This document shows positions 1 through 64,000 of a DNA stretch of 64,000 nt, in pieces. Under the pieces are notes generated by a model, which worked only from the letters and a program-made list of their open reading frames with translations, ran no database searches and was not told the origin of the DNA. The position numbers were made by a program, and so were the translations under genes. The stretch is taken from positions 216,229 through 280,228 of the forward strand of contig JAQTZF010000001.1 in assembly GCA_028687915.1 (NCBI GenBank). The letters are read 5' to 3'. This stretch comes from Candidatus Daviesbacteria bacterium (lineage in GTDB: Bacteria; Patescibacteriota; Microgenomatia; Daviesbacterales; UBA10151). Each line of letters starts with the position of its first letter. Positions within the stretch are counted from its first letter, which is position 1.

Positions 1-820
1 TATTTTCCCAATTTCTGAACAAACCAGAGATGAATATTATCACCAAGGTCAGAGAATGAAATTCCTGATTAAGGAAATCAGAGAAGGCAGACATGGACCA
101 GAAGTTGTTTTGAGCAGATCTGATGTTAATTTAGTTAAAGGCCTATTTGCTTTAGAAGTACCAGAAGTACAAACAGGTTCTGTAGTTATTAAAGATGTAG
201 CCCGTGAAGCTGGTTCCAGAACCAAGATTTCAGCTGTTTCTACCCAAGAAGGTGTTGATCCAGTTGGTTCTTTAGTTGGTCAAAAAGGAGTTCGGGTTCA
301 GGCTGTTATGAATGAGCTTGGAGAAGAACGAATTGATATTATTTCCTATTCAGAAGATCCTGTTAAATATATTGCTTCAGCTTTGTCACCTGCTAAAGAA
401 GTAACAGTCAGAATCGAAGAAAATGAAGGTGAAAAATTAGCTAAAGTAAAAGTTCCAAATACTCAATTATCATTGGCAATTGGAAAAGGTGGTCAAAATG
501 TAAGATTGGCTGCAAGACTCACAGGCTGGAAAATTGATATTGAAGGTCTGGAAGATTTAAGAGAGCAAAGAGAAGCTGAAGTAGAAAAGTTAAAAGCTGA
601 AAAAGCAGCAGAGCCTAGTGAAGAAGAAAAAGCTGAAAATCGTGAAGAGGTAGTTGAGGCTGTGGAAGAAGAAATTGATAAAGCTGTAGAAGAAGAGTCT
701 TTGGATAATGCAACAGAACCAGAACCAACTGCAGAAGAAGCAGCTCCCGCTGCTGCTCAAGCTGAAAACGATATTGAAGAAGCCGATCAGGCTAAGCCTA
801 AAGAAGAAAAATCAGAATAA
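1..820 (+). CDS. nusA: Transcription termination/antitermination factor NusA, 3' portion (KH1-KH2 domains plus acidic tail). The 5' end lies upstream of the window; frame is open from nt 2.
   Basis: Translation aligns with E. coli NusA from the end of S1 through KH1/KH2 (…EVPEVQTGSVVIKDVAREAGSRTKI…GQKGVRVQAVMNELGEERIDII…IGKGGQNVRLAARLTGW). No in-frame stop upstream of the first Met. Ends with an E/A-rich acidic tail. Confidence 0.85.
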   Translation, partial: IFPISEQTRDEYYHQGQRMKFLIKEIREGRHGPEVVLSRSDVNLVKGLFALEVPEVQTGSVVIKDVAREAGSRTKISAVSTQEGVDPVGSLVGQKGVRVQAVMNELGEERIDIISYSEDPVKYIASALSPAKEVTVRIEENEGEKLAKVKVPNTQLSLAIGKGGQNVRLAARLTGWKIDIEGLEDLREQREAEVEKLKAEKAAEPSEEEKAENREEVVEAVEEEIDKAVEEESLDNATEPEPTAEEAAPAAAQAENDIEEADQAKPKEEKSE

Positions 821-864
821 TGAATAAAGTTTAACTTTTAATTCACATTCTTAATCTTCGAAGG

Positions 865-890
865 GCCGCCTCAAATCAGGCGGTTTTTTA
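865..890 (+). terminator. Rho-independent terminator-like hairpin between nusA and infB
   Basis: CCGCCT/AGGCGG 6-bp stem (866-871 / 878-883), loop CAAATC, followed by TTTTTT (884-889). Confidence 0.5.
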
Positions 891-961
891 TAACTACGAA
901 AGTAGTTACAAGACTCTGACAGTGTAAACTGGCAGAGGAATTATTTTTAAAGGAGAAAAAT

Positions 962-2416
962 ATGTCAGAACAATTAAGACCACCAGTAGTAACAATTTTA
1001 GGCCATGTTGATCATGGAAAAACTACCCTGCTCGATTATATCCGCAAAACCAGAGTAGCAGCTGGAGAACACGGTGGAATTACCCAGGCTATTGGTGCTT
1101 ATCAGGTGGAAGCTGAAGGGAAACTAATTACTTTTATTGATACCCCAGGGCATGCTGCTTTTGAAAAAATGAGATCCAGAGGAGCGGAAGCTGCTGATAT
1201 TTCAGTGCTTGTGGTGGCAGCAGATGATGGAATAATGCCACAAACAATAGAAGCTATTAAACATATCCAAAAAGCACTTACCCCTATGATTGTGGCTGTT
1301 AATAAGGTTGATTTATCAGGACTTGATATTAAAGCCACTGTAGAAAAGATTAAAAGACAACTTTCTGATCAAAAAGTATTGGTGGAAGAATATGGGGGAG
1401 ATGTACCAATTGTACAAATTTCTGCCAAAACAGGGGCAGGTGTGCCTGAACTTTTGGAAACCATTAATTTAGTAGCAGAAATGAATGAATTTAAGAGTGA
1501 TCCAGAAAAACCAGCCACTGGTGTAATTCTGGAAGCTAATTTGGATAAATCCAAAGGGTCTGTAGCTACAGTATTAGTTAGAAACGGATCTTTAAAGAAA
1601 GGTGATGTAATAAAAGCCGGAAATTCCAGTGGAAAAGTTAGGGGAATGTTTAATTTTGCAGGAAAACCTTTAGATGTAGCCCTACCTTCTACTCCGGTTG
1701 AAGTTTTAGGCTTTGAAACAGTGCCAGCAGTAGGTTCACGGGTTAATGAGGCAGAGGAAGAAAAAGAAGAAGCTAAACGTAAGTTTTCCAGCCTTGTTGA
1801 TAAATTAAAAAATAACCAGGAAGAATTATTAACTGTGGTAATTAAAGCTGATAAACAAGGATCAGTAGAAGCTGTCAGAGATATTTTGGAAAAATTAAAT
1901 CTAGAAAAAGAACATTTGAGAATTATTTCAGCTGGAACAGGTGATATTACAGATTCAGATGTGGAAATGGCCCAGGGAGCTAAGGGGATTGTAATTGGAT
2001 TTAATGTGAAAGTAGTACCAACTGCACAAAGAATAGCTGATCAGGAAAGAATCTTAATCAGACTTTATAACATTATTTATGAATTAGCAGATGAGATGGA
2101 AGATGTGGTAGAAACAATGTTAAAGCCAGGAGTGGTGGAAGAAGTTTTTGGCAGGGCTCAAATTATTGCAGAATTTCCTTATGGAAAGGATGAAAAAATT
2201 GCAGGATGTAAAGTGGTTGAAGGAGTAATTTCCAAGGGTCCAAAAATCAGGATTGTTAGAAAAGATGAAGTTGTTTATGAGGGTAAATTAAAATCAATTA
2301 AAAAGGTTAAAGATGAAGTACCAAAAGTAGAAAAAGGAACAGAATGTGGCATGATGTTTGATCCCATCTTTGATTTTCAAATTGGAGACATTATCGAATC
2401 TTTCAGAGTTTACTGA
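962..2416 (+). CDS. infB: Translation initiation factor IF-2, short form (484 aa; GTPase plus domains II/C1/C2 only, no N-terminal region)
   Basis: [13 protein letters not shown]-loop, DTPGH, NKVD motifs. Follows nusA as in the canonical operon. AGGAG Shine-Dalgarno at 949-955. Confidence 0.9.
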   Translation: MSEQLRPPVVTILGHVDHGKTTLLDYIRKTRVAAGEHGGITQAIGAYQVEAEGKLITFIDTPGHAAFEKMRSRGAEAADISVLVVAADDGIMPQTIEAIKHIQKALTPMIVAVNKVDLSGLDIKATVEKIKRQLSDQKVLVEEYGGDVPIVQISAKTGAGVPELLETINLVAEMNEFKSDPEKPATGVILEANLDKSKGSVATVLVRNGSLKKGDVIKAGNSSGKVRGMFNFAGKPLDVALPSTPVEVLGFETVPAVGSRVNEAEEEKEEAKRKFSSLVDKLKNNQEELLTVVIKADKQGSVEAVRDILEKLNLEKEHLRIISAGTGDITDSDVEMAQGAKGIVIGFNVKVVPTAQRIADQERILIRLYNIIYELADEMEDVVETMLKPGVVEEVFGRAQIIAEFPYGKDEKIAGCKVVEGVISKGPKIRIVRKDEVVYEGKLKSIKKVKDEVPKVEKGTECGMMFDPIFDFQIGDIIESFRVY

Positions 2417-2451
2417 ACTTCTAATTCAAAACAAGTAATAAATTTTACTAT

Positions 2452-2709
2452 TTAAGAAAAGCTCTTTACAATATAAACAGCTATTTTGTAACAGGCAGAT
2501 GAGAAATCTGGATTGTTTCCATAGAACATTCTGGCTCTTCTATGAGCAATCATTGCTTCTTTTGTTTTGCCTTGAGCTTCAAATTTATTTGCAAGCCCGC
2601 AATATATTGTTTGTAAAGACCAAGCAGTTGCTTCGGCTGGTGTTAAATCTGCCAAATTTCCATTTGACCGCAGTCCTTCACTGATCTCCATTACTCGTTC
2701 CTTAATCAT
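2452..2709 (-). CDS. Hypothetical small protein (85 aa)
   Basis: Only sizeable ORF in the 375-nt infB-to-NUDIX spacer. No recognisable motifs. Confidence 0.25.
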   Translation of the reverse strand: MIKERVMEISEGLRSNGNLADLTPAEATAWSLQTIYCGLANKFEAQGKTKEAMIAHRRARMFYGNNPDFSSACYKIAVYIVKSFS

Positions 2710-2791
2710 AAGTGACTCGATAGTAAAATATTTATTTCAAAAAGTAAAGAAGGTGCCAGTGTTTTAATTGGTATGTTAGACTAAGTGGGAA

Positions 2792-3265
2792 ATGGGTAAA
2801 TTAAGACAAGCAACTTCATGCTTTTTAATTAAAGATAATAAAGTGCTTTTGGCTATGAAAAAAAGGGGATTTGGGGTTGGGAAATGGAATGGTCCTGGTG
2901 GAAAACCAAATTCTGGTGAGAGTATAGAAGAAACTGCTGTTAGGGAAACCCTGGAAGAGATAGGTGTAACTATTAAGTCTTTTGATAGAGTAGCTACTTT
3001 AGACTTTTTCTTTCCTGCTGATTTAGCAAAAAAGGACTGGAATCAGCAGGTTTGTGTTTATTTGGTAACTGATTGGGAAGGGGAACCAGTAGAAACAGAG
3101 GAGATGAAGCCAGCCTGGTTTAAGTATGAGGAAATTCCTTATAAAGATATGTGGGTAGATGATATTTACTGGCTGCCTCAGGTTTTACAGGGCAAAAAAC
3201 TTAAAGGAACTTTTTCTTTTACTCCTGATGAATCCTTGCAGGATTTTGAAGTAATTGAAATCTAA
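2792..3265 (+). CDS. NUDIX (MutT-like) hydrolase
   Basis: Nudix box GGKPNSGESIEETAVRETLEEIGV (G-x5-E-x7-REUxEExGU). Confidence 0.8.
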   Translation: MGKLRQATSCFLIKDNKVLLAMKKRGFGVGKWNGPGGKPNSGESIEETAVRETLEEIGVTIKSFDRVATLDFFFPADLAKKDWNQQVCVYLVTDWEGEPVETEEMKPAWFKYEEIPYKDMWVDDIYWLPQVLQGKKLKGTFSFTPDESLQDFEVIEI

Positions 3266-3286
3266 AAACTATCCTATAGTTGCTTT

Positions 3287-3856
3287 TTGCCTTGTTTTGT
3301 TCTAAAATATATTACTATGCCAGTTGATATATTAGCTGAAAATCCTATTCTGGAAAAGCAATTGGAAAGCGCTACTCCTCAACGTTTAATGACCCTATAT
3401 AAAAAGTGGTTTAAAGATAATTACCCTGGGCAGGAAATTGACTACAAAATAATAAAAGATTCATTAGATGGTACAATCTCCAAATTTAGATTAAATCCAT
3501 TAGCTGAAAAACACTATTCTGGTTTACGCTATTATCCTGAAATAAGAATTGCTGAAACAGATTTTGGGGCTACAAGGCTTACTGATCTTAGAGGAAAACT
3601 TATGGATAAATTAATAGCTTATCCTGAGCAGGCAATACCTTTTAGCGCGTTATTCAGATGCTGGGAAGGTGATTACAGCGGGGCGTTTAATCTCTTAAAA
3701 GTACATATGTTTTACATGAGAGAAGATTTACGCATTCTCTATGAAAAAGGGGGAGTAGATTTATCTCCTTATCCTATTCCGGTTTCCGTTATGACAGTAG
3801 GATATAAATTATCGAGTGAGTATGATTGGAAAACATTAGATCGACTATCTAGATAA
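3287..3856 (+). CDS. Hypothetical protein (189 aa). True start may be the internal Met at 3317.
   Basis: Intact ORF, same strand and tightly spaced with the NUDIX gene (21 nt). No motif recognised. Confidence 0.5.
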   Translation: MPCFVLKYITMPVDILAENPILEKQLESATPQRLMTLYKKWFKDNYPGQEIDYKIIKDSLDGTISKFRLNPLAEKHYSGLRYYPEIRIAETDFGATRLTDLRGKLMDKLIAYPEQAIPFSALFRCWEGDYSGAFNLLKVHMFYMREDLRILYEKGGVDLSPYPIPVSVMTVGYKLSSEYDWKTLDRLSR

Positions 3857-3904
3857 TTTATTGAACTTGATTATTATGGGTCATTTTGATAAAATCTGCA
3901 GTAC

Positions 3905-4987
3905 ATGAAATACGATACTCAAGTTTCCCAAATCCAACCGGCTATAACTGGAGCACAAAACATTTTAATTGCTATTCCTACTGAAGTTACAATTGACCGT
4001 TTAGCTTCTGGGTTAGCTCTGTATTTATCTTTAAAAACTGCTGGGAAAAATGTATCAATTGTGACAGATGGAGTTTTAACAGTTGGGTTTACTCATCTTT
4101 TTGGAATAGGAAATGTTAAAAATACTTTGCCTCAAAACTCGAGTGGTGATTACACAATTACTTTAGGTAATGTTGTTGCCCCTGATGGGCATATTCCAGC
4201 TTTGCAAAACCTGGATTGGGCACCTGCAGGTAACACTAAATCAGATTTAAAGCTAACCTTTCATGTTAATCCGGGACAAAAATTTGAACCCACTTTTGTA
4301 ACACCTGCACATGAAGGTGGAAACTTTGACCTAATTATTACAATCGGTGCAAATACCTGGTTATCACTTGGCTCTATTTATGCCAACAGTTCCCAAATGT
4401 TTACTAATACTACAATTTTAAATATTGATAACCAGTCAGAAAATACAAATTATGGACAAATAAATTTGGTTGATGGAGAGGCTTCTTTATCTGAGATCAT
4501 TGGTTTATTATTACCAGCCTTAAATTTACCATATGAGGCAGATACTGCCAGTAATATAATTGCAGGGCTTTATGATAAAACTCAAGGTTTGCAAACAGCA
4601 GGAGCTGATACTTATGAGGTTATGGCTCAAGCTTTAAGAGTTGGTGGACAAAAGCCATCCAATAGTTCAAATACTGCTCCAATGTCTGAGCCAGCTGCTC
4701 AGGCAGCTTCTACTACTGGTATGCCTGCATGGGTAGATGCTCCAGCACCGATTCAATCAGAGACATCTACTATCTCAAGTTCATCACAAGGTTTAAATAT
4801 TAGTCCTTTTCTAAATCCACAGAACTTTTCTGTTGATACTACTGCTGCTTCTACACCTCAACCAGAAATACAGCCTCAACCACAACAATCTGCAGAAGAA
4901 GTACCAATGGGTGAGCAAGCACAAACAACTAGTCCGGAAGCTGATTGGCTAACACCAAAGATTTTCAAAAGCAGCAAAATCGGTTAA
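3905..4987 (+). CDS. DHH-family (NrnA/RecJ-like) phosphoesterase-fold protein with substituted catalytic residues, plus an S/T/P/Q-rich low-complexity C-terminal tail
   Basis: Collinear with NrnA: ILIAIPTEVTIDRLASGLALYLSL compares with IILHRHVRPDPDAYGS…. The DHH motif is replaced by NIDNQSE (compare KIDHHPNED), so motifs I-III lack their Asp/His residues. No DHHA1/GGGH domain. Last ~120 aa are low complexity. Confidence 0.6.
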   Translation: MKYDTQVSQIQPAITGAQNILIAIPTEVTIDRLASGLALYLSLKTAGKNVSIVTDGVLTVGFTHLFGIGNVKNTLPQNSSGDYTITLGNVVAPDGHIPALQNLDWAPAGNTKSDLKLTFHVNPGQKFEPTFVTPAHEGGNFDLIITIGANTWLSLGSIYANSSQMFTNTTILNIDNQSENTNYGQINLVDGEASLSEIIGLLLPALNLPYEADTASNIIAGLYDKTQGLQTAGADTYEVMAQALRVGGQKPSNSSNTAPMSEPAAQAASTTGMPAWVDAPAPIQSETSTISSSSQGLNISPFLNPQNFSVDTTAASTPQPEIQPQPQQSAEEVPMGEQAQTTSPEADWLTPKIFKSSKIG

Positions 4988-5004
4988 AATAACTTTAACC
5001 TATA

Positions 5005-5592
5005 ATGAAGTCAAAAGAGATTCCTTCAACTATTCAAGCTCAAGCAGACCGTTTTAAAACACTTTTAACAGCAGTTAATGAAGGGGAAAAGCTCTATATT
5101 GTGGCTGGTTTAGCTAACAGGCCTTTTTATGAACAAGTTGAGGGAGCTATCAGGCATACATATGAGGAAAAAGGGGTGCAAGCCAATATTATTGCAGGAC
5201 CCATTCTATCAGTTGATGAACATGGAGATTCTCCATTATTAAGACTTGCCCGTGGTGATAACCCTTCGGCAATATTATATGCTTCAAGCTTTCGTTCACG
5301 AGAACATTATAGAATAATTGGTAATCAGACAATTCAGGTTGAAAACCGCCATATGCCTTTACAAGAAGATAGAAGAATGATGGAATACAATGATGCATAC
5401 TCCATGGCGATTTATATTAATTATTTTAAAGCCGCTGTTAGCCTTTTTTGTAAAAGATGGTCAAGGGATTATCAGGATCTTTTTATCAGAATTGGGGATA
5501 ATGATATTAAAGAAATACTTTCAGATTTTGATTATGATTTTAAAACAACTAGGGAAATTCGGAATCACCTAGGTCAGGCTTTACTTGATTAA
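5005..5592 (+). CDS. Hypothetical protein (195 aa)
   Basis: Intact ORF 17 nt downstream of the DHH-like gene. No motif recognised. Confidence 0.5.
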   Translation: MKSKEIPSTIQAQADRFKTLLTAVNEGEKLYIVAGLANRPFYEQVEGAIRHTYEEKGVQANIIAGPILSVDEHGDSPLLRLARGDNPSAILYASSFRSREHYRIIGNQTIQVENRHMPLQEDRRMMEYNDAYSMAIYINYFKAAVSLFCKRWSRDYQDLFIRIGDNDIKEILSDFDYDFKTTREIRNHLGQALLD

Positions 5593-5697
5593 AGAAACCA
5601 ATCTATGCCCTTGTAAAGTTTTATAAATTTTGTTAAACTTCGTTAGTACTTAAGGTTTACTTCAGGCACCGAGGTTTACCTTTAGAAAGATAAAAAG

Positions 5698-5967
5698 ATG
5701 CCTTTAGATATAAAATCAAAACAACAAATTATTGAAGAGTTTGCTACCCACAAGGGAGATACTGGTTCTCCAGAAGTTCAAGCAGCATTACTAACCGAAC
5801 AAGTCAAAAATCTTACTGCTCATTTAAAAGAACATCCACATGATATCCATTCCAGAAGAGGATTATTATCCATGGTTAACCGTAGAAGGAGACTCTTACA
5901 ATACTTACTGAAAAAAGATAATGAAAGATACCAAGTCCTAATTGGAAAATTAGGTTTGAGTAAATGA
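5698..5967 (+). CDS. rpsO: 30S ribosomal protein S15
   Basis: 89 aa; …[14 protein letters not shown]…[29 protein letters not shown]… matches S15. Directly upstream of pnp. Confidence 0.92.
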
Positions 5968-6084
5968 GTAAAATAGTGTATAATAGCTTTAGGTGTTCGG
6001 ATTTGAGATTGCAAAGAGAGAATTAGATAATCTAGTTTACTCTTCTACAGTTTCCAATCCACATCTAAAATTAGAAAATTTAAT

Positions 6085-8280
6085 ATGAAACAACAAAAGA
6101 CTATAACCAGGGAACTGGATTTAAATGGCCGTAAACTCACTTTAGAGACTGGCTACCTAGCTCAAGCTGCAGATGCTGCAGTGCTTGCAACATGGGGAGA
6201 AACAGTAATACTCGCTACAGTAGCTGCTAAACCTCTTGCTTCTGATCCTGGATATTTCCCTTTATCAGTTGAATATGTTGAAAAATATTATGCAGGAGGC
6301 AGAATTACCGCTCAAAAGTTTATAAAGCGAGAAACCAGACCACCAGAAGACGCTATCCTTGCAGGTCGTGCAATTGATCGGGCTATTCGTCCTTTATTCC
6401 CACATGATTTTCCTTATGAAGTACAACTTATTGTAAATGTCTTATCCTTTGATGGAGAAAATGATCCTGTTACTTTAGGTTTTATAGCAGCAGCAGCAGC
6501 AGTTTCTTTATCTTCAGTACCTTTTGCAGGACCAATGGGAACTGTTAGAGTAGGGTTAAAAGATGGGGAATTTGTAGTAAACCCAACTTTATCTGAATAT
6601 GATTCTCTTGATTTAAATCTATTAGTAGCAGCCACTAAAGAAAAAGTTGCCATGATTGAAACAGTGGCAGATGAAGTAGAGGATGAATTGGTATTTGATG
6701 GTATTAAAAAAGCTCACACTGAGGCACAAAAAATTGTTAATTTAATTGAAGATTTTGCTAAAGAAGCTGGTAAGACAAAAGTTGTATTTTCCTCTTTAAA
6801 TGAATCTGTAGAAGAAGCAGTAATGAAAGAGGTTAAAACTGAAGTTAAGGCCAAGATTCAGGCTGCCTTATCTGATCCAATAAACCCATGGCATGAGGCT
6901 ACAGGCGATATTATTAAACAAGAATTAGCACTTAAATATGCTGATACATTATCTTCAACTATTTTGCGGGGTATTTTTGATAAAGTTGCTAAGGAATTGA
7001 TGAATGATTTGATCTTAAATCAAGGTAAAAGAGTTGATGGCAGAGCTATGACTGATATTCGTCCAATTGATATTAAAGTTGGACTACTTCCAAGAGCACA
7101 CGGTTCAGCAGTTTTCCAACGTGGTTCTACTCAAGTTTTATCAATTGCAACTGTAGGACCACTTTCTTTATCTCAAACCCTAGAAGGTATGATGGGAGAA
7201 TCAACCAAGAAATTTATGCATCATTACAATATGGGAATTAATCCTTTCTCAGTGGGAGATGTTAAAAGAATTGGTGCTCCAAACAGAAGAGATATTGGTC
7301 ATGGAGCTTTAGTTGAAAAATCATTAGTTAATGTTATTCCTTCTAATGAAGATTTCCCTTATGCAGTCAGAGTAGTATCAGAAGTTTTAGCAGCTAATGC
7401 TTCTACTTCCCAAGCAGCTCTTTGTGCTTCCACTTTGGCTCTTATGAATGCTGGTGTTAAGATTAAAAATCCTGTGGCTGGTATTGCCTTAGGTTTATTA
7501 TCCAATGAAGAAAAATTCCAGGTAATTACTGATATGCAGGCTGTAGAAGACTTTTATGGTCAGATGGATTTTAAAGTTGCCGGAACTGTTAAGGGTGTAA
7601 CAGCAATCCAAATGGATACTAAACTACATGGTTTATCTTTTGAAATTATTGAAGAAGCTTTGAAGCAAGGTAAAGCTGCCAGACTCGTTATCATAGAAGA
7701 AATTAATAAAGCTATTCCAGAGGTTGGACCAATGTCCAAATATGCACCAAAGATTGAGATTACTCACATTAAACCAGAAAGTATTGGAGCTTTAATTGGA
7801 CCAGGTGGTAAAAATATTAATGCTATTATTGCCAGAACTGGTGCTCAAATTGATATTGAAGATGATGGAATGGTGATGGTTTCTTCAACAGATGATGAAG
7901 CAATTAGAAAAGCAATTTCTGAAATTGATGGAATGTTTAAAGAAGTTGCTGTTGGTGAAGTTTATGAAGGTAAAGTAGTAAAACTAGCTACTTTTGGAGC
8001 ATTTGTTGAAATCTTACCTGGTCGCGACGGATTGGTTCATGTTTCTCAAATGGCACCAGAACGAGTGGAAAATCCAGCAGATATTGTTTCTGAAGGTCAA
8101 ACAGTTAAGGTCAGAGTAACTGATGTTGATCCATCTGGTAAAATTGGTTTATCAATGTTATTCGGAGAACAAATAAAGCCAGATAGTGAACGAAGACCAA
8201 GTGGCGGTGGAAATAGACGTGATTTTGGTGGTCAGAGACGTGAGTTTGGTAATAATTCTTCTGATAGACGTCGAAGATAA
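6085..8280 (+). CDS. pnp: Polynucleotide phosphorylase (PNPase) with a C-terminal RGG-rich tail
   Basis: Two RNase PH-like domains, KH (IGALIGPGGKNINAI) and S1 (GEVYEGKVVKLATFGAFVEI) domains. rpsO-pnp synteny. Confidence 0.95.
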   Translation: MKQQKTITRELDLNGRKLTLETGYLAQAADAAVLATWGETVILATVAAKPLASDPGYFPLSVEYVEKYYAGGRITAQKFIKRETRPPEDAILAGRAIDRAIRPLFPHDFPYEVQLIVNVLSFDGENDPVTLGFIAAAAAVSLSSVPFAGPMGTVRVGLKDGEFVVNPTLSEYDSLDLNLLVAATKEKVAMIETVADEVEDELVFDGIKKAHTEAQKIVNLIEDFAKEAGKTKVVFSSLNESVEEAVMKEVKTEVKAKIQAALSDPINPWHEATGDIIKQELALKYADTLSSTILRGIFDKVAKELMNDLILNQGKRVDGRAMTDIRPIDIKVGLLPRAHGSAVFQRGSTQVLSIATVGPLSLSQTLEGMMGESTKKFMHHYNMGINPFSVGDVKRIGAPNRRDIGHGALVEKSLVNVIPSNEDFPYAVRVVSEVLAANASTSQAALCASTLALMNAGVKIKNPVAGIALGLLSNEEKFQVITDMQAVEDFYGQMDFKVAGTVKGVTAIQMDTKLHGLSFEIIEEALKQGKAARLVIIEEINKAIPEVGPMSKYAPKIEITHIKPESIGALIGPGGKNINAIIARTGAQIDIEDDGMVMVSSTDDEAIRKAISEIDGMFKEVAVGEVYEGKVVKLATFGAFVEILPGRDGLVHVSQMAPERVENPADIVSEGQTVKVRVTDVDPSGKIGLSMLFGEQIKPDSERRPSGGGNRRDFGGQRREFGNNSSDRRRR

Positions 8281-8288
8281 AAATTTTT

Positions 8289-8987
8289 ATGTTGAAGGGG
8301 TTTTTCTCCAAAGAAAAAATTATACTTGGAACCTTAATCTTGGTTCTTTTAAGTCTTATCTCTTTTATATTTTTTCGTTTTCAGTTAACAGAAAATGGTT
8401 TGGTATCAGCCAAAGGGTTGTATGCCGGTATGCAGAGGAGTTTAAGTCCGTCGCAGGCATATATCACTCTGGATAAAGATAATCTAAAAATTGTATTTAA
8501 AATTACTAACGCTGATAAACAAGTATTTGCAGAATTTTTAAAAAGTGTTGGAATTAAAAATTTTGAGGAACAGGAAATAAACATTAAATTTGCTGATCAG
8601 AACGGAGAAGAGTTGAATAAAATATTGCGTAAAAATAATTTAATTTCAGATGAAACCACAAAAGTTAGTTTAAATTTAAAGATTTTGACTAAAGAAATAG
8701 ACTTTGATAATAAAAAAGTATTTGGACCATTTGATTCTGTAGCAGAAAATTTATTGGAAAATCCAAGTGATGCAGGCAGTATTAGAACTGAAGCCTTAGG
8801 GGGATCTGGCTATTTGGTGGAAATTGATAATCCGGAAAAAGTTTTAACAGAAGGAACTTTATCTGGTAAATTAAAATTATCAGAAAACTTAGTAGATTCT
8901 GGATGGTGGCAAGTTGTGACTAAATTAGCTAAAATTAATTTGAAGATACAAGATGGTGTGCTTACAGGTGCATTTATCTTAAAATAA
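8289..8987 (+). CDS. Hypothetical protein with an N-terminal transmembrane anchor
   Basis: Hydrophobic segment ILGTLILVLLSLISFIFF near the N-terminus. No known motif. Confidence 0.5.
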   Translation: MLKGFFSKEKIILGTLILVLLSLISFIFFRFQLTENGLVSAKGLYAGMQRSLSPSQAYITLDKDNLKIVFKITNADKQVFAEFLKSVGIKNFEEQEINIKFADQNGEELNKILRKNNLISDETTKVSLNLKILTKEIDFDNKKVFGPFDSVAENLLENPSDAGSIRTEALGGSGYLVEIDNPEKVLTEGTLSGKLKLSENLVDSGWWQVVTKLAKINLKIQDGVLTGAFILK

Positions 8988-8989
8988 TT

Positions 8990-10033
8990 ATGGATCAAAC
9001 TGCCCAACCAAACGATAATTTCTCCAAACTAAGACAGAAAATTAAAGACAATAATTTACCAGCAAATTTAGTTGAAAAACTAAATGATGAGCTGGACCGT
9101 CTGCAAAAAATGGTAGCAGCAACAGGTTATAAGTTTGAGTTTGATAAAGTGTTTGAGTATATAAATTTTGTGGCCTCATTACCTTTTAATAATTCCAGCC
9201 AGGATATTTTGGATTTAAAACGAACAGAAGCAATGTTAAATGAAAATCATTATGGCTTGAATATAGTCAAAGAAAGAATTTTAGAATATATGTCAATTTT
9301 AATATTAAATGCCAATAAAGGAGAAAAACTTCGTTCTCCTATATTATCTTTTGTAGGGTTAGTTGGATCAGGTAAAACATCAATTGCTTATTCTATAGCA
9401 GAAAGCATGGGACGAAAAATTATCAGAATTCCTTTTGGAGGACTAAGTTCTGTGACAGATTTAAGAGGTCAATCAAGAGTTAACGCGGATGCGGAACCAG
9501 GGTTATTAATGAAATCAATTATGAGAGAAGGTGTAAATAATCCTGTAATATTATTGGATGAAATAGACCGAGTAGCCACAGAATCACGAGCAGATTTAAT
9601 GGGGGTTTTGGTGGAGCTTTTGGATCCTAATCAAAACTTTGCCTTTATTGATAAATATGTGGATTTTCCATTTGATTTATCAAAAGCTTTATTTATAGCC
9701 ACAGCCAATAATACAGGTAATATTGCTACAGCAGTACTTGACAGAATGGAAATGATTGAGATGCCAGGCTATTCTGACGAAGAAAAAATTGTTATTGCTA
9801 AGAAATACTTAATGCCAAAGATTATAAAATCAGCAGGATTACCAGACAATACAATAATAATTGATGAAGCGTTATGGCCCCAGATTGTTAGGCCTTTAGG
9901 GTTTGACGCCGGAATCAGGTCATTGCAACGTAATATCGAGACTATTGTTCGTAAAGTTGCTAAACAAGTAGTAGAGGGTAATGCGGGCCCCTATAGCTTA
10001 ACAGCGGAAAATGTAGGAAAATATATAGGTTAA
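8990..10033 (+). CDS. Lon-like AAA+ ATPase module (helical linker plus AAA+ domain) with no LON N-terminal domain and no S16 peptidase domain
   Basis: Collinear with E. coli Lon residues ~250-585: HYGL..VKERILEY, Walker A GLVGSGKTS (Lon GPPGVGKTS), Walker B VILLDEIDRV, sensor-1 ATANN, and …GIRSLQRNIETIVRKVAKQ compares with AGVRGLEREISKLCRKAVKQ. ORF ends at the point where the Lon protease domain would begin. The stop overlaps the rnj start. Confidence 0.7.
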   Translation: MDQTAQPNDNFSKLRQKIKDNNLPANLVEKLNDELDRLQKMVAATGYKFEFDKVFEYINFVASLPFNNSSQDILDLKRTEAMLNENHYGLNIVKERILEYMSILILNANKGEKLRSPILSFVGLVGSGKTSIAYSIAESMGRKIIRIPFGGLSSVTDLRGQSRVNADAEPGLLMKSIMREGVNNPVILLDEIDRVATESRADLMGVLVELLDPNQNFAFIDKYVDFPFDLSKALFIATANNTGNIATAVLDRMEMIEMPGYSDEEKIVIAKKYLMPKIIKSAGLPDNTIIIDEALWPQIVRPLGFDAGIRSLQRNIETIVRKVAKQVVEGNAGPYSLTAENVGKYIG

Positions 10034-11736
10034 TGAAATCATTTTTACCAAATTTTAAATCTAATCAAGGACAAGTAATCCAACATCAGGGACTTAGAAT
10101 CATCCCCTTAGGTGGGGTTGGTGACGTGACCAAAAATATGTATATCTATGAGTATGGCCGTGACATTATCATCATTGATTGTGGTGTTGGTTTTCCGGAC
10201 GAAGCTATGTTGGGAGTAGATTTGGTTATTCCGGATATTTCCTATTTAAAGGATAAAGTTGACCGAATTAAGGCAATTATTATTACTCATCCACATGATG
10301 ACCATATTGGAGGATTAGTATATATCTGGCCAGAACTAAAGTGTCCAATTTATGCGACCAAGTTAGCAGTTGGTTTTATTAAAAATAAATTTAATGAAGC
10401 TAAATTACCAAAAGATCCAATTCATATAATTGATCCGGAAAACAAATTAAACTTGGGAGCTTTTGGAATATCATTTTATCGGGTCTCACATTCTGTGCCA
10501 GATTCAGTGGGAATTGTCATTGATACTCCTGGTTCAAGAGTCATTCACCAATCAGATTTTAAATTAGACTGGACTCCAATTATTGGTAAACCAACGGAAA
10601 TTGCAAAAATTGCCAGGTTTAGTGAAGATGGCATTGATTTATTGCTTATTGATGCATTGGGATCAGAAAAGAAAGGCTACAATGAGCCAGAGATAAATAT
10701 TTTACCAACATTCAAAAAGATTGAAGAGGAAACTGAGGGGAAAATATTATTAACCACAGCAAGTTCCAATATCAGTCGTATTCAGATGGCAATTAATGTA
10801 GCAAGTGATGCAGGACGAAAAGTAGCTTTGGTGGGTCGTTCTATGGAAAGTAATTTTCAAGTTGCCAGAGACCTTGGTTATTTACATATTCCACCAGGCA
10901 TAATTATTGCTCAGGAAGAGGTTAAAAGGTTTCCTGATAATAAATTATTATTAATCATTGCAGGTTCTCAGGGTCAACCAGGTTCAGCTTTGTCCAGGGT
11001 TGCTAATAATGATCATAAACATGTATTTCTTAAAAAAGATGATACAGTTATCTTTTCTGCCGATCCAATTCCCTCAACAGAAACTGCTCAACATGCCTTG
11101 ATTGATAAATTAGCCAAAATGGGAGTAGATGTCAGGTATAAAGAAATGGAAGATGCTTTGCATGTTTCTGGACATGAAACAGCAGAAGAAATTAAGATGA
11201 TGATCAATATAATCAGGCCAAAAGCTTTGGTTCCAATTGGGGCAACTTATCGGGGAATGATAGCTTTTTCTAAATTGGCAAAAGATTTGGGCTATACTGA
11301 AAAACAAATTCTTTTAGCTGAGGATGGGCAAATTATTAACCTTGTTTCAGGTGTCTCTCGTCTTGAGGGTAGAATTGATGTTCGAAATATTTATGTTGAT
11401 GGATTAGGGATAGGAGATGTGGGAAATGTTATATTAAGGGACAGAAAAGTGATGTCTGAGGAGGGAATAGTATTGGTAATTGTTCCTGTGGATAGTCATA
11501 CTAGCCAATTAGTAGGAGAGCCTGATATAGTAACTCGTGGGTTTGTTTTTGAAAGAGAAGCAGAAGAAATGCTGTCAAAAGCACGAAGTGTAGTCAGATC
11601 ATGTTTGGCAGATCATCCTAATGCTATTTTAGATTGGAGATTTACCAGAAGCCATATTGAAGAAAATTTGGATAAATTCTTCTTTGAGGAGTTGCATCGC
11701 AGACCCATGATTCTACCATTAATTGTAGAAGTCTAA
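10033..11736 (+). CDS. rnj: Ribonuclease J (beta-CASP metallo-beta-lactamase RNase)
   Basis: HPHDDHIGG (HxHxDH) motif, beta-CASP architecture, 567 aa. Confidence 0.85.
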   Translation: MKSFLPNFKSNQGQVIQHQGLRIIPLGGVGDVTKNMYIYEYGRDIIIIDCGVGFPDEAMLGVDLVIPDISYLKDKVDRIKAIIITHPHDDHIGGLVYIWPELKCPIYATKLAVGFIKNKFNEAKLPKDPIHIIDPENKLNLGAFGISFYRVSHSVPDSVGIVIDTPGSRVIHQSDFKLDWTPIIGKPTEIAKIARFSEDGIDLLLIDALGSEKKGYNEPEINILPTFKKIEEETEGKILLTTASSNISRIQMAINVASDAGRKVALVGRSMESNFQVARDLGYLHIPPGIIIAQEEVKRFPDNKLLLIIAGSQGQPGSALSRVANNDHKHVFLKKDDTVIFSADPIPSTETAQHALIDKLAKMGVDVRYKEMEDALHVSGHETAEEIKMMINIIRPKALVPIGATYRGMIAFSKLAKDLGYTEKQILLAEDGQIINLVSGVSRLEGRIDVRNIYVDGLGIGDVGNVILRDRKVMSEEGIVLVIVPVDSHTSQLVGEPDIVTRGFVFEREAEEMLSKARSVVRSCLADHPNAILDWRFTRSHIEENLDKFFFEELHRRPMILPLIVEV

Positions 11737-11779
11737 TAATCCTATAGTATATTAGGATATGTTATAATAAGGAGGTAAT

Positions 11780-13900
11780 ATGTCTAGACGTCGTTCAATG
11801 TATTCTTTGCCAAAACTAAAACTAAAACCAAAAACGATTATTACTATTGGAACAGTTATTGCATTCATTTTTGCAATTATTTCCGGAGTGTCTTTATTTA
11901 CTGAAACTGCAAAACTATTATTTTGGAGAGAGTTTTTATACGGAAACTTAGGTTGGACATCTTATTTTTCACCATTTATCTTTTTAATTTCTGGATTGGT
12001 TCTACAACGATTTAAGTGGCAATATGCCCAGCCAAATGTCTTGTTAGGCCTTATTACAATTATTATTTCACTATCTGCTTTAACTGCTTCTTTTTTCTCT
12101 GATGGTGCAGGTGATTTGGGTAATTTAATTTGGAATGAGTTGGCTGGAATATTAACAGGGTTTGGTGCAGCAGGAGTATTACTTGGAATTTTAATAGTGG
12201 GATTAATAGTATTTTTTAATACTTCTGCTTCTCAGGTTTTAGAAATAGTGACTGCAATTTATAAGTTTATTCAGGGAAATATTTTTAGTCCCATATTTGG
12301 CAGATTTTTTGGACCAAGTTTAGCTGAGCCAAGGAAAATATCAATTAAAGTATCTGGTATGCAAGAGACACCAAAAGTTGCTGTTGCGCCACAAAAAGAA
12401 ACAGCTATTATGGCAGATGAACTTGTTCAGAACGTGGCTGGTCAAACTAAAATCTGGAAATATCCACCAATTAGTTTACTCTCTGATAAAGTGGGAGCGC
12501 CAGCAGACCGGGGCGATGTAAAGAAAAATGCTTCAACAATTGAAAAAACTTTGGATGCTTTTGGGGTATTGGCTGAGGTAGCAGAAGTTAATGGTGGCCC
12601 ATCAGTTACTCAGTATGCTTTAAAAATATCTTCGGGCACAAAAATTGCCAAGATTACCAACTTACAACATGATTTGGCCATGGCTTTGGCAGCCAGAACC
12701 GGAACTGTCCGGGTTGAAGCTCCAATTCCAGGAAAATCATTGGTGGGAATTGAAGTACCAAATAAAACATTAGAAGTTGTAGGTTTAAAAACTATTTTAG
12801 CCTCAGATGATATGCAAAAACAAAAAAGCAAATTGGCAATAGCTTTGGGAAGAGATACCTCTTCTAAAGAAATAATTGTTGATTTAGCTAAAATGCCTCA
12901 CTGTCTAGTTGCTGGTACTACTGGTTCTGGAAAATCCATCATGTTAAATGCACTTATTGCGTCCTTGCTTTATCGAAACTCTCCGGAGGAATTAAAACTT
13001 ATTTTAGTTGATCCAAAAAGGGTAGAGATGTCTAACTACAATGGCATTCCTCATTTATTAACTCCGGTTATCAATGAACCAGAAAAGATTTTATCGGCTT
13101 TAAAATGGACTATGGCAGAGATGGATAGACGTTATAAAACATTTCAAGCAGTGGGAGTTAGAAATATACAAGGCTACAATGAGATGTCAGGTTTTCAGGC
13201 ACTTCCATATATTGTAGTGGTAATTGATGAGTTGGCAGACTTAATGCTTTTTGCTCCGGTTGAGGTGGAAGATGCTATTACCCGTTTAGCACAATTATCC
13301 CGAGCCACAGGTATTCATTTAGTAATTGCCACACAGCGTCCATCTGTTGATGTTATAACTGGTTTAATTAAAGCTAATATTCCTTGTCGGGTTGCTTTTA
13401 CAGTTTCCTCCATGGTTGATTCACGGGTTATTCTTGATTCTCCAGGAGCAGAAAAATTACTGGGGCGTGGAGACATGTTGTTTTTACCGCCTGATGCTTC
13501 CAAGCCAATGCGTATTCAGGGAGTTTTTGTGTCTGATGCTGAACTAAACAGTTTAATTGACTTTTTGAAATCCACTGGTGTGGCTCCACAATATACTACT
13601 GAAATTACAGAAATGCCTATTGGTAGGGTTGGTGGTAAATCAGGAGGTAGTTCAGGTGGTGCTGATGATCGGGACGAGCTCTTTGATGAAGCTATTAAAA
13701 CAGTTTGCCAATATGACCGGGCTTCAGCATCGTTATTACAGCGAAGGCTTAGAGTAGGCTATGCCAGAGCTGCCAGAATGATTGATGAGCTGGAAGCAGC
13801 AGGAATTGTAGGGGCTGGAGAAGGTTCAAAACCTCGAGACGTGTTAGTCAGAAATGCAGATGAATACTTTGCTCAAAAGAATAACCCTACTGAAAGTTAA
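11780..13900 (+). CDS. ftsK: DNA translocase FtsK/SpoIIIE
   Basis: N-terminal transmembrane helices, GTTGSGKS Walker A, VVIDELADLM Walker B, C-terminal winged-helix gamma domain (…LLQRRLRVGYARAARMIDELE…). Strong Shine-Dalgarno AAGGAGG at 11768-11774. Confidence 0.9.
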   Translation: MSRRRSMYSLPKLKLKPKTIITIGTVIAFIFAIISGVSLFTETAKLLFWREFLYGNLGWTSYFSPFIFLISGLVLQRFKWQYAQPNVLLGLITIIISLSALTASFFSDGAGDLGNLIWNELAGILTGFGAAGVLLGILIVGLIVFFNTSASQVLEIVTAIYKFIQGNIFSPIFGRFFGPSLAEPRKISIKVSGMQETPKVAVAPQKETAIMADELVQNVAGQTKIWKYPPISLLSDKVGAPADRGDVKKNASTIEKTLDAFGVLAEVAEVNGGPSVTQYALKISSGTKIAKITNLQHDLAMALAARTGTVRVEAPIPGKSLVGIEVPNKTLEVVGLKTILASDDMQKQKSKLAIALGRDTSSKEIIVDLAKMPHCLVAGTTGSGKSIMLNALIASLLYRNSPEELKLILVDPKRVEMSNYNGIPHLLTPVINEPEKILSALKWTMAEMDRRYKTFQAVGVRNIQGYNEMSGFQALPYIVVVIDELADLMLFAPVEVEDAITRLAQLSRATGIHLVIATQRPSVDVITGLIKANIPCRVAFTVSSMVDSRVILDSPGAEKLLGRGDMLFLPPDASKPMRIQGVFVSDAELNSLIDFLKSTGVAPQYTTEITEMPIGRVGGKSGGSSGGADDRDELFDEAIKTVCQYDRASASLLQRRLRVGYARAARMIDELEAAGIVGAGEGSKPRDVLVRNADEYFAQKNNPTES

Positions 13901-14634
13901 GTTGTAGGTTGGGATGAGGTAAGAAAGTCTGAGGCTTTGGGAGAATTTTCCATTGAATCATTATTTATTTCTTCTTTTGAATCCTCAAAATCTGCTAAAT
14001 CTTCTGTTTGATAATTAGTATTTTCTTCAGGTTTTGATTCACTCATAGTTTCCTGAATTGGTTCTTCTTCTGTTTTGGTGTTTGAACTTAAATTACCCAG
14101 TAATTCATCAATTGGACTCATAACAGCAGCAAAACGCTTGGCTTCTTCTTTCTTTTTTATTCTTTCGATTGATGCATCAGAAGCTTCTTTAAAATCTTCA
14201 AATTGTGGCTCTGTAAGGTGAGTATAGGCTAAGATAACTTTATTAACACAACTCTGTCCTTGAGTTTCAATTTGTTTAATATTATTAAAAAGCATGATAT
14301 AAAAGTCTTGCCCGGTATCTGGTTGCTTGCTATGATTAATTTCTACTTCATAATCTCCTAAATCCATGCGGTAGTGATCTTCTATGGAAGCAACTTCAAA
14401 TTTATTTAAATCAGTATGGCTAACAGGCAATTTATCCTGATTTATTAAATCTATTAATTGATTTAAGTATTTTTCTGATTTTTCTCCATCTCCTGCAGGA
14501 GGAGGTGGCTCTTGTGGCATTTCCTGAGGCTGTTGTATGGGTTCCTCTGGCAGATCTATAGTATTTGAATTAGTAGTTGGTGCAGTATCGTCGAGCATTC
14601 CTCTTATATTAGAGAAGGTTGGAACACCAGTCAA
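13897..14634 (-). CDS. Hypothetical acidic protein (245 aa, D/E/P/Q/T-rich termini)
   Basis: Intact ORF convergent with ftsK, overlapping it by 4 nt. No transmembrane segment, no motif recognised. Confidence 0.45.
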   Translation of the reverse strand: MTGVPTFSNIRGMLDDTAPTTNSNTIDLPEEPIQQPQEMPQEPPPPAGDGEKSEKYLNQLIDLINQDKLPVSHTDLNKFEVASIEDHYRMDLGDYEVEINHSKQPDTGQDFYIMLFNNIKQIETQGQSCVNKVILAYTHLTEPQFEDFKEASDASIERIKKKEEAKRFAAVMSPIDELLGNLSSNTKTEEEPIQETMSESKPEENTNYQTEDLADFEDSKEEINNDSMENSPKASDFLTSSQPTT

Positions 14635-14725
14635 TAAGTCGTTTTTAGATAGAAATCTAACTTAATATCTCATTTTACCTTGAATGTTTACCAGATAGGT
14701 AGGATAATAGGGATTATTCAATTAT

Positions 14726-15364
14726 ATGAGAACTGTTGGGCAAATATTAAAAGAAGCCAGGGAACAAAAAGTTTATACCCTGGAACAAGTAGAAAAAGCT
14801 ATTAAGATTAGAAAAGAGCTTTTAGTAGCTTTGGAATCAGATAATTATAAAAAATTACCACCTCCTACTTTTGTGCGTGGTTTTATTAAAAATTATGCTT
14901 CTTTTTTGGGGTTGGATGCTGGTAAATTATTGGCAATCTTTAGAAGGGAATTTGCAGAGGATAGGCATAAGCCTTATGTGATGGATGCTTTTTCTAATCC
15001 AGTGGAAACTCCCAGATTTAAACTTACACCTAATCAGCTAATTGGGGGTGTGGTGGTATTAATTGTGCTTTCTTTTTTTGTTTACCTGTGGGTGCAGTAT
15101 CGTGGGTTAGTTGGTGCTCCACAACTTGTTATTACTTCACCTCAGGATCAAATGACAGTAAGTGATCCAAATTTAGAAGTGATTGGAAAAACAGATACTG
15201 AGGTTAAGGTGTTAGTTAATAGTCAGGAGATTCAGGTTGATAGTGAAGGTAATTTTAAAGAACAAATCACTCTTCCTTCTCAGGTAAATAAAATTACCAT
15301 TGATGCAATTTCCAAATTTGGCCAAAAAACAGAAATAGAAAGAACTGTTTACCTTAAAAGGTAG
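14726..15364 (+). CDS. rodZ: RodZ-like cytoskeletal protein (N-terminal HTH, single transmembrane segment, C-terminal domain)
   Basis: N-terminus …TLEQVEKAIKIRKELLVALESDNY…FVRGFIKNYASFLGLD matches the RodZ/XRE-HTH family, followed by the transmembrane segment GGVVVLIVLSFFVYLW. Confidence 0.6.
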   Translation: MRTVGQILKEAREQKVYTLEQVEKAIKIRKELLVALESDNYKKLPPPTFVRGFIKNYASFLGLDAGKLLAIFRREFAEDRHKPYVMDAFSNPVETPRFKLTPNQLIGGVVVLIVLSFFVYLWVQYRGLVGAPQLVITSPQDQMTVSDPNLEVIGKTDTEVKVLVNSQEIQVDSEGNFKEQITLPSQVNKITIDAISKFGQKTEIERTVYLKR

Positions 15365-15415
15365 TAAGAGGCAAGCTTTACTTATTTAAAAAGATAATGT
15401 GAGATACTGAATAAG

Positions 15416-16015
15416 ATGAATCAAAAAGGTTTTGCCCTAATTTTGATAATTTTAGGTGTTGCTCTGATTTTAGGCATAGCAGGTGGGGTTTACTATTTAG
15501 GACAAGTATCTGTAAAATTACCAACCTTTCAAACTTCTGTTTCTTCTACTAAGACCCCTGCAAAAACTACCAGTAATTCTACACCCCTTGTTGATGGAGC
15601 TGCTAATTGGAAAACATATCAAAATTCAAAACTAGGAATAGAATTCATGTATCCTTCAGACTATACAATACAACAGATGAGTGATATTAGTGTTGATTTG
15701 TTAGTCCCCTATAGGCCGAAAGGTCAAATAATGGATGTACATATTAAGTTTTTAAGGAAAATAGTTTTTCCAAAAGAAGATATGAAGAAATGTGGTGAAA
15801 AAGAAGACATTGTTTATGATCTTAGATCAACAAATTGTTATAAAGATATTATGATAGGTGGAGTTGCAGGGATAAAATATGCCCAGGGATGGGATAATAT
15901 AATAATTACAGAAAAACCAGAACTTCAAATAATAATAGATGGTGCAATTATTTATAGATTTTCCTATGGAGAAACAATAGATAAAATTCTTTCTACTTTT
16001 AAATTCACAAATTAA
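15416..16015 (+). CDS. Secreted/anchored paralog-family protein (pilin-like leader MNQKGFALILIILGV…, core …NWKTYQNSKLGIEFMYP…, C-terminal …ILSTFKFTN)
   Basis: Shares the N-terminal leader, central motif and C-terminal motif with the paralogs at 31.7-38.2 kb. Confidence 0.6.
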   Translation: MNQKGFALILIILGVALILGIAGGVYYLGQVSVKLPTFQTSVSSTKTPAKTTSNSTPLVDGAANWKTYQNSKLGIEFMYPSDYTIQQMSDISVDLLVPYRPKGQIMDVHIKFLRKIVFPKEDMKKCGEKEDIVYDLRSTNCYKDIMIGGVAGIKYAQGWDNIIITEKPELQIIIDGAIIYRFSYGETIDKILSTFKFTN

Positions 16016-16026
16016 AAATTTTATTT

Positions 16027-17844
16027 TTATCCTAAAACAGCGTAGATTCTTCTGATGCCAGCTGAAGCTGATTCTTCTTTAATTATTTTAAACTTTCCTA
16101 ACTCTCCAGTTTGTTTAACATGGGGTCCACCACAAATTTCCCGACTGAAAGGAGGTTCTGAGCGACCGGAGGGAGTCGAAGGATCACTTATTGTATAAAC
16201 AGCTACAGAATCTCCATACTTATCTATAAAAAATCCTAAAGCACCAGATTCTAAGGCAATTTGCTTATCCATAATTTCTGAAGTTACTGTTAAATTATCT
16301 TCTATTGCTTTATTAACTAGATTTTCAATCTCTTTGATTTGTTCTTCTGTCAGCTTTTCTTTGTGGGAAAAATCAAATCTTAATCTATCTGCAGTAATAT
16401 TACTGCCTTTTTGCTGAACACCCTCTCCTAATACTTTTCGGAGTGCAGCATTAAGTAAATGAGTAGCTGTATGATATTTTGTAGCAATTTCTGTTTGCTC
16501 TGTTAAACCTCCTTTAAACATCCCAGCAGAAGCTGTTCTGGATAACTCCTTATGAGCATTAAATTCTTTTTCAAATTCAGCGTGATCAACATTTTGTCCT
16601 TTTAATTTAAACAGCTCTTCTGTAATCTCTAATGGAAAACCATAGGTTTGATATAAATCAAAAGCTTTTTTGCCATCTATTTTTTCAATCTTATTAATTT
16701 CTTTTAAACCAGCATCCAAAGTTTTGGCAAAACGATTTAACTCATCCGCCACTACTGCAAAAACAGATTTGGAATCTTCTTCTGTATTGATGTTATAGTT
16801 GCCCTCATAAATAGTCAAAATAGTTTCTACTATTTCCATAATAGATTCTGCATTCCAGATTTTGCCAGAAAGCTGATGCATTTTTACCATTGAACGGCGG
16901 AGGAGCCTTCTTAAAACATAACCCTGCATCTTATTGGCAGGTAATACTCCATCAAGAATTAAAAAAGTTGAGGCTTTAAAATGATCAGCAATAATACGAA
17001 ATTCTTTTAAATTTTCCTCATATTTTTTATTTGTAATTTTCTCTATTTTTTTAATAATTGGTAAAAATAATTCTGTTTGATAATCATCATCAACTCCATT
17101 GGTTAATGCTAAGGCTCTTTCCATTCCCATCCCAGTATCAACATTTTGCTGGGATAATTTTTCAAATTTTCCTTCGGCAGTTTTGTTGTATTGCATAAAC
17201 ACATCATTCCAGATTTCTACCCATTGTTTATTTTCTGGATCAAATGTTTTTGGAGCAGTATCAGTGCCTGTCCAAATAAACATTTCAGAATCAGGTCCAC
17301 AAGGCCCCACGTTTCCAACTGGTCCCCACCAGTTATCTTTTTTGGGAAGTTTAGTAATCCTATCCTTATCAATTCCCAAGCTTAACCAGATATCATATGA
17401 TTCATTATCAAAAGGGGCATCTGTATCACCCTCGAAGACAGAAACACCTAACTTTTCTTTTGGTAAATTTAAATACTCAGGGGAAGTTAAAAATTCAAAG
17501 CTCCATTTTAGGGCGTCGGTTTTAAAGTAATCTCCAAGGCTCCAATTTCCCAGCATTTCAAAAAAAGTATGATGGCAAATATCACCCACCTCATCAATAT
17601 CATCTGTTCTTAAACATTTTTGAATATCTGTTAATCTTTTACCTTCAGGGTGTTTTTCACCTAATAAATAGGGGACTAAAGGATGCATTCCTGCTGTAGT
17701 AAAAAGTACTGATGGGTCATTTTCAGGCACTAAAGGAGCTGAAGGGATAACTTTGTGTCCCTCGCTTGCAAAAAAATCCAAATATTTTTGTCTTAACTCT
17801 GAAGCCTTCATGTAGGAATTATAACTTATATTTATTCCAAACAT
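16027..17844 (-). CDS. alaS: Alanine--tRNA ligase, truncated form (catalytic, tRNA-recognition and editing domains; no C-terminal C-Ala domain). True start may be the Met at 17811.
   Basis: …FTTAGMHPLVPYLLG…HHTFFEMLGNWSLGDYFK… class-II motifs. Editing-domain HTATHLLNAAL … CGGPHV. 605 aa versus the usual ~870 aa. Confidence 0.85.
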   Translation of the reverse strand: MFGINISYNSYMKASELRQKYLDFFASEGHKVIPSAPLVPENDPSVLFTTAGMHPLVPYLLGEKHPEGKRLTDIQKCLRTDDIDEVGDICHHTFFEMLGNWSLGDYFKTDALKWSFEFLTSPEYLNLPKEKLGVSVFEGDTDAPFDNESYDIWLSLGIDKDRITKLPKKDNWWGPVGNVGPCGPDSEMFIWTGTDTAPKTFDPENKQWVEIWNDVFMQYNKTAEGKFEKLSQQNVDTGMGMERALALTNGVDDDYQTELFLPIIKKIEKITNKKYEENLKEFRIIADHFKASTFLILDGVLPANKMQGYVLRRLLRRSMVKMHQLSGKIWNAESIMEIVETILTIYEGNYNINTEEDSKSVFAVVADELNRFAKTLDAGLKEINKIEKIDGKKAFDLYQTYGFPLEITEELFKLKGQNVDHAEFEKEFNAHKELSRTASAGMFKGGLTEQTEIATKYHTATHLLNAALRKVLGEGVQQKGSNITADRLRFDFSHKEKLTEEQIKEIENLVNKAIEDNLTVTSEIMDKQIALESGALGFFIDKYGDSVAVYTISDPSTPSGRSEPPFSREICGGPHVKQTGELGKFKIIKEESASAGIRRIYAVLG

Positions 17845-17886
17845 AAGTTTAAGATATTTTTACTTTAAGGAAAGTGAAATAAGCTA

Positions 17887-18624
17887 TTATGAAACCATTT
17901 TAGAAAGAAGAAGCAGATTTTGCCAAACTTCCGAAATCTTTTCTTGAGATATGGTAGGTGGGAGATTAACTTTGATTATTGATTGGCCATTACATTCGGA
18001 AAATGGAGCGTTCCAACAGGAGTAAATTAGATTAAGCAATCTTTGGGTATGATTAGAGATGGACGGAGTAATCTTTTTCATCTCCTGAAATATAATTTGT
18101 CTTGCGTTGGAAGGGAGTAAAACAACTACTGCTATGGCAAGAGGTAAACTGTCACGATTAAAGTTGTTTAGATCTTCGCCTGTTACAAAATCTCTGGCAA
18201 TATCAGGGTCAGCAGCAGAATTAATTATTTTGGCAGCTGTGGTAGGGGGAATAATTTCTAAAAAATCTGTCATACACCGTTCAGCGGAAAATTTATAGGG
18301 ATATAATCTCTGCCCAGAACTTTCTTCAATTTGTTCTCCGAGTATTGAGGTAGCAACTAAAATGCCGGTTAGCCCATGCTGCTCTTTTGAGTTTTTTCCT
18401 TTAGGGAGCTGTAAAACTTCATCTTCCCAGACTCTTTGTTTGTGAAGAATGCTATTAGCCCAAGCGATTGGATAAAATGGTTCTAATGGTTTTTTAAAGT
18501 ATCTGCCTAGCATTTTTGAAAGAAGGGCATTTTTGCATTCTTGAGATGGGATTTGTTTAACAAGGGAAACTTCTCCATAACTGCCTTCTTTTATTACTTC
18601 ATAACTATTGTGTGCATTTTCCAT
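17887..18624 (-). CDS. Hypothetical protein (245 aa)
   Basis: Intact ORF. No motif recognised. Confidence 0.45.
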   Translation of the reverse strand: MENAHNSYEVIKEGSYGEVSLVKQIPSQECKNALLSKMLGRYFKKPLEPFYPIAWANSILHKQRVWEDEVLQLPKGKNSKEQHGLTGILVATSILGEQIEESSGQRLYPYKFSAERCMTDFLEIIPPTTAAKIINSAADPDIARDFVTGEDLNNFNRDSLPLAIAVVVLLPSNARQIIFQEMKKITPSISNHTQRLLNLIYSCWNAPFSECNGQSIIKVNLPPTISQEKISEVWQNLLLLSKMVS

Positions 18625-18662
18625 TACAATAAAAGGATTATAGGGCTGGTCAAGGAAGTAGT

Positions 18663-18941
18663 CTACCGGGTAGATTGTGCTTCAAGTGCTGCTTCGCCGA
18701 TCTCTTCCATCTTAGCTAAGCGGGTATAGTAATCCGGAATTTCATTTAAATGAGCTAAGGCAATTTTAGCAGTTAGGATTGGGTCATCATTAGTCACATT
18801 AGTTGAGGGAGAAACAGTACCATGTTCAAGCTCCACATCCAGCCCCATCCTAAATTGTTCAATATCCCATCTACTCCAATCAACACTTAGTTGTTCTCCA
18901 ATTTGTTTAGCTTCTTCAGTAGTAAAACTAGTTTTTGCCAT
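18663..18941 (-). CDS. Small conserved hypothetical protein (92 aa) with motif …LDVELEHGT…NVTNDDPILTAKIALAHLNEIPDYYTRLAKME
   Basis: Motif resembles a small uncharacterised family that recurs in bacteria and phages. The DUF assignment is from memory and not verified. Confidence 0.4.
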   Translation of the reverse strand: MAKTSFTTEEAKQIGEQLSVDWSRWDIEQFRMGLDVELEHGTVSPSTNVTNDDPILTAKIALAHLNEIPDYYTRLAKMEEIGEAALEAQSTR

Positions 18942-19034
18942 CTCGATAAAAAGTATAACATATAGACTTGGCTAATTTTTTTAGAAGTGTTAAACTAATT
19001 ACATGCGCCTGCCTTAGCGGTAGGCAGTTTCTAT

Positions 19035-21311
19035 ATGAGTTTTTTAGATAAATTAACTGCCAAACTTCCATTTAATAAACCATCCGAACAAACAGAGTAT
19101 TTCTTTGCTGTAAGTATTGGTTCCTCTGAAGTTACTTCAACAGTCTGGGGTTTATATGGTAAACAAATTGATATCTTAGGTCAAAAAACCCTGAGCTATT
19201 CTGGTACAGAAGATTTAATTGAAAAAACTCATCAAGCCTTAGATGATTCTTTAGGTGCTCTTGATTTAGAACCTGAAAAAGTTCTTTTTGGCGTGCCAGA
19301 ATCATGGAGTATGGATGATAATTTAAAAGAACCCTACCTAAAACTTTTAAGTAAGATGCTTAAAGAATATGATCTTTCCCCAATGGCTTATGTAACTACT
19401 ACCAACTCTTTATCCTTTTTACTACAAAAACAAGAAGGAGCTCCTCCTACTGCAATCCTACTAGGTTTAGGTGAGTTTGTGGAAATAACTTTGGTAAAAG
19501 GTGGAAAAATTTTGGGTACTAAATCTAGTAAACGAACAGATATTTTATTTGAAGATATTGAAAGGGTATTACAACAATTTACAGAGGTGGAGGTTTTACC
19601 TTCCAAGATATTACTTTACTCCACTAAGGCAGGACAAAATCTATCCCGATTACACGGTGACTTAATGTCTTTTCCGTGGATGGCCAAGTTATCTTTTCTT
19701 CATTTTCCTAAAATTGAAATATTGGCAGATGATATTTTATATCAGTCAGTTATTTTTGCAGGAGCATCTGAACTTTATCCTGAAATAGATTTAAAACATA
19801 ATTTCTCTCTTTATCAGCCAGTTACACCTTCTTTTGAAGAAAGATCATCTCATGTGAGAGGATTTCATGCCATGAATCAGGAAGTTGATAAAGTAGAAGA
19901 TTTAGGATTTGTTAAGGGTGATATTAGACAAAAACTAGAAGAGCAAGAGGATATAATTAGTGCTACACCACGAAAATTAAAAAAATTCCTATCTAGAGAA
20001 ATTGATAATTTGGAGGATAATTTAGGAACTGATAATTTAATTTTTCCTAATGAAGTTTCAAGGGTTAATAAATCTGTAACAGGTATATTTAATCCTATTA
20101 CAGCTAAATTATCGTCATTATTTACAAAAATGAATATTCCTAAAAACTTATCATTTAAAAATTCGATATTTGGAAAATTATTAATTGCAGCTATTATTAT
20201 TGGAGTTATTGTAGGTTTATATGTTTTTCTTTCTAAAGCTACTGTTAATATTTTGGTTGAACCAAAGCTTCTAACTAAAGAAACTCAGGTAGTTGCAGAT
20301 CCAAAAGTAAAACAGATTGATGAGGCAAATAAAATTATTCCTGGAACAATTGTAGAAACTTCCCAAACTGGCACAGACAAAGGAGTAGCTACTGGTTCAA
20401 AACAAATTGGTGATCCTGCCAAAGGAAAAGTAGTAATCCGTAATAAAACTGATGCTGCAATTAATGTGGCCAAGGGCACAACTTTAACTTCTGGCTCAGG
20501 TTTAAAATTTACTTTGGATCAAAGTGTGTCTATTGCATCTCAATCTTCTACTTTAACTCCTGATGGTCAAACCACTACCTGGGGGAAATCAGAACCTGTA
20601 GGGGTAACAGCTGTAGCTATTGGTCCAGAAAGTAACTTAACAGGAGGAACAGAGATGAATGTGGGAAATTATTCTAAAGATCAATTAATTTCCAGTGTTG
20701 ATTCAGCTTTATCTGGTGGTACATCTAAAACAGTTACTGTGGTAACTGCTGATGATCAAAAAACTTTACAGGCCAGGTTAACAGATACCTTACGCCAAAA
20801 GGCTGTTGCTGATTTACAGTCCCAATCTAAAAATGGACAAAAAGTAATCACTGATGCTTTAGCAGTAGTTGATGGAAAATATAGTTTTAGTAAACAAGCC
20901 AATGATGCTGCATCAGACTTTACCTTAAATGCTACCATTCGTTTCCGTGGTACTTCTTATCTTGATGCAGATTTACGTACAATTGTCTCAAAACTAGTGG
21001 TAACTGATATTCCATCAAATTATCAGATGAGTTTACAGGATGCTCAAACTCAGGCAGAAGTAGCAAAAATAGAAAAAGATGGAAGGTTAGTTTTTAATGC
21101 TAAATTTATTGCTAAATTATTGCCAAACTTAAGTTTGGATGAAATAAGAAATCAAATTAAAGGAAAAAGTACGGGAGACGCTGAGAATAAATTAAAAGGA
21201 ATGGAAAATGTAATAGGCTCAGAAATTATATTATCACCTGCTTTGCCTGGACCTTTAGGCAGATTACCACTCTTAGATAAAAATATTACTATCACTATTT
21301 CTCCTAAATGA
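19035..21311 (+). CDS. Actin-fold (ASKHA; PilM/FtsA-like) ATPase domain fused to a single transmembrane helix and a large Ser/Thr/Gly-rich extracytoplasmic domain (758 aa)
   Basis: N-terminal YFFAVSIGSSEVTSTVWGL (phosphate-1-like) and later AILLGLGEFVEITLVKGGKIL (DIGGGTT-like), typical of FtsA/PilM. Transmembrane segment LLIAAIIIGVIVGLYVFL near residue 385. Downstream domain is rich in T/S/G/V. Confidence 0.5.
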   Translation: MSFLDKLTAKLPFNKPSEQTEYFFAVSIGSSEVTSTVWGLYGKQIDILGQKTLSYSGTEDLIEKTHQALDDSLGALDLEPEKVLFGVPESWSMDDNLKEPYLKLLSKMLKEYDLSPMAYVTTTNSLSFLLQKQEGAPPTAILLGLGEFVEITLVKGGKILGTKSSKRTDILFEDIERVLQQFTEVEVLPSKILLYSTKAGQNLSRLHGDLMSFPWMAKLSFLHFPKIEILADDILYQSVIFAGASELYPEIDLKHNFSLYQPVTPSFEERSSHVRGFHAMNQEVDKVEDLGFVKGDIRQKLEEQEDIISATPRKLKKFLSREIDNLEDNLGTDNLIFPNEVSRVNKSVTGIFNPITAKLSSLFTKMNIPKNLSFKNSIFGKLLIAAIIIGVIVGLYVFLSKATVNILVEPKLLTKETQVVADPKVKQIDEANKIIPGTIVETSQTGTDKGVATGSKQIGDPAKGKVVIRNKTDAAINVAKGTTLTSGSGLKFTLDQSVSIASQSSTLTPDGQTTTWGKSEPVGVTAVAIGPESNLTGGTEMNVGNYSKDQLISSVDSALSGGTSKTVTVVTADDQKTLQARLTDTLRQKAVADLQSQSKNGQKVITDALAVVDGKYSFSKQANDAASDFTLNATIRFRGTSYLDADLRTIVSKLVVTDIPSNYQMSLQDAQTQAEVAKIEKDGRLVFNAKFIAKLLPNLSLDEIRNQIKGKSTGDAENKLKGMENVIGSEIILSPALPGPLGRLPLLDKNITITISPK

Positions 21312-21383
21312 TATAAACTAATTTAACTCGTCCACTAGCGGCGGACTCGTTAAATATTTTGAACCCAAAATTATGATTAAAAG

Positions 21384-21413
21384 TTGTGTAAATTAGCGCA
21401 TTTTGGGTATAAT
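21384..21413 (+). promoter_or_regulatory. Sigma70-like promoter for ruvX-mltG (TTGTGT-N18-TATAAT)
   Basis: TTGTGT at 21384-21389 and TATAAT at 21408-21413, immediately upstream of the ruvX ATG at 21420. The ORF-track start at 21384 is a TTG inside this promoter. Confidence 0.4.
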
Positions 21414-21419
21414 CATCAG

Positions 21420-21800
21420 ATGAGATATTTAGGTGTTGATTGGGGTCTTAAAAAAATTGGTATTGCTGTTTCAGAAGGAGAGTTAGCTACTCCTTTAAAA
21501 ACTCTGAATGTTAAAAGTTTAGATGATGCTATAGCTCAAGTGGTGGAATGTGTGGAGGATGAGATTGCTGATTTGATTATTTTAGGTCAGCCTGAAGGAG
21601 AAATGGGGGAGATTGTTAAAAAAGTGGCTAAGAGGCTTAAAGGCGAAGGCTTTGATGTAAAATTGACTGATGAGACATTATCTACCCAAGATGCAAAGAG
21701 TCTTTTGATTGAAATGGGATTAGGAAAAAAAGACCGCAAAGAGGATAATGCTACCGCTGCTGCCATAATCTTACAAAGATATCTGGATGAGAAACATTAA
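21420..21800 (+). CDS. ruvX: Putative pre-16S rRNA nuclease / Holliday-junction resolvase-like YqgF (RuvX)
   Basis: MRYLGVDWGLKKIGIAVSEGELATPL… is the typical YqgF N-terminus. Confidence 0.8.
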   Translation: MRYLGVDWGLKKIGIAVSEGELATPLKTLNVKSLDDAIAQVVECVEDEIADLIILGQPEGEMGEIVKKVAKRLKGEGFDVKLTDETLSTQDAKSLLIEMGLGKKDRKEDNATAAAIILQRYLDEKH

Positions 21801-22563
21801 TTTTCGATTCATTGCTTTAGTTGTTTTTCTATTTTGTGTTTTTTTAACATTTAAAGGCTATAAAGCATATAAAGCTTCTTTAATAACTCCAACTCCTACA
21901 CCAACTGTTGAAACTCAAAAGAAAGTTACCTTGCTTGAGGGTTGGAGAGTAGAAGAGATGGCTGAGAAATTAAATAAAGAATTGGGTATTAAGAATGAAG
22001 ATTTCTTGAAAATTGCCAAAGAAGGTTATATGTTTCCTGATACATATTTTTTTGATCAGGATGCATCTGCTTCTGCTGTTGCCAGTAAACTGAGAGCTAC
22101 TTTTGATTTAAAGTACGACGCTGATTTACAAACAAAAATAAAGAATGCAGGACTTACTCCCAGCGAAGGTGTTATTCTAGCTTCAATTGTAGAAAGAGAA
22201 GCAAGGTCTAGTGAAGCAAGAAGAATGGTTGCATCAATTTTACTTAAAAGATTAAGAATAGATATGGGCTTAAATGTGGATGCCAGTATTCAATATGCCT
22301 TAGGTTATCAAACACAGGAAAAATCATGGTGGAAAAGACATTTAACTAAGAATGATTTAAAAGTTAACTCACCATATAACAGTTATATTCATGCAGGTTT
22401 ACCCCCAACTCCAATCTGTAATCCATCATTATCATCTCTTGAAGCAGTGGCAAATGCCGATTTAAAAACTCCTTATCTTTACTACTCCCATGATCTAGAA
22501 GGAGTTCCACATTATGCCAAAACTCTGGAAGAGCATAATCAAAACGTAGCTAATTACTTATAA
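21787..22563 (+). CDS. mltG: Endolytic murein transglycosylase MltG (YceG-like)
   Basis: N-terminal transmembrane segment, YceG-like fold motifs (…GLPPTPICNPSLSSLEAV…). Frequently follows ruvX. Confidence 0.8.
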   Translation: MRNINFRFIALVVFLFCVFLTFKGYKAYKASLITPTPTPTVETQKKVTLLEGWRVEEMAEKLNKELGIKNEDFLKIAKEGYMFPDTYFFDQDASASAVASKLRATFDLKYDADLQTKIKNAGLTPSEGVILASIVEREARSSEARRMVASILLKRLRIDMGLNVDASIQYALGYQTQEKSWWKRHLTKNDLKVNSPYNSYIHAGLPPTPICNPSLSSLEAVANADLKTPYLYYSHDLEGVPHYAKTLEEHNQNVANYL

Positions 22564-22564
22564 G

Positions 22565-22762
22565 TTATTTTTTAATTATTCTAGGATAAAGATAAATTAA
22601 AACCCCAACTGCAATTAAACCAATTCCCCATTTAATAGGGTGAAGCCCAAATAATAGATTGGCAAGTAATGCTCCTATACCTATACCAACAATTAAATTT
22701 GCTATACAACAAGTGGAAGTTTTATCGCAACACATAATATTTTTTGTAGCTTTTTTAGCCAT
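22565..22762 (-). CDS. Hypothetical small membrane protein (65 aa, Cys-rich N-terminus)
   Basis: Hydrophobic ORF convergent with mltG. Weak support. Confidence 0.25.
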   Translation of the reverse strand: MAKKATKNIMCCDKTSTCCIANLIVGIGIGALLANLLFGLHPIKWGIGLIAVGVLIYLYPRIIKK

Positions 22763-22842
22763 ATATTTTCACCCCCTCGATTTAAGTATTAAGTATTATG
22801 TACTAAGTATCAAGGGTCAAAAATGTACACTAAACCTCACTG

Positions 22843-22871
22843 TTGACAGAGAGGAGAGTTTGTGGTTAAAT
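22843..22871 (+). promoter_or_regulatory. Sigma70-like promoter for rpoB (TTGACA-N17-TTAAAT with a TG extended -10)
   Basis: TTGACA at 22843-22848, 17-nt spacer ending in TGG, TTAAAT at 22866-22871. About 105 nt upstream of the rpoB ATG. Confidence 0.45.
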
Positions 22872-22898
22872 TACCCTCAGCCAAAGAGTTTTTAAGAG

Positions 22899-22926
22899 GC
22901 ATACTTGCTATGTATGCTTCTTTTTC
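22899..22926 (+). terminator. Hairpin plus U-tract in the rpoB 5' leader (candidate attenuator)
   Basis: GCATAC/GTATGC stem (22899-22904 / 22912-22917), loop TTGCTAT, then TTCTTTTTCG. Confidence 0.35.
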
Positions 22927-22975
22927 GTTGTAGTCCCATTAAAGGAACTATAGGTCTTAAGGAAACCATCTACTG

Positions 22976-25900
22976 ATGCCAAAACAAGTTGATAAACAAG
23001 TAAATAAAAGCTCCCGTACATACTGGGGCAGCCGAAAGAATTTCAACCAACAGTTTGATTTAACGTACCTCCAAAAAGAATCCTATGCTTGGTTTATGGA
23101 ACAAGGTATTGGTGAGATCTTACATTCAGTTAATCCAGTCCTCGATTTTACCGGTAAAAATTGGAAACTTACCTTTGAAGAATATACTTTAGGTAAACCA
23201 CGATACACCCCTGATGAAGCAAATCTGAAGGGGGTTTCTTTTGATGCACCTCTTCGTGTTAAAGTAACCTTGATTAATTTACAAACTAACGAAGAATACA
23301 AACAAGAGGTTTTCTTGGGAGATATTCCTCAAATGACAGATAAAGGAACCTTTATTGTCAATGGAATAGAAAGAGCAGTTGTTAACCAAATCGTCCGTTC
23401 ACCGGGCGTTTTCTTTTCTTCTTCACAAGATCCAATTACCGGAAAGATTTTATATTCAGCAGAACTTAGACCAGCTCACGGATCCTGGTTAGAATTTTCA
23501 ATCTCCAGATCAGATGTTTTGACAGTAAAAATAGACAGACGTAGAAAATTTGCAGCTTCTACTTTCCTTAGAGCAATTGGTTATTCTGAAGATGATCAAA
23601 TCAGAGAACTTTTTGCTGATATTGAGTTACCAGAAGATCGTAATTTTATTGCCTCAACTTTAGGAAAAGATACTACAACAAATACAGATGAAGCCTTGCT
23701 TGAAATCTATCGAAAAATGCGTCCTGGTGATCCAGTTGTTTTGGATAATGCTAAAGCATTACTTTCTGGAATGTTCTTTAACAGCAGACGTTATGATTTA
23801 ACCAGAGTTGGTCGATTTAAGATCAATAAAAAGTTAAAACTTGATATTCCAAACACTCCGGAAAATTGGATTTTGAAGAATGAAGATATTATTGCTACTA
23901 TTCGTTATTTAATTAATTTACAAATGGGACAGGGTAAAGTTGATGATATTGATCATTTGGCTAACCGACGTGTCAGACGTGTGGGAGAGCTTGTTGCTCA
24001 GAATGCTTTTTGGGTAGGACTTTTACGACTTGAGCGAGTGATTAAAGAAAGAATGAGTTTGCTTTCTGCTGAAATGGAAATTAATCCAGGATCTTTGGTT
24101 AATGCCAGACCTATTATTGCAGCAGTAAATGAATTTTTCCGTTCTTCCCAACTTTCTCAGATTTTAGACCAAACTAATCCTTTATCTGAAGTTGATCATT
24201 TAAGAAGATTAACTGTTACAGGACAAGGTGGTATAACCCGCGAAAGAGCTTCTTTCTCTATTCGTGATATTAACCATTCCCAATACGGAAGAATTGATCC
24301 GATCAGATCTCCGGAAGGACCTAATATTGGTTTAGTTACATATTTAGCCCTTTATTCAAGAATTAATGAATATGGATTTTTAGAAACTCCTTATAAAAAA
24401 GTAGTCTTAGAAAAAGGCAAACCCAGAGTTACAGATGAAGTGGTTTACTTGTCAGCTGAAGATGAAGAGGAATTCTATATTACTGAAGCAACTGCTAAAT
24501 TAGATGAACAAGGATTTATTACTTCAGAACGTGTGCCAGTTAGACATAACGGTAGCTTTTTTGAAACTGAAGCTAATGTAATTAATTATATTGATGTTTC
24601 ACCTCAACAAATTGTGGGTATTTCTGCGTCCCTTATTCCGTTCTTAGCTCATGATGATGCTAACCGAGCCTTGATGGGTTCACACATGCAGAATCAGGCA
24701 GTCCCATTATTACTTCCAACAGCTCCTGTTGTAGGAACTGGTATGGAGGTTGTAGTTGCAGATAATATGTCCCGGGTACAAAGAGCCCCATATGATGGAA
24801 CTATTACTTATGTTGATGGAGAAAAATTAACCATCACAGGTAAGCATGAATCTAACACTTATTTAATTAAAAAGTTTGTTAATACACCAGAAAATACCTG
24901 TTATTCACAAAGACCTGCAGTTTCAATCGGTCAAAAAGTACAAGAAGGTGACTTATTATTAGAAGGAACAGCAACTGATGGTGGAGAATTATCATTGGGA
25001 AGAAACCTATTAATTGCCTACATGAACTATGAAGGTTTAGGTTATGAGGATGCTATTGTTATTTCTGAAAAATTGGTTAAACAAGATGCACTTTCTTCAA
25101 TTTATATTGAAGAATATATTACAGATGTTGTAGAAACAAAGCTTGGGCCAGATGAATTAACACGAGATATTCCAAATGTTGCTGAAGAAAATTTAGCTAA
25201 TCTTGATGAAACCGGTATTGTTCAAATTGGAGCTAAAGTTGGACCAAATGATATTTTAGTAGGAAAAGTACAGCCAAAAGGTGAAACAGAATTAACTGCA
25301 GAAGAAAGATTATTACGAGCAATCTTTGGAGAAAAAGCTAAAGAAGTTCGAGATACTTCACTTCGAATGCCTCATGGTGAACGTGGAACTGTTATTGGAG
25401 TTCAGATTTTATCCCGAGAAAACGGTGATGAACTAGACGCTGGAACTCTGCAAAAGATTAAAGTAAAAATTGCTCAACTCCGAAAAGTTACTGTTGGAGA
25501 TAAGTTAGCTGGTCGTCACGGAAATAAAGGTGTTATTTCCAGAATAGTTCCAGAAGTTGACATGCCTCATCTTCCTGATGGTACCCCAGTTGATATTATT
25601 ATTTCTCCAGTGACCATCCTTTCCCGTATGAACTTGGGACAATTATTGGAAGCTCACCTAGGTTTAGCTGCTACCAGATTAGGTATAAAAGTAGCTGCTC
25701 CAGTTTTTGAAAAGATTCCAGAATCAATTATTTTAGACATGCTTGAAAAAGCAGGCATTCCTGAAACAGGTAAAATGAAGCTAATTGATGGTCGAACCGG
25801 TGAATACTTTGATCAGGATGTAGTGGTTGGAATGGCATATTTCCTTAAACTTATTCACATGGTTGAAGATAAACAACATGCTCGTTCAACTGGTCCATAT

Positions 25901-26455
25901 TCTATGGTTACACAACAACCTTTGGGTGGTAAAGCTCAAATGGGAGGACAAAGACTTGGAGAAATGGAAGTTTGGGCACTTGAAGCTTATGGTGCAGCAC
26001 ATATTTTACAGGAAATGTTAACTATTAAATCTGATGATGTAGTAGGCAGAACCAGAGCTTACCAAGCAATTATTCAGGGAGAAGATATTCCACAAGCTTT
26101 GATTCCTGAATCATTTAAAGTGCTTGTTAAAGAATTACAGTCATTGGGTATTAATGTAGAAACAGTTAATCCAAAATTAGGTGTATTAGAGTTGGATGTA
26201 GAAGTTAAACCAGAAGAAGCAGTCAGAACAGCTGAAATGCAGGAAGCAATGGGTGCAGAACCTTTGGGTGAATTATCAGAATTACTTACAGAAGATTCTC
26301 CTATGGAAGTAATCGATGCGGTTGACTTAAAAGAAGAAGTAGGCGAAAATGTACCATCAGGATCAGAAATGTTGGCTGAACTCGTTGCGCCTACAGAAGA
26401 AGAACCTGAAGAAGCAGAATTGAAAGAAGTAGAGGAAGAGGAGGAAAAAGAATAA
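22976..26455 (+). CDS. rpoB: DNA-directed RNA polymerase subunit beta
   Basis: 1159 aa with conserved beta motifs (…GDKLAGRHGNKGVIS…, …NLGQLLEAHLG…). Confidence 0.97.
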   Translation: MPKQVDKQVNKSSRTYWGSRKNFNQQFDLTYLQKESYAWFMEQGIGEILHSVNPVLDFTGKNWKLTFEEYTLGKPRYTPDEANLKGVSFDAPLRVKVTLINLQTNEEYKQEVFLGDIPQMTDKGTFIVNGIERAVVNQIVRSPGVFFSSSQDPITGKILYSAELRPAHGSWLEFSISRSDVLTVKIDRRRKFAASTFLRAIGYSEDDQIRELFADIELPEDRNFIASTLGKDTTTNTDEALLEIYRKMRPGDPVVLDNAKALLSGMFFNSRRYDLTRVGRFKINKKLKLDIPNTPENWILKNEDIIATIRYLINLQMGQGKVDDIDHLANRRVRRVGELVAQNAFWVGLLRLERVIKERMSLLSAEMEINPGSLVNARPIIAAVNEFFRSSQLSQILDQTNPLSEVDHLRRLTVTGQGGITRERASFSIRDINHSQYGRIDPIRSPEGPNIGLVTYLALYSRINEYGFLETPYKKVVLEKGKPRVTDEVVYLSAEDEEEFYITEATAKLDEQGFITSERVPVRHNGSFFETEANVINYIDVSPQQIVGISASLIPFLAHDDANRALMGSHMQNQAVPLLLPTAPVVGTGMEVVVADNMSRVQRAPYDGTITYVDGEKLTITGKHESNTYLIKKFVNTPENTCYSQRPAVSIGQKVQEGDLLLEGTATDGGELSLGRNLLIAYMNYEGLGYEDAIVISEKLVKQDALSSIYIEEYITDVVETKLGPDELTRDIPNVAEENLANLDETGIVQIGAKVGPNDILVGKVQPKGETELTAEERLLRAIFGEKAKEVRDTSLRMPHGERGTVIGVQILSRENGDELDAGTLQKIKVKIAQLRKVTVGDKLAGRHGNKGVISRIVPEVDMPHLPDGTPVDIIISPVTILSRMNLGQLLEAHLGLAATRLGIKVAAPVFEKIPESIILDMLEKAGIPETGKMKLIDGRTGEYFDQDVVVGMAYFLKLIHMVEDKQHARSTGPYSMVTQQPLGGKAQMGGQRLGEMEVWALEAYGAAHILQEMLTIKSDDVVGRTRAYQAIIQGEDIPQALIPESFKVLVKELQSLGINVETVNPKLGVLELDVEVKPEEAVRTAEMQEAMGAEPLGELSELLTEDSPMEVIDAVDLKEEVGENVPSGSEMLAELVAPTEEEPEEAELKEVEEEEEKE

Positions 26456-26456
26456 T

Positions 26457-29400
26457 ATGAACAACGACTTGTTAGATTTTGAAAGTTTAAAAGTAACTAT
26501 TGCCAGCCCGGAACAAATTAAGGCATGGTCTTTTGGGGAAGTCACAAAACCAGAAACTATCAATTACAGAACACTTAAACCTGAAAAAGATGGTTTATTT
26601 GCTGAAAATATCTTTGGTCCAACCAAAGATTATGAATGTTATTGTGGAAAATACAAAAGAATCAGATACAGAGGTGTTATTTGTGATAAATGTGGTGTTG
26701 AAGTTACTCAAAGCAAAGTTAGACGTGAAAGAATGGGTCATATTACCCTCGCTGCAGCTGTTGCTCATAATTGGTTTGTTAAAGGTGCTCCTTCTAAATT
26801 ATCTTTGGTATTAGATCTTTCCTTAAAAAGCTTGGAAGCAGTTATCTATTTTGCTTCATATTTAGTTACAGATATTGATGTTCCTCTTAAAGAGAAATCA
26901 ATGGAAAAATTAGAAAAAGATTTGGAAGCCAAAAAAGCAGAAGCTCAGGATATCTTTGATAAAGCAGTGGTAAATTTGGAATTTGAACTCAAAAAACAAG
27001 TATCTGAACTCAAAAAAGGTAAGGGAGAAGGCACAGAACTCGTAGCAGAAGACATGGGTCTAAAAACAAAACAAGAAATTCAAAAAATGCGTGATAATTT
27101 AGCAGTTGGTTTTGGACAACTGGAGCAAATCTATAAAGCAGTATCAGATTTAGTTAAAAGCATTAATTTCATGAGAGTAATGTCTGAAGATGAATATCTA
27201 AAACTTGATGAATATGGTGTATCTGATTTCCTTACCGTTGGTATGGGAGCAGAAGGATTACTTGAAGTATTAAAGAAAATTGATATGGATAAGTTATCCG
27301 CAGACTTAAAAGAAGAAGTTCGAAAAACTACTGGTCAAAGACATATTAAAGCTACAAAAAGACTTCGTGTTGTTGAAGGCATGAGAGCTGCTGATGTTGC
27401 TCCAGAATATATGGTTATGAGAATATTACCAGTTATTCCACCAGATCTTCGACCTATGGTTCAACTTCCTGGAGGAAGATTTGCTACTTCTGATTTGAAT
27501 GATTTATACAGAAGAGTTATCAACCGAAATAATCGTTTGAAAAGATTAATTGATCTAGGTGCTCCAGAAATTATTTTAAGAAACGAAAAAAGAATGTTAC
27601 AAGAAGCAGTTGATGCTCTTATTGATTCTAACTTAAAGACAACCAGACGTGGAGCAGGAACAGGCCACGTACTCAGATCATTATCTGACATGCTTCGTGG
27701 AAAACAAGGAAGATTTAGACAAAACCTCTTAGGAAAAAGAGTTGATTATTCCGGACGTTCAGTTATTGTTGTTGGTCCACATTTGAAATTAAACCAAGTT
27801 GGTTTACCAAGAGAAATGGCTTTGGAAATGTTCAAACCATTTGTTCTTCGAGAAGTAATTGGTCGTGGACTAGCTGCAAATATTAAAGGAGCTAAAAATA
27901 TTTTGGAACTTCGAACAGCTGAAGTTTGGGATATTTTAGAGGGTGTAGTACAAGGTCACCCAGTTTTGATTAACCGTGCTCCAACTTTACACAGACTTGG
28001 TATTCAGGCTTTTTATCCAGTTCTAATTGATGGTAGTGCTATTCAAATCCATCCTTGTGTTTGTGCTGGATTTAATGCTGATTTTGATGGTGACCAAATG
28101 GCTATTCACGTCCCATTAAGCAAGAGAGCAAGAGATGAAGCAGAAAACTTAATGTTAGCCAGAGAAAATATTTTGAGACCAGCTTCTGGCACTCCTGTAA
28201 CAGCACCAAACCGGGAGATGGGTCTTGGATCTTATTATGCAACTACTGTTGATGACAAGATTGAACCAATTACAGATCGAGTTTTTTCTCCAAATGAAGC
28301 TATTTTAGCTTTTCAAGTTGGAAAAGTAGGACTTCGACAACAGATTTTAGTTCGTTTTGAAGATGGTACTCAACTTGAAACAAGTGTTGGAAGAGTAATG
28401 TTTAATGAATTATTACCTCTAAACCAAAGATTTATTAACAGCGCTGTAGGAGTAAAAGATTTGCAAGATATTACTATGAAAGCTTTTAGTGTCAAAGAAA
28501 CTAGTGAAGAAGTAGCAGTCTTAATTGATAATTTGAAAGATTTTGGTTTCTGGGGTTCAGGTTTATCTGGATTATCTTTAGGAGTGTTTGATAATACTAT
28601 TATTCCAGAAAAAGATAAAATGATTGCAGATGGAGATAAAGAAGTTTCTGAAGTTGATGGAAATTTCAAAAAAGGTTTGATCACTAATGATGAAAAGAGA
28701 GTCTTAACTGAAGAAATTTGGACCAGAATTGGTGATGATATTGCAAAAAAGACACTTGGATCACTTACTCCAGATAATCCTGTAAGTATTATTATGAAAT
28801 CCGGTGGAGCCAGAGCTACACCAGAACAAATCAAACAACTTTCTGGTATGAGAGGTTTTTCCGTCGATCCAACCGGTAAAATTGTTGAACTTCCAACTAA
28901 ATCTAACTATCGCCAAGGTTTGGCTGTGTTTGAATACTTCACATCTTCCCGAGGTGCTAGAAAAGGTGTGGCTGACCGTGCTATCAAGACAGCTGATGCA
29001 GGTTACTTAACCAGAAGATTAGTTGATGTTGCTCATGATGTCATTATCCGAACAGAAGATTGTGGTGATGAACACGGTTTGGTACTTCCGGTATCCAGTG
29101 AAGGATTTTCAGTTGGTGTATCACGATTCTTAGGCAGGCATGTTGCTACTAAGATAGTTGATCCAAAAACTAAAAAAGTTATTGCTGAGGCTGGTGAATA
29201 CTTGGATGAGGATAAAATTAAACAAATTGTTGATGCAAATGTTGCTGAAATTAATGTTTACTCTCCTCTTTCCTGTAAAGCTAAATATGGAGTTTGTGGA
29301 AAATGTTATGGTTGGGACTTCACAACTCGCAAGCCAGTGGCAATTGGTGTACCAGTCGGTGTTGTAGCTGCACAAAGTATTGGAGAACCAGGAACTCAGC

Positions 29401-30155
29401 TTACCATGAGAACATTCCACAGTGGAGGTGTTGCAACAGGTGTTGATATTACCATGGGTCTTCCTCGTGTGGAAGAATTATTTGAGGCAAGAACACCAAA
29501 GAATATTGCACCATTATCTGAAATTGCCGGAAAAGTAACTATCACAGAAACAGACATGGGTATAAAGGTAAGAATCAGAACCAGTGCCAAGCCTGTAGAA
29601 GAAAGAGAATACTTAATTCCAGCTTCAGCAAACTTGTTAGTAGAAGATAACCAATTAATTTCTGCAGGTACACAACTAGCATCTGGTCACTGTGATATTA
29701 AAGAAATTGTCAGAGTAAAAGGTCTAAAAGAAGCTCAAAGATATATTGTTGATGCTGTAAGACAAGTATATTCATCTCAGGGTGTACCTATTAATGAAAA
29801 ACATTTTGAAGTTATTGTTCGAAAAATGTCTGACAAAGTCAGAGTTGAAAGCCAGGGAGATACAGCATTATTACCAGGTGAAGTTATTGACCGACTTAAA
29901 TTTGAAGAGGAAAACCAAAGAGTACTTGCAGAAGGTGGAGATCCATCAACAGCTTCTATCGTAATCTTGGGTATTACCAGAGCATCATTATTAACAGAAA
30001 GCTTCTTATCAGCTGCTTCCTTCCAGGAAACAACTACAGTATTAGCTGATGCAGCTGCACAAGGAAAGAAAGATCGCTTGTTTGGCCTCAAGGAAAACGT
30101 TATAATAGGGCGGTTAATCCCAACCAACCCTGAACGGGCTAGAGTGGAAAGATAA
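26457..30155 (+). CDS. rpoC: DNA-directed RNA polymerase subunit beta'
   Basis: 1232 aa. Zn-binding CxxC…Cxx[10 protein letters not shown] catalytic motif. Directly follows rpoB. Confidence 0.97.
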
Positions 30156-30159
30156 AAGT

Positions 30160-30585
30160 ATGCCTACAATAAACCAGCTAGTAAGACACGGTCGAAAGAC
30201 TACTACCAAAAAGATTAAGGCAACTGCGCTAAGACGTAGCTTTAATTCCAATGAGCGAAAATATAGTACTTCCTTTAATCCTCAAAAAAGAGGTGTGGTT
30301 ACAGTTGTTAAAACTATGACTCCTAAAAAACCAAATTCAGCACTTCGTAAAGTTGCCAGGGTAAGACTTTCTAATAAAACAGAAGTTACTGCTTATATTC
30401 AGGGAGTAGGGCATGATTTAGCAGAACATGGTATAGTACTCGTTCGTGGTGGTAGGGTTAAAGATTTACCAGGTGTAAAATATCACATCATCAGAGGTAA
30501 ACTAGATATGGGTGGCGTACAAAAAAGAATGACAAGCAGATCAAAATATGGAGCTAAAAAACCAGGAGGAGCTAAAGCAGCTTAA
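30160..30585 (+). CDS. rpsL: 30S ribosomal protein S12
   Basis: [13 protein letters not shown]…[17 protein letters not shown]…. Confidence 0.96.
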
Positions 30586-30590
30586 TTAAT

Positions 30591-31067
30591 ATGCCAAGAG
30601 CAGGAAAAGTAGAAAGAAGAGAAATAGAAGCAGATCCAATTTATAATTCTAAGTTGGTTTCCCGATTCACTAATCGGGTAATGGTTGATGGTAAAAAAAC
30701 TATTGCTCAGAAACTTGTCTATCAAGCCTTAGATTTAATTGAAAAGTCAGGTAAAAATCCTTTAACTATTTTTGAAACAGCTATTGCTAATGCAGCTCCA
30801 AAGATGGAAGTCAGACCAAGAAGGGTTGGGGGAGCTTCTTATCAAATCCCACAAGAAGTTAGAGGAGACAGACGTGAAGCTTTGGCTATTAGATGGATTG
30901 TGATGGCAGCCAGATCCCGATCAAATAAAGAATATCATTCCTTTGGTGAAAAACTAGCAGCAGAATTGATTGATGCTGCAGAAGGTAAAGGAATTGCTAT
31001 TAAGAAAAAAGAAGATATGTTAAAAACAGCAGAAGCCAACAGAGCATTTGCCCACTTTAGATTTTAA
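30591..31067 (+). CDS. rpsG: 30S ribosomal protein S7
   Basis: MPRAGKVERREI…YQIPQEVRGDRREALAIRWIV…. Confidence 0.95.
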   Translation: MPRAGKVERREIEADPIYNSKLVSRFTNRVMVDGKKTIAQKLVYQALDLIEKSGKNPLTIFETAIANAAPKMEVRPRRVGGASYQIPQEVRGDRREALAIRWIVMAARSRSNKEYHSFGEKLAAELIDAAEGKGIAIKKKEDMLKTAEANRAFAHFRF

Positions 31068-31078
31068 TTTCTCCTTAT

Positions 31079-31474
31079 ATGTTAGAAGCAAAAATAGTTC
31101 CTGAGAAGTGTATTAGTGTTGGATTAGGAATCTATGACGATAGGCATGTGTTTGAAATGTATGCGAAAAGTAGGCTTACTAGTATAGTAGGACATAAACT
31201 TGGTCCAAACTTAGATCAATTTCAACAGTATACTGCATTGATGGTCAGAGTATTTGAAGGTGAAGTTGTTCCTTATTCAGAAGCACAAGCTTTAGGGCTT
31301 GATCCAAAAATCGCCAGACAAATGGCTATTATCGCTAAAAATAGTTATCGAAAACAAATAGCAACTTTAGAAGCAGTGCTTGATGACTCTCTTTATCCAG
31401 ACAATTCCTCAGAGTTTGCAGATCGGGGTCAAGATTCAGAAAAGTATATTGAATGGCGCCGATATTGTCCTTAA
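31079..31474 (+). CDS. Hypothetical cytoplasmic protein (131 aa), first gene of the island between rpsG and fusA
   Basis: Intact ORF 11 nt after rpsG. No transmembrane segment or motif recognised. Confidence 0.45.
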   Translation: MLEAKIVPEKCISVGLGIYDDRHVFEMYAKSRLTSIVGHKLGPNLDQFQQYTALMVRVFEGEVVPYSEAQALGLDPKIARQMAIIAKNSYRKQIATLEAVLDDSLYPDNSSEFADRGQDSEKYIEWRRYCP

Positions 31475-31490
31475 TGCTATACTGGTTTTA

Positions 31491-31721
31491 GTGAAAAAAA
31501 CTTCTGCCGGATTTGCTCCTATTTATTTAATAATTATCCTTTTTATTCTTGGGGTAATGGGTGGAGCTTATTATTATGGTAAATCATCTGTTTCTAAAAC
31601 TTCAGTTATTGATTTTAATTCTTGTAAGAAAGCGGGTTATCCAATCCGTTTACTAAATTGTCAAGGATGCCCAAAATATTGTGATACACCATGGGGAGCT
31701 AGTTATTCTGAAAAACAATAA
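31491..31721 (+). CDS. Small (76 aa) protein: pilin-like hydrophobic leader plus a four-Cys mini-domain (C-x12-C-x2-C-x3-C). Proposed GTG start.
   Basis: VKKTSAGFAPIYLIIILFILGVMGGAYYYG leader matches the family leader. GTG at 31491 is the first start in frame after the stop of the upstream gene. The ORF-track start (31380) would overlap that gene by 95 nt. Confidence 0.4.
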   Translation: MKKTSAGFAPIYLIIILFILGVMGGAYYYGKSSVSKTSVIDFNSCKKAGYPIRLLNCQGCPKYCDTPWGASYSEKQ

Positions 31722-31722
31722 A

Positions 31723-32769
31723 ATGAATCAAAAAGGCTTTACAGCCCAAATTATTTTAATAATTGTAGGAATAATAATTTTATTAGTTCTAGGTTATACT
31801 TTTTTAGCAAAACCTTATAAAGTTTATGGTGAAAATATAGCCTTTCCTCCTTATAAAATAGGGCAGCTATCTTTTTCTGAAAAAGTAACATATCTGTTTA
31901 GAAAACCGGCAGTTGGGGATAGAGTTATTTTTTCTCCTTTAGGACAATACTCGAGTTATATTGGAATTATTACCAAAGAAGAAAACCAAAATGGAGTAAT
32001 TATTTATACTATCTGTTCCACAGGGAAAGGGTTTCCCTGGACAGTTTCAATAGAAAAAATTTCCGGGAAAATATATTATCCCGTTTTAGATCAAGATGAT
32101 GCTAAAAGAATTGCAGAATCATTCAATTCTTCTCCTACCACTCCTACTCCAACTCCAATAGAAATGCCAATAAGTTTTGAGGAGACAAAAAAGTGGCCAA
32201 CTTATACTAATACAAAATATGGTTTTTCTATTAAATATCCGGAAAATATGCAATTTAAAGATATTACAGAAGAACCTACTATTAGCGGAATGGATTATAA
32301 AACTGGTGAAAATTCATATGTCCCTTTAAAGGAATACTTTAAATATGCTAAACGCGAATTAATAGTTACTTTTGCAGAACAAAGTAAACTTGATGATAAA
32401 ATGACCCCGATTGTACCCAAAAAGATTACAGATTTTTGGATTTCAGGAATTTCATTGCATGTTCAAAAAGGAGATCAGCAAATAATAGAAGAATATAAAG
32501 ATAAAAAATTAGCTGAAAAGGCAGGGGAGCAACCGCCTTCTCCAGGCCGTAAGCTAGAAATTACAAATATAATAATTAATGGTATTAGTGTGACTAAATT
32601 TTCGGAGATTAAGCATTTTTACACTGACGATTTAGTTGGAGCTTCTGAAGCAATTTGGCAAAAAGACGGATTCGTATATTTATTATCTAATGATTACGAT
32701 ATGGGTTACGGAAATAAATATTTTGATGCAATGCTTTCTACTTTTAAATTTAATGAAAGAACTCCTTGA
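31723..32769 (+). CDS. Secreted/anchored paralog-family protein (348 aa)
   Basis: ATG at 31723 gives MNQKGFTAQIILIIVG…. Core …KKWPTYTNTKYGFSIKYPENMQ…, C-terminus …AMLSTFKFNERTP. TPTPTP linker. Confidence 0.6.
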   Translation: MNQKGFTAQIILIIVGIIILLVLGYTFLAKPYKVYGENIAFPPYKIGQLSFSEKVTYLFRKPAVGDRVIFSPLGQYSSYIGIITKEENQNGVIIYTICSTGKGFPWTVSIEKISGKIYYPVLDQDDAKRIAESFNSSPTTPTPTPIEMPISFEETKKWPTYTNTKYGFSIKYPENMQFKDITEEPTISGMDYKTGENSYVPLKEYFKYAKRELIVTFAEQSKLDDKMTPIVPKKITDFWISGISLHVQKGDQQIIEEYKDKKLAEKAGEQPPSPGRKLEITNIIINGISVTKFSEIKHFYTDDLVGASEAIWQKDGFVYLLSNDYDMGYGNKYFDAMLSTFKFNERTP

Positions 32770-32837
32770 TGTTAGTGAGGAGTATGTAAAAGAATAACTG
32801 ATTGACAATATAAAGCAGTTAAATTAATCTTAATTTA

Positions 32838-33398
32838 ATGATGAAGTTTAGTCCTCTTTTAGGAATCATTGCCGCAATAATTCTAATTGTTGTTGTCTCT
32901 ATCGGTTACTACAACTCTTTTGTAACTCAAACAAATGCTATTGAAGGCCAGTGGAAACAAGTTGAAGTTCAATATCAAAGAAGGGTTGATTTGATCCCTA
33001 ATTTAGTAGCTTCAGTAAAAGGAATTCAACAACAGGAACAAAAGATTTTTGGGGATGTTAGTGCTGCCAGGGCAAATTATACTGGTGCAAAATCCCCCGA
33101 AGAAAAAGTTCAGGCAGCTAATCAATTAGAAGGATCTCTTAGTAGGTTGTTGGCAATTTTTGAAAATTACCCTCAAATAAAAAGTGATCAGGCAGTTATA
33201 AAATTAATGGATGAATTAGCAGGAACAGAAAATAGAGTAGCTGTTGAGAGGAGAAGATACAACGAATTTGTTCAAAGTTATAATACTTCTGTTGGTACTT
33301 TGCCTGGTAAGATCTTTGCTTCATTTATGGGATTTACACCTAAAAGTTATTTTCAAGCTGCTTCTGGAAGTGAAAATGCACCAAAAGTAAATTTCTGA
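32838..33398 (+). CDS. lemA: LemA family membrane protein
   Basis: N-terminal transmembrane segment then …YYNSFVTQTNAIEGQWKQVEVQYQRRVDLIPNLV…, typical of LemA. Confidence 0.8.
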   Translation: MMKFSPLLGIIAAIILIVVVSIGYYNSFVTQTNAIEGQWKQVEVQYQRRVDLIPNLVASVKGIQQQEQKIFGDVSAARANYTGAKSPEEKVQAANQLEGSLSRLLAIFENYPQIKSDQAVIKLMDELAGTENRVAVERRRYNEFVQSYNTSVGTLPGKIFASFMGFTPKSYFQAASGSENAPKVNF

Positions 33399-33404
33399 TA
33401 ATGA

Positions 33405-34331
33405 ATGTTAAATCAAATCCGTAATTTTGTATTCCTAACTCTTGTAAGTCTATTCTTATTTATTGCTCCAAAAGTTTATGCAAATCATATTCCTGCTCCA
33501 TCCGGCCATGTTAATGATTTTGCCGGAGTTCTCACTACTGAACAGAAAAACAACCTTGAAAATTCTTTAATATATTATGAGCAGCAAACTACAAATGAAA
33601 TTGCTATTGCTATAGTTAAAAGTTTAAATGGAGATAGTATTGAAAACTTTGCTGTTAAGACTTTTGAAGAATGGAAAATTGGTAAAAAGGGTAAAGATAA
33701 CGGCATATTATTTATTGCAGCAATAGATGATAGAAAAATGAGGATAGAGGTAGGATATGGATTGGAGCCTTCTTTAACTGATAACCAAGCAGGTGAGATT
33801 ATCAGAAATATTATTGCTCCCAAATTTAAACGAGAAGATTATTACGGTGGAATTTCTGATGGAGTATTAGCTATTGAGGATCAATTAAGCAAGAACCCGG
33901 CAGAGGTAGCAAGGGGACAAGCAAAAGTGACTTTTTGGTCTGTTATTAAAGGGCTTTATGGAATTTTTGGCGATCTAGTGGTTTACGCTCTATTGTTTTT
34001 TACGTATTTACCTTTTTCGTATTTTTTTGCTTTTTTAGCTCGGACAGAGGGAATTTGGTTAGGTGGTATTATTGGTGGGGTAATCGGAGGGATTTTGGGT
34101 TGGATTTTTGGAAGTACATTATCTCCAATTATTTTTTCATTTATTGGAGGTGGAAGTTTAGGGTTTTTGTTGGATTATATTGTATCTAATAATTACAAAA
34201 AAAGAAAAGCAGCAGGGCTTAGCACTAGTTGGTGGAGTTCTGGTGGGGGGTTTTCTACTCACAGTGGCGGAGGGTTTGGTGGATTTGGAGGGGGTTCGTC
34301 TGGTGGAGGTGGATCAAGCGGTAGTTGGTAA
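33405..34331 (+). CDS. TPM-domain (YgcG/TLP18.3-like) membrane protein with a Gly-rich C-terminus
   Basis: …VNDFAGVLTTEQKNNLENSLIYYEQQTTNEIAIAIVKSL…ILFIAAIDDRKMRIEVGYGLE… TPM domain, two transmembrane segments, GGGFGGFGGGSSGGGG tail. LemA-TPM is a conserved gene pair. Confidence 0.75.
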   Translation: MLNQIRNFVFLTLVSLFLFIAPKVYANHIPAPSGHVNDFAGVLTTEQKNNLENSLIYYEQQTTNEIAIAIVKSLNGDSIENFAVKTFEEWKIGKKGKDNGILFIAAIDDRKMRIEVGYGLEPSLTDNQAGEIIRNIIAPKFKREDYYGGISDGVLAIEDQLSKNPAEVARGQAKVTFWSVIKGLYGIFGDLVVYALLFFTYLPFSYFFAFLARTEGIWLGGIIGGVIGGILGWIFGSTLSPIIFSFIGGGSLGFLLDYIVSNNYKKRKAAGLSTSWWSSGGGFSTHSGGGFGGFGGGSSGGGGSSGSW

Positions 34332-34373
34332 ATTAACTTGTCTTATTATCCTGTATAACTTATTATTTAATTA

Positions 34374-35492
34374 ATGCCCAATTCACAAAAGGTTAATATC
34401 CTGAGCGAGTATAACGAGTCGAAGGGTTTTGCACCCATTTTAATAGTTATTTTAATCGCTGTAGCAATTGGTGGATATTTAATATATTCTAACTACTTAA
34501 AGAATCAAACAAAAATTAATGTTCCTCAACAAACTTCTAACACTGAATCAACTAATTCTGGAAAAATTGCTAATTGGGAAACTTTAACACGAAACGATAA
34601 TGAATTTTCTTTTCAATATCCTCAAAATTGGAAATTAGTTCCTACGGATACTTCTAAGAATGGCTATAATTTTGAGTTTGTAGATCCTGATAAAATTTAT
34701 ACGCTCGATTTCTATTCACAATCTAATATTAATAAAGATACTGGCAAACCGTATAAAACACTATTGGAATTTGAGGATTTAGTTTCAGATCAACTTAAAA
34801 TTGTAGTTGATGGTCAAGAAGCTATTCAGGTTATGCCTCGAGCAGGCAGTGAGAACGCAAATTTGATTGATGTTTTTTCCAGAGATTCCACACAAATTTA
34901 TACTCTGAAATTAACTACTAATTCCAAACAGGATGACGCAGCAATTAAAAAAGGTCAAGAATTGTTTAAACAAATTCTTTCTACATTTAGAATTAAGCAA
35001 TTGCAACCTGCTTTTGTAATAAGTAAAGAATCCTTGGTTGGAATTTGGCAAAATGATTTTATGTTAGCAGCAGGTTGGGGAGACCGTTATCAATTTTACC
35101 CCTCTGGTAAATATGCTCATATAGCATCTGAAATGAATAATTGTACAAATACAGATTTAGGTGAAGTAGGCACATGGGAACTAAATAGTAATAAATTGTT
35201 GCTAACTGCTAAGCAAAAGATTATTTTAAAAGTTGCAGGAACAGTAGATGATCCTGCATGCGGACAGAAGGTTGTAGGTGGAGAATCAGCACAAGAAGTA
35301 GCAAATCCCAAAGTGGTTGAAATAGATTTGAGTGCACGCAAACCCCAGGCAAACGAACCATCTTATTATCCTTCTTTATTTTTCGGGAAAAAAGTTTATT
35401 GGAAATTTAATGATAAGTTAAAAGATAATCCGCCTTTTAAAGTTCTCCCTTTTTTAAGTGGTTGTGGACCAGATTTGGACCCATGTTTATAA
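34374..35492 (+). CDS. Secreted/anchored paralog-family protein (372 aa, divergent member with an extra Cys-containing C-terminal region)
   Basis: Leader …ESKGFAPILIVILIAVAIGGYLIY, core …IANWETLTRNDNEFSFQYPQNWK…, …FKQILSTFRIKQ motif in mid-protein. Confidence 0.55.
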   Translation: MPNSQKVNILSEYNESKGFAPILIVILIAVAIGGYLIYSNYLKNQTKINVPQQTSNTESTNSGKIANWETLTRNDNEFSFQYPQNWKLVPTDTSKNGYNFEFVDPDKIYTLDFYSQSNINKDTGKPYKTLLEFEDLVSDQLKIVVDGQEAIQVMPRAGSENANLIDVFSRDSTQIYTLKLTTNSKQDDAAIKKGQELFKQILSTFRIKQLQPAFVISKESLVGIWQNDFMLAAGWGDRYQFYPSGKYAHIASEMNNCTNTDLGEVGTWELNSNKLLLTAKQKIILKVAGTVDDPACGQKVVGGESAQEVANPKVVEIDLSARKPQANEPSYYPSLFFGKKVYWKFNDKLKDNPPFKVLPFLSGCGPDLDPCL

Positions 35493-35500
35493 AATAATAT

Positions 35501-36595
35501 ATGAATCAAAAAGGATTTGCTCCAATAATTATAATTCTAGGAATTGTTTTTACAGTTATAGGAATTGGGGGGTATTTCTTATTGTCAAATAAAAACTTTG
35601 TAAAATACTCACCCACAAACGAAATTTCTCCTACTCCTACTGTTGCAATACAATCTTCTTCCGATGTGATCTGTCCAGCTAATGCAGTAGTGACTTTTGG
35701 TTACGATACCACATATTTAACTCCTGCTCCACAAGATCCAAATCAAGTATGCAAGTTTTCTATTACTGTAGATAATGTCTCGGATTTAGTTCAAGAAATA
35801 AATCAAGCTAGCAAATACCCAAACCTGAAGATATTTAACATTCAAGGACCATCTGGAGGAGAAAAAACAGTATTTATGCCACCTGAAATATGGCAATTAA
35901 AAAATTTGCAATCCTTAAACATAGCATATGTAGAATTTAAAAATAGCACACTACCTGCTGAAATTAGTAATGTAAGTAATCTTAAACGTTTATCTGTATA
36001 TGGTTCTAATATTAGTTCTATTCCACCACAAATTAGTCAGCTTACACAGTTAACATACTTAGATTTTGGAGCAAATAATATCACAGTTCTTCCACCAGAA
36101 ATTGGAAGTTTAAAGAATTTAGCAACACTTAACTTATTTCATAACGAATTAAACTCTTTGCCTGATTCGATCGGTAATCTACAAAATTTGAAAAAACTTG
36201 TTTTGTCTAACAACTCTTTTTCTATATTTCCTGAAGTGTTAACGAAACTCAATGGTCTTGAGGAGCTTAATATGAATCAAAATCATTTAGCTTCAGTTTC
36301 TCTTCAGATAGGAAATATGAATCATCTGAAAAAACTTTCATTAAATAATTGGCCTAACCATGCCTCTGCAGCTTGTGGTGGAGCAGTCTGTCAAACAGAT
36401 CTTAAACAAGATATGGAGAATGGAAATAAAATATTAACTTTCCCTGATAGTATTGCTCAAATGTCTTCTTTATTGGAATTGGATTTAAGCAATGTTTCAA
36501 CACCGGTTGAAGTAATAAACCATCTTAAGCAAATACTACCAAAAACTACAATTAAGTTTGATCCTCCTGGATCTTATAGCAACTATCCTAAATAA
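35501..36595 (+). CDS. Paralog-family protein carrying a leucine-rich-repeat (LRR) array (364 aa)
   Basis: Leader MNQKGFAPIIIILGIV…. At least 8 tandem ~23-aa LRRs of LxxLxxLxLxxNxLxxLPxxIgxLxx type (…LKNLQSLNIAYVEF…LPAEISNVSNLKRLSVYGSNISSIPPQISQLTQLTYLDFGANNITVLPPEIGSLKNLATLNLFHNELNSLPDSIGNLQNLKKLVLSNNSFSIFPE…). Confidence 0.7.
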   Translation: MNQKGFAPIIIILGIVFTVIGIGGYFLLSNKNFVKYSPTNEISPTPTVAIQSSSDVICPANAVVTFGYDTTYLTPAPQDPNQVCKFSITVDNVSDLVQEINQASKYPNLKIFNIQGPSGGEKTVFMPPEIWQLKNLQSLNIAYVEFKNSTLPAEISNVSNLKRLSVYGSNISSIPPQISQLTQLTYLDFGANNITVLPPEIGSLKNLATLNLFHNELNSLPDSIGNLQNLKKLVLSNNSFSIFPEVLTKLNGLEELNMNQNHLASVSLQIGNMNHLKKLSLNNWPNHASAACGGAVCQTDLKQDMENGNKILTFPDSIAQMSSLLELDLSNVSTPVEVINHLKQILPKTTIKFDPPGSYSNYPK

Positions 36596-36629
36596 TTTGT
36601 ATGTATAATTTTGTGATAAGATTTAGTTA

Positions 36630-37241
36630 ATGCTAAAGGAAAAAGGCTTTGCACCAATAATTATAATTTTAGGAATTGTTTTATTTTTAGGTATAGTTGG
36701 TGGAGTGTATTATTTTAGTAAAAATTCAAGTAGTGCTATAAAAAATAATCCTGTAAATACCCCAACCCCAACTGCAACTCTAAAGGTAGATGAAACAACT
36801 AATTGGAAAACTTATACAAATACGGAATATGGATATTCAATAAAATATCCAGAAAATATTTCCTTAGAAGAAATGGGTGTGGATGTAAAAGGTAAACTAG
36901 TTAAATGGATTTGGATTGATAAACAAATCCAAATTTCTGTTACTAAAGCGAATTCTTCAGAATGCAAAGTAGATTGTCCGATTATTTCAAAGATAGAATC
37001 TGTTAAAATCGATAACACAGAGGGGAAAAAGCAGAGTGGTTATATTAGTCAAATAGGAGGGCGTATACCTCAGTCTTTCCAACAGGTTATTATCCCACAC
37101 AATGGTAGCTATTTTAATATTTCCCTCTATGAATTAAAAAATGATAGTATAAAGAGCTCTGAAAGAAAGGCGGGTACAATCACAGAAGCGGAAATTAAGC
37201 TTTTTAATCAAATTCTTTCTACCTTTGAATTTACTAAATGA
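36630..37241 (+). CDS. Secreted/anchored paralog-family protein (203 aa)
   Basis: MLKEKGFAPIIIILGIVLFLGIVGGVYYF leader, TPTPT linker, …TTNWKTYTNTEYGYSIKYPENIS…, …FNQILSTFEFTK C-terminus. Confidence 0.6.
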   Translation: MLKEKGFAPIIIILGIVLFLGIVGGVYYFSKNSSSAIKNNPVNTPTPTATLKVDETTNWKTYTNTEYGYSIKYPENISLEEMGVDVKGKLVKWIWIDKQIQISVTKANSSECKVDCPIISKIESVKIDNTEGKKQSGYISQIGGRIPQSFQQVIIPHNGSYFNISLYELKNDSIKSSERKAGTITEAEIKLFNQILSTFEFTK

Positions 37242-38167
37242 ATCAAAAGGGTTTTGTTCCAATAATTATAATTCTAGGAATTGTTTTATTTTTAACGATT
37301 GTTGGTGGTGCTTATTATTTTGGAAGAATGACTATAAAAGGTAAAATCTTAGACTATAACTCGATGCCTTTTGATAATCCTAATTTAGAAATTAAAGGAA
37401 TTAATGGCTCTTTTGGTAAATGTGAAGTTAAAAAGACAGGGAATTTTATTTGTAAAGCCCTATTATTGCCAAATCAAACTTATGGTATTTATTTAAATGA
37501 TGACAAAACTAATGCTTTTGTTCTTCAACATTTTACTGCTGAATTTGCAAAAATAGTTGATATAGGAGAGAGACAAGTACCAAGGACTAGTGAACCACAA
37601 GCCACTAGTATAGATGAAACTGCTGATTGGAAAACTTATACCAATACTAAATATGGTTATTTAATTAAATATCCCGAAAAATTGAAGATAAGAGAAAGAG
37701 GGAGTTTGAGTCCGTCATTGATTGATAGTTTAGATATATGTTTGAAGGAAAGTTGTGGTGACCCAGATATTATATCTGTTAACGTTATAACCAAAGAATT
37801 TGCATTAGGATCACTTAATAATCCTTCGATTAGCAAAGAAGAAATTACCATTAGCAATATTAAAGGTATAAAGAAGGTAGGTGAATATCATTACGGAAAA
37901 GAAATTATTGTTTATTTCCCTGCGCCTAATGGAGCTAGTTATGTAAATATTGGTACGAATAGTCAAAATGCACAAATTTTTGATACTATTCTTTCTACTT
38001 TTAAATTTACAGACACAAATTCAGGAAGTGGGAAATATACTTGTCCAGAAAATGGATATCAAAATTGTATGCCAATTTTAGATGCGGAAGGACAAAAACA
38101 ATGTAGCAAAGAAGCATTAGATTGGAAGCAAACTAATTGTCCCAATTTTTCAGGTGCGGCATATTAA
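37238..38167 (+). CDS. Secreted/anchored paralog-family protein (309 aa, the family domain preceded by a small N-proximal domain)
   Basis: MNQKGFVPIIIILGIVLFLTIVGGAYYFG leader, …TADWKTYTNTKYGYLIKYPEKLK…, …FDTILSTFKFTDTN… motifs. Start overlaps the previous gene by 4 nt. Confidence 0.6.
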   Translation: MNQKGFVPIIIILGIVLFLTIVGGAYYFGRMTIKGKILDYNSMPFDNPNLEIKGINGSFGKCEVKKTGNFICKALLLPNQTYGIYLNDDKTNAFVLQHFTAEFAKIVDIGERQVPRTSEPQATSIDETADWKTYTNTKYGYLIKYPEKLKIRERGSLSPSLIDSLDICLKESCGDPDIISVNVITKEFALGSLNNPSISKEEITISNIKGIKKVGEYHYGKEIIVYFPAPNGASYVNIGTNSQNAQIFDTILSTFKFTDTNSGSGKYTCPENGYQNCMPILDAEGQKQCSKEALDWKQTNCPNFSGAAY

Positions 38168-38184
38168 TTTTCAGATCATATGAG

Positions 38185-38213
38185 TTGACTTTGGGCTGCT
38201 TTTGCCTTAATAT
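38185..38213 (+). promoter_or_regulatory. Candidate sigma70-like promoter (TTGACT-N17-TAATAT) upstream of the mini-GreA/fusA genes
   Basis: TTGACT at 38185-38190, TAATAT at 38208-38213. Confidence 0.3.
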
Positions 38214-38222
38214 AAGCAAGTA

Positions 38223-38246
38223 GGCCTCCTTCAAGAGGCTTTTTCT
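38223..38246 (+). terminator. Rho-independent terminator-like hairpin at the 3' end of the paralog island
   Basis: GGCCTC/GAGGCT stem (38223-38228 / 38235-38240, one G·U pair), loop CTTCAA, then TTTTTC. Confidence 0.45.
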
Positions 38247-38253
38247 TATATAT

Positions 38254-38478
38254 ATGGATGCAAAACTGAAAGCAGAAAAACTGAAAATGTGGCAGGGAAA
38301 ACTCAAAAAACTCCAAGATGAGTTGGAAGCTATCATGGTCAGACGCGGGGAGGCTATTGCTATGGGTGATTTATCAGAAAATGCTGCTTTTTCTATGGCT
38401 GAAGAAGATGCAATTACCTGGAGAGTCAGAATTGAAGAGATTGAAAAGATCATTAAAACCATTGAGGATACTAAATAA
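38254..38478 (+). CDS. GreA/GreB N-terminal coiled-coil domain-only protein (74 aa), a mini-Gre factor with no C-terminal FKBP-like RNAP-binding domain
   Basis: …[39 protein letters not shown]… aligns to E. coli GreA 22-75 (…[33 protein letters not shown]), including the tip acidic D and E. The TAA stop overlaps the fusA ATG (TAATGG). Confidence 0.6.
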
Positions 38479-40619
38479 TGGCTGTTACCACCAAAACCAA
38501 GAGGGATTTCCCTTTGGATCAAATCCGTAATATTGGAATTATTGCCCACATTGATGCGGGAAAAACCACCACAACTGAAAGAATCCTTTTTTATACTGGT
38601 AAAACTTATAAAATCGGAAATATTGATGAAGGAACCACAGTTACTGACTGGATGGAGCAGGAAAGAGAAAGAGGAATAACTATTGTTTCTGCTGCCATTA
38701 CTACTTTTTGGACTCCTAAGACAGGTCCCTATAAAGATCAGGAGACCAGAATTAACATTATTGATACTCCCGGACACGTTGATTTTACAGCTGAAGTGGA
38801 AAGATCCCTTCGTGTACTTGATGGAGGTGTAATCGTTTTGGATTCAGGTTCAGGTGTGCAATCCCAAACAGAAACAGTCTGGAGACAAGCAAATAAATAT
38901 AAAGTTCCGCTTATTGCTTTTGCAAATAAAATGGATGTAGTGGGAGCAGATTTTTTAGCTACTATTCAATCAGCTAGAGATAGATTGGGAGCTAATGCAA
39001 TTGCTTATAACTTACCAATTGGTAGTGAAAATGATTTTAAAGGAGTAATAGATTTATTAACCCAAAAAGCTTTTGTATGGGAAGGTAATGATACCGGAGC
39101 TAATTTTAATGAAATAGATATTCCTGCAGATATGGCTGACGCAGTAAAAGAGCATCGTGAAAAATTAGTTGAAGAAATCTCTGGTACAGATGATGTGCTG
39201 ATGGAAAAATATCTTGGTGGAGAAGAAATCTCTGTTGAAGAACTTAAAAAAGCTTTGCGAAAAGCAGTAATTAATAATGAAATTGTGCCTGTTTTGGCTG
39301 GATCATCTCTTAGAAATAAAGGTGTGCAGCAAATGCTTGATGGTGTTATTGAATATTTACCTTCACCACAAGATGTTAATGAAATTGTGGGAGAAAATCC
39401 TGCTACAAAAGAACAAGAAGTTAGAAACGCTGATCCTTCTGCACCATTATCTGCTTTAGCTTTTAAAGTTCAGGTTGATCCTCACGTTGGAAAGTTAACT
39501 TTTATTCGAATTTATTCCGGAACCCTAAAATCAGGTTCATATCTTTATAATTCCACCAAAGATATTAAAGAAAGAATTGGCCGTCTTATGTTAATGCATT
39601 CTAATGACAGAGAAGAAATTGAAGAAGCATATGCCGGAGAAATTGTGGCTGCAGTTGGTTTAAAAGACACTATTACCGGTAACTCTATTTGTGATGAAAA
39701 CAAACCTATTATTTTGGAATCAATTAATTTCCCAGAACCTGTTATTTCACTTGCCATTGAACCAAAAACCAAATCAGATCAGGAAAAATTAGGTTTAGCT
39801 TTATCAAGGCTTTCAGAAGAAGATCCTACTTTTAGGGTTAAGTCTGATCATGAAACAGGTCAAACCATTATTTCCGGAATGGGAGAGTTACAACTTGAGA
39901 TTTTAGTGGATAGAATGAAGAGGGAATTTAAAGTGGAAGCTAATGTTGGTCAACCACAGGTAGCATATAAAGAAACTATTCAAAAAACAGCCACAGGAGA
40001 AGGAAAATACATCAGACAAACCGGTGGTCGTGGTCAATACGGACATTGTTGGCTTAGAATTGAACCGCTTCCTCGTGGTTCCGGACGTGAATTCGTTTCA
40101 GAAATTGTGGGAGGAGCAATTCCCCGTGAGTTTATTGGTCCAATTGAAAAAGGTGTAATTGAAAAAGAAGACACAGGTATCCTTGCTGGTTATCCTGTAA
40201 CTGATATTAGGGTAGTTGTTTATGATGGATCTTTCCATGATGTTGATTCATCTGAGGTATCCTTTAAAATTGCAGGTTCTTTAGGTTTGTCTGAAGCAGC
40301 ACATCAAGCAGACATGATTTTACTTGAACCAATCATGAAAGTTGAAGTAACAACACCAGAAGAATTCCTCGGTGATATGATTGCAGATTTATCTTCCAAA
40401 AGAGCTCAAATCTTATCAACTGAGATGAGAGGAAATGCCAGAGTAGTATTAGCACTTGTTCCTTTGGCAGAAATGGGTGGTTATGCTACTTCAATTAGAT
40501 CAATGTCTCAGGGAAGAGCTACTTATTACATGGAAGCTGATCATTATGAACCAGTGCCATCAAATGTTACCCAAAAAATTATTGCAGATTCAGGCTTCAC
40601 AGGCCGTATTGAACACTAA
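38478..40619 (+). CDS. fusA: Elongation factor G
   Basis: [23 protein letters not shown], 713 aa. str-operon position. Confidence 0.96.
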
Positions 40620-40642
40620 TATATTTGGTGTATACTTAATTT

Positions 40643-41407
40643 ATGGAATTTCTTTGGTATATTTTAGGCCCGTTATTTTTATTTTTTCTTCTTACCAGTT
40701 TAAGAGTGGTGCAAGAATATGAACGGGGAGTAATCTTCTTTTTAGGGCGATGTACCGGGGTTCGTGGTCCGGGTTTAATTATTTTAATCCCTATTTTAGA
40801 AAGAATGATGAAGACAACACTTAGAACCATTACCATGGATATTCCTTCCCAAAAGATTATTACTAAAGATAATGTTTCAATTGATATTGCTGCTGTTGCT
40901 TATTATCATATTGTTGACCCACAAAAATCAGTGGTGGCAATTGAAGATGTTTATTCGGCTGTAAATCAAATTTCCCAAACTACAGTCAGAAATGTAGTGG
41001 GACAATTTATGTTGGATCAATTATTGGCAAAGACTAGTGAAATTAACACCCAGATTAAAAACGTAATTGATACTCACACTGAACCTTGGGGAGCAAATGT
41101 TACTGCTGTTGAAATTAAGGATATTATTTTACCTGATAATATGCAAAGGGCTATGGCAAAAGAAGCAGAGGCAGAGAGAGAAAGAAGAGCAAAAATTGTG
41201 GCTGCAGAAGGAGAATTTCAGGCTGCACAAAAGCTAGGGGAAGCAGCAGACCTTATAACCAAGCATCCAGTAGCCTTACAACTTAGAACCTTACAAACCA
41301 TGGCAGAAATTGCAACGGAAAAGAACTCTACTATTATTTTCCCAGCTCAGTTTATGGGTACAGTACAAGAAGCGATCAGAACTCTGGCTAAAGATGCTTC
41401 AAAATAA
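40643..41407 (+). CDS. SPFH/band-7 (stomatin/prohibitin-like) membrane protein
   Basis: N-terminal transmembrane segment, …[15 protein letters not shown]…, …[24 protein letters not shown]… are typical of the SPFH family. Inserted between fusA and tuf. Confidence 0.8.
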
Positions 41408-41422
41408 GGTTTAAATAACCTC

Positions 41423-41451
41423 TTGCATTTTTATTATAGCTTTGGTAAACT
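41423..41451 (+). promoter_or_regulatory. Candidate promoter for tuf (TTGCAT-N17-TAAACT)
   Basis: TTGCAT at 41423-41428, TAAACT at 41446-41451. Confidence 0.3.
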
Positions 41452-41502
41452 AATCTCTACCAGCTGGAAAAAGGCTGGATTTTTAAAGGATAAAACAAAA
41501 AA

Positions 41503-42687
41503 ATGGCAGACGCAAAAAAATTTGATAGATCTAAACCACACGTTAACATTGGTACAATGGGCCACGTTGACCATGGAAAAACAACCTTAACTGCAGCTAT
41601 TACTGCTGTCTTAGCTTCTAAAGGTTTAGCACAAGCACGATCAATTGATCAAATTGACGCAGCCCCAGAAGAAAAAGCCCGCGGAATTACAATTAATATT
41701 TCCCATCAGGAATACGAAACAGAAAAAAGACATTACGCCCACATCGACATGCCAGGACACGCTGATTATATTAAAAACATGATCACTGGTGCTGCACAAA
41801 CTGATGGTGCAATCTTAGTAGTTTCTGCTCCAGATGGTCCAATGCCACAAACCAGAGAACATATCTTACTCGCAAGACAAGTTGGAGTTCCAGCAATTGT
41901 TGTTTACATGAACAAAACTGATCAAGTTTCTGATCCAGAATTATTAGACTTAGTTGAAGAAGAAATCAGAGATCTTCTTAAGAAATATGAATATGATGCA
42001 CAATCTCCAATCGTTCGTGGTTCTGCTAAAAAAGCATTAGAAGGCGATGCAACAGCTATTAAATCAATCGAAGACTTAATGGATGCAGTAGATAGCTGGA
42101 TTCCAACCCCAACCAGAGACACAGACAAACCATTCTTAATGGCTGTTGAAGATGTTTTCTCTATTAAAGGAAGAGGAACAGTTGTAACCGGAAGAATTGA
42201 AAGAGGCAGAATTAAAGTTAATGAAGAAATCGAAATCGTTGGAATCAGACCAACCAAGAAAAGTGTTGTAACAGGTATTGAAATGTTCCATAAATTACTT
42301 GATGAAGGTCAAGCAGGTGATAATGCTGGTATTTTACTCCGAGGAATTGAAAAAGATGATGTTGAACGTGGTCAGGTTTTAGCTAAACCAGGTTCAATTA
42401 CACCTCATTCTGAATTTGAAGCAGAAATTTATGTTCTTTCCAAAGAAGAAGGTGGAAGACACACACCATTCTTTAAAGGTTACAGACCACAATTTTATGT
42501 TAGAACCACAGATGTTACTGGTGAAGTTATCTTACCAGAGGGTGTAGAAATGGTTATGCCAGGAGACACCACTAAAATTAATGCAAAACTTATTACACCA
42601 GTTGCAATGGAAGAAGGACTTCGATTTGCTATCCGAGAAGGTGGTAAGACTGTCGGAGCTGGAGTTATTACTAAAATAAATAAATAA
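41503..42687 (+). CDS. tuf: Elongation factor Tu
   Basis: [27 protein letters not shown]. 394 aa. Confidence 0.97.
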
Positions 42688-42716
42688 AAATAAGTAATAA
42701 CTTATAAGCAATAAAG

Positions 42717-42737
42717 AGGGCGAAAAGCCCTTTTTTG
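42717..42737 (+). terminator. Rho-independent terminator after tuf
   Basis: AGGGC-GAAAA-GCCCT hairpin (42717-42731) followed by TTTTTTG. Confidence 0.55.
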
Positions 42738-42792
42738 TTTCTTATAGAAGTTTTGTGTTAAAATAATTGCACTTTGATAGGAAAATTAATTT

Positions 42793-43101
42793 ATGGCTAA
42801 AGGACGTATAAGAGTCAAACTAAAAAGTTATGATCACAGAGTACTCGATTCAACAGTCGAGCAGCTTTTGGATACTGCTTTACGTACTGGTGCTAAAATT
42901 GTTGGTCCTATCCCACTTCCTACTAAAACTTCCAGATTTACAATGCCAAGGTCTCCTTTTACAGATAAGGATTCTCAGGAAGCATTTGAAATCAAAATTC
43001 ACAAAAGATTAATTGAAATTGTTGAACCAACAGATAAAACTATTGATTCACTAATGCATTTAGAACTCCCTGCAGGTGTAGATATCGAAGTAAAAATGTA
43101 A
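42793..43101 (+). CDS. rpsJ: 30S ribosomal protein S10
   Basis: MAKGRIRVKLKSYDHRVLD…VGPIPLPTK…FTMPRSPF…. Confidence 0.95.
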   Translation: MAKGRIRVKLKSYDHRVLDSTVEQLLDTALRTGAKIVGPIPLPTKTSRFTMPRSPFTDKDSQEAFEIKIHKRLIEIVEPTDKTIDSLMHLELPAGVDIEVKM

Positions 43102-43145
43102 CCTTCTTTTGCACTTTGGTGTAAATAGGTTATAAAAGACGTGTT

Positions 43146-43354
43146 ATGAGTAATACTGAACAAGAAATCCTTTAGTAGAAGTTCAAACAATATTACGTGA
43201 TGATTCTGAACATACAGAAGCAAAATATGATAGATTTGATGTTTTTGCTCCTTTTAGAGCCAAGAATCCATTAGAAAGATTAAACGAGTTACAAAAAAAG
43301 CTAGAGAATCAAATAGTTGAAGATGTTTATCCTGATAAAGTAGAAAATTTATAA
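43146..43354 (+). pseudogene. Candidate gene remnant: a 9-codon ATG ORF (MSNTEQEIL*) followed in the -1 frame by a 64-codon open frame lacking a start (…VEVQTILRDDSEHTEAKYDRFDVFAPFRAKNPLERLNELQKKLENQIVEDVYPDKVENL*)
   Basis: The two frames abut at 43173-43177. Combined they would encode ~70 aa. No canonical start in the longer frame. Confidence 0.25.
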
Positions 43355-43383
43355 GTTCTTTTTCTCCATTGTTTTTTAAGGCT
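43347..43383. repeat. Imperfect 37-bp direct repeat, copy A (32/37 identical to copy B at 43847-43883)
   Basis: ATTTATAAGTTCTTTTTCTCCATTGTTTTTTAAGGCT versus ATTTATAGGATCTTTTTCTCCCTTGCTTTTTGAGGCT. Exactly 500 bp apart, same orientation, bracketing the minus-strand ORF 43407-43757. Confidence 0.5.
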
Positions 43384-43406
43384 AATTCGCAATGTTTAAA
43401 CAAACC

Positions 43407-43757
43407 TTAGTGGATGCTTAAGGCAACCATTACTAACAGAAAAAAAGATCCGGAAATTAAAGCCAAAGTTGAAACGACAATAAGTGTTACTCCTAAACCA
43501 TAAGCGTCGTCCATTACTGATAAATCCAAATTATTTGATGTTAATTTAAAAGCAGATTTTAAATTATAAATTCCTATAATAGTAAAAAGTATAAACGGAA
43601 TAATATAACGCAGATCGAAAGAGGGGATTTGATGAGGTGGATTCAGAAAAGAAAACAAAAGAGAAATAATGACGATGAAGGTAATTATTAAGGGAATTAT
43701 TCCTTCAATTATTCCAAAAAGAAAATTTATTATACCGACTGCTTTATACTTATCCAT
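43407..43757 (-). CDS. Hypothetical polytopic membrane protein (116 aa, 3-4 transmembrane segments)
   Basis: Strongly hydrophobic ORF on the opposite strand inside the rpsJ-rplC gap, flanked by the direct repeats. Confidence 0.5.
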   Translation of the reverse strand: MDKYKAVGIINFLFGIIEGIIPLIITFIVIISLLFSFLNPPHQIPSFDLRYIIPFILFTIIGIYNLKSAFKLTSNNLDLSVMDDAYGLGVTLIVVSTLALISGSFFLLVMVALSIH

Positions 43758-43846
43758 AATTTTATTAAAACACTTTCAAAATTACTTTTCTAGACATGAT
43801 AAAGTTTACGCAATATGGTAACTTTTACTAGATGACGCACACTGAG

Positions 43847-43883
43847 ATTTATAGGATCTTTTTCTCCCTTGCTTTTTGAGGCT
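43847..43883. repeat. Imperfect 37-bp direct repeat, copy B
   Basis: See copy A. Confidence 0.5.
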
Positions 43884-43920
43884 GTTTTGTGCTAAAATTA
43901 TTAAGCAAGAAAAATATTTT

Positions 43921-44014
43921 CAGTAGATCGCACGTCGTACTTCATTAAAAGCTACGCCCGATAAATCGGATGTAGAGAAGATAGATACGGTGATTCAATA
44001 TAAGCGATGTACTG
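43921..44014 (+). ncRNA. Candidate structured cis-regulatory leader RNA upstream of rplC
   Basis: Closing helix CAGTAGATCGC (43921-43931) / GCGATGTACTG (44004-44014), 10 of 11 bp. Nested helices CTTC/GAAG (43940-43 / 43977-80), CTAC/GTAG (43952-55 / 43972-75) and hairpin CCGA-TAAA-TCGG (43958-43969). Immediately followed by an intrinsic terminator. Confidence 0.3.
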
Positions 44015-44037
44015 GGTCGGGTTTCGACCCTTTTTTG
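44014..44037 (+). terminator. Intrinsic terminator / attenuator hairpin 14 nt upstream of the rplC start
   Basis: GGGTCG-GGTTT-CGACCC then TTTTTTG. Confidence 0.5.
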
Positions 44038-44050
44038 TGTTTAAAACTAT

Positions 44051-44833
44051 ATGATAGATACATTATTTGGTATAAAAAAGAATATGACAAGTGCATACGA
44101 TGCTCGTGGTAGACGAACAGGTGTTACTGTGCTTCAAATTCAACCAAACGTTGTTACGCAGGTAAAATCGTCTGATGGAAAAGATGGTTATGATGCTGTG
44201 CAACTCGGAACTGGTATAAAGAAATCAATTAAAAAACCTCAAATTGGTCATGCTAAAAAGGCTGGAGTTGACGCTAAAATTCGTTGGTTTAGAGAAGTAA
44301 GAACAACAGCAAATGTTCAGGCAGGAGAAATTATTGAAGTAGGAAAAGTTTTTGCTAAAGGAGATTCAGTTAAAATAACAGGAACTTCTAAGGGAAAAGG
44401 TTTTCAGGGTGGTGTCAGACGTCATGGCTTCCATGGAGGACCAAAAACTCATGGTCAATCAGATAGACACCGCGCTCCTGGTTCTATTGGTTCTGGTACA
44501 ACTCCTGGAAGAGTCTTAAAGGGTAAAAAGATGGCTGGTCACATGGGTAATGACACTGCAACTGCTAAAAATTTAGAAGTAATTGCTGTAGATAAAAAAG
44601 AAAATTTGTTGATTGTTAAAGGTGCTGTTCCAGGATATGTTGGAGCCTTAGTGCAGATTACAAAAACAGGACGAATTAAGGGTTACACTCCACCTCCAGA
44701 AGAGAAACCAGAAGAAGAGGAAGAAGGATCAGAAGACCAGACAGTCACAGAACCAGTAGAGTCAGCAACAGAAAATACAGAAACACCTGCAGAAAATACT
44801 ACTGAAGTTATGGAGGACAAGGAAAATGCCTAA
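44051..44833 (+). CDS. rplC: 50S ribosomal protein L3 (with acidic C-terminal extension)
   Basis: …GIKKNMTSAYDARGRRTGVTVLQ…GKGFQGGVRRHGF…. Confidence 0.93.
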   Translation: MIDTLFGIKKNMTSAYDARGRRTGVTVLQIQPNVVTQVKSSDGKDGYDAVQLGTGIKKSIKKPQIGHAKKAGVDAKIRWFREVRTTANVQAGEIIEVGKVFAKGDSVKITGTSKGKGFQGGVRRHGFHGGPKTHGQSDRHRAPGSIGSGTTPGRVLKGKKMAGHMGNDTATAKNLEVIAVDKKENLLIVKGAVPGYVGALVQITKTGRIKGYTPPPEEKPEEEEEGSEDQTVTEPVESATENTETPAENTTEVMEDKENA

Positions 44834-45584
44834 AGTTGTTAAAGAAAAAAAAGTTACAAAATCAGAAAAAGTTGAAATTGAAAAAGAAGCAACTAAAAAA
44901 GTAGTTGTCAAAAAAGATGATGTAAAATCAGAAGCAGTTAATTTATCTGTTCCGATGTTTGGACTTGATGGTGGTAAAGATGGTACTTTATCATTACCAG
45001 AAGAAATCTTTGGGGTAGAGGTAAATAAAAAATTATTATCACAAGCACTTCGTGTTTATATAAATAATAATACTGGTCATTTTTCAAACACTAAAACTCG
45101 TGGTGAAGTTAAAGGTTCTACCAGAAAAGTAAGAGCACAAAAAGGTACAGGAGGAGCAAGACATGGATCAGTCAGAGCTCCTATTTTTATTGGTGGAGGA
45201 ATTGCACTTGGACCAAAATTCAGAAAAATAGAATTGGAATTGCCTAAAAAGATGAAAAGAGCTGCTTTAATTAGTGCTTTAGCTGCTAAAAACTTAGACC
45301 AGGAAGTTATGGGAATTTCCGGGCTTGATAAAGTAACTGGAAAAACCAAAGAAATGAAAGCATTTTTTGATAAAGTTGCTTTAAAAAATGTTTTGATTGT
45401 AATTTCTGAGAAAAATGAAAAGCTACAAAGAGCTGTTAAAAATTTAGAAAAAGTAAGTTCAACTTTAGCTGATCAGGTAGATATTTTAGAATTAACTAAA
45501 TTTAAAAATATTATGTTTACTAAAACTGCTATAGAAAAATTACAACTTCGAATTAACAAAAAAGAAGTGGAGAGTGCAAAATAA
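44826..45584 (+). CDS. rplD: 50S ribosomal protein L4 (with Lys/Glu-rich N-terminal extension)
   Basis: …NTKTRGEVKGSTRKVRAQKGTGGARHGS…. Confidence 0.9.
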   Translation: MPKVVKEKKVTKSEKVEIEKEATKKVVVKKDDVKSEAVNLSVPMFGLDGGKDGTLSLPEEIFGVEVNKKLLSQALRVYINNNTGHFSNTKTRGEVKGSTRKVRAQKGTGGARHGSVRAPIFIGGGIALGPKFRKIELELPKKMKRAALISALAAKNLDQEVMGISGLDKVTGKTKEMKAFFDKVALKNVLIVISEKNEKLQRAVKNLEKVSSTLADQVDILELTKFKNIMFTKTAIEKLQLRINKKEVESAK

Positions 45585-45982
45585 TGAATATTATCAAAAA
45601 CCCGGTTATTTCTGAAAAGTCATTAGGAGACGCTAAAGATGGTTATTATACATTTGTAGTTGATCGCGCAGCTCGTAAGCAGGAAATTGCCAAGGCAATT
45701 GAACAGAAATTTGATGTGAATGTAATTGATATTAATACTTCAAATTTTAAGGATGAAAAAAAACAACAAAGAAGAGTTAGATCAACTTATACAATTGCAG
45801 GTTATAAAAAAGCTGTAGTGAAACTAAAAACAGGTCAAAAGATTGCTCTTTTTGAAGCAGAAACAGCAGAAGTTGAAACTGCTGAAGAGCCAACAGAAGT
45901 AAAAGAAAAGAAAAGTATACTTAAAGGAACAAAAGTAAAAATCGAAAAAATGGAAGATAAGAAAAAGAAAGAGGATAAATAA
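45584..45982 (+). CDS. rplW: 50S ribosomal protein L23 (with C-terminal charged extension)
   Basis: MNIIKNPVISEKS…YTFVVDRAARKQEIAKAIEQKFDVNV…. Confidence 0.88.
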   Translation: MNIIKNPVISEKSLGDAKDGYYTFVVDRAARKQEIAKAIEQKFDVNVIDINTSNFKDEKKQQRRVRSTYTIAGYKKAVVKLKTGQKIALFEAETAEVETAEEPTEVKEKKSILKGTKVKIEKMEDKKKKEDK

Positions 45983-46017
45983 GCAAAGCTTGAATTTTGC
46001 TTAACAAAATATAACAT

Positions 46018-46839
46018 ATGGCACTAATTAAATATAAAGAAACAACAAAAACAAGAAGGTTTGCTTCCAAAATGGAAAAACCTAAAAATAATAAGAACGT
46101 TATAAAGAAACTAAGATCTATTTTGCAAAAACATAGTGGAAGATCCAATGGTACAGTAACAGTTCGTCATCAAGGTGGAAGACATAAAAGGTATTATCGA
46201 GAGATTGATTTTAAAAGAAATAAATTTGGTATAGAAGGTGTAGTTTCAGCTTTGGAATATGATCCAAACAGAAATGTTGAGATTGCATTAATAAAATATT
46301 CTGATGGTGAATATCGTTATATTTTAGGATTAAAAGGATTAAAAGTAGGTGATAAAGTTCAAGCTGATGAAAAAGTAGAAGTAAAAATTGGTAATGCAAT
46401 GAAATTAAAAAATATTCCAGTTGGAACAGCTATTCACAATGTAGAGCTTACTCCTGGAAAAGGTGGACAAATTGGACGCTCTGCTGGAACATCTTTAACC
46501 TTGCAAGCAAAGCAAGCTCCTTTCGCTCACTTGAAACTTCCTTCAGGAGAGATTAGAATGGTTCCCTTGGAATGTTTGGCAACAATTGGTGTTTTAGGTA
46601 ACGAGGAATATAAAAACATGGAACTTGGTAAGGCAGGCCGAAAAAGACACATGGGTATCAGACCAACTGTTCGTGGTACAGCACAAGATCCAGGATCCCA
46701 TCCACACGGTGGAGGAGAAGGCAGATCAGGTATAGGAAGAAAGAAGCCTATGACTGCTTATGGCAGACCTGCTGTTGGTAAAACAAGGAATAAAAAGAAA
46801 CTTTCAGGTAAAATGATAATTAAAAGGAGAAATAAATAA
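46018..46839 (+). CDS. rplB: 50S ribosomal protein L2
   Basis: …[21 protein letters not shown]…[10 protein letters not shown]…. Confidence 0.95.
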
Positions 46840-47123
46840 TGGGAAGATCACTTAAAAAAGGACCATATATTGATGCAAAATTATTAAAAAAGATTTTGGC
46901 TCAAAAAGAATCTAGCGATAAAACTGGAATTAAAACATGGGCAAGAGCATCACAAATTTCACCTGATTTTGTGGGGCACACATTACTAGTTCATAATGGT
47001 CGAAACTTTATATCAGTTTTCATCTCTGAATCTATGGTGGGACATCGGGTGGGAGAATTTTCTCCAACCAGAACTTTTAGATCACATGGTAAAAAGACAG
47101 AAAAGTCAGCAGCAAAAACTTAA
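46839..47123 (+). CDS. rpsS: 30S ribosomal protein S19
   Basis: [12 protein letters not shown]…[29 protein letters not shown]…. Confidence 0.95.
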
Positions 47124-47126
47124 TAT

Positions 47127-47507
47127 ATGGAAATAACATCAATACAAAAAAATATACATAATTCACCTCGTAAAATAAGGTTAGTGGTAGATATGGTAAG
47201 ACATATGAAGCCTTCTGTAGCTATTTCTCAGCTACAATTTACCAATAAGGCTGCTGCACTTCCTATATCAAAAGCAATAAAAACAGTTTTAGGAAATGCT
47301 AAGGCACAAAACTTAGATATCAACGAAATGATTTTTAAAAGTATTGAAGTAAATGAAGGTGGAAGAATGAAAAGATTTCGCCCAGGTACAAAAGGGAGAG
47401 CAAAACCTTATGTAAAAAGGATGAGTCATTTAAAAATTATTTTAACAAATGAAATTAAACAAGAAAAAATAGTTACAAAAGGAGATAAGTCTAAAGAGAC
47501 TAAATAA
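47127..47507 (+). CDS. rplV: 50S ribosomal protein L22
   Basis: …NSPRKIRLVVDMVR…, position between rpsS and rpsC. Confidence 0.9.
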   Translation: MEITSIQKNIHNSPRKIRLVVDMVRHMKPSVAISQLQFTNKAAALPISKAIKTVLGNAKAQNLDINEMIFKSIEVNEGGRMKRFRPGTKGRAKPYVKRMSHLKIILTNEIKQEKIVTKGDKSKETK

Positions 47508-47510
47508 AAA

Positions 47511-48155
47511 ATGGGAAGAAAAATAAATCCAATTAGCTTTAGAATGGGTAATGTTTGTACTTGGCAATCAAGGTGGTTTGCTGATGACAAAAAGTATAGA
47601 CAATATGTTTTAACAGACATAAAAGTCAGAGATATTTTAATGAAAAAACTTAGACCAGCAGGAATTGTTAAAGTAGAAATAGAAAGAGCCAGCAATAAAC
47701 TTAAAGTAATTATTTTTGTGGCCCGTCCGGGTATATTAATTGGCCGTGGTGGTCAAGGTTTAACAGATCTTAAAAAGTTTTTAATGACTGAACTTTCAAT
47801 TAAAGATGAAAATGCACTTGAGATTACTCCTATGGATGTTCGTTCGCCGGATTTAGCAGCTTATTTAGTTGCTCTAAATGCTTCTGAACAATTAGCTAAA
47901 AGACTACCTGCACAAAGAGTTATGAACCAAACTGTTGATAGAGTGATGCGAGCTGGTGCTAAAGGTGTCAGGATCGTATTAGCAGGAAGAATTGGTGGAG
48001 CAGAGATTGCCCGCCGTGAATGGAAAGCACTTGGTACAATGCCTCTTCATACACTTAGACAAGATATAGATTATGCATCTGTCCCTGCTTTAACTAAGTC
48101 AGGTTATGTTGGAGTAAAAGTTTGGATTAATCGTGGAGAGGCGGTAGAAAATTAA
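47511..48155 (+). CDS. rpsC: 30S ribosomal protein S3
   Basis: MGRKINPISFRMG…KH domain…RIGGAEIARREW…. Confidence 0.95.
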   Translation: MGRKINPISFRMGNVCTWQSRWFADDKKYRQYVLTDIKVRDILMKKLRPAGIVKVEIERASNKLKVIIFVARPGILIGRGGQGLTDLKKFLMTELSIKDENALEITPMDVRSPDLAAYLVALNASEQLAKRLPAQRVMNQTVDRVMRAGAKGVRIVLAGRIGGAEIARREWKALGTMPLHTLRQDIDYASVPALTKSGYVGVKVWINRGEAVEN

Positions 48156-48568
48156 TGGCACTATTAGTTCCTAAAAGAGTAAAGCATCGTAAAACATTCC
48201 GCGGTAAAAGAGGGGGAGTTGCATTGCGAGGAAATGAATTAAATTTTGGAACATACGGCTTAAAAGTTGTTGACCGTGGTTGGATTACTTCGAGACAAAT
48301 CGAAGCAGCCAGACGAGCTGTAACTCATTTTACTTCTCGTGGTGGAAGATTGTGGATTAGAATCTTTCCTGATAAGCCAGTAACTAAACATCCAGCTGAG
48401 GCTAGAATGGGATCTGGTAAAGGAGATGTTATTGGTTATGTAGCAGTTGTTCGACCAGGTAATATCATTTTTGAGATAGGTGCGGTATCATTTGCTACTG
48501 CGCAAGAAGCTTTAAGATTAGCTTCACATAAATTGCCATTAAAAACTAAATTTATTATTAAACAATAA
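48155..48568 (+). CDS. rplP: 50S ribosomal protein L16
   Basis: …[12 protein letters not shown]…RMGSGKGDV…. Confidence 0.95.
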
Positions 48569-48570
48569 AA

Positions 48571-48813
48571 ATGAAAAAAAACGATTTTGCAGAAATTAAA
48601 AAAATGGAAGTTAAGGTTTTATCTAGTAAAGCTTTAAAGATAAAAGAAGAAATTGCTAATTTAGTAATTGATAAGAACATGAATAAAATGCCAAATCTTA
48701 AATCAATAAAGTTTAAGAGAAATGAGTTAGCAAAAATTTTAACAGTTTTGCAACAAAAACAATTAATGGAAAGTTTAGAAAAACAAACAGTAAAAGTATC
48801 GGAGGAAAAATAA
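48571..48813 (+). CDS. rpmC: 50S ribosomal protein L29
   Basis: 80 aa, …LKIKEEIANL…, position between rplP and rpsQ. Confidence 0.8.
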   Translation: MKKNDFAEIKKMEVKVLSSKALKIKEEIANLVIDKNMNKMPNLKSIKFKRNELAKILTVLQQKQLMESLEKQTVKVSEEK

Positions 48814-48814
48814 A

Positions 48815-49276
48815 ATGGCATCTAAAAAAATAAAAAAAGAAGTAAATAAAGAAATGAATAAAGAAGAAGGAAGAAAACCTATGGAAAAACAACAACAAAT
48901 ATTTAAAGGTAGAGTAGTTTCTATAAAAGCACAACAGACTGCAACTGTTTTATTGGAAAGCAGAAAAACTCATCCGTTATATAAAAAGTCTTATGCTCAG
49001 AGTAAAAAATATCTAGTCCATGATGAATTAGAAGTAAAAATGGGAGATATAGTAGAAATAGTTAAATGCAGACCAATATCTAAAAACAAACATTTTAGGA
49101 TTCTTAAAGTTGTAGGACGTGATATTGAAGCAATTGTTACAGAAAAGATTAATGAAGATGTTAAGAAAGCAATTGAAGAAGTGATTCCTGTAGAACAAGA
49201 AGAAGTTGTTGAAGTGGTAGAAGCAGTTGAAGAAATTAAACCAAAAAAAGCTACAAAGACAAAGGAGAGCAAATAA
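48815..49276 (+). CDS. rpsQ: 30S ribosomal protein S17 (153 aa, with N- and C-terminal charged extensions)
   Basis: Core …FKGRVVSIKAQQTATVLLESRKTHPLYKKSY…YLVHDE…GDIVEIVKCRPISKNKHFRI…. Confidence 0.88.
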   Translation: MASKKIKKEVNKEMNKEEGRKPMEKQQQIFKGRVVSIKAQQTATVLLESRKTHPLYKKSYAQSKKYLVHDELEVKMGDIVEIVKCRPISKNKHFRILKVVGRDIEAIVTEKINEDVKKAIEEVIPVEQEEVVEVVEAVEEIKPKKATKTKESK

Positions 49277-49645
49277 ATGTTACAACACAGATCTACAGTA
49301 AAAGTTGCAGATAATAGTGGAGCTAAGATGATCATGGTGATTCAACCTTTGGGCGGTTCTGGTAAAAGAAAAGCTACCCTAGGTGAATTATTAGTGGGTG
49401 TAGTTAAAGGAGCAACTCCTAATGGACAGGTAAAGGATCATGAAATAGTAAGAGCAGTAGTTGTTAGAACCAAGAAAGAAAGAAGAAGAGATGATGGTTC
49501 ATATATTAAATTTGATGAAAACGCTGTAGTGATTGTAGATAAAGACGGAAACTTACGTGCAACCAGGGTTTTTGGTCCTATTGCCAGAGAAATACGTGAT
49601 AAAGGTTTTACTAAGATTGCATCGCTTGCACCAGAGGTGTGGTAA
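49277..49645 (+). CDS. rplN: 50S ribosomal protein L14
   Basis: [17 protein letters not shown]…. Confidence 0.95.
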
Positions 49646-49648
49646 ATT

Positions 49649-49972
49649 ATGAAAATACAAACAGGAGATAGTGTAAAAATATTATTAGGAAAAGACCGGG
49701 GTAAAACTGGAAAGGTTTTACGTGTTTGGACAAAAGAAGATAAGGTGTTGGTTGAAGGAATAAATATGTATAAAAGACATGTTAAAAAAACTGCACAGCA
49801 TGAAGGTGGAATATTAGATATTCCAAAGCAGATTAATATAAGCAACGTAGCTTTTATGTGTCCTGAATGTAAAAAGCCAACCAGGATTGGTATGAAAATT
49901 GAAGCAGATACAAAATATCGATTTTGTAAAAAATGTAAAGAAAAAATAGTAGTTAAAAAGGAGAAAAAATAA
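49649..49972 (+). CDS. rplX: 50S ribosomal protein L24 (with a C4 zinc-ribbon C-terminus)
   Basis: MKIQTGDSVKILLGKDRGKTGKVLRV… KOW motif. CPEC…CKKC. Confidence 0.9.
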   Translation: MKIQTGDSVKILLGKDRGKTGKVLRVWTKEDKVLVEGINMYKRHVKKTAQHEGGILDIPKQINISNVAFMCPECKKPTRIGMKIEADTKYRFCKKCKEKIVVKKEKK

Positions 49973-49975
49973 GCA

Positions 49976-50533
49976 ATGTCTAGATTAAGAGATAAATATA
50001 AAAAAGAAGTACTGCCAAAATTAAAAGAAGAGTATGGAATTAAAAATCAGATGGCTGTGCCAAGCTTAAAAAAGATTGTTATTAATGTTGGTATGGGAGA
50101 CGCAAAAGATAATAAAGAAATAGCTGCAAAAGTAGTGGATAATTTAACTGCTTTAGCTGGTCAAAAACCAGTAACTACTGTTGCAAAGCAATCAATTGCA
50201 GGTTTTAAATTGGGAAAAGGCAATCCAATTGGTGCAATGGTAACTTTACGAGGTGAAAGAATGTATGACTTTTTAGATAAATTAATTAGTATTGTATTAC
50301 CTAAGGTAAGAGATTTTCGGGGAATTTCTAATACATCTTTTGACTCACGAGGTAATTATACTTTGGGTTTACCAGAACAAACTATTTTTCCTGAAATTAC
50401 CTTCCAAAATGAAGCATTAGGGAGTAAAATAAGAGGCTTGGAGATTTCTATTGTTGGGAATGCTAAAACTATGGATCAGGGAAAAAAATTATTAGAACTT
50501 TTAGGCATGCCTTTTAAAAAGGAGATTAAATAA
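49976..50533 (+). CDS. rplE: 50S ribosomal protein L5
   Basis: [16 protein letters not shown]…. Confidence 0.93.
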
Positions 50534-50536
50534 CTT

Positions 50537-50716
50537 ATGGCAAAAACAAGTAATGTCGTTAAAGCAAAAGAGAAGTATCCAGTCAGGTATCATTCCAGAT
50601 GTCAAAGATGTGGAAGATCCAGATTCGTTTATAGAAAATTTGGTTTATGCAGACTTTGTTTTAGGGAACTTGCTAATTTAGGACAATTGCCAGGAGTAAA
50701 GAAATCGAGTTGGTAA
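50537..50716 (+). CDS. rpsZ: 30S ribosomal protein S14 type Z (59 aa, zinc-binding). Absent from the supplied ORF track because it is under 60 aa.
   Basis: [59 protein letters not shown] with CxxC-x12-CxxC. Between rplE and rpsH. Confidence 0.9.
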
Positions 50717-50722
50717 AAATAT

Positions 50723-51097
50723 ATGGATAAAGTTGGAGATTTATTAATTAGAATAAAAAATGGATATATGGCCCGCTTACTTGAGGTGTCTGCACCATAC
50801 TCAAAATTAAGCAGCGCAATATGTAAGTTGTTAAAAGAAGAAGGTTTTATTGAAGATTTCAAAGCTGGAGAACGAGACATTACTATTACCTTAAAATATG
50901 ACGACAGAAAGCCAGTCTTAACTAATGTTAAAAGAATTTCAAAGCCAGGTAAAAGAGTATATAAAGCCAGCAAACTTATTCCACGAGTTTACAATGGTTA
51001 TGGGTTTGCTATTATTTCAACACCAAAAGGTATCTTATCTGATAAACAGGCACGAAAGGAGGGCGTAGGCGGAGAAATCATGGCTTACGTGTGGTAA
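50723..51097 (+). CDS. rpsH: 30S ribosomal protein S8
   Basis: MDKVGDLLIRIKNGYMAR…. Confidence 0.93.
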   Translation: MDKVGDLLIRIKNGYMARLLEVSAPYSKLSSAICKLLKEEGFIEDFKAGERDITITLKYDDRKPVLTNVKRISKPGKRVYKASKLIPRVYNGYGFAIISTPKGILSDKQARKEGVGGEIMAYVW

Positions 51098-51099
51098 AT

Positions 51100-51657
51100 A
51101 TGTCAAGAATAGGTGATGCACCCATTACAATTCCAAATGGCGTAAATATTGAAATAACACCTTCCAAGGTAACTGCTACTGGTCCTTTGGGTGAGCTTAC
51201 TATGGAATATCTACCTAAAGTTAAGGTTGAAGTTGTGGACAATCAGGTTATTGTAAAGCGTAAACACGAAGATAAATTTTCTAAATCTTTACATGGTTTA
51301 ACCAGATCTTTAATAAATAATATGGTTATTGGAGTAGAAAAAGGTTGGGAGAAAAAATTAGAATTAGTTGGAGTAGGATATCGAGCAAACGCAGCAGGAG
51401 AGAAACTTAATTTAGCAGTTGGTTATTCTCATCCAGTAGAAATTACAATGCCAGAAGGAATTAAATTTGCAGTAACTGATAATACTAAAATTACACTCTC
51501 TGGAATTGATAAAATAAAAGTTGGACAAATTGCTGCTAAGATAAGAGACGTTCGACCTCCTGAACCTTATAAGGGTAAGGGAATTAGATACACCGGTGAA
51601 TATATAAGACGAAAAGCTGGAAAAGCTGGAAAGGTTGGAGCAGGAGCAGCTAAATAA
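51100..51657 (+). CDS. rplF: 50S ribosomal protein L6 (start chosen at MSRIG; the ORF track begins 9 nt earlier)
   Basis: MSRIGDAPITIPNGVNIEI…. Confidence 0.92.
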   Translation: MSRIGDAPITIPNGVNIEITPSKVTATGPLGELTMEYLPKVKVEVVDNQVIVKRKHEDKFSKSLHGLTRSLINNMVIGVEKGWEKKLELVGVGYRANAAGEKLNLAVGYSHPVEITMPEGIKFAVTDNTKITLSGIDKIKVGQIAAKIRDVRPPEPYKGKGIRYTGEYIRRKAGKAGKVGAGAAK

Positions 51658-51675
51658 GCACTGCTTTATACAGAT

Positions 51676-52008
51676 ATGAAAGCTCGACAAAGAAGACATT
51701 ATAAAATTAGAAAAAGCGTTATTGGTACCTCTGAGTGCCCAAGATTGAGTGTGTTTCGTTCAAATGCTCATATTTATGCTCAAATCATTGATGATGGTAA
51801 AGGTCAAACATTAGTTGCAGGTTCTGATATTAAATCAGATAAAAAGGTTAAAAAAGCAGACCGAGCATATGAAATTGGTAAAAAATTAGCAGAGGATGCT
51901 TTGAAAAAAGGTATTAAAAAAGTAGTTTTTGATCGTGGTGGATTTTTATATCATGGAAGAGTAGCTAAGGTAGCAGATGGCGCTAGAGAAGGAGGGTTAG
52001 TATTCTAA
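51676..52008 (+). CDS. rplR: 50S ribosomal protein L18
   Basis: …RLSVFRSNAHIYAQIIDD…VFDRGGFLYHGRVAKVADGAREGGL…. Confidence 0.93.
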   Translation: MKARQRRHYKIRKSVIGTSECPRLSVFRSNAHIYAQIIDDGKGQTLVAGSDIKSDKKVKKADRAYEIGKKLAEDALKKGIKKVVFDRGGFLYHGRVAKVADGAREGGLVF

Positions 52009-52502
52009 TGCATCCCGAATATCAACAATCTGAATATTTAGAAAAGGTAGTACAAGTTAACAGAGTTTCTAAGAAGACTAAGGGTGGAGATAAAAGATCT
52101 TTATCTGTTATTGTGGTTGTGGGTGACCGTAAAGGTAAAGTTGGGGTTGGTCTTGGTAAGGCAGCTGATGTACAGTCTGCAGTTAAGAAAGCAACTTCAT
52201 ATGCCAAAAAACATTTGATAACTGTTCCTATGGTTGATGAAAGAACTATACCTCATGAAATAAACATAAAATTAGGAGCAGCAAGAGTAATGTTAAAACC
52301 TGCTAAAGCCGGAACTGGTATTATTGCAGGAGGAGCAGTAAGGGTTGTAGTTGAAGCTGCTGGAATTTCTGATATTGTTTCAAAAATATTGGGCACAAAG
52401 AATCAGGCTTCAAATGTTTATGCAACCTTAGAAGCGCTTTCCAGATTACACCAAGTAAAAGAAAAACATGAGAAAACATCAGAAAAGAAGGCTAAAGAAT
52501 GA
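52008..52502 (+). CDS. rpsE: 30S ribosomal protein S5
   Basis: …VNRVSKKTKGGDKRSLSVIVVVGDRKGKVGVGLGKA…. Confidence 0.95.
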   Translation: MHPEYQQSEYLEKVVQVNRVSKKTKGGDKRSLSVIVVVGDRKGKVGVGLGKAADVQSAVKKATSYAKKHLITVPMVDERTIPHEINIKLGAARVMLKPAKAGTGIIAGGAVRVVVEAAGISDIVSKILGTKNQASNVYATLEALSRLHQVKEKHEKTSEKKAKE

Positions 52503-52939
52503 AATTAAATAATTTACTAAAAGTTAGTGCTAGAAGCAAAAAAATAGTTGGAAGAGGTATTGGTTCTGGTAAAGGAAAACAAGCAGGCAGAGGTACCAAA
52601 GGACAAAAAGCCAGAGGTAAAATTCCTGCTGGATTTATTGGAGGTACTCTTCCTTTATATAAAAAATTACCTTACAATCGTGGTCAACGTAATATGAAAT
52701 CCCGTTCCGTAGCATTGGCTGTTACTTTAACCAGATTAAGTGTTTTTAAAAGTGGAGCAGATATAGATATGCAAGCTTTAATTGATAATAAGATTATAAG
52801 CAGTGTGGATGCTAAAAAAAGAGGAGCTAAAATTGTAGGTATAGGTGAAGTTCCTACCAAGCTAACAATTAAAGTGCCTATTAGTGCAGGTGCTGCCAAG
52901 ATAATAGAGACTGCTGGAGGAACGGTGGTCCGTGGATAA
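52499..52939 (+). CDS. rplO: 50S ribosomal protein L15 (directly overlaps rpsE; no L30 gene between them)
   Basis: [39 protein letters not shown]…. Confidence 0.93.
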
Positions 52940-54218
52940 TATCCTGGCCCCAATAATAAATTCCTTCAAAATTCCTGAGTTACGTCGAAAAATAATTATT
53001 ACCACAGTTATAGTTATTGTTTATAGGATTGCCTCACATATTCCTATTAGTGGAGTAAATTTACAAGCCCTGCAATCTCTTTTTAATAGTAATCAAATGT
53101 TGGGTCTTTTGGATATTTTTTCAGGTGGTGCTTTAGTTAACTTCTCTCTATTATCATTAGGATTAAATCCATATATTAATGCTTCAATTATTCTTCAGTT
53201 ATTAACTATGGTTATTCCATCGCTTGAGGCTTTATCAAAAGAAGGTGAATATGGAAGACAAAAGATTAATCAATATACTAGATATTTAACAATACCATTG
53301 GCTTTAGTACAAGCGATTGGAATGTTTACTTTATTAAAGAATCAGGGAATTGTTGTAGATTCTTCTGCTATTTCAATATTTGCAATTATTATTACTATGT
53401 CAGCTGGGACTATTTTGGCTATGTGGTTGGGAGAATTGATAACAGAGTATGGTATAGGAAATGGGATTTCTCTCTTAATTTTTGTTGGTATTGTATCCCG
53501 TGCGCCAATTGCATTTTTTCAGACAATATCTGTTGTTGATCAACAACAGATATTGAATTTATTAATTTTTGGAGCGTTGGCAATTGCTGTTACTGCAGGA
53601 ATAGTTTTTATAAATGAAGGCAGAAGACAAATTATGATTCAATATGCCAGGCGTTTTGTTGGTGGAAGAGAAGTGGGTGGATCTTTTACCTATTTGCCAC
53701 TTCGGGTAAATCAGGCCGGTGTTATTCCAATTATCTTTGCAGTTTCTTTAGTTCTTGTTCCAAGTTTTGGGGGTCAATATTTATCACAAGCAAATAACTT
53801 ACAATTGCAAAGTATTGGTAGATGGTTAGCTATAAACTTTAATGCTCAATCAATTGCTTATAATATAACCTATTTTCTGTTAGTAATTGGTTTTACTTAT
53901 TTTTATACAGCAGTAATTTTTAATCCAGTTAAGATAGCAGAAGATATTAAAAAATCAGGTGCTTTCATTGCTGGAATCAGGCCGGGAACTGCCACCGCTG
54001 CTTATTTAAATTATATTTTAGTAAGAATTACTTTGGCTGGAGCAGTATTCTTAGGAGCAGTTGCTATCTTACCTTCATTAGTTTCACAAGCAACAGGTTT
54101 ACAAACTTTGGCGGTAGGAGGGACTGGTATTTTAATTGTTGTATCAGTAGTACTGGATACAGCAAAACAATTTGAAAGTAAGTTAGTTGAACGAAATTAT
54201 CAGGGGTTCTTAAAATAA
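52932..54218 (+). CDS. secY: Preprotein translocase subunit SecY
   Basis: 10 transmembrane segments, 428 aa, position after rplO. Confidence 0.93.
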
Positions 54219-54220
54219 TT

Positions 54221-54775
54221 ATGAACGATTTTCCTTATAAAAAAATTATGATGGTTGGACCACAAGGTAGTGGTAAAACAACACAGGCAAAAATTTTGGC
54301 TGAAAAGCTGGGATATAAATATTTGGGAACAGGAGAAATGTTTCGTGAAATTATTCAGAAAAAAGAACCAGGATTTGAACAGTTGGTTGAGCTATTCGAA
54401 AAAGGCCAGTTGGTTGATGACCAAACAACCTGTGAATTAGTAAAAAGTACTTTAAATAAACCAGAGTATCAAGATGGAGTAGTAATTGATGGTTATCCAA
54501 GAACTGTAGCCCAAAAAAATATTTTTGATCCTGGTTTTGATATTATTCTTTATATTAAAGTGGCAGACGAGATTGCAATTCAAAGATTGTCCTCTAGAGG
54601 AAGAGCTGATGATACACCTGAAGCAATTGAAAAAAGATTAGACATATATCACCATGAAACAGGACCTCTTTTAGATATTTTTTTGAATGAAGGAAAATTG
54701 TGGGTAGTTGATGGTGAACAATCTGTTGAAGCAGTTACAAAACAAATTTTTAAACGCTTAGGTATTAACTTCTAA
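54221..54775 (+). CDS. adk: Adenylate kinase
   Basis: MMVGPQGSGKTTQAKILAEK P-loop, …GYPRTVAQ…. Confidence 0.92.
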   Translation: MNDFPYKKIMMVGPQGSGKTTQAKILAEKLGYKYLGTGEMFREIIQKKEPGFEQLVELFEKGQLVDDQTTCELVKSTLNKPEYQDGVVIDGYPRTVAQKNIFDPGFDIILYIKVADEIAIQRLSSRGRADDTPEAIEKRLDIYHHETGPLLDIFLNEGKLWVVDGEQSVEAVTKQIFKRLGINF

Positions 54776-54776
54776 T

Positions 54777-55562
54777 ATGGGAAAAAAGAGTAAATCAAAA
54801 ACAGGTGGAGTTTCTCTAAGATCCCCAGAGGAAATTGCTAACTTAAAAATCAGCGGTAAGATTACCGCCCTTGCTTTAAAAAAAGCAATTGAAGAAGCGC
54901 GTGTTGGAATGAGTCTAATTGAATTAGATAAAATTGCAGAAGAAGAGATCTTAAAATTAGGAGGGCAATCATCTTTCAAAACTGTACCAGGTTATTTTTG
55001 GACCACTTGTCTAACAATTAATGATGAAGTAGTTCATGGAACACCACGCGACATAAAATTAAATGATGGTGATGTTTTGAATATTGATTTAGGTGCAATA
55101 TATAAAGGTTGGCATACTGATGCTGCCTGGACTATAGTTGTTGGTAAAAGTTCTCCTGATAAGGATAAGTTTTTAAAAATTGGTGAACAAACTCTTTGGA
55201 ATGCAATTGAACAAGCAAAGGTAGGGAATCAAATTGGGGATATTTCTGCAACCATTGCCCAGGGTGTAGAAACAGGTGGGTATAGTGTGGTCAGGAGTTT
55301 ATCTGGTCATGGCGTTGGAAGAAAGCCACATGAAGAACCAACTATTCCTGGTTTTGGAAAGTTTAAAACAGGAATGGTTTTAAAATCAGGGATGAGTTTA
55401 GCTATAGAAGTAATCTATCTTCAGGGTAAAGATGGCCTTTATCAAAAGGAAGATAACTGGACTTTAGCCTCAATGGATGGATCTTTGGGTGGTTTATTTG
55501 AGATGAGCGTTATCATACAAAACCAAAAAGCTGATGTTCTAACTGATTGGAGGAACGTATAG
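54777..55562 (+). CDS. map: Methionine aminopeptidase type I
   Basis: …VVHGTPRD…DLGAIYKGWHTDAAWT…SGHGVGR…. Confidence 0.92.
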   Translation: MGKKSKSKTGGVSLRSPEEIANLKISGKITALALKKAIEEARVGMSLIELDKIAEEEILKLGGQSSFKTVPGYFWTTCLTINDEVVHGTPRDIKLNDGDVLNIDLGAIYKGWHTDAAWTIVVGKSSPDKDKFLKIGEQTLWNAIEQAKVGNQIGDISATIAQGVETGGYSVVRSLSGHGVGRKPHEEPTIPGFGKFKTGMVLKSGMSLAIEVIYLQGKDGLYQKEDNWTLASMDGSLGGLFEMSVIIQNQKADVLTDWRNV

Positions 55563-55631
55563 TATTGAGTTGAAGTTTCTTCAACTCATAGTCTTGTAAT
55601 TTGAGGCTATTTTTGTTAAAATTATAAATCG

Positions 55632-55874
55632 ATGGATCAAGAGACGATTGAGGTTGAAGGAAAGATAACAGAGGTTCTGCCAAATACCTTATTTAGGGTG
55701 GAGATTGATCGGGCGCCTGATTTGCCAGAGATAGTAGGAAGGGTTATTTTAGCCCATATCTCAGGTAAAATGAGGCTACATTATATAAAACTCTTAACAG
55801 GGGATAGGGTTAGAATGGAAATGAGTCCAAAATATGATCTGACGAAAGCCAGAATCACATTTAGATTAAAGTAA
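55632..55874 (+). CDS. infA: Translation initiation factor IF-1
   Basis: …[20 protein letters not shown]…[10 protein letters not shown]…[18 protein letters not shown]…. Confidence 0.93.
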
Positions 55875-55878
55875 AAAC

Positions 55879-55995
55879 ATGAAAGTACAAGCAAGTATAA
55901 AAAAAAGATGTAAATTTTGTGAAGTTGTTAAACGTGAAGGCGTTTTGTTTGTGATCTGTTCCCGTGACCCACGTCATAAGCAACGTCAAGGATAA
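55879..55995 (+). CDS. rpmJ: 50S ribosomal protein L36 (38 aa). Absent from the ORF track because it is under 60 aa.
   Basis: [38 protein letters not shown]. Confidence 0.9.
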
Positions 55996-55998
55996 TTT

Positions 55999-56376
55999 AT
56001 GAGAATAGCTGGAGTAAACTTACCTGATAATAAAAGATTAGACATAGGACTTACCTACCTTTATGGTATAGGTCGATCAAACGTCTCACAAGTCATTAAA
56101 GAAACAGGAATTGATGAAACTAAAAGAATTAAAGATTTAACAGAAGAAGAGGTAGGAAAATTACAAAAAGCTTTAGATAAAATAAAAATAGAGGGAGATT
56201 TAAGACAAGAAGAAAACCAAAATATTAAAAGACTGGAAGAAATTGGAACTTACAGAGGAATTAGACACAGAAAAGGTTTGCCATCCAGAGGTCAAAGGAC
56301 AAGATCAAATGCCAGAACAAAAAGAGGTAAAAGAAAAACAGTCGGTACAACTAAAAAAGAAGAGGGTAAAAAATAA
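55999..56376 (+). CDS. rpsM: 30S ribosomal protein S13
   Basis: MRIAGVNLPDNKRLDIGLTYLYGIGRS…. Confidence 0.95.
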   Translation: MRIAGVNLPDNKRLDIGLTYLYGIGRSNVSQVIKETGIDETKRIKDLTEEEVGKLQKALDKIKIEGDLRQEENQNIKRLEEIGTYRGIRHRKGLPSRGQRTRSNARTKRGKRKTVGTTKKEEGKK

Positions 56377-56408
56377 TAAGTAAAGCATAAAATTTTAAAA
56401 ACAAAAAT

Positions 56409-56816
56409 ATGAAACAACAAATTAAAAAATCAAAAACACCAGTCAAAAGCAAAAAAGCAGTTGTAAAAGAAGTAACCTCAGGTAGGGTTTATGTGACTGC
56501 TACTTTTAATAATACTTTAATTACTGTAACTGATAATAAAGGAGATACTATTGCCTGGAGTTCTGCTGGAGCTTCTGGTTTTAAAGGAGCTAGAAAATCT
56601 ACCCCATTTGCTGCTATTACTGCTGTTGAAAAAGTTGCAGCTAAAGCAAAATCAATGGGTATGACTTCAGCTGAAGTTTATATTAAAGGACCTGGCTCTG
56701 GAAGAGATGCAGCTATTCGTGCCCTCAAGTCTGCAGGACTTAATATTACAATGATCGCTGATGTAACTCCTGTTCCACACAACGGAACAAGAGCAAAGAA
56801 AAAGAGGAGAGTATAA
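56409..56816 (+). CDS. rpsK: 30S ribosomal protein S11
   Basis: …[18 protein letters not shown]…[10 protein letters not shown]…. Confidence 0.95.
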
Positions 56817-56817
56817 A

Positions 56818-57420
56818 ATGGCAAGATATACAGGACCAAAAAGAAGATTAAGCAGACGAGAAGGTGTAGCACTTTTTGCTAAAGACACTGCTTTTATTGA
56901 AAGAAAAGGAATTATAATTCCAGGATTTCATGGTACAAGACGTGCACGCAAGCAATCAGAGTATGGTATTCAACTTCGTGAAAAACAAAAAGCAAAAAGA
57001 ATGTATGGATTATTAGAAAAACAATTTGCAAATTATTTTACTAAAGCCAGCAGGTCTAAAGGCAATACAGGAGAAAAGTTACTTTCTTTACTTGAAACAA
57101 GGCTAGATAACGTAATTTATCGTCTAGGATTTTCTACTTCCCGTGCTGGTGCCAGACAAACTGTTTCCCATGGACATGTCATGGTAGATAACAAAAAAGT
57201 TAACATTCCATCGTTTCAAGTGAAGTTAGGATCAACTGTTGCTATTTTAGGAAAAATGTCGGATAATACTCAAGTTCGTAAGAGTTTATCTTCGAATGAC
57301 ACCTTGCCGGAGTGGCTTGAAAGAAAAGCTACAGTTGGCAAGGTTTTACGATTGCCTAAACGCGACGAAATGGAACAAGGAATAAACGAACAATTAATAG
57401 TAGAATATTATAGTAGATAA
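56818..57420 (+). CDS. rpsD: 30S ribosomal protein S4
   Basis: MARYTGPKRRLSRREG…. Confidence 0.95.
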   Translation: MARYTGPKRRLSRREGVALFAKDTAFIERKGIIIPGFHGTRRARKQSEYGIQLREKQKAKRMYGLLEKQFANYFTKASRSKGNTGEKLLSLLETRLDNVIYRLGFSTSRAGARQTVSHGHVMVDNKKVNIPSFQVKLGSTVAILGKMSDNTQVRKSLSSNDTLPEWLERKATVGKVLRLPKRDEMEQGINEQLIVEYYSR

Positions 57421-57421
57421 C

Positions 57422-58333
57422 ATGTTAAATTTTAAAATTAAAACAATTGAAGAAAGTAAAACAAATGGCATCTTTGAGATGGAGCCGTTAGAGCGTGGTT
57501 TTGGACATACTGTTGCAAACTGCTTAAGACGTGTTCTTTTATCAGCCTTACCAGGATCTGCAATTTCAACTGTAAAGATTGATGGAGTTTCCCATCAGTT
57601 CTCAACAGTTACCGGAGTTTCAGAAGATGTTATTCAAATTATCTTAAACTTAAAACAAGTTAGAATTAAAATGTTTTCTGATGCACCTATTAAACTCACC
57701 TTAAAAGCATCTGGTAAAAAAGAAGTTACTGCTAAGGATATTGAAGTATTAGGTGGAGGAGAAATAGTCAATCCTGATTTACACATTGCTTCATTAACTA
57801 CACCTTCAGCTAAATTAAATATTGAGATGACAGCTGAAAAGGGTGTTGGATATATTGGAGCAGACGAAAAGAAAACTCAGGAAATTGGTGTAATGCCAAT
57901 TGATTCAATATTTACTCCAGTAGTATCTGTTACTTATAGAGTAGAACCAACCAGGGTTGGACGAAGTTCTAACTTTGATAAATTAATTTTAGATATTAAA
58001 ACTGATGGAACAATTGCTCCATTAGAAGCCTTAAATCAATCAGCTGCAGTTTTAAGTACATATTTCAAACAAATTTTTGCACCAACCTTTGATGGTGAAG
58101 AAATAACAGCAGAACCAGCTGTTTCTGAGGATGCCTTAAAAATGAGTGTTGAAGAACTTGACTTACCAGTTCGTATTACAAATGCATTAAAAGCTGTTGA
58201 AATAAATACAGTTGGAGAATTAATTACTACTCCAAGAGCTACTTTATTAAAAGCTAAAAACCTTGGTGTGCAATCTTTAACGTTAATTTCTGAAAAGTTA
58301 ACAGAAAGGGGTTTAACCTTAAGTGAGGCATAA
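57422..58333 (+). CDS. rpoA: DNA-directed RNA polymerase subunit alpha (compact, 303 aa)
   Basis: N-terminal domain …FEMEPLERGFGHTVANCLRRVLLS… and C-terminal HhH domain …LDLPVRITNALKA…. Confidence 0.93.
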   Translation: MLNFKIKTIEESKTNGIFEMEPLERGFGHTVANCLRRVLLSALPGSAISTVKIDGVSHQFSTVTGVSEDVIQIILNLKQVRIKMFSDAPIKLTLKASGKKEVTAKDIEVLGGGEIVNPDLHIASLTTPSAKLNIEMTAEKGVGYIGADEKKTQEIGVMPIDSIFTPVVSVTYRVEPTRVGRSSNFDKLILDIKTDGTIAPLEALNQSAAVLSTYFKQIFAPTFDGEEITAEPAVSEDALKMSVEELDLPVRITNALKAVEINTVGELITTPRATLLKAKNLGVQSLTLISEKLTERGLTLSEA

Positions 58334-58784
58334 TGTTTATGGTAAACACCTTGGTAGAGATAAAAATCAACGAACCGCTCTTTTTAGAGGATTAATCCGC
58401 TCGCTTGTTTTGGAAGGTTCAATAGTCACTACAGAGGCTAAAGTTAAAGCAATCAAAGGTTTAGTAGATAAACTTTTTACCAAAGCAAAAAAAGGTGATC
58501 AAGCCTCACAAAACGTAATCACTAAAACTATTCCTCAAAAAGAAGTTGCTAAAAAGATCATGGAACTTTCTAAAACTATGAAGACTAGAAATTCAGGTTT
58601 TTGTGAAACAGTTAGATTAGGTGAAAGACAAGGGGATGGAGCAATGTTGATGAAGATGAGTATAATTTCTGAGAAATCAGTAAAACCAGAAAAGTCAGAA
58701 GATGAAGAAGTTAAAGTAGAAGAACCTGAGAAAAAAGAAAAAGCAGTAAAAGCAAAAGCTGTAAAGAAAGTGAATAAAAAATAA
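58323..58784 (+). CDS. rplQ: 50S ribosomal protein L17 (with Lys/Glu-rich C-terminal extension)
   Basis: MRHNVYGKHLGRDKNQRTALFRGL…. Confidence 0.9.
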   Translation: MRHNVYGKHLGRDKNQRTALFRGLIRSLVLEGSIVTTEAKVKAIKGLVDKLFTKAKKGDQASQNVITKTIPQKEVAKKIMELSKTMKTRNSGFCETVRLGERQGDGAMLMKMSIISEKSVKPEKSEDEEVKVEEPEKKEKAVKAKAVKKVNKK

Positions 58785-59224
58785 TGTCAACAAACGCATT
58801 AAAAGCATCTGATATAAAAAGAGACTGGCATCTTATTGATGCTAAAGGAAAAATTTTAGGTAGACTAGCTACAGAAATTGCTACTATTTTAATGGGTAAA
58901 AATAAGCCAAATTATGTACCATATCTTGATAGTGGTGACTATGTTGTTGTAACAAATGCCAAGTTAGTTAAAGTAACAGGCCAAAAAGAAACTCAAAAAG
59001 TTTATACAAGACATTCAGGTTATCCAGGAGGTTTAAGGCAGGAAACATTAGCTAAACTTCGTGCCAGAAAACCAGAAGAAATAATTAAGCATGCAGTCAA
59101 AGGAATGATTCCTAAAACTAAATTAGGTGCAGACATGATTGCAAAATTACATATATATGCTTCTGTTACTCATCCATATGCCAAGAACTTTACAAAAATA
59201 GAGGAGAGCGAAAATGCCAAATAA
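58784..59224 (+). CDS. rplM: 50S ribosomal protein L13
   Basis: …DWHLIDAKGKILGRLATEIA…. Confidence 0.93.
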   Translation: MSTNALKASDIKRDWHLIDAKGKILGRLATEIATILMGKNKPNYVPYLDSGDYVVVTNAKLVKVTGQKETQKVYTRHSGYPGGLRQETLAKLRARKPEEIIKHAVKGMIPKTKLGADMIAKLHIYASVTHPYAKNFTKIEESENAK

Positions 59225-59612
59225 AGTACCAGTTCAAACCACAGGTAGAAGAAGAGAAGCTGTAGCCAGGGTTAGAGTAATGGAAGGAAACAGCCAAATT
59301 ATTGTTAATGGTAAGTCAATCAATGAGCGATTTGGTGGACTTATTATGCAAAGAGCATATCAAAGACCATTTGAAGTGACTAAGTCTATCGGTAAGTATA
59401 CTGCAACTTGTAAAGTAGTAGGCGGTGGACAAATGGGACAATTAGATGCAATAGTTCATGGAATAGCCAGATCTTTAGCTAAAATCTCACCAGAATTTAA
59501 AGACGCTGTTAAAGATGCAGGTCTTTTAACCAGAGATCCAAGAGCCCGTGAAAGAAGAAAGATTGGTTTAGCTCATGGAGCCAGAGCCAAGAAACAGTCT
59601 CCAAAGCGATAA
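59214..59612 (+). CDS. rpsI: 30S ribosomal protein S9
   Basis: …GRRREAVARVRV…GGGQMGQ…ARERRKIGL…RAKKQSPKR. Confidence 0.95.
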   Translation: MPNKVPVQTTGRRREAVARVRVMEGNSQIIVNGKSINERFGGLIMQRAYQRPFEVTKSIGKYTATCKVVGGGQMGQLDAIVHGIARSLAKISPEFKDAVKDAGLLTRDPRARERRKIGLAHGARAKKQSPKR

Positions 59613-59697
59613 AACACCCAGTATTAAATAACCAAGATGGTTATTGTATGAAAATTCACAGATATTTTTAGATTGTTGTTCTAAAATAAGGCTAGAT

Positions 59698-60099
59698 ATG
59701 GGTGGAGAAAGAATAAAACCATTAATTCTGGCGGTTAATAAAGATCCAGACATATTAACCCTAATTACCATGGTACTTGAGGAAAATTATAGAATCATTG
59801 AAGCTAGAAGTGGGCTGGAAGGTTTAGATTTTGCTCAGCGTTGCCCTTTGGTTAAAACAATTATTGTAGATGTTTATGAGTCAGAATTAGGTGGATTAAA
59901 TATAATAGACATTCTGGGGGTTTTACCAGAGTCTAAGAAAATACCTCTTCTCCTTATGGGTGCTGATAAAAAATTTCTTGATATATGGGAACAAAGACCA
60001 CGAACAGATACCAGAATGATAGAGTGTCTAGATATGCCTTTTAACCTGCAGGATTTGAATAATAAACTTGATAGTCTGATAAATCCAAAACTTATCTAA
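59698..60099 (+). CDS. Divergent receiver (REC)-like single-domain protein with degenerate active-site residues. ATG start at 59698 is preferred over the track's TTG at 59644.
   Basis: CheY-like fold signature …KPLILAVNKDPDIL…IIVDVYESELGG…IPLLLMGAD…ECLDMPF, but the DD pair is NKD, the conserved Thr is absent and the conserved Lys is Asp. Confidence 0.5.
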   Translation: MGGERIKPLILAVNKDPDILTLITMVLEENYRIIEARSGLEGLDFAQRCPLVKTIIVDVYESELGGLNIIDILGVLPESKKIPLLLMGADKKFLDIWEQRPRTDTRMIECLDMPFNLQDLNNKLDSLINPKLI

Positions 60100-60142
60100 T
60101 TAATCCTGCTTTTAATAAACATATAGCTTTATAGAAGCTTAG

Positions 60143-60595
60143 ATGGTAATATACATCCCAATTATGAAAGAAATACAAAAAAGAAGAGAAGAAACACAAA
60201 ATAGGCCTGTTCTTTTATTAATTGATGATAGCCCAGATTTTAGATCCTTGTGTAAGGAAATTTTTAACTTTAATAATTATGATGTTATTACAGCAGCAGA
60301 TGGTTTTGATGGAATTGAGTATGCAGTAAGGTGTCAAAAAATTAGAGGGATTTTATTGGATATAATGATGCCTGGTCTTAGTGGCTGGGAGGTAGCAAAT
60401 ATCTTAGCTGATATTTCAGAAACCAAGCACATTCCAATACTTTTAATTACAGGTGTGCGTACTAATAATTTAGCAGAACGGATTACAACAGAACATAGGA
60501 ATGTAGATTATTTACATAAGCCGTTTGGAGTAGAAGATTTGCTTTCTAAAGTAGATAATCTTATAAACCTACCATCTCCAAAATCCACTCAATAA
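60143..60595 (+). CDS. Standalone response-regulator receiver domain protein (CheY-like)
   Basis: VLLLIDDSPDF…ILLDIMMPGLSGWEV…IPILLITGV…YLHKPF: all canonical REC residues present, no output domain. Confidence 0.75.
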   Translation: MVIYIPIMKEIQKRREETQNRPVLLLIDDSPDFRSLCKEIFNFNNYDVITAADGFDGIEYAVRCQKIRGILLDIMMPGLSGWEVANILADISETKHIPILLITGVRTNNLAERITTEHRNVDYLHKPFGVEDLLSKVDNLINLPSPKSTQ

Positions 60596-60636
60596 TTAGT
60601 TGCTGACTAAACAAGATTTATGATATTGTTAAGTTA

Positions 60637-60900
60637 ATGAGTAAAGGTAATGTTATTACTGGTATGATATTTTTAGTACTGGGTGTAGTAGTCACTTATG
60701 TGGCTAGTTTAATTGAAATTTTAATAAGTGGAAAAGTATTATCTGGTGCTTCGGGGTTTCCATTTAGGTATGGTTATTCATCCTTTTTTGGAGGAATTTT
60801 TATTGCAGATTCAGCAAGCTCTGTACTTAACCCTTATTTTAAAGGAGTACCTAATCATTTAGTACAAGGTATAATTAAAAACTTTTCTTCAAATAAATAG
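60637..60900 (+). CDS. Hypothetical small membrane protein (87 aa)
   Basis: Hydrophobic N-terminus GMIFLVLGVVVTYVASLIEILI. No motif. Confidence 0.3.
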   Translation: MSKGNVITGMIFLVLGVVVTYVASLIEILISGKVLSGASGFPFRYGYSSFFGGIFIADSASSVLNPYFKGVPNHLVQGIIKNFSSNK

Positions 60901-61434
60901 TTAAGTTTTAATAGAATCTATTTTTTTAATAATTAAATTAATAAATTCTATCTTTCTTTTATAGTATTCTCTGACGCTTATACCATTACCATTTTCTTTA
61001 AGCTTTCTATATTCATCTAATTTTTTTGAGTTAACTCTTAAATAATTTTCAAATTTAATACCATTAATCCAGCCATTATGTTTTTTGTTTATTAAGAAAA
61101 TATCTATATGTTTTCCATCTTCCTCAGTTACAAATCTTACTCTCTCAAGTGGATATAAACTTCTGGGTTGTCCAAAGATATTACTTAAAGGTTTAATTAA
61201 GGAGTTAAATTTAGCAGGGGAGATGGGAATATAAATATCAATTTCATTCTGACCTGATATCCCTAAACTAGTTGCTCCTCGATGCTCGACAGGAATATCT
61301 TTTCCTAATATGTCTTGAATTTTTTGTTTAATTTTTTGATATTTTTGTTCTGCAGTTGGATCAAAAGGAACAATTGTTATTGTATCTTTATTGGAAAGAT
61401 GTGCAATCCATTTTTTCTGATCTTGAGTAAGCAT
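60901..61434 (-). CDS. GrpB-family (nucleotidyltransferase-fold, UPF0157) protein
   Basis: …VEHRGATSLGISGQNEIDIYIPI… matches the GrpB signature (VEHIGSTSVPGL..KPIIDI). Confidence 0.65.
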   Translation of the reverse strand: MLTQDQKKWIAHLSNKDTITIVPFDPTAEQKYQKIKQKIQDILGKDIPVEHRGATSLGISGQNEIDIYIPISPAKFNSLIKPLSNIFGQPRSLYPLERVRFVTEEDGKHIDIFLINKKHNGWINGIKFENYLRVNSKKLDEYRKLKENGNGISVREYYKRKIEFINLIIKKIDSIKT

Positions 61435-61437
61435 AAG

Positions 61438-62424
61438 TTAAAACCATTTTGAATAAAGTTCAATATTCTTGTCAAGATTATTAATGATAGCCAACACCTT
61501 GGAAACCTCTATAATTGCTACCTTTTGCTCATCTTCTGGGAATCTGTTTTCTTGAATTGAACGGCGCATATTGTATGCAAGCCACTCTAACCAATTACCA
61601 GCAATTGCTTCTAAAACTATTTTTGGATCTTCGGTAAAATTTCCACCTGTAGATTTATATCCTTTTAAGAAGTTTTCTACCATTGATTTATCAATTTTTT
61701 CCTCATGTAAACCACTCCAATCCAGTGCTGTTCCGATAAGATCAACACCAGAATTAATTGGTCCTGCTGATTCCCAATCAATAACTATTAGAGATCCGTC
61801 TTCTCGCCATAATATATTTTTCTTATCCATATCTTTATGACTAATTATCCGGCGTTGATTTAAATCTCTCATAATATCTGGATGTGATGTTGCTAAGTCA
61901 ACTAGTTTATCTTTCATATCGTCGCTGATTTTTGACCAGACTAGATGATTCTTTTCAGCTTGGGTAATTAATCCACTCCAGTTAATAGACGAGGTTTCTT
62001 CGTAAGCTGGTACTTCTTTAGTTTCGTCAGTTAGTTTTAAAGAATGAATTTTTCCTAGTATTTCTCCAACTCGAAAAATTTGATTAGGGGTTGGTTCACC
62101 GACCAATATCTTTCCTTCAACCCAAGGAAAGACCATAAAAGTTCCCTGTTCGTTTTCAAAAAGCGGGCTGTTGTTTACCACTAATGCTGGTACAGATGGA
62201 ATTCCTCTGTCTTTCATTATTTGAGCAACTTTTTCTGAATCTAAATAATCTTGTCGTGCTTTTGGACGTGAAATAACTTCCGGGTTTAATTGTTTGATTG
62301 CAAAAATACCAGAACCAGCCTGTACTTTCCACATTTTATGCATCAGACCGCCAGTAACTTGTGTTACCTCTGGTTTTACCTTACCTAAATCAAAATATTG
62401 GCTGATTTCTGTAATAGATTCCAT
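61438..62424 (-). CDS. Phosphotransferase-family kinase (aminoglycoside/choline/anomeric-sugar kinase-like fold)
   Basis: Catalytic loop ISHKDMDKKNILW (HxDxxxxN) and IDWESAG (IDFEY-like metal-binding), …FAIKQ… Lys region. Confidence 0.7.
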   Translation of the reverse strand: MESITEISQYFDLGKVKPEVTQVTGGLMHKMWKVQAGSGIFAIKQLNPEVISRPKARQDYLDSEKVAQIMKDRGIPSVPALVVNNSPLFENEQGTFMVFPWVEGKILVGEPTPNQIFRVGEILGKIHSLKLTDETKEVPAYEETSSINWSGLITQAEKNHLVWSKISDDMKDKLVDLATSHPDIMRDLNQRRIISHKDMDKKNILWREDGSLIVIDWESAGPINSGVDLIGTALDWSGLHEEKIDKSMVENFLKGYKSTGGNFTEDPKIVLEAIAGNWLEWLAYNMRRSIQENRFPEDEQKVAIIEVSKVLAIINNLDKNIELYSKWF

Positions 62425-62461
62425 TTGTAGAGTATATCAGAGAAGGCATTTTAAGAAAAAC

Positions 62462-63877
62462 TTAATTTAAAGCTGCAACATTAACACCTGTGCTAAAATC
62501 TGCTTCTTTGAATTTATGTAAAATTTCATTAATTTGCTTTTTTAAATTATCATATTGAGCTTGGGTTTTTCCTTCAAATTTTACTGTAATATAAGGACCA
62601 TTTTGTGAAGCCCTGATAATCAACATCTCTTCCCTAGTATCCATTCTGACTCCATCAATTTCAACATAATCAGCTTTCGGATATAATTTTTTGATTTCAT
62701 CTCCTATTTTTTTACTAACAAAATCAAATTTTATATTATCCGGACAGCCTATTTTTATTTCTGGGCTGGAGAAATAATGGGGTAGTTCTGAAACAACTTG
62801 TTTTAAGGATTTATTAACGCGTGTTAGATAAGCTAGTAATCTAAGTGAGGCGATTGCACCATCATCATGTCCGTAGAAATTATCAACGAAATATATATGT
62901 CCGGAAAGTTCTCCTCCAAAAGGAGCTTGTTCTTCTGCAACTTTGGCCTTAATAAAAGAATGACCTGTTTTCCAAATAATCGGTAATCCGCCTGCTTCTG
63001 TCACCACATCGCTGACTTGTTTTGAACAAAGTGTGTTAAAAATAATTTTGGCTCCAGGTAAAAAATCTAAAATATCTTTGGCAAAAATAGAAACTAAAAC
63101 ATCATTCCAGATAGTAGCACCATCCTCATCAACCACACCTAATCTATCACCATCAGCGTCATAGCAAAATCCTAAATCTGCTTTTTCTTTTACAACTCTT
63201 TCACCAAGTCTGGCAAGAACTTCTTTTTCAGTAGGATCCGGAGTTCCCACTGGAAAATTACCATCCGGTTTGGTATTTTGCTCAATAACTTTACAACCAG
63301 CTTTACGTAAAATATCAGGAAGATAGACTCCTGTTGTAGCAGCACAGGAATCCACAACGACTTTAAATTTCCTAATTTTATCTATCCTTCGGAAAAGATC
63401 TTCAATATAATCTTTCTTAATATTTTTAGAAATATGCTTTCCTTCTACTCCTCTTGATACAAATTTTCCTGACTGCACTAATTTACGAAACTCTTGAATG
63501 TCATCCGTTAACATAGTTTCAGAGTAACCTGTTCCAAATTTAAAACCATTATATTCTTTGGGATTGTGTGAAGCAGTGACCATTACCATGCCTCTGGTTC
63601 TAAAATAATACTGGGCAAAATAACAAATCTGGGAAAGAGTCATGCCAATATTAAAAACTGTTATACCTGATTCTGTTAAGCCTTTAATTAAAGCTTTGGT
63701 GTAGGAAGGGCTGGATAATCTACAATCGTAACCAACTACACAGTCATATATTCTTCTTTGTAGTAACCATGTGGCATAACCTTTACCGAGTGCTTCAACT
63801 CTTTCCTCATCTAAGTCTTCATCAACAACGCCTCTTAAGTCATAACCTCGGAAAATGTGGTCTGGTATTGCTTTCAT
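62462..63877 (-). CDS. Phosphohexomutase (phosphoglucomutase/phosphomannomutase family)
   Basis: Active-site TASHNP, metal-binding DADGDR, sugar-binding GGELSGH motifs. 471 aa. Confidence 0.9.
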   Translation of the reverse strand: MKAIPDHIFRGYDLRGVVDEDLDEERVEALGKGYATWLLQRRIYDCVVGYDCRLSSPSYTKALIKGLTESGITVFNIGMTLSQICYFAQYYFRTRGMVMVTASHNPKEYNGFKFGTGYSETMLTDDIQEFRKLVQSGKFVSRGVEGKHISKNIKKDYIEDLFRRIDKIRKFKVVVDSCAATTGVYLPDILRKAGCKVIEQNTKPDGNFPVGTPDPTEKEVLARLGERVVKEKADLGFCYDADGDRLGVVDEDGATIWNDVLVSIFAKDILDFLPGAKIIFNTLCSKQVSDVVTEAGGLPIIWKTGHSFIKAKVAEEQAPFGGELSGHIYFVDNFYGHDDGAIASLRLLAYLTRVNKSLKQVVSELPHYFSSPEIKIGCPDNIKFDFVSKKIGDEIKKLYPKADYVEIDGVRMDTREEMLIIRASQNGPYITVKFEGKTQAQYDNLKKQINEILHKFKEADFSTGVNVAALN

Positions 63878-63888
63878 GCTCGTATTGA

Positions 63889-64000
63889 TTATTCTATCAT
63901 GTCTGCCAAGGTCTTTGGAAGATTGTTAGTTGAGTATATACCCTGGCGTAAGATTTCTATTCCTTCTTCACTAATTTTTATTAAAGTTGAAGGGTTTGAT
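63889..64000 (-). CDS. 3' end of an unidentified gene running off the window (…EGIEILRQGIYSTNNLPKTLADMIE*)
   Basis: Open minus-strand frame to the window edge, ending at a TAA 11 nt upstream of the phosphohexomutase start. Confidence 0.3.
   Translation of the reverse strand, partial: SNPSTLIKISEEGIEILRQGIYSTNNLPKTLADMIE

Follow-up and report, generated by a model that had tools for sequence, protein, structure and literature searches.

The LRR proteins LIC10831, LIC11098, LIC12759, LIC12234 and LSS01692 of Leptospira interrogans and L. santarosai (PDB 4u06, 4u08, 4u09, 4tzh and 7yjw) are built from 23-residue leucine-rich repeats (LRRs) of the form LxxLxLxxNxLxxLPxEIGxLxN. They carry cleavable or lipoprotein signals, their repeats are very regular, and they belong to large families in a pathogen. 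The same repeat length and consensus are found in the Ras-group proteins SHOC2, Rsu1, LRRD1, LRRC40 and PIRL and in bacterial Roco proteins, which act in the cytosol as scaffolds or form part of multidomain GTPases. The internalins InlA and InlB of Listeria possess surface LRRs on a cell without an outer membrane, and bind host proteins through the concave face. Internalin repeats are 22 residues long and SDS22-like, and are accompanied by a helical N-cap, an Ig-like inter-repeat domain and a C-terminal LPXTG or GW anchor. The Leptospira proteins are exported and reported to bind host molecules (PMC11629876, PMC11674859).

Here we describe an LRR protein encoded in a window of 64,000 nucleotides, the whole stretch of DNA analysed, from Candidatus Daviesbacteria (CPR/Microgenomates). 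The literature searched contained nothing relevant on LRR proteins in Patescibacteria. Similar to the Leptospira proteins, which are about 23-25% identical to it in structural alignment, this protein possesses 23-residue repeats, but it differs from them in a CPR-type hydrophobic anchor, an N-cap with cysteines, a 29-residue cysteine-containing loop and in having only one known relative. Unlike the Ras-group and Roco proteins, it is predicted to be membrane-anchored and extracytoplasmic, contains paired cysteines, and lacks Roc/COR or any other domain. The internalins are a functional analogy for what the protein may do, but their SDS22-like repeats, helical N-cap, Ig-like domain and LPXTG or GW anchor are all absent from it. 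The nearest analogy for its N-terminal leader is given by class III cargo and modular type IV pilins (PMC4371748, PMC8179133), such as the Sulfolobus bindosome proteins and PilB/PilC of Streptococcus sanguinis, in which a K/R-G head and a hydrophobic helix are placed on non-pilin binding domains. The CPR leader differs from these in lacking Glu+5, a match to N-methylation models in the Pfam and NCBIfam scans, a pilin module and adjoining pilus genes. We consider it probable (roughly 0.7) that the protein is a type-II-like membrane protein with a tethered extracellular LRR binding module, whose leader was acquired locally.

Gene and protein layout

The ORF list contains exactly one ATG-to-stop ORF for this gene. 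Its product is 100% identical to the NCBI entry PHQ59_01350 (hypothetical protein, Candidatus Daviesbacteria MAG) on a 1,096,538-bp contig, and a Logan contig carries the same gene call. The GC content of the gene is 0.32, and that of the window 0.35. The gene is organised as follows:

35501..36595, + strand: complete gene of the LRR protein, 364 aa
35501..35515, + strand: N-region MNQKG, residues 1-5, from the alignment; its final K-G is invariant in the leader family
35516..35587, + strand: hydrophobic helix FAPIIIILGIVFTVIGIGGYFLLS, residues 6-29 (about 24 residues), predicted membrane anchor; AlphaFold2 helix at 7-31
35588..35656, + strand: Pro/Thr/Ser-rich linker, residues 30-52 (about 25 aa), predicted disordered, pLDDT below 50 at 27-49
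35657..35824, + strand: N-cap domain, residues 53-108 (about 55 aa), with Cys58 and Cys84, from AlphaFold2 and the alignment with the homolog P0002
35825..36541, + strand: nine LRRs, residues 109-347, from Pfam, the repeat table, the AlphaFold2 strand period, Foldseek and phmmer
36353..36439, + strand: loop inserted in repeat 8, PNHASAACGGAVCQTDLKQDMENGNKILT, residues 285-313, with Cys292 and Cys297, from the P0002 alignment
36542..36592, + strand: C-terminal strand and tail KTTIKFDPPGSYSNYPK, residues 348-364, with an AlphaFold2 strand at 350-352

The N-cap is modelled with strands at 63-67 and 83-89 and a helix at 93-103 (pLDDT 71-93 as means of 10-residue blocks), and pLDDT is low at 288-293 in the repeat-8 loop. 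The protein contains four cysteines in total, two in the N-cap and two in this loop. Inspection of the sequence and the Pfam scan revealed no LPXTG motif and no further domain at the C-terminus (...DPPGSYSNYPK). A sequence-only reading of this DNA had the repeats follow a leader shared with neighbouring genes; the leader is present, but the linker and the N-cap lie between it and the first repeat.

Leucine-rich repeats

Four Pfam models match the protein above their cut-offs, namely LRR_14 (E 4.7e-25, 88.5 bits, cut-off 40), LRR_8 (1.2e-16, 60.7 bits, cut-off 27), LRR_4 (6.2e-16, 58.5 bits, cut-off 27) and LRR_1 (3.8e-9, 35.4 bits, cut-off 20.6). A relaxed LxxLxLxx[N]xLxxL pattern occurs seven times, compared with 0.52 +/- 0.71 (maximum 4) in 2000 shuffles, and five of the matches, at 161, 184, 207, 230 and 253, are exactly 23 residues apart. 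The AlphaFold2 model, made from a 34-sequence alignment, is a solenoid of nine LRR turns and a terminal strand (pLDDT 82.8, pTM 0.81). It has short beta-strands at 111, 138, 163, 186, 209, 232, 255, 278, 326 and 350, and a short helix comes after every one of them; seven are spaced at 23-27 residues (111-255), one stands at 278 and two lie past the loop (326 and 350). With the Pfam thresholds exceeded and a solenoid predicted, the protein is assigned to the LRR superfamily, and the earlier description of it as an LRR protein with the consensus LxxLxxLxLxxNxLxxLPxxIGxL holds.

The repeat lengths are 27 aa for R1, 25 for R2, 23 for each of R3-R7 (residues 161-275), 48 for R8 and 24 for R9. The length of R8 is explained by the inserted loop. 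R3-R7 display (I/L)P(P/D)x(I)(G/S)xL, and R1, R2, R8 and R9 are irregular. At least eight tandem repeats of 22-24 aa had been proposed; there are nine turns, of which just six units (R3-R7 and R9) fall within that length. TRF detected no tandem copies at the DNA level in the LRR region, and the repeats are old.

Every one of the best 50 Foldseek matches in the PDB is an LRR solenoid with a probability of 1.00. LIC10831 is at the top (9e-16), together with LIC11098, LIC12759 and LSS01692 (TM-score 0.60-0.73), and SHOC2 comes next. Overall, the Leptospira proteins give the best Foldseek (9e-16 to 5e-13) and the best PDB sequence matches (6.8e-75 to 2.7e-58), with phmmer values of 6.8e-75 for LIC11098, 2.2e-66 for LIC12759 and about 1e-52 for SHOC2. 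Rsu1 (about 1e-30), the Roco protein of C. tepidum (1e-9, Foldseek), and PIRL and LRRC40 (up to 173 bits) were also matched. Judged by length and consensus, the repeats are of the 23-residue class of the Leptospira LIC, SHOC2 and PIRL (Ras-group) proteins.

Other LRR classes were considered and rejected. The repeats had been taken as typical of adhesins, internalins and effectors, but at 23 aa they are not of the class of internalins, with 22 aa, or of the YopM/IpaH/SspH/SlrP effectors, with 20 aa, and InlA comes no higher than rank 42 in Foldseek. The best matches in sequence and structure are LIC, SHOC2, LRRD1, Rsu1, PIRL and Roco, instead of internalins or YopM/IpaH/SspH. Membership in the internalin family was likewise discarded, as no internalin N-cap or LRR-adjacent model was found by Pfam at E<=0.1, the repeats have 23 residues and LPXTG is absent. 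Among NCBIfam effector models, XopL scored 84 bits (cut-off 600), XopAC 78 (450), XopAE 69 (500), SlrP 31 (1113) and SspH2 14 (1243), with only LRR portions aligned. The PHROGs family phrog_6688 matches residues 93-354 (E 3e-39). By tblastn it corresponds to LRR genes of Leptospira phages and of a 462-kb uncultured phage at 29-36% identity, and the match reflects the same LRR class and not a specific relationship.

The homolog P0002

The sole full-length homolog of the LRR protein is P0002, with 44% identity. It keeps the N-cap motif CPxN..YDTTY(L/I)T..P.DP..VC, the repeat-8 loop (SNSANEECGTSVCQ...) and the C-terminal tail (NTKIDFDTPEPLSNYAK). P0002 also possesses exactly four cysteines, all homologous in position to those of the LRR protein and arranged as two close pairs. 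Its N-terminal anchor is different from the leader of the LRR protein, and it has two TM helices; an alternative start giving a single-TM anchor was sought, and no in-frame start codon was present. A strongly positive loop, TKWNKKIK, precedes its last TM helix, which places the LRR body of P0002 outside. The genes adjoining P0002 encode CPR-type PsbP-like proteins.

With a profile of residues 50-118 plus P0002, P0002 was the only homolog of the N-cap recovered among 1.84 billion representative proteins; five other multi-stretch matches are presumably repetitive or of low complexity. Among 5.8 billion clusters there was likewise a single N-cap homolog. As to hypervariability of the concave face, 12 of 28 residues (43%) at putative positions of this face are identical between the LRR protein and P0002, close to the overall 44%, a comparison that is uninformative with two sequences only.

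The leader family

In the window, residues K4, G5, F6, I9, I11, G23 and G24 are invariant in the leaders of five ORFs, and two more variants of the leader are present at 31491-31721 and 31723-32769. The proposal of a shared family leader is thereby confirmed. The LRR protein shares only residues 1 to about 28-30 with its window paralogs, along with a linker of similar composition; the Pro/Thr/Ser linker of P0002 resembles it as well. The domain common to the paralogs is PsbP-like (NWKTYTN..YP...ILSTFKFT) and is absent from the LRR protein, as in the Pfam scan PsbP_2 was detected in gene 34374 (E 1.9e-8) and not in the LRR protein.

Across 185,579 species genomes, the pattern K-G-F-A-P-I-[ILFM]-I has 49 exact matches. 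About 41 of the 49 are located at the N-terminus of an ORF, and 40 of these ORFs were taken into further analysis. The records with N-terminal matches are titled as CPR groups (Daviesbacteria, Woesebacteria, Gottesmanbacteria, Microgenomates, Saccharibacteria, WWE3 and Parcubacteria groups), and several are titled just 'bacterium' or 'uncultured Gammaproteobacteria'. Matches in Nitrosomonadaceae, Alphaproteobacteria, Eubacteriales and one Gammaproteobacteria record were discarded as internal chance matches. In the 40 CPR leader proteins the start codon is usually 2-7 residues ahead of KGF, and the median length of the hydrophobic run, 23 residues, exceeds that of the usual Sec h-region. Besides LRRs, the leader precedes GH39, peptidase M64, BNR/sortilin, DUF3160, TIG and PsbP-like cargo. 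The leader (KGFAPI(I/L)I...GG.Y) is a general CPR N-terminal module that heads at least 40 unrelated proteins. No Pfam or NCBIfam model matched over it, and no paper describing a KGFAP or class III-like signal in CPR was found in the literature searched. A plain anchor does not account for the strictly conserved K-G-F where the helix starts, a point against the anchor model.

Possible traces of local exchange are present in the DNA of the leader. Over codons 8-16, all nine triplets agree with those of gene 37238 (9/9) and eight with those of gene 36630 (8/9), including the rare ATA and CTA, with a chance of about 7.5e-4. BLASTN aligned 35495-35550 with 37232-37287 at 91% and 35508-35550 with 36640-36682 at 93%. 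The likeness to the neighbours ends at about nucleotide 50, and the remainder of the LRR gene has none. Given this codon identity, and the different anchor of P0002, leader swapping, or some module exchange onto the LRR gene, appears plausible. The domain shuffling proposed earlier would thus survive as an exchange of modules, but not as an LRR grafted onto the scaffold of a paralog family: the PsbP-like domain is missing and only an anchor of about 28 residues is common. Because this shared part is a general CPR anchor, the direction would be that of a leader put on an LRR body.

Genomic context

The LRR gene is located in an island of genes on the same strand, with the following content:

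31079..38167, + strand: island of about 7.2 kb, mostly envelope genes, between rpsG and a greA-like ORF and fusA
within the island, + strand: 131-aa ORF, no match
31491-31721, + strand: 76-aa Cys-rich leader protein
31723-32769, + strand: S26-like plus PsbP-like leader protein
32838-33398, + strand: LemA
33405-34331, + strand: TPM
34374-35492, 36630-37241 and 37238-38167, + strand: PsbP-like proteins
15416..16015, + strand: leader-bearing PsbP-like paralog of 199 aa, outside the island

Seven of the ten island genes possess the leader or a variant of it, and LemA and TPM, beside the leader genes, are also predicted membrane proteins. In the related genome L050 the same site, with flanks 86-88% identical, measures 1.8 kb and contains four small leader genes, and the LRR gene is absent. 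The LRR gene is therefore accessory at this locus. PADLOC defence-system models did not match the LRR protein or seven of its neighbours.

Proposed function and alternative readings

In the model that we prefer, of a tethered extracellular binder, the short MNQKG head would stay in the cytoplasm, and the hydrophobic helix of about 24 residues would serve as an export signal that is uncleaved, or at least anchoring. A flexible Pro/Thr/Ser stalk of about 25 residues would follow, and the LRR horseshoe of about 310 residues would be presented on the outer face of the membrane. The LRR domain is probably stabilised by one disulfide in the N-cap (Cys58-Cys84) and another in the loop of repeat 8 (Cys292-Cys297). 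Its concave face may bind a protein or peptide ligand, as in other LRR horseshoes, for which a surface component of the host organism of the CPR cell, or a partner in its own envelope, would be candidates. The LRR gene would have taken a local copy of the leader by recombination or duplication in a variable envelope-gene island within the str operon.

The analysis shows the LRR fold and repeat class, the architecture, the distribution and codon identity of the leader, the presence or absence of the gene at this locus and the rarity of the family; from these and the points below we infer the membrane topology, the disulfide bonds, a leader that stays uncleaved and a role in binding. An external position of the LRR protein is favoured by the paired homologous cysteines, the Pro/Thr/Ser linker, the exported-type cargo of other leader proteins and the topology of P0002. 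CPR genomes are enriched in enzymes that form disulfides in exported proteins (PMC6744442). No small-x-small site could be read from the sequence after the hydrophobic helix. The helix also contains no cysteine, hence no lipobox, and the first cysteine of the protein is residue 58, so that a bacterial lipoprotein was rejected. From the primary structure we infer a leader that is uncleaved and N-in. The simple positive-inside argument is weakened by the leader family having more K/R after the helix (mean 2.35 per 15 residues) than before it (1-2). The stalk is so short that the LRR may not reach past a cell wall or S-layer, which may count against a long-range adhesin role.

The leader could instead be a class III, prepilin-like signal cut by a PilD-type peptidase after Gly5 (MNQKG|FAP...), with KGFAP cargo passed on to type IV pilus-like machinery or kept in the membrane as pilin-like proteins; we regard this as a possible but unlikely reading. 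Its layout is that of type IVa prepilins, with a short charged head ending in K-G, then F and about 23 hydrophobic residues. MNQK-G|F-APIIIILGIV... has Gly at -1 after K, a hydrophobic +1 and a hydrophobic stretch, as in class III signals. Gly is moreover the most conserved position in divergent leaders (KGL, KGI, HGF, CGV, KGN), and a subfamily with long leaders (...SERSES-KGFAP) recalls those of type IVb. PilD is widespread in CPR (PMC6744442), and archaeal non-pilin proteins with class III-type signals are known (PMC4371748). Against these points, position +5 is Ile and lacks the Glu needed for bacterial pilus assembly, +3 is Pro, a disordered linker comes after the helix where a pilin globular domain would be expected, and no class III-like signal in CPR was reported in the literature searched. 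T2SSE, T2SSF and Peptidase_A24 are absent from the 25 listed families with at least two members among 113 neighbours of 39 leader loci, and no model of N-terminal methylation or prepilin cleavage was listed by Pfam at E<=0.1 or NCBIfam at E<=1. The models expected for prepilins, Pfam PF07963 N_methyl and NCBIfam TIGR02532, were presumably present in the copies searched. We give somewhat less credit to a joint reading of the leader as a CPR-specific sorting signal cut at Gly-Phe and spread between surface-protein genes as a mobile cassette of about 50 nt, prepilin-derived or convergent and without Glu+5; the LRR cargo would then be an adhesin that recognises the host in a strain-specific manner, encoded in a rapidly evolving island of the str operon. 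The Pam pilus, described in a preprint, has Sec-signal Ig-like pilins and is unrelated to the LRR protein.

An ordinary cleaved Sec signal peptide, with the LRR protein released in soluble form to target a host cell as an adhesin or effector, is quite improbable. In its favour, the closest relatives that have been characterised are the LRR proteins of Leptospira, which are secreted or surface-located and bind host molecules (PMC11629876, PMC11674859), and the NCBIfam models of three Xanthomonas type III effectors, XopAE, XopAC and XopL, gave partial matches in their LRR portions. These matches fall far short of the thresholds (for XopL, 84 bits where 600 are required) and cover LRRs only, no NEL domain (the E3 ligase of IpaH, SspH and SlrP) or other effector domain is present, and P0002, with its two TM helices, does not fit a secreted protein. 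Cleavage by Sec also conflicts with the hydrophobic run of about 23 residues, the Lys/Asn directly after it and the missing small-x-small motif. It is hardly credible that the LRR module was recently gained from a eukaryote or a host-associated pathogen and mimics Ras-group LRR proteins of a host. Plant PIRL, vertebrate LRRC40 and SHOC2 are among the best database matches besides P0002, but they cover 30-70% of the query at 27-41% identity and are intermixed with cyanobacterial, Bacteroidota, Asgard and metagenomic proteins, as is usual for consensus-like LRRs. The GC of the gene, close to that of the window, also speaks against such a gain, as do the N-cap and C-tail, common only to P0002 with its CPR-type PsbP-like neighbours.

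Implications

The LRR protein is of an ordinary kind, and the organism that encodes it, a tiny uncultured CPR bacterium, is an unusual one; taken alone, LRRs joined to a membrane anchor are unsurprising. The CPR/Patescibacteria presumably spend their lives attached to other microbes, and their means of recognising partners are largely obscure. The predicted membrane-tethered LRR binder would be a reasonable candidate for partner-specific recognition or for envelope scaffolding. Its gene is present in one genome and missing from the same locus of a close relative, and the databases searched contain a single homolog. Of wider reach is the leader, which is short, highly conserved and placed on at least 40 unrelated exported proteins of several CPR classes. 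If its processing were solved, it would give a simple sequence rule for the surface proteome of uncultured CPR bacteria.

The leucine-rich repeat protein

A single ATG-to-stop open reading frame (ORF) fills positions 35501-36595 (+) exactly and encodes 364 amino acids (aa). In NCBI the identical protein (100%) is PHQ59_01350, annotated as a "hypothetical protein" in a Candidatus Daviesbacteria MAG on a contig of 1,096,538 bp, which assigns the window to a CPR/Microgenomates genome. The gene order around it recurs on an independent Logan contig, and its GC content (0.32, window 35%) is ordinary for the window. The sequence-only reading had described a leucine-rich repeat (LRR) protein that carries the leader of a local gene family, and this observation was confirmed by the ORF, Pfam, AlphaFold and the leader alignment. 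The protein is organised as follows.

Organisation of the LRR protein
Residues 1-5: head, MNQKG
Residues 6-29: hydrophobic helix (7-31 in the AlphaFold2 model)
Residues 30-52: Pro/Thr/Ser-rich linker (pLDDT <50)
Residues 53-108: N-cap, two strands and one helix in the AlphaFold2 model
Residues 109-135: repeat R1, 27 aa
Residues 136-160: R2, 25 aa
Residues 161-275: R3-R7, 23 aa each
Residues 276-323: R8, 48 aa, including a 29-residue inserted loop
Residues 324-347: R9, 24 aa
From residue 348: terminal strand

Pfam matches to LRR_14 (E 4.7e-25), LRR_8 (1.2e-16), LRR_4 (6.2e-16) and LRR_1 (3.8e-9) exceed the curated cut-offs, and a relaxed LRR pattern occurs seven times, five of them at exact 23-residue spacing, against 0.52 +/- 0.71 in 2000 shuffles. 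AlphaFold2 with a 34-sequence alignment (pLDDT 82.8, pTM 0.81) gave ten short strands at 111, 138, 163, 186, 209, 232, 255, 278, 326 and 350, and the strand/short-helix period of 23 residues is visible even in the single-sequence model. The best 50 Foldseek matches in the PDB are all LRR solenoids, each with a probability of 1.00. No DNA-level tandem repeats were found in the LRR region. The claim of at least eight repeats of 22-24 aa stands as to number, with nine turns, and fails as to length, as only six fall in that range; nor do the repeats directly follow the leader, from which the linker and N-cap (residues 30-108) separate them. Cysteine occurs at four positions only, residues 58 and 84 of the N-cap and residues 292 and 297 of the R8 loop, and the short C-terminal tail contains no sorting motif.

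Repeat class and relatives

Repeats are 22 aa long in internalins, 20 aa in YopM/IpaH proteins and 23 residues in the Leptospira/Ras-group class. The best matches in the PDB sequence search were the Leptospira LRR proteins LIC11098 (6.8e-75), LIC12759 and LIC10831, and the best folds in Foldseek were the Leptospira structures 4u06 (9e-16) and 7yjw, with TM-scores of 0.60-0.73. Behind them ranked LRRD1, SHOC2, plant LRR receptor ectodomains, LRRC8, Rsu1 and a Roco LRR. These matches and the repeat length place the protein in the 23-residue Leptospira/Ras-group class, outside the internalin and YopM/IpaH classes: InlA appears at rank 42 and lower in the Foldseek list, and the Pfam scan found no internalin-specific domain. 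The NCBIfam models XopAE, XopAC, XopL, LIC_11051, SlrP and SspH2 match the LRRs only, with scores far under their cut-offs. Tested features of the LRR superfamily and of the 23-residue class are present; those of internalins, of IpaH/YopM-type or Xop effectors and of lipoproteins were not found.

Among 5.8 billion clustered proteins a single full-length homolog was detected, P0002 (432 aa, assembly GCA_041643115.1), with 44% identity across 98% of the query; the databases searched hold no ortholog above this identity. P0002 keeps the N-cap motif CPxN..YDTTY.T..P.DP..VC, the R8 loop (CG..VCQ), the C-terminal tail and all four cysteines, and has no others. An exhaustive search of 1.84 billion representatives with the N-cap profile recovered these two proteins only. 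The combination of a CPR-type anchor, a Cys-bearing N-cap, nine LRRs and a Cys-bearing loop is thus far known from two sequences only.

All remaining matches are confined to the LRR part (30-70% of the query, 27-41% identity) and are a mixture of plant PIRL, vertebrate LRRC40, SHOC2-like, cyanobacterial Roco-type, Bacteroidota, Asgard and unnamed metagenomic proteins. Eukaryotic sequences are among them, and the mixed, LRR-only pattern does not argue for a eukaryote or a pathogen as the source of the gene; a recent eukaryotic origin is unlikely. PADLOC gave no match, and phrog_6688 of PHROGs matches residues 93-354 (E 3e-39). The PHROGs and phage matches reflect LRR genes of the same class in Leptospira phages and huge phages. 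Such genes of the 23-residue class, at 29-36% identity, are present in LE1-like Leptospira phages (KF114878.1 5793-6728, KF114877.1) and in LR756500.1, a 462-kb uncultured phage with 14 matching places.

The leader in the window and its proposed exchange

The leader or a close variant opens seven ORFs of the window.

Leader ORFs of the window, by start coordinate
15416: outside the island described below
31491: GTG start, 'MKKTSAGFAPIY...'
31723: 'MNQKGFTAQII...'
34374: leader begins at residue 17
35501: LRR gene
36630
37238

Five of the six other ORFs encode a PsbP-like domain (Pfam PsbP_2 match, or the motifs NWKTYTN..YP and ILSTFKFT), and the sixth, 31491, encodes a small Cys-rich protein. 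Neither PsbP_2 nor its motifs were found in the LRR protein, which shares with the paralogs about 28 residues and a linker of similar composition. The LRR protein is therefore not built on the scaffold of these paralogs, contrary to the earlier proposal, and the tested features of the PsbP-like family are absent from it.

At codons 8-16 (PIIIILGIV) the LRR gene and gene 37238 have the same DNA sequence, and eight of the nine codons also match gene 36630. The matches include two ATA (18% usage) and one CTA (8% usage), and under window codon usage the chance of nine identical codons for the same peptide is 7.5e-4. In BLASTN the 5' ends align over 43-56 nt at 91-93% identity, and past about nt 50 of the LRR gene no similarity to the neighbouring leader genes was found. 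The anchor of P0002 differs entirely, with two hydrophobic helices separated by TKWNKKIK and no in-frame alternative start. The codon identity, the 5'-limited similarity and the different anchor of P0002 support exchange or duplication of the leader segment between genes, although part of the DNA similarity could stem from strong selection acting on the N-terminal motif or the 5' mRNA. Domain shuffling, as suggested from the sequence, thus survives in reduced form, as a small anchor cassette placed on an LRR body; with it stand the LRR and the leader, whereas the paralog scaffold and the internalin/effector repeat class were given up.

The leader in other CPR genomes

A scan of one genome per species (185,579 species) for K-G-F-A-P-I-[ILFM]-I followed by three hydrophobic-type codons gave 49 matches in 46 stretches. 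About 41 of them form the N-terminus of an ORF product, mostly 2-7 residues behind the start codon, and 40 of these proteins were analysed further. Five matches (Nitrosomonadaceae, Alphaproteobacteria, Eubacteriales and one Gammaproteobacteria record) were internal chance matches. Record titles of the 40 name Daviesbacteria, Woesebacteria, Gottesmanbacteria, Microgenomates, Saccharibacteria, WWE3 and several Parcubacteria groups; others read only "bacterium", "Patescibacteria group bacterium" or "uncultured Gammaproteobacteria". The contigs with the last title (TPA_asm MAG; L007, L010, L016, L019, L022, L031, L036, L039, L042) encode typical CPR-style leader proteins and may be taxonomically mislabelled. 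Few copies of the exact motif occur per genome, with a concentration in Microgenomates.

The 40 proteins range from 78 to >697 aa and show no relationship outside the leader. Pfam detected PsbP_2 (8), Sortilin/BNR, DUF3160, peptidase M64, DUF5050, GH39 and TIG, and the majority had no match. The leader is thus a general N-terminal module of exported or anchored proteins in parts of the CPR. No Pfam or NCBIfam model matched over it, and literature searches gave no description of it. The hydrophobic run following it has a median of 23 residues, often ends in GG.Y and is usually followed by Lys or Arg, which is the first charged residue in 35 of the 40 proteins. The next 15 residues (mean 2.35 K/R, 1.2 D/E) are more positive than the head, which is odd for an N-in anchor.

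In a long-leader sub-family, 11-18 residues ending in ...(L)SE(R/Y)(S/N)ES precede KGFAP (window 34374-34430; two genes of stretch L008; L047; L050 10001-10060). Acidic, Ser-rich residues immediately before K-G are unusual for a Sec n-region.

Genomic island in the str operon

The LRR gene lies in a densely packed, same-strand island of ten genes and 7.2 kb (31079-38167), where the intergenic gaps measure -4 to 68 nt and those next to the LRR gene 8-42 nt. This island is bordered by rpsL-rpsG on one side and, on the other, by a 74-aa GreA_N-like ORF abutting fusA-tuf-rpsJ; a terminator-like hairpin follows it (38222-38241). Nine of the ten products are predicted membrane or exported proteins, including the 76-aa Cys-rich leader protein, an S26-like plus PsbP-like leader protein, LemA, TPM, three PsbP-like leader proteins and the LRR protein. 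The 131-aa ORF 31079-31474 had no Pfam, PADLOC or PHROGs match.

Further observations concern single genes of the region.
31491-31721 (+): small leader protein (76 aa) with a Cys-rich C-terminal segment, as in a 99-aa protein of L050 (9006-9305 (+)); translation begins at GTG 31491, and the longer N-terminus of the published gene call is therefore probably an error
31723-32769 (+): 348-aa leader protein in which a segment weakly matching signal peptidase S26, in its N-terminal part (E 1.3e-4), is joined to a C-terminal PsbP-like domain; by eye, GENIAFPP stands where the catalytic Ser motif is expected, and it may be an inactive peptidase-like fold
38254-38478 (+): 74-aa ORF with the GreA/GreB N-terminal coiled coil only, ending at the fusA start codon and kept in L050 (10774-10998)

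The frame rpoBC-rpsL-rpsG ... greA-like-fusA-tuf recurs in a related Microgenomates genome, L050, with flanks of 86-88% DNA identity. In L050 the slot (8960-10770) is 1.8 kb with four small leader genes, against 7.2 kb and ten genes in the window, and LemA, TPM and LRR genes are absent from this locus. The interval from rpsG to greA-like/fusA is thus a variable slot. The 228-aa gene of L050 (10001-10687) is a mosaic of three window genes: its N-extension resembles 34374 (34374-34440), its middle 36630 (36642-36850) and its Cys-rich C-terminus (KYTCPENGYQNCMPIL...NCPNFSGAAY) 37238 (37995-38167). This points to duplication and recombination among leader genes. Because the L050 locus lacks the LRR gene and contains this mosaic, and no ortholog in the databases searched exceeds 44% identity, the gene is accessory and its slot recombines.

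Leader genes also adjoin fusA or tuf in one Woesebacteria, one Gottesmanbacteria and two other CPR genomes (L026 ~800-2300 (-), L029 4410-7269 (-), L030 153-6319 (+), L044 4391-6420 (-)), and the Woesebacteria order S12-...-leader gene-EF-G matches the window. Linkage of envelope genes to the str operon is recurrent.

Predicted topology and function

The leader helix would insert into the membrane and remain as an anchor, with the ectodomain outside the cell on a short flexible stalk, probably with two disulfides, and the concave LRR face would bind a protein or peptide ligand. An outside location is favoured by the strongly positive loop before the last transmembrane helix of P0002, the two conserved close Cys pairs, the P/T/S linker and the exported-type cargo on other leader proteins; extracytoplasmic disulfide-forming enzymes are reported as enriched in the CPR (PMC6744442). 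In the flank behind the helix K/R residues are more abundant than in the head, which calls for caution with the predicted topology.

The main rival is a class III, prepilin-like signal cleaved after Gly5. K-G-F opens a long hydrophobic stretch, divergent relatives conserve Gly more than any other residue, a long-leader sub-family exists, PilD is widespread in the CPR (PMC6744442), and archaea offer a precedent with non-pilin cargo (PMC4371748). However, position +5 is Ile instead of Glu and +3 is Pro, no N-methylation or prepilin model came up in the Pfam and NCBIfam scans, the LRR protein lacks a pilin module, and leader genes show no linkage to pilus genes; we consider such processing rather improbable. 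Cleavage as a Sec signal, with release of the LRR protein, is likewise unlikely.

The reported host ligands of Leptospira LRR proteins are glycosaminoglycans, integrins and cadherins (PMC11629876, PMC11674859). By analogy, the LRR protein of the window may work like an internalin or a Leptospira LRR adhesin. The stalk of ~25 residues may be too short to pass a wall or S-layer, and a host ligand is no more plausible than a putative partner in the envelope of the cell itself. More interesting than the LRR protein itself are two by-products of its analysis, a leader conserved in the CPR and a variable island of envelope genes within the str operon.

What the first reader, a model, noticed from the sequence alone, without database searches (positions are those of the whole stretch)
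38254..38478. Mini-GreA: GreA coiled-coil domain only, translationally coupled to fusA
This 74-aa ORF aligns with the GreA/GreB N-terminal coiled-coil, including the acidic tip residues (GDLSENAAF versus GDLKENAEY) that catalyse transcript cleavage in the RNAP secondary channel. It entirely lacks the C-terminal globular domain that anchors Gre factors to RNAP. Its stop overlaps the fusA ATG. Such a protein could be a minimal secondary-channel factor, or a competitor or regulator of a full-length Gre factor.
Basis: partly seen in the sequence, partly recalled or inferred. Interest (0 to 1): 0.55.

Follow-up and report, generated by a model that had tools for sequence, protein, structure and literature searches.

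The report
Stand-alone Gre coiled-coil protein before fusA
A small, conserved gene in one group of ultra-small bacteria (Daviesbacteria) encodes only the needle-like half of the RNA-polymerase rescue factor GreA, with its catalytic tip intact but without the domain that normally anchors it to the polymerase.

Summary
Window 38254-38478(+) encodes a 74-aa protein matching only the Gre N-terminal coiled-coil profile (PF03449, 34.1 bits, cutoff 24.5), with the acidic tip GDLSENA intact. Its TAA stop overlaps the fusA ATG by one base. It is not a frameshift or fragment. At least 925 protein clusters and 109 GTDB species representatives carry the same ~75-aa gene. All appear Daviesbacteria-like (CPR/Patescibacteria). 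The gene is under purifying selection (dN/dS 0.14-0.27). In 73 of 78 loci it lies directly upstream of fusA. No Gre C-terminal domain was found in 739 kb of fetched DNA, most of it Daviesbacteria-like. The predicted fold is a confident two-helix hairpin (pLDDT 90).

Three findings are new. Some genomes hold two or three mini-Gre paralogues, including a tandem pair with one altered tip (GYLSENAY). K9 and W13 are invariant in a Lys-rich helix. A conserved promoter followed by a terminator-like hairpin precedes the gene, resembling the E. coli greA/GraL leader.

The most likely function is a minimal secondary-channel factor of RNA polymerase, probably cleavage-stimulating. Whether these genomes also carry a canonical GreA could not be determined. 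I rate it a new variant of a known kind, of moderate interest.

The parts
38185..38213 (+). Sigma-70-type promoter-like element, TTGACT - 17 nt - TAATAT
   Evidence: 9 of 12 match. The same TTGACTTT[TG]..-17-TAATAT element is present in 65 of 71 homologous loci against 5% of control windows. Function is inferred, not shown.
38222..38249 (+). Leader hairpin AGGCCTC-CTTCAA-GAGGCTT followed by a T-run (terminator-like). It starts 8 nt after the -10 element and ends 12 nt before the ATG
   Evidence: A hairpin with T-run occurs in 50 of 71 loci (6.5% in controls). The order promoter, hairpin, ATG occurs in 46 of 71 (0.5% in controls). Stem sequences differ between loci while pairing is kept.
38254..38478 (+). 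Mini-Gre coding sequence: 74 aa, Gre N-terminal coiled-coil only
38278..38292 (+). Codons for K9-W13 (KLKMW). K9 and W13 are invariant in the family; E. coli GreA has K13 at the K9 column but no Trp at the W13 column. Candidate substitute contact for the missing C-domain (inference)
   Evidence: K9 and W13 100% conserved across the 72 sequences aligned: 71 fusA-linked loci plus the window.
38365..38388 (+). Codons for the tip motif G38-D-L-S-E-N-A-A45 (acidic residues D39 and E42, equivalent to E. coli GreA D41 and E44)
   Evidence: G38, D39, L40, E42, N43, A44 and A45 are invariant.
38464..38468 (+). GAGGA Shine-Dalgarno-like sequence for fusA inside the mini-Gre 3' end, 9 nt before the fusA ATG
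   Evidence: Read directly from the sequence.
38478..40619 (+). fusA (EF-G, 713 aa). Its start overlaps the mini-Gre stop by 1 nt (TAATG)
   Evidence: fusA follows mini-Gre in 73 of 78 loci.

Best explanation
The ORF is a genuine, lineage-specific single-domain member of the Gre superfamily, here called mini-Gre. It is a ~75-aa antiparallel coiled-coil hairpin that keeps the catalytic acidic tip (D39, E42 within an invariant GDLxENAA) and has no C-terminal RNAP-anchoring domain. It is fixed in Daviesbacteria (Microgenomates, CPR/Patescibacteria) as part of the rpoB-rpoC-rpsL-rpsG-[mini-gre]-fusA-tuf cluster. It is usually abutting or overlapping fusA, so that the two are co-transcribed and often translationally coupled. 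The most likely mechanism is that the hairpin enters the RNA polymerase secondary channel and places D39/E42 at the active site, as canonical Gre N-domains do. There it would stimulate cleavage of backtracked RNA, or at least occupy the channel. Binding without the C-domain would depend on the coiled coil itself, perhaps through the Lys-rich N-terminal helix with invariant K9/W13. Expression comes from its own promoter through a promoter-proximal terminator-like hairpin, analogous to the E. coli greA/GraL leader, which would allow feedback control. Shown: homology, architecture, conservation, selection, synteny and leader anatomy. Inferred: RNAP binding, cleavage activity, the role of K9/W13 and autoregulation.
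For: PF03449 is the only domain and scores above its cutoff. The tip aligns with the catalytic residues of GreA and is invariant in 78 loci. AF2 predicts a helix 3-36 / helix 44-72 hairpin with pLDDT 90.3, and the top PDB matches are the N-domains of GreA (9a7t_B, 1grj), Gfh1 and GreB. 925 clusters and 109 GTDB species carry the gene, and all top hits are 63-103 aa. dN/dS is 0.14-0.16 for close pairs, median 0.27. A CPR-trained GreA HMM gives 95 hits that stop at HMM positions 69-80 of 153 in 739 kb, with no C-domain except in two canonical genes from other lineages. Linkage to rpoBC and the str operon is conserved. The leader module is enriched roughly 90-fold over controls. GraL precedent: an intrinsic terminator 19 nt into the greA leader, with autoregulation that needs catalytically active GreA (PMC6829880). 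Domain roles: the NTD carries the nucleolytic and anti-arrest activity, the CTD binds the beta' coiled-coil (PMC3132773; PMC4598747). From memory and not verified here: Koulich et al. 1998 (J Mol Biol 276:379) reported residual cleavage-inducing activity for the isolated GreA NTD.
Against: No biochemical data exist. In canonical Gre factors the C-domain provides RNAP affinity, and a single C-domain mutation (S127E) abolishes MtbGre activity (PMC3132773), so an NTD-only protein may bind too weakly to act catalytically. Conserved acidic tips do not guarantee cleavage activity, as Gfh1 and Rv3788 show (PMC4598747). The Foldseek E-values are not significant (>=0.09), because a two-helix hairpin is a generic fold. 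Tight coupling to fusA could point instead to a translation-related role. The hairpin with T-run could simply terminate the upstream genes or stabilise the mRNA 5' end.
Confidence: 0.6

Rival explanations
1. Mini-Gre is a non-catalytic occupant of the secondary channel. It would be a regulator or competitor, comparable to Gfh1 or Rv3788, that modulates a canonical two-domain GreA or RNAP activity in general rather than stimulating cleavage itself.
For: Gfh1 and Rv3788 keep the acidic tip yet inhibit rather than cleave (PMC4598747). Some genomes carry 2-3 mini-Gre paralogues, one with the catalytic Asp replaced (GYLSENAY), which fits a set of competing channel binders. Other CPR lineages have canonical GreA, so Daviesbacteria may too. 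The beta' rim helices that dock the Gre C-domain are retained.
Against: The exact GDLxENAA catalytic motif is invariant across all 78 mini-Gre loci, stricter than channel occupancy alone would seem to need. No Daviesbacteria-labelled canonical GreA appeared among the top 120 hits, and none lies on a mini-Gre contig, which is weak negative evidence. Without a C-domain it should be a poor competitor.
Confidence: 0.22
2. Mini-Gre is half of a split Gre factor. A separate gene elsewhere in the genome encodes the C-terminal domain, and the two associate non-covalently.
For: Only indirect: the beta' rim-helix docking site is conserved, and the rest of the ~1.1-Mb genome could not be searched.
Against: No C-domain-like ORF was found in the 64-kb window or in 739 kb around 80 related loci. 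The mini-Gre ends cleanly at the domain boundary with a variable, charged tail rather than an interface-like segment. rpoB and rpoC carry no extra Gre-like domain (Pfam lists).
Confidence: 0.06
3. The protein has been recruited to a translation-related role, partnering EF-G or the ribosome, and no longer acts on RNA polymerase.
For: It lies immediately upstream of fusA in 73 of 78 loci, with the stop-to-start distance within +/-4 nt in 48 of 73, which implies co-expression with EF-G.
Against: The same cluster contains rpoB and rpoC about 1 kb upstream in the simplest arrangement. The residues that are invariant are exactly those that coordinate catalysis in the RNAP active site. Paralogues exist away from fusA. 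19 of 73 loci have 51-287-nt spacers, so coupling is not obligatory.
Confidence: 0.07
4. The ORF is an artefact: a pseudogene remnant or an assembly frameshift of a full-length greA.
For: None found.
Against: There is no downstream continuation, and an intact fusA starts at the stop codon. The same length recurs in hundreds of independent assemblies. Selection is purifying.
Confidence: 0.01

Closest known systems
GreA/GreB transcript cleavage factors (E. coli GreA, PDB 1GRJ; GreB 2P4V)
   Same: Homologous N-terminal antiparallel coiled coil (PF03449). Identical placement of the two acidic tip residues within GDLxENA. Similar helix lengths (about 30 residues each).
   Different: Lacks the ~80-aa C-terminal globular domain (PF01272) that binds the beta' rim helices. 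Has a family-specific invariant Trp (W13) at a position where E. coli GreA has none, plus a Lys-rich first helix; invariant K9 aligns with E. coli GreA K13. Encoded in the str operon before fusA, whereas the one canonical greA context that could be read (L090) is next to lysS.
Isolated GreA N-terminal domain made in vitro (Koulich et al. 1998; recalled from memory, paper not held in the library)
   Same: Same architecture: the coiled coil alone. The fragment was reported to retain weak cleavage-inducing activity, while the C-domain alone binds RNAP.
   Different: That was an engineered fragment. This is a naturally evolved gene, conserved across a whole lineage, with its own conserved surface residues.
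Gfh1 (Thermus) and Rv3788 (M. tuberculosis) Gre-like inhibitors
   Same: Gre-fold secondary-channel proteins with conserved acidic tips that coexist with GreA as paralogues. They are the model for a non-cleaving, competing role, especially for the GYLSENAY paralogue.
   Different: Both are two-domain proteins whose C-domain mediates binding and, in Gfh1, a pH switch.
TraR (73-aa plasmid-encoded truncated DksA homologue; from memory)
   Same: Precedent for a functional secondary-channel factor of about 70 aa that is a truncation of a larger family.
   Different: TraR keeps the globular zinc-binding part and loses part of the coiled coil, the opposite truncation. It belongs to the DksA family, not the Gre family. 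Mini-Gre has no DksA/TraR profile match.
E. coli greA leader / GraL
   Same: Promoter followed within about 20 nt by an intrinsic-terminator hairpin ahead of a gre gene (PMC6829880).
   Different: No sequence similarity, and no Rfam match in the window. The mini-Gre hairpin starts almost at +1 and in about a third of loci includes the probable Shine-Dalgarno sequence. Function is untested. A similar layout also precedes rpoB in the window.
HelD secondary-channel arm
   Same: Shows that a Gre-like coiled coil can be used as a channel-inserting module in a different architecture (PMC7749165 abstract).
   Different: In HelD the coiled coil is anchored by large helicase-like domains, whereas mini-Gre has no other domain.

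Membership tests
Gre factor family (GreA/GreB) | N-terminal antiparallel coiled-coil domain (Pfam PF03449) | tested here: met
   PF03449 E=3.2e-8, 34.1 bits > 24.5 cutoff, profile 5-69/71. AF2 two-helix hairpin, pLDDT 90. Top PDB matches are GreA, Gfh1 and GreB NTDs.
Gre factor family (GreA/GreB) | Two conserved acidic residues at the coiled-coil tip (E. coli GreA D41, E44) | tested here: met
   D39 and E42 align with D41 and E44. They are invariant in the 72 sequences aligned (71 fusA-linked loci plus the window), and the GDLxENA tip is present in all 78 mini-Gre loci.
Gre factor family (GreA/GreB) | C-terminal globular RNAP-binding domain (Pfam PF01272) | tested here: not met
   No PF01272 hit. 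NCBIfam full-length greA models score 16-36 bits against cutoffs of 139-234. HMM alignment ends at positions 69-80 of 153 in 95 relatives. fusA starts at the stop codon.
Gre factor family (GreA/GreB) | Binds the RNAP secondary channel and stimulates endonucleolytic cleavage of backtracked RNA | not testable with these tools
   Needs biochemistry or a structure of the complex.
Gfh1/Rv3788-type Gre-like inhibitors | Two-domain Gre fold with a C-domain that mediates RNAP binding, and inhibition rather than cleavage | tested here: not met
   The C-domain is absent. The activity itself is not testable here.
DksA/TraR family | DksA-type C4 zinc-finger globular domain and a DxxDxA tip | tested here: not met
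   No DksA/TraR Pfam or NCBIfam hit at E<=1 or E<=10. There are no Cys residues in the 74-aa sequence.
GraL-type greA leader attenuator | Intrinsic terminator in the 5' UTR, shortly after the promoter of a gre gene | tested here: met
   Promoter-like element at 38185-38213 and hairpin with T-run at 38222-38249. The ordered module is present in 46 of 71 loci against 0.5% of controls.
GraL-type greA leader attenuator | Gre-dependent autoregulation through the leader | not testable with these tools
   Needs reporter fusions or in-vitro transcription.

The most novel reading that the evidence does not exclude
Daviesbacteria have dispensed with the canonical two-domain GreA altogether. They rely on a family of anchor-less ~75-aa mini-Gre proteins, with up to three paralogues including an Asp-to-Tyr tip variant, as their entire secondary-channel factor repertoire. 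That would mean a bare coiled coil can bind and act in the RNAP channel through a new contact mode, with invariant K9/W13 as candidates, and can feedback-regulate its own and fusA's expression through a GraL-like leader.
Probability: 0.3. Interest if true: 0.75.

Novelty: new variant of a known kind. Interest (0 to 1): 0.55.

Why it matters
Gre factors are regarded as obligately two-domain: the coiled coil performs the chemistry and the globular domain provides RNAP affinity. A naturally evolved N-domain-only family, under purifying selection and with an invariant catalytic tip, challenges the idea that the C-domain is indispensable. It offers a minimal natural system for asking how much of a Gre factor is needed for channel entry and catalysis. 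It also adds to the picture of how genome-reduced CPR bacteria simplify core machinery. Its placement between rpoBC/rpsLG and fusA, often translationally coupled to fusA, ties a transcription-fidelity factor to expression of the translation elongation machinery. The conserved promoter-proximal terminator-like hairpin suggests that leader-based feedback on gre genes, known only from E. coli GraL, may be more general.

Tried and rejected
(1) Frameshift or fragment: rejected. No reading frame continues into a C-domain, and fusA is intact.

(2) Second Gre gene or detached C-domain nearby: none in the window (tblastn; Pfam on ten other small ORFs) and none in 739 kb of loci.

(3) Coexistence with a canonical GreA. 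I used the last protein search with canonical Microgenomates-type GreAs (L090, L091). Among the top 120 of 7,834 hits, none is labelled Daviesbacteria and none lies on a contig whose length matches a mini-Gre contig. This is inconclusive, because only 1.5% of hits are visible and whole genomes cannot be fetched.

(4) P0043, the closest canonical-looking GreA, as a lineage clue: it sits on an unnamed 1.4-kb contig and is uninformative.

(5) Structural confirmation by Foldseek: the ranking agrees with Gre, but the E-values are not significant for a simple hairpin.

(6) Rfam (gathering threshold) and tRNA scans of the window: nothing found.

(7) Phage counterparts: none.

(8) Loss of the beta' rim-helix docking site as an explanation for C-domain loss: rejected, because the rim helices are present.

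(9) Literature: seven searches found no description of stand-alone Gre N-domain proteins or of GreA in Daviesbacteria or CPR. Koulich 1998 is not held.

(10) The "uncultured Gammaproteobacteria" titles as evidence of wide distribution: rejected as placeholder labels.

Full report
OBSERVATION. Window 38254-38478 (+) is an ATG-initiated ORF of 74 aa: [74 protein letters not shown]. Its only Pfam match is GreA_GreB_N (PF03449), at E=3.2e-8 and 34.1 bits against a gathering cutoff of 24.5, covering profile positions 5-69 of 71. NCBIfam full-length greA models match only through their N-terminal halves, at 16-36 bits against cutoffs of 139-234. The tip GDLSENAAF aligns with E. coli GreA [9 protein letters not shown], so D39 and E42 correspond to the catalytic D41 and E44. 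The TAA stop (38476-38478) shares its last base with the ATG of a complete five-domain EF-G gene at 38478-40619. A GAGGA Shine-Dalgarno-like motif for fusA lies inside the 3' end of the ORF, at 38464-38468.

NOT AN ARTEFACT. No reading frame downstream continues into a Gre C-domain. tblastn with E. coli GreA finds only the N-domain region in the whole 64-kb window. The exact protein is on record as MDD2822707.1, a "hypothetical protein" on a 1.096-Mb contig of a Candidatus Daviesbacteria MAG.

THE FAMILY. An exhaustive single-sequence search of 1.84 billion cluster representatives returns only 18 clusters, nearly all 72-102 aa. A profile of 25 members returns 925 clusters at E<=1e-3, and the best 120 are all 72-101 aa. 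A scan of one genome per GTDB species finds 109 relatives. Of the 80 loci retrieved, 78 are short ORFs (63-103 aa) with an intact GDL(S/R)ENA tip, and two are canonical full-length GreAs from other organisms: L090, and L091 from Roizmanbacteria. Titles that name a candidate phylum say Daviesbacteria. The many "uncultured Gammaproteobacteria" titles are placeholder labels, because their EF-G identity to the window (median 83.6%) and their GC content match those of the Daviesbacteria-titled loci (83.5%).

SELECTION AND CONSERVATION. dN/dS is 0.14-0.16 for the closest pairs, with a median of 0.27 over 238 unsaturated pairs. K9, W13, A34, G38, D39, L40, E42, N43, A44 and A45 are invariant across the 72 sequences aligned (71 fusA-linked loci plus the window). 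A GreA HMM trained on 118 canonical CPR-type GreAs was run over six-frame translations of all 739 kb of fetched DNA. It gives 95 hits that all stop at HMM positions 69-80 of 153, which is the domain boundary. It finds a C-domain only in L090 and L091.

STRUCTURE. AlphaFold2 with the family alignment predicts helix 3-36, a seven-residue tip loop and helix 44-72, with mean pLDDT 90.3. The best PDB matches are the N-domains of GreA (9a7t_B, 1grj), Gfh1 and GreB. The Foldseek E-values (>=0.09) are not significant on their own, as expected for a generic helical hairpin. The homology claim therefore rests on the sequence profile.

GENOMIC CONTEXT. The window carries rpoB (22976-26455), rpoC (26457-30155), rpsL, rpsG, an inserted block of about eight genes, then mini-gre, fusA, a Band-7 gene, tuf, rpsJ and the ribosomal protein cluster. 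In other Daviesbacteria the order rpoB-rpoC-rpsL-rpsG-(0-3 variable genes)-mini-gre-fusA is conserved. In L001 mini-gre lies directly between rpsG and fusA. fusA follows in 73 of 78 mini-Gre loci. The predicted stop-to-start distance is within +/-4 nt in 48 of 73, 8-28 nt in 6, and 51-287 nt in 19. Translational coupling is therefore common but not obligatory.

LEADER. Upstream of the ORF lies TTGACT-17 nt-TAATAT (38185-38213). Eight nucleotides later comes a hairpin, AGGCCTC/GAGGCTT, with a T-run (38222-38249), ending 12 nt before the ATG. This module travels with the gene whatever lies upstream. The promoter-like pair is present in 65 of 71 loci (5% of control windows). A hairpin with T-run is present in 50 of 71 (6.5% of controls). 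The order promoter, hairpin, ATG holds in 46 of 71 (0.5% of controls). Stem sequences vary while pairing is kept. The hairpin usually starts 6-15 nt after the -10 element, which is essentially at the 5' end of the transcript. In 16 of 46 loci its GGAGG-containing 3' arm is close enough to the ATG to be the Shine-Dalgarno sequence. The closest precedent is E. coli greA. Its leader has an intrinsic terminator (GraL) 19 nt from the start, which stops about two-thirds of transcripts and mediates autoregulation that requires catalytically active GreA (PMC6829880). Other possible roles are 5'-end stabilisation, sequestration of the ribosome-binding site, and termination of upstream transcription. 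A similar promoter-then-hairpin layout precedes rpoB in the window (22843-22922), so the design is not unique to mini-gre.

PARALOGUES. Five loci (L080, L082, L083, L084, L086) hold mini-Gre genes that are not next to fusA, and three assemblies hold both kinds. In L083, L084 and L086 this second locus is a tandem pair. One copy has the canonical tip ([10 protein letters not shown]). The other has the catalytic Asp replaced and a shorter loop (VGYLSENAY). The variant copies score at or below the PF03449 threshold. A few metagenomic members (P0037, P0039) also have degenerate tips. This resembles the GreA/GreB/Gfh1 diversification seen in other bacteria.

MECHANISM. Established knowledge assigns the cleavage and anti-arrest activity to the Gre N-domain, which reaches the active site through the secondary channel. 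RNAP affinity is assigned to the C-domain, which binds the beta' rim helices (PMC3132773; PMC4598747). As I recall, the isolated GreA N-domain kept weak activity in vitro (Koulich et al. 1998; not held in the library). The strict invariance of the catalytic motif, the Gre-like helix lengths and the linkage to rpoBC make a secondary-channel role the best explanation, and I put that at about 0.7. Cleavage stimulation is the most probable activity, at about 0.5. The invariant K9/W13 in a Lys-rich first helix sits about 26 residues from the tip, so it would lie near the channel mouth. It is a candidate substitute anchor, but that is inference only. The beta' rim helices are retained (rpoC residues 715-770; tip GLITNDEK against E. 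coli GLVTAGER). Neither rpoB nor rpoC carries an extra Gre-like domain.

UNRESOLVED. I could not determine whether Daviesbacteria also encode a canonical GreA. Other CPR lineages do, including Roizmanbacteria, WWE3 and Uhrbacteria. Among the 120 best canonical hits, none is labelled Daviesbacteria and none lies on a mini-Gre contig. That is only weak negative evidence. This point decides between "sole minimal Gre factor" and "accessory regulator or competitor".

NOVELTY. Databases already tag some members by domain: IMG calls them "transcription elongation GreA/GreB family factor", and NCBI calls them "hypothetical protein". No paper in the searchable library describes a stand-alone Gre N-domain family, its fusA linkage, its paralogues or its leader. 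I did not survey whether other, unrelated N-domain-only Gre families exist outside this lineage. It fails one defining feature of Gre factors, the C-domain. I therefore class it as a new architectural variant of a known kind rather than an ordinary member, and rate its interest as moderate (0.55).

Noticed in passing
window 38185-38249; L001 5886-5950; L005 5897-5976; 46 of 71 related loci: Conserved leader module ahead of mini-gre: TTGACTTT..-17 nt-TAATAT promoter-like element, then within 6-15 nt a GC-rich CCTCC/GGAGG hairpin with a T-run, then the ATG. It resembles the E. coli greA/GraL leader terminator. In about a third of loci the 3' arm probably contains the Shine-Dalgarno sequence.
   Followed up: yes
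window 22843-22922 (+), upstream of rpoB (ATG 22976): A second promoter-like element (TTGACA-18-TAAATT), followed 21 nt later by a 29-nt hairpin and T-run, ahead of rpoB. This is an attenuator-like leader for the RNAP operon, reminiscent of the rplL-rpoB attenuator of E. coli (recalled from memory).
   Followed up: partly
L083 3926-4480; L084 1835-2394; L086 1797-2373; also L080 616-837 and L082 2170-2397: Additional mini-Gre paralogues away from fusA. They often form a tandem pair in which one copy has the catalytic Asp replaced (VGYLSENAY, one residue shorter). The same assemblies also carry the fusA-linked copy, giving up to three mini-Gre genes per genome.
   Followed up: partly
window 34374-38167 (+): Four consecutive ORFs (372, 364, 203 and 309 aa) are inserted between rpsG and mini-gre. 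They share an N-terminal KGF(A/V)PIIIILGIV transmembrane or signal segment, and three share a C-terminal (Q/T)ILSTF(K/E/R)(F/I) motif. One (35501-36595) is leucine-rich-repeat-like. The one tested (37238-38167) has no Pfam hit. The insertion differs in every relative examined, so the rpsG / mini-gre junction is a hotspot for gene insertion.
   Followed up: no
window 40643-41407 (+); L001 8763-9542; L005 10091-10852: A Band-7/SPFH gene sits between fusA and tuf, interrupting the classical str operon. It recurs at this position in several Daviesbacteria.
   Followed up: no
L013, L019-L024 and about 30 other loci (GenBank CAY*/CAZ* 'binchicken' TPA MAGs): Record titles say 'uncultured Gammaproteobacteria bacterium', but synteny, GC content and EF-G identity (median 83.6% to the window) show they are Daviesbacteria-like CPR genomes. 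The public labels are misleading.
   Followed up: yes
P0045 (195 aa): A full-length GreA in which the helix-1/tip segment (ELDELINxKRPxNxxAIKEARALGDLSENAxYDAA) is duplicated in tandem, giving two catalytic tip motifs in one N-domain.
   Followed up: no
P0037, P0039: Mini-Gre family members in which GDLxENA is degenerate (TNLGDDSALQ, NGEDEDSALF) but still acidic. They may be non-catalytic derivatives.
   Followed up: no
L023, L072, L074: In these loci mini-gre starts only 27-28 nt after rpsG, leaving no room for the separate promoter and hairpin module. Here the gene is probably co-transcribed with rpsL and rpsG.
   Followed up: no

Follow-up and report, generated by a model that had tools for sequence, protein, structure and literature searches.

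The two 37-bp direct repeats that flank a membrane-protein gene between rpsJ and rplC in a Candidatus Daviesbacteria genome give no evidence for a new mobile element, and are most simply read as a scar in a variable spacer. The repeat pair is in this sense a minor point, and two features of its surroundings are more notable: a conserved candidate leader RNA immediately upstream of rplC, and the fact that the spacer is a hot spot for accessory genes.

Organization of the rpsJ-rplC locus

The genome (CPR, ~1.1 Mb) was analysed over a window of 64 kb, by which we mean the whole stretch of DNA studied here. In this window, rpsJ (ribosomal protein S10; 42793-43101, plus strand; Pfam Ribosomal_S10, E 9e-35) and rplC (ribosomal protein L3, with an acidic C-terminal extension; 44051-44833, plus strand; Pfam Ribosomal_L3) are separated by a spacer of 949 bp, which holds a frameshifted small ORF, a minus-strand membrane ORF of 116 aa and two 37-mers. 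The ORF remnant, the membrane gene and the repeats are all where a preliminary description of the locus had placed them. A match at 100% identity over 4742 nt, which covers both repeats and the frameshift, is provided by a Logan contig from run SRR22315507 (L161); being the product of a different assembler and possibly of the same reads, this contig argues against an assembler artefact and is no independent confirmation of the sequence. The occupied form of the spacer is the only one present in this second assembly.

From sequence patterns, tuf, rpsJ and the rplC operon appear to have a separate promoter each in this genome. The terminator scan placed a tuf terminator at 42713-42735, immediately 5' of a predicted rpsJ promoter (42735-42764, plus strand), which was found by pattern match and comprises TTGTTT, an 18-nt spacer and the extended -10 TGTTAAAAT. 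Its function is predicted from consensus, and over 34 nt it shares 74% similarity with the rplC promoter (family D2). A stable hairpin without strand assignment overlaps the rpsJ stop codon (43097-43134; -14.7 kcal/mol, z -3.08); it is followed by a U-run in the minus-strand reading only, and may represent a terminator for the transcript of the minus-strand membrane gene.

The membrane ORF (43407-43757, minus strand; NCBI hypothetical protein PHQ59_01390) codes for a strongly hydrophobic, polytopic protein. An equally long stop-free run arises in ~1% of spacer shuffles (51/5000), and codon scoring favours its own frame. Only self-hits were obtained among 5.8 billion clustered proteins (word-index search) and among 1.84 billion representatives (full phmmer pass), an exact-sequence look-up of the protein returned no record, and the gene was found nowhere else among ~15 billion predicted proteins. 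The small ORF remnant (43148-43354, plus strand) starts with the ATG at 43148 and meets a stop (43175-43177) after 9 codons, while a second, -1 frame (43160-43354; stop at 43352-43354) provides 64 open codons with gene-like codon usage (0.31 bits/codon) and no start codon. A word-index protein search gave no homologues of it. Against Pfam, PHROGs and NCBIfam, both ORFs returned nothing above noise, and local comparison with 121 ORFs from the spacers of relatives yielded nothing significant; an N-terminal resemblance to membrane proteins of two relatives (L047 and L049) was also discarded, as its E value of ~0.01 was obtained in a tiny database and is not significant.

The two 37-mers and the predicted rplC promoter

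We confirmed that two imperfect 37-bp direct repeats flank the membrane gene, as the preliminary description had stated. Copy 1 (43347-43383) and copy 2 (43847-43883) are identical at 32/37 positions, start exactly 500 nt apart and enclose an insert of 463 bp (43384-43846). With up to 3 mismatches allowed, a degenerate 37-mer pattern matches no sites on either strand of the 64-kb window other than these two, versus 0 expected in 100 shuffles, and no other ungapped alignment with either copy in the window exceeds 25/37. The upstream 21 nt, which represent the non-consensus part of the 37-mer, are 19/21 identical between the copies, and the longest identical run is 11 nt (TCTTTTTCTCC). Smith-Waterman comparison with shuffles revealed no similarity past the 37 bp on either side of the repeats. 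Two suspected extensions of the picture, a partial third copy just after rpsJ and a continuation of copy 1 through the -10 box, were rejected by the same approach, in which only a 12-nt match to the relative L001, CCTTCTT(T/A)TGCA, was marginal (68/2000).

L001 is the closest available relative (S10 98% identical at the amino acid and 88.6% at the nucleotide level). Its spacer measures 239 bp and supplies the empty site, with a single 37-mer at 4358-4394, directly upstream of TGCTAAAAT. The L001 37-mer abuts GGTTCGTGCTAAAAT, which is followed by the leader, and contributes the -35 box and the sequence upstream of it to the rplC promoter there. By comparison with L001, the window has the small ORF and the membrane gene in addition, which bears out the insertion proposed in the preliminary description. 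BLAST homology between the window and L001 sets in at 43848, at the left edge of copy 2, and continues through the leader into rplC; upstream of copy 2 and on either side of copy 1, the sequence resembles neither L001 nor the other copy significantly. Copy 2, with an orthologous single counterpart in L001 and with homology setting in at its left edge, is therefore the resident promoter block. The repeat accordingly starts where the conserved block starts, and copy 1 has a breakpoint at its right edge. The block, made up of the rplC promoter, a structured leader RNA and an intrinsic terminator or attenuator, is the conserved and, by prediction, functional part of the spacer; it starts at 43847 in the window, and the 37-mer represents its first 37 bp.

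Based on its orthology with L001, copy 2 (plus strand) comprises a UP-like A/T stretch, the -35 box TTGCTT (43869-43874) and the first part of the spacer of a predicted promoter for the rplC operon (43869-43898, plus strand), which a pattern match completes with an 18-nt spacer and the extended -10 TG-C-TAAAAT (43890-43898). The region thus combines -35 and -10 boxes at the 17±1 nt typical of sigma-70-type promoters with orthologous conservation, and the same architecture is found in L001 and across Daviesbacteria upstream regions. Its -35/spacer part TTGCTTTTTGAGGCT fits the promoter pattern at 42735, at 55594 and across Daviesbacteria, and the spacer motif TTTGAGGCT is also present in the promoter-like site at 55594. 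These data suggest that copy 2 is half of a working promoter, with activity predicted from consensus.

Copy 1 (plus strand), recognized by repeat detection, retains the UP-like stretch, a -35 box degraded to TTGTTT and the spacer, and has no usable -10. No acceptable -10 lies at 16-19 nt, the best candidate (TTTAAA) being 20 nt away and devoid of the key A2 and T6, and we found no -10 or leader-region similarity after 43383. When the five differences between the copies are polarised by L001, four fall on copy 1, including the -35 change TTGCTT>TTGTTT, and the changes in copy 1 affect both the -35 box and the conserved spacer motif. Copy 1 is probably a truncated promoter relic, and is predicted to be inactive.

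A candidate leader RNA upstream of rplC

Downstream of the predicted promoter lies a conserved Daviesbacteria rplC leader RNA (43918-44036, plus strand), predicted to fold into P1 (CAGUA/UACUG), P2 (AUCGC/GYGAU), P3 and a lineage-specific apical insertion (MFE -36.6 kcal/mol, z -3.15). The leader is closed by a predicted intrinsic terminator or attenuator, which the terminator scan identified (stem 44014-44030, T-run to 44036) and from which 14 nt remain to the rplC ATG. In an alignment of 43 leader sequences, 91.7% of the cells at the proposed pairs are paired versus 22-51% with partners slid, with CG<->UA covariation; nine pairs show double-sided changes, and the observed score was reached by 0/500 shuffles. 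Two alternative 3' partners covary with the 5' strand of P2.

The covariance model of the leader hits the window at 43918-44035 with 53.7 bits. Of 100 sources searched, 56 (the window and 55 loci) have a hit, always exactly one per locus and just 5' of rplC; the outgroup loci from outside Daviesbacteria have none. The segment 43918-44036 therefore displays what defines a ribosomal-protein leader at the sequence level, a conserved and covarying structure predicted in the 5' UTR of a ribosomal-protein operon. Rfam returned nothing credible for the spacer, for eight Daviesbacteria loci or for six outgroup loci, and literature searches on the rpsJ-rplC junction or on such a leader in CPR found nothing.

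The S10-operon leader of E. coli mediates transcription attenuation by L4, and other autoregulatory leaders of ribosomal-protein operons exist. The arrangement in Daviesbacteria is similar to that of E. coli in its succession of promoter, structured leader of ~90-140 nt and intrinsic terminator shortly before the first gene, as well as in the coding content of the operon (L3, L4, L23, L2 etc.). However, the Daviesbacteria leader lies upstream of rplC and not of rpsJ. It also has no sequence or structure match among the Rfam families.

Variability of the rpsJ-rplC spacer across Daviesbacteria

The preliminary description had started from the view that the S10 and L3 genes are normally adjacent. 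This does not hold in Daviesbacteria, where extra DNA exceeding 400 nt lies between the two genes in 35 of 53 species representatives. The rpsJ-to-leader distance has a median of 568 nt, and the 816 nt of the window are typical. The extra genes of relatives belong to unrelated families (GIY-YIG, DUF3276, sigma-region-4, PIN, membrane proteins and others), and one relative (L162) and its own relatives carry a weak Y1-transposase-like gene in this spacer. We show here that the rpsJ-rplC spacer is a hot spot for accessory genes throughout the clade.

Relatives with the same arrangement and no repeats had been named in the preliminary description as evidence that would speak against it. Such relatives were found in part: ~35 have inserted genes, and none of the ~43 tested, which are those whose leader was located by regular expression, has a promoter-block repeat. 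The promoter-block duplicate is confined to the window among these ~43 relatives, and is the single case of this exact type of scar.

In at least six relatives, the last 30-65 nt of rpsJ clearly recur as partial direct duplicates, which in three of these relatives (L002, L023, L046) bracket inserted genes. At five loci, the duplicate copies differ by 46 synonymous versus 6 non-synonymous codon changes, which is expected if one copy derives from the functional rpsJ of another lineage. The relative L072 has a recent tandem duplication of a 78-nt unit that includes the rpsJ end, in three copies that are 100% identical. The rpsJ-end duplicates of relatives provide a precedent for flank-duplication scars at the rpsJ-rplC site.

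Synonymous divergence from L001 is high throughout (dS 0.5-1.0). We looked for an imported segment through a jump in synonymous divergence across the spacer and found no clear discontinuity, and so no phylogenetic signal. No relatives closer than L001 were found in metagenome contigs, where the L3 of the best additional relative is only 69% identical, and genomes with an identical S10 protein are more distant at the DNA level (81% identity). Flanking repeats were also sought at an SPFH gene inserted between fusA and tuf, and are absent there.

Chromosomal hot spots for accessory genes between core genes have been described, as have the scars of homology-facilitated illegitimate recombination in naturally transformable bacteria. 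The Daviesbacteria spacer resembles such systems in that its gene content varies between species within two highly conserved flanks, namely the rpsJ 3' end and the rplC promoter with its leader, and in the presence of partial flank duplicates at the inner edge of inserts. Unlike usual hot spots, it lies inside the tuf-S10-spc ribosomal-protein cluster.

Origin of the repeat pair

The reading we favour, for which we see about as much reason to believe as to doubt, is that two variants of the hypervariable spacer were joined by recombination, and that copy 1, as a truncated promoter relic, marks the joint. Two versions of the spacer would have recombined, one with the small ORF and a promoter, the other with the membrane gene and a promoter. 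Homology in a conserved flank (leader/rplC or tuf/rpsJ) would have anchored the exchange at one end, and an illegitimate join inside the promoter, at 43383/43384, would have completed it at the other. The outcome would be a truncated promoter copy left as a scar, with rplC retaining an intact promoter. We found neither a donor lineage nor an intermediate state for such a recombination.

A duplication in situ at the time of insertion would yield an identical present-day picture. Repair or replication, through staggered-break fill-in or template switching, would have doubled a 37-bp target into two initially identical copies, of which copy 1, released from selection, later decayed. We regard this as unlikely, if worth keeping in mind: the repeats bracket the insert exactly, with both edges sharp, the concentration of four of the five differences on copy 1 is what a relaxed copy would show, and the 78-nt tandem duplication of L072 demonstrates recent duplication at the same locus. 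However, duplication in situ leaves unexplained why its left edge should correspond to the edge of cross-species conservation, and since the small ORF upstream of copy 1 is also missing from L001, at least one further event would be needed. Moreover, to our knowledge, no transposition mechanism produces a 37-bp duplication. The direct repeats do resemble the target-site duplications of IS and transposons in immediately flanking an insert that is missing from a relative. Yet such duplications are 2-15 bp long and initially identical, whereas the present ones are 37 bp long and 86% identical, come with neither inverted repeats nor a transposase, and consist of a predicted functional promoter half whose left edge is the limit of cross-species conservation. 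The insert 43384-43846 codes for the membrane ORF alone and for no transposase domain (Pfam, PHROGs, NCBIfam), and an inverted-repeat search over 42700-44300 found no terminal inverted repeats joining ~43384 with ~43846.

The preliminary description had instead taken the repeats for the footprint of an insertion or attachment site, and the segment between them for a small cassette. Here, a 500-bp unit made of the membrane gene and one 37-mer would have been moved by a site-specific recombinase encoded elsewhere, the 37-mers being att halves. We consider this improbable. It is true that one small, promoter-less-looking gene lies between imperfect direct repeats, as in integrase att duplications and integron cassettes, that L001 provides an empty site, that the spacer has taken up different genes in different lineages, and that the recurrent rpsJ 3' end duplicates of relatives resemble integration into the 3' end of a gene. 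However, the repeat appears to be the upstream/-35/spacer half of the resident rplC promoter and not the end of an element or a dedicated att site, and the insert has no transposase or integrase in or beside it, no terminal inverted repeats and no hairpin site. A search limited to the locus found no tyrosine or serine recombinase in or next to the insert, its neighbours being tuf, rpsJ, rplC and rplD, nor is there an intI, attI or Pc platform next to it, as the adjoining genes are ribosomal. Neither copy forms an attC-like hairpin (z -0.84 to +1.40 over both copies and strands), and the GTTRRRY core is absent from the sequence. An identical run of at most 11 nt would fit a small att core, and also a decayed or allelic duplicate. 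The 64 kb scanned, out of ~1.1 Mb, contain only two copies and a next-best match of 25/37; a REP/MITE-like repeat would be recognized by many intergenic copies across the genome. The cargo gene is unique to this genome and so gives no sign of travel. Phage and plasmid collections contain nothing similar at the DNA level, a scan for tRNA and tmRNA genes yielded no candidate integration target, and among the ~35 relatives with inserts none of those tested has such repeats.

That both copies are functional, with copy 1 kept by selection, for example as a regulator site shared with the rplC promoter or as a weak antisense promoter against the membrane gene, seems to us very unlikely. The two copies are 86% identical, about the same as copy 2 and its L001 orthologue (~87% with one gap), of which the latter is under selection, and the near-identity of their upstream 21 nt would also agree with a preserved function. 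Against this, copy 1 has no acceptable -10 and is altered in the -35 box and in the conserved spacer motif, and a second copy is present in none of the relatives tested. Finally, convergence of independent promoter-like sites through a shared consensus in an AT-rich genome is scarcely credible, as part of the 37-mer (TTGnTTTTTgAGGCT) is indeed a shared promoter motif that also occurs at 42735 and 55594, but the 19/21 identity lies in non-consensus sequence, the best other match is 25/37, and 0/100 shuffles contained a match.

Implications for ribosomal-protein gene clusters in Daviesbacteria

The tuf-S10-spc cluster is usually among the most conserved gene orders of bacteria, and CPR phylogeny and binning widely rely on the ribosomal-protein supercluster as a set of syntenic markers. 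In Daviesbacteria, this supercluster would be broken into separately promoted units, and the boundary between the rpsJ and rplC units is a frequent landing place for accessory and orphan genes. The conserved leader/attenuator before rplC, which is not listed in Rfam, represents a testable candidate for ribosomal-protein autoregulation, and we know of no study of autoregulation by such leaders in this phylum.

A broader and decidedly speculative idea, to which we give little credence at present, is that the rpsJ-rplC spacer of Daviesbacteria, together with the rpsJ 3' end in related Microgenomates, is a dedicated gene-capture site where recombination copies a conserved flank, of which the 37-mer pair would be one instance. 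The copied flank would be the rplC promoter block or else the final 30-65 nt of rpsJ, kept as a 15-codon mini-ORF (MHLELPAGVDIEVKM*). If true, new genes would inherit a ready-made expression signal in the most highly expressed region of the chromosome. More generally, partial duplicates of conserved flanks at the rpsJ-rplC boundary could be used as natural markers to trace past recombination in uncultivated bacteria.

Organization of the rpsJ-rplC spacer

The locus comprises fusA (38478-40619), an SPFH/Band-7 gene (40643-41407), tuf (41503-42687) and rpsJ (42793-43101), followed after a 949-bp spacer by rplC (44051-44833), rplD and the remainder of the S10/spc cluster. We confirmed that the spacer contains a pair of 37-bp direct repeats, a membrane-protein ORF and an ORF remnant, as noted in the preliminary description. 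The membrane ORF (43407-43757, minus strand) codes for a very hydrophobic protein of 116 aa, named hypothetical protein PHQ59_01390 at NCBI; an equal stop-free run occurs in about 1% of spacer shuffles, its own frame obtains the best codon score, and it is probably a real gene. The remnant consists of a 9-codon ATG frame (43148-43177) and of 64 open codons in the -1 frame, with gene-like codon usage and without a start codon. A Logan contig from run SRR22315507, possibly built from the same reads, is 100% identical across 4.7 kb, and the arrangement and the frameshift are therefore not the artefact of one assembler.

We found no homologue of the membrane protein among ~15 billion predicted proteins, the search with the small frameshifted ORF was likewise empty, and the spacer DNA had no match in phage and plasmid records. 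Judged by these searches, both ORFs would be unique to this genome. A hairpin across the rpsJ stop codon (43097-43134; -14.7 kcal/mol, z -3.1) is followed by a U-run on the minus strand only, and could thus halt the membrane-gene transcript before its antisense entry into rpsJ.

The repeats correspond to halves of a predicted promoter

The upstream and downstream repeats (copy 1, 43347-43383; copy 2, 43847-43883) are spaced exactly 500 bp apart and identical at 32 of 37 positions; no stretch of identity exceeds 11 nt. They are the only matches in the 64 kb, where chance would give none: there is no third copy, and the best further ungapped match to either reaches 25/37. Similarity between the copies stops sharply at both sides, and neither folds notably on either strand.

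The nearest relative, L001 (S10 and EF-Tu 98% and 96% identical to those of the window at the amino acid level), provides the empty site that had been proposed as a check. Its 239-bp spacer has a single 37-mer, ATTTTATAGGTTGTTTTTCCTCTTGCTTTTTGAGGCT, directly followed by GGTTCGTGCTAAAAT and then by the leader, a conserved structured RNA with a terminator that precedes rplC; in the window, GTTTTGTGCTAAAAT lies directly 3' of copy 2. The predicted rplC promoter is formed by a -35 box TTGCTT (43869-43874), an 18-nt spacer and an extended -10 box TG-C-TAAAAT (43890-43898), and the same architecture is present ahead of rpsJ (42735-42764) and of another ribosomal block (55594), as well as upstream of rplC throughout Daviesbacteria. 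In a BLAST comparison of the window with L001, homology begins at 43848 and extends into rplC; the repeat and the conserved promoter block therefore share their left edge. Copy 1 has a -35 box (TTGTTT) and no acceptable -10 box, its flank beyond 43383 is unlike both L001 and copy 2, and four of the five differences between the copies are assigned to it with L001 as outgroup. The initial reading of the repeats as the footprint of an insertion or site-specific recombination thus holds in part: the DNA is extra with respect to L001 and the membrane gene does lie between the repeats, but these are halves of a promoter and not the ends of an element.

Origin of the duplicate

The duplicate is most likely the product of joining two versions of the spacer. 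In one version the promoter would have been preceded by the small ORF, in the other by the membrane gene; one crossover would have been anchored in the conserved flank, while the other end would have been joined illegitimately inside the promoter. A conserved-block edge at the left and an abrupt break at the right are what such a join would leave, and duplicates of the rpsJ end in relatives are a precedent for flank-duplication scars at the same boundary. An imported segment was not confirmed in the window, as dS against L001 is 0.5-1.0 on either side with no clear step, and the collections searched hold no relative closer than L001. Duplication in situ during insertion is a serious alternative to the two-version join. 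A cassette moved by a recombinase is a weaker one, since the insert lacks the features expected of transposition or site-specific integration (no recombinase, terminal inverted repeats or hairpin site) and the 37-bp repeat is imperfect and has two copies only in 64 kb.

In at least six relatives, a clear partial duplicate of rpsJ, comprising its final 30-65 nt, lies in direct orientation downstream of this gene; in three of them the duplicates bracket inserted genes. Partial duplicates of the rpsJ end occur in the relatives' loci L002 (4871-4935), L009 (1169-1217), L023 (2640-2687), L027 (1752-1817) and L046 (4963-5016), as well as in L031, L068, L080 and L072, the last with a 78-nt unit in three 100% identical copies. 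In five loci the copies show 46 synonymous versus 6 non-synonymous codon differences, and four of these keep an intact 15-codon mini-ORF (MHLELPAGVDIEVKM, then a stop). This synonymous bias would be expected if one copy came from the working rpsJ of another lineage.

A hot spot for variable genes

A search of species-representative genomes with S10 gave 80 loci, nearly all from Candidatus Daviesbacteria or Microgenomates (CPR), where rpsJ and rplC are 74-2478 bp apart, and >3.8 kb where rplC sits past the next genes. Across 53 Daviesbacteria species, the stretch between the rpsJ stop and the conserved leader is ≤150 nt long in 16, leaving room for a promoter only, and >400 nt in 35 (median 568 nt; window 816 nt). 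Unrelated proteins are encoded in the extra DNA, including GIY-YIG nuclease-like, DUF3276, sigma-70 region-4-only, Hsp70-like, PIN, signal peptidase, matrixin, AAA_14/DUF4143 and assorted small membrane proteins. Given these distances and inserts, the premise that S10 and L3 are normally adjacent fails in this clade, and the spacer is a hot spot for variable genes. Four loci (L162, 3962-4333; also L163, L165 and L166) have, in the rpsJ-rplC spacer, a 123-aa gene with a weak match to Y1 (IS200/IS605-type) transposases, accompanied by two unannotated ORFs; the S10 protein of these genomes is identical to that of the window, the DNA only 81% identical.

The SPFH/Band-7 gene (40643-41407) is a clean insertion between fusA and the tuf promoter, without flanking repeats; L001 lacks it, and its fusA-tuf spacer aligns with the Band7-tuf spacer of the window. 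A homologue (77% identical) lies in the rpsJ-rplC spacer of another relative (L019), the same gene thus occupying different cluster unit boundaries in different species. The gene next to rpsJ, or to the duplicated rpsJ 3' end, begins ~18 nt beyond the stop codon in six loci (L002 4941, L005 4313, L014 4322, and L043, L046 and L062, each 4327). These genes, unrelated to one another, have the first residues MVE/MVD in common (ATGGTAGAA...), indicating that the conserved-flank junction may fall a short way into the coding sequence that follows.

Promoter-like sites at 42735-42764, 43869-43898 and 55594-55622 precede ribosomal-protein genes and have the common pattern TTGnnnTTTGAGGCTnTTTT(G)TGnTAAAAT, to which the rpsJ site is less close. 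Each of tuf, rpsJ and rplC thus seems to be transcribed as a unit of its own, which may explain the tolerance of insertions between them.

A candidate attenuator upstream of rplC

In the window leader (43918-44036; -36.6 kcal/mol, z -3.15), an intrinsic terminator (stem 44014-44030 plus T6) forms the 3' end, 14 nt ahead of the rplC ATG. An alignment of 43 distinct Daviesbacteria leaders, which align well, gave helices P1 (CAGUA/UACUG), P2 (AUCGC/GCGAU), P3 (CGU..C / G..ACG) and the terminator stem. In this alignment 91.7% of cells are paired (22-51% with slid partners), nine pairs have double-sided changes, and the covariation score was reached in 0/500 shuffles. Two P2 pairs swap CG<->UA, in 9 and 11 sequences, and a second, distal partner of the P2 5' strand, GCGA, covaries too, which suggests alternative, mutually exclusive pairings of a switch-like kind. 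In L034 numbering, this strand (UCGC; variants UUGU) occupies positions 11-14 and would pair with either 34-37 or 44-47.

From this alignment we built a covariance model, which matched 56 of 100 sources (the window, L001 at 4430-4532, and 54 more), exactly once each, always on the coding strand and immediately 5' of rplC; outgroup loci gave no match. Among the typical leaders, that of the window diverges most (53.7 bits); it carries an apical insertion, and its terminator stem differs. No Rfam family matches the leader in the window spacer or in eight Daviesbacteria loci.

In Microgenomates outside Daviesbacteria (L050, L065, L068-L072, L075), rplC is preceded at ~100 nt by another conserved leader and terminator, containing …ATGTTAGTAGSCCCTAAACTC…GGATGTAGGG… and likewise absent from Rfam. 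A TCGGATGTAGAG motif in the window leader insertion (43975-43990) resembles theirs, possibly by coincidence. In L014 (~4766-4965) the conserved 5' part TTTTCAGTAGATCGCGCGTC is present, and a short Cys-pair peptide may be encoded by the ~180 nt before rplC that replace the usual 3' half and terminator; this leader may have been interrupted or remodelled.

The textbook ribosomal-protein attenuator is the E. coli S10 leader with L4. By position and architecture, the Daviesbacteria leader is a candidate ribosomal-protein attenuator. This leader, and a hot spot with flank-duplication scars, are of more interest than the repeat pair itself.
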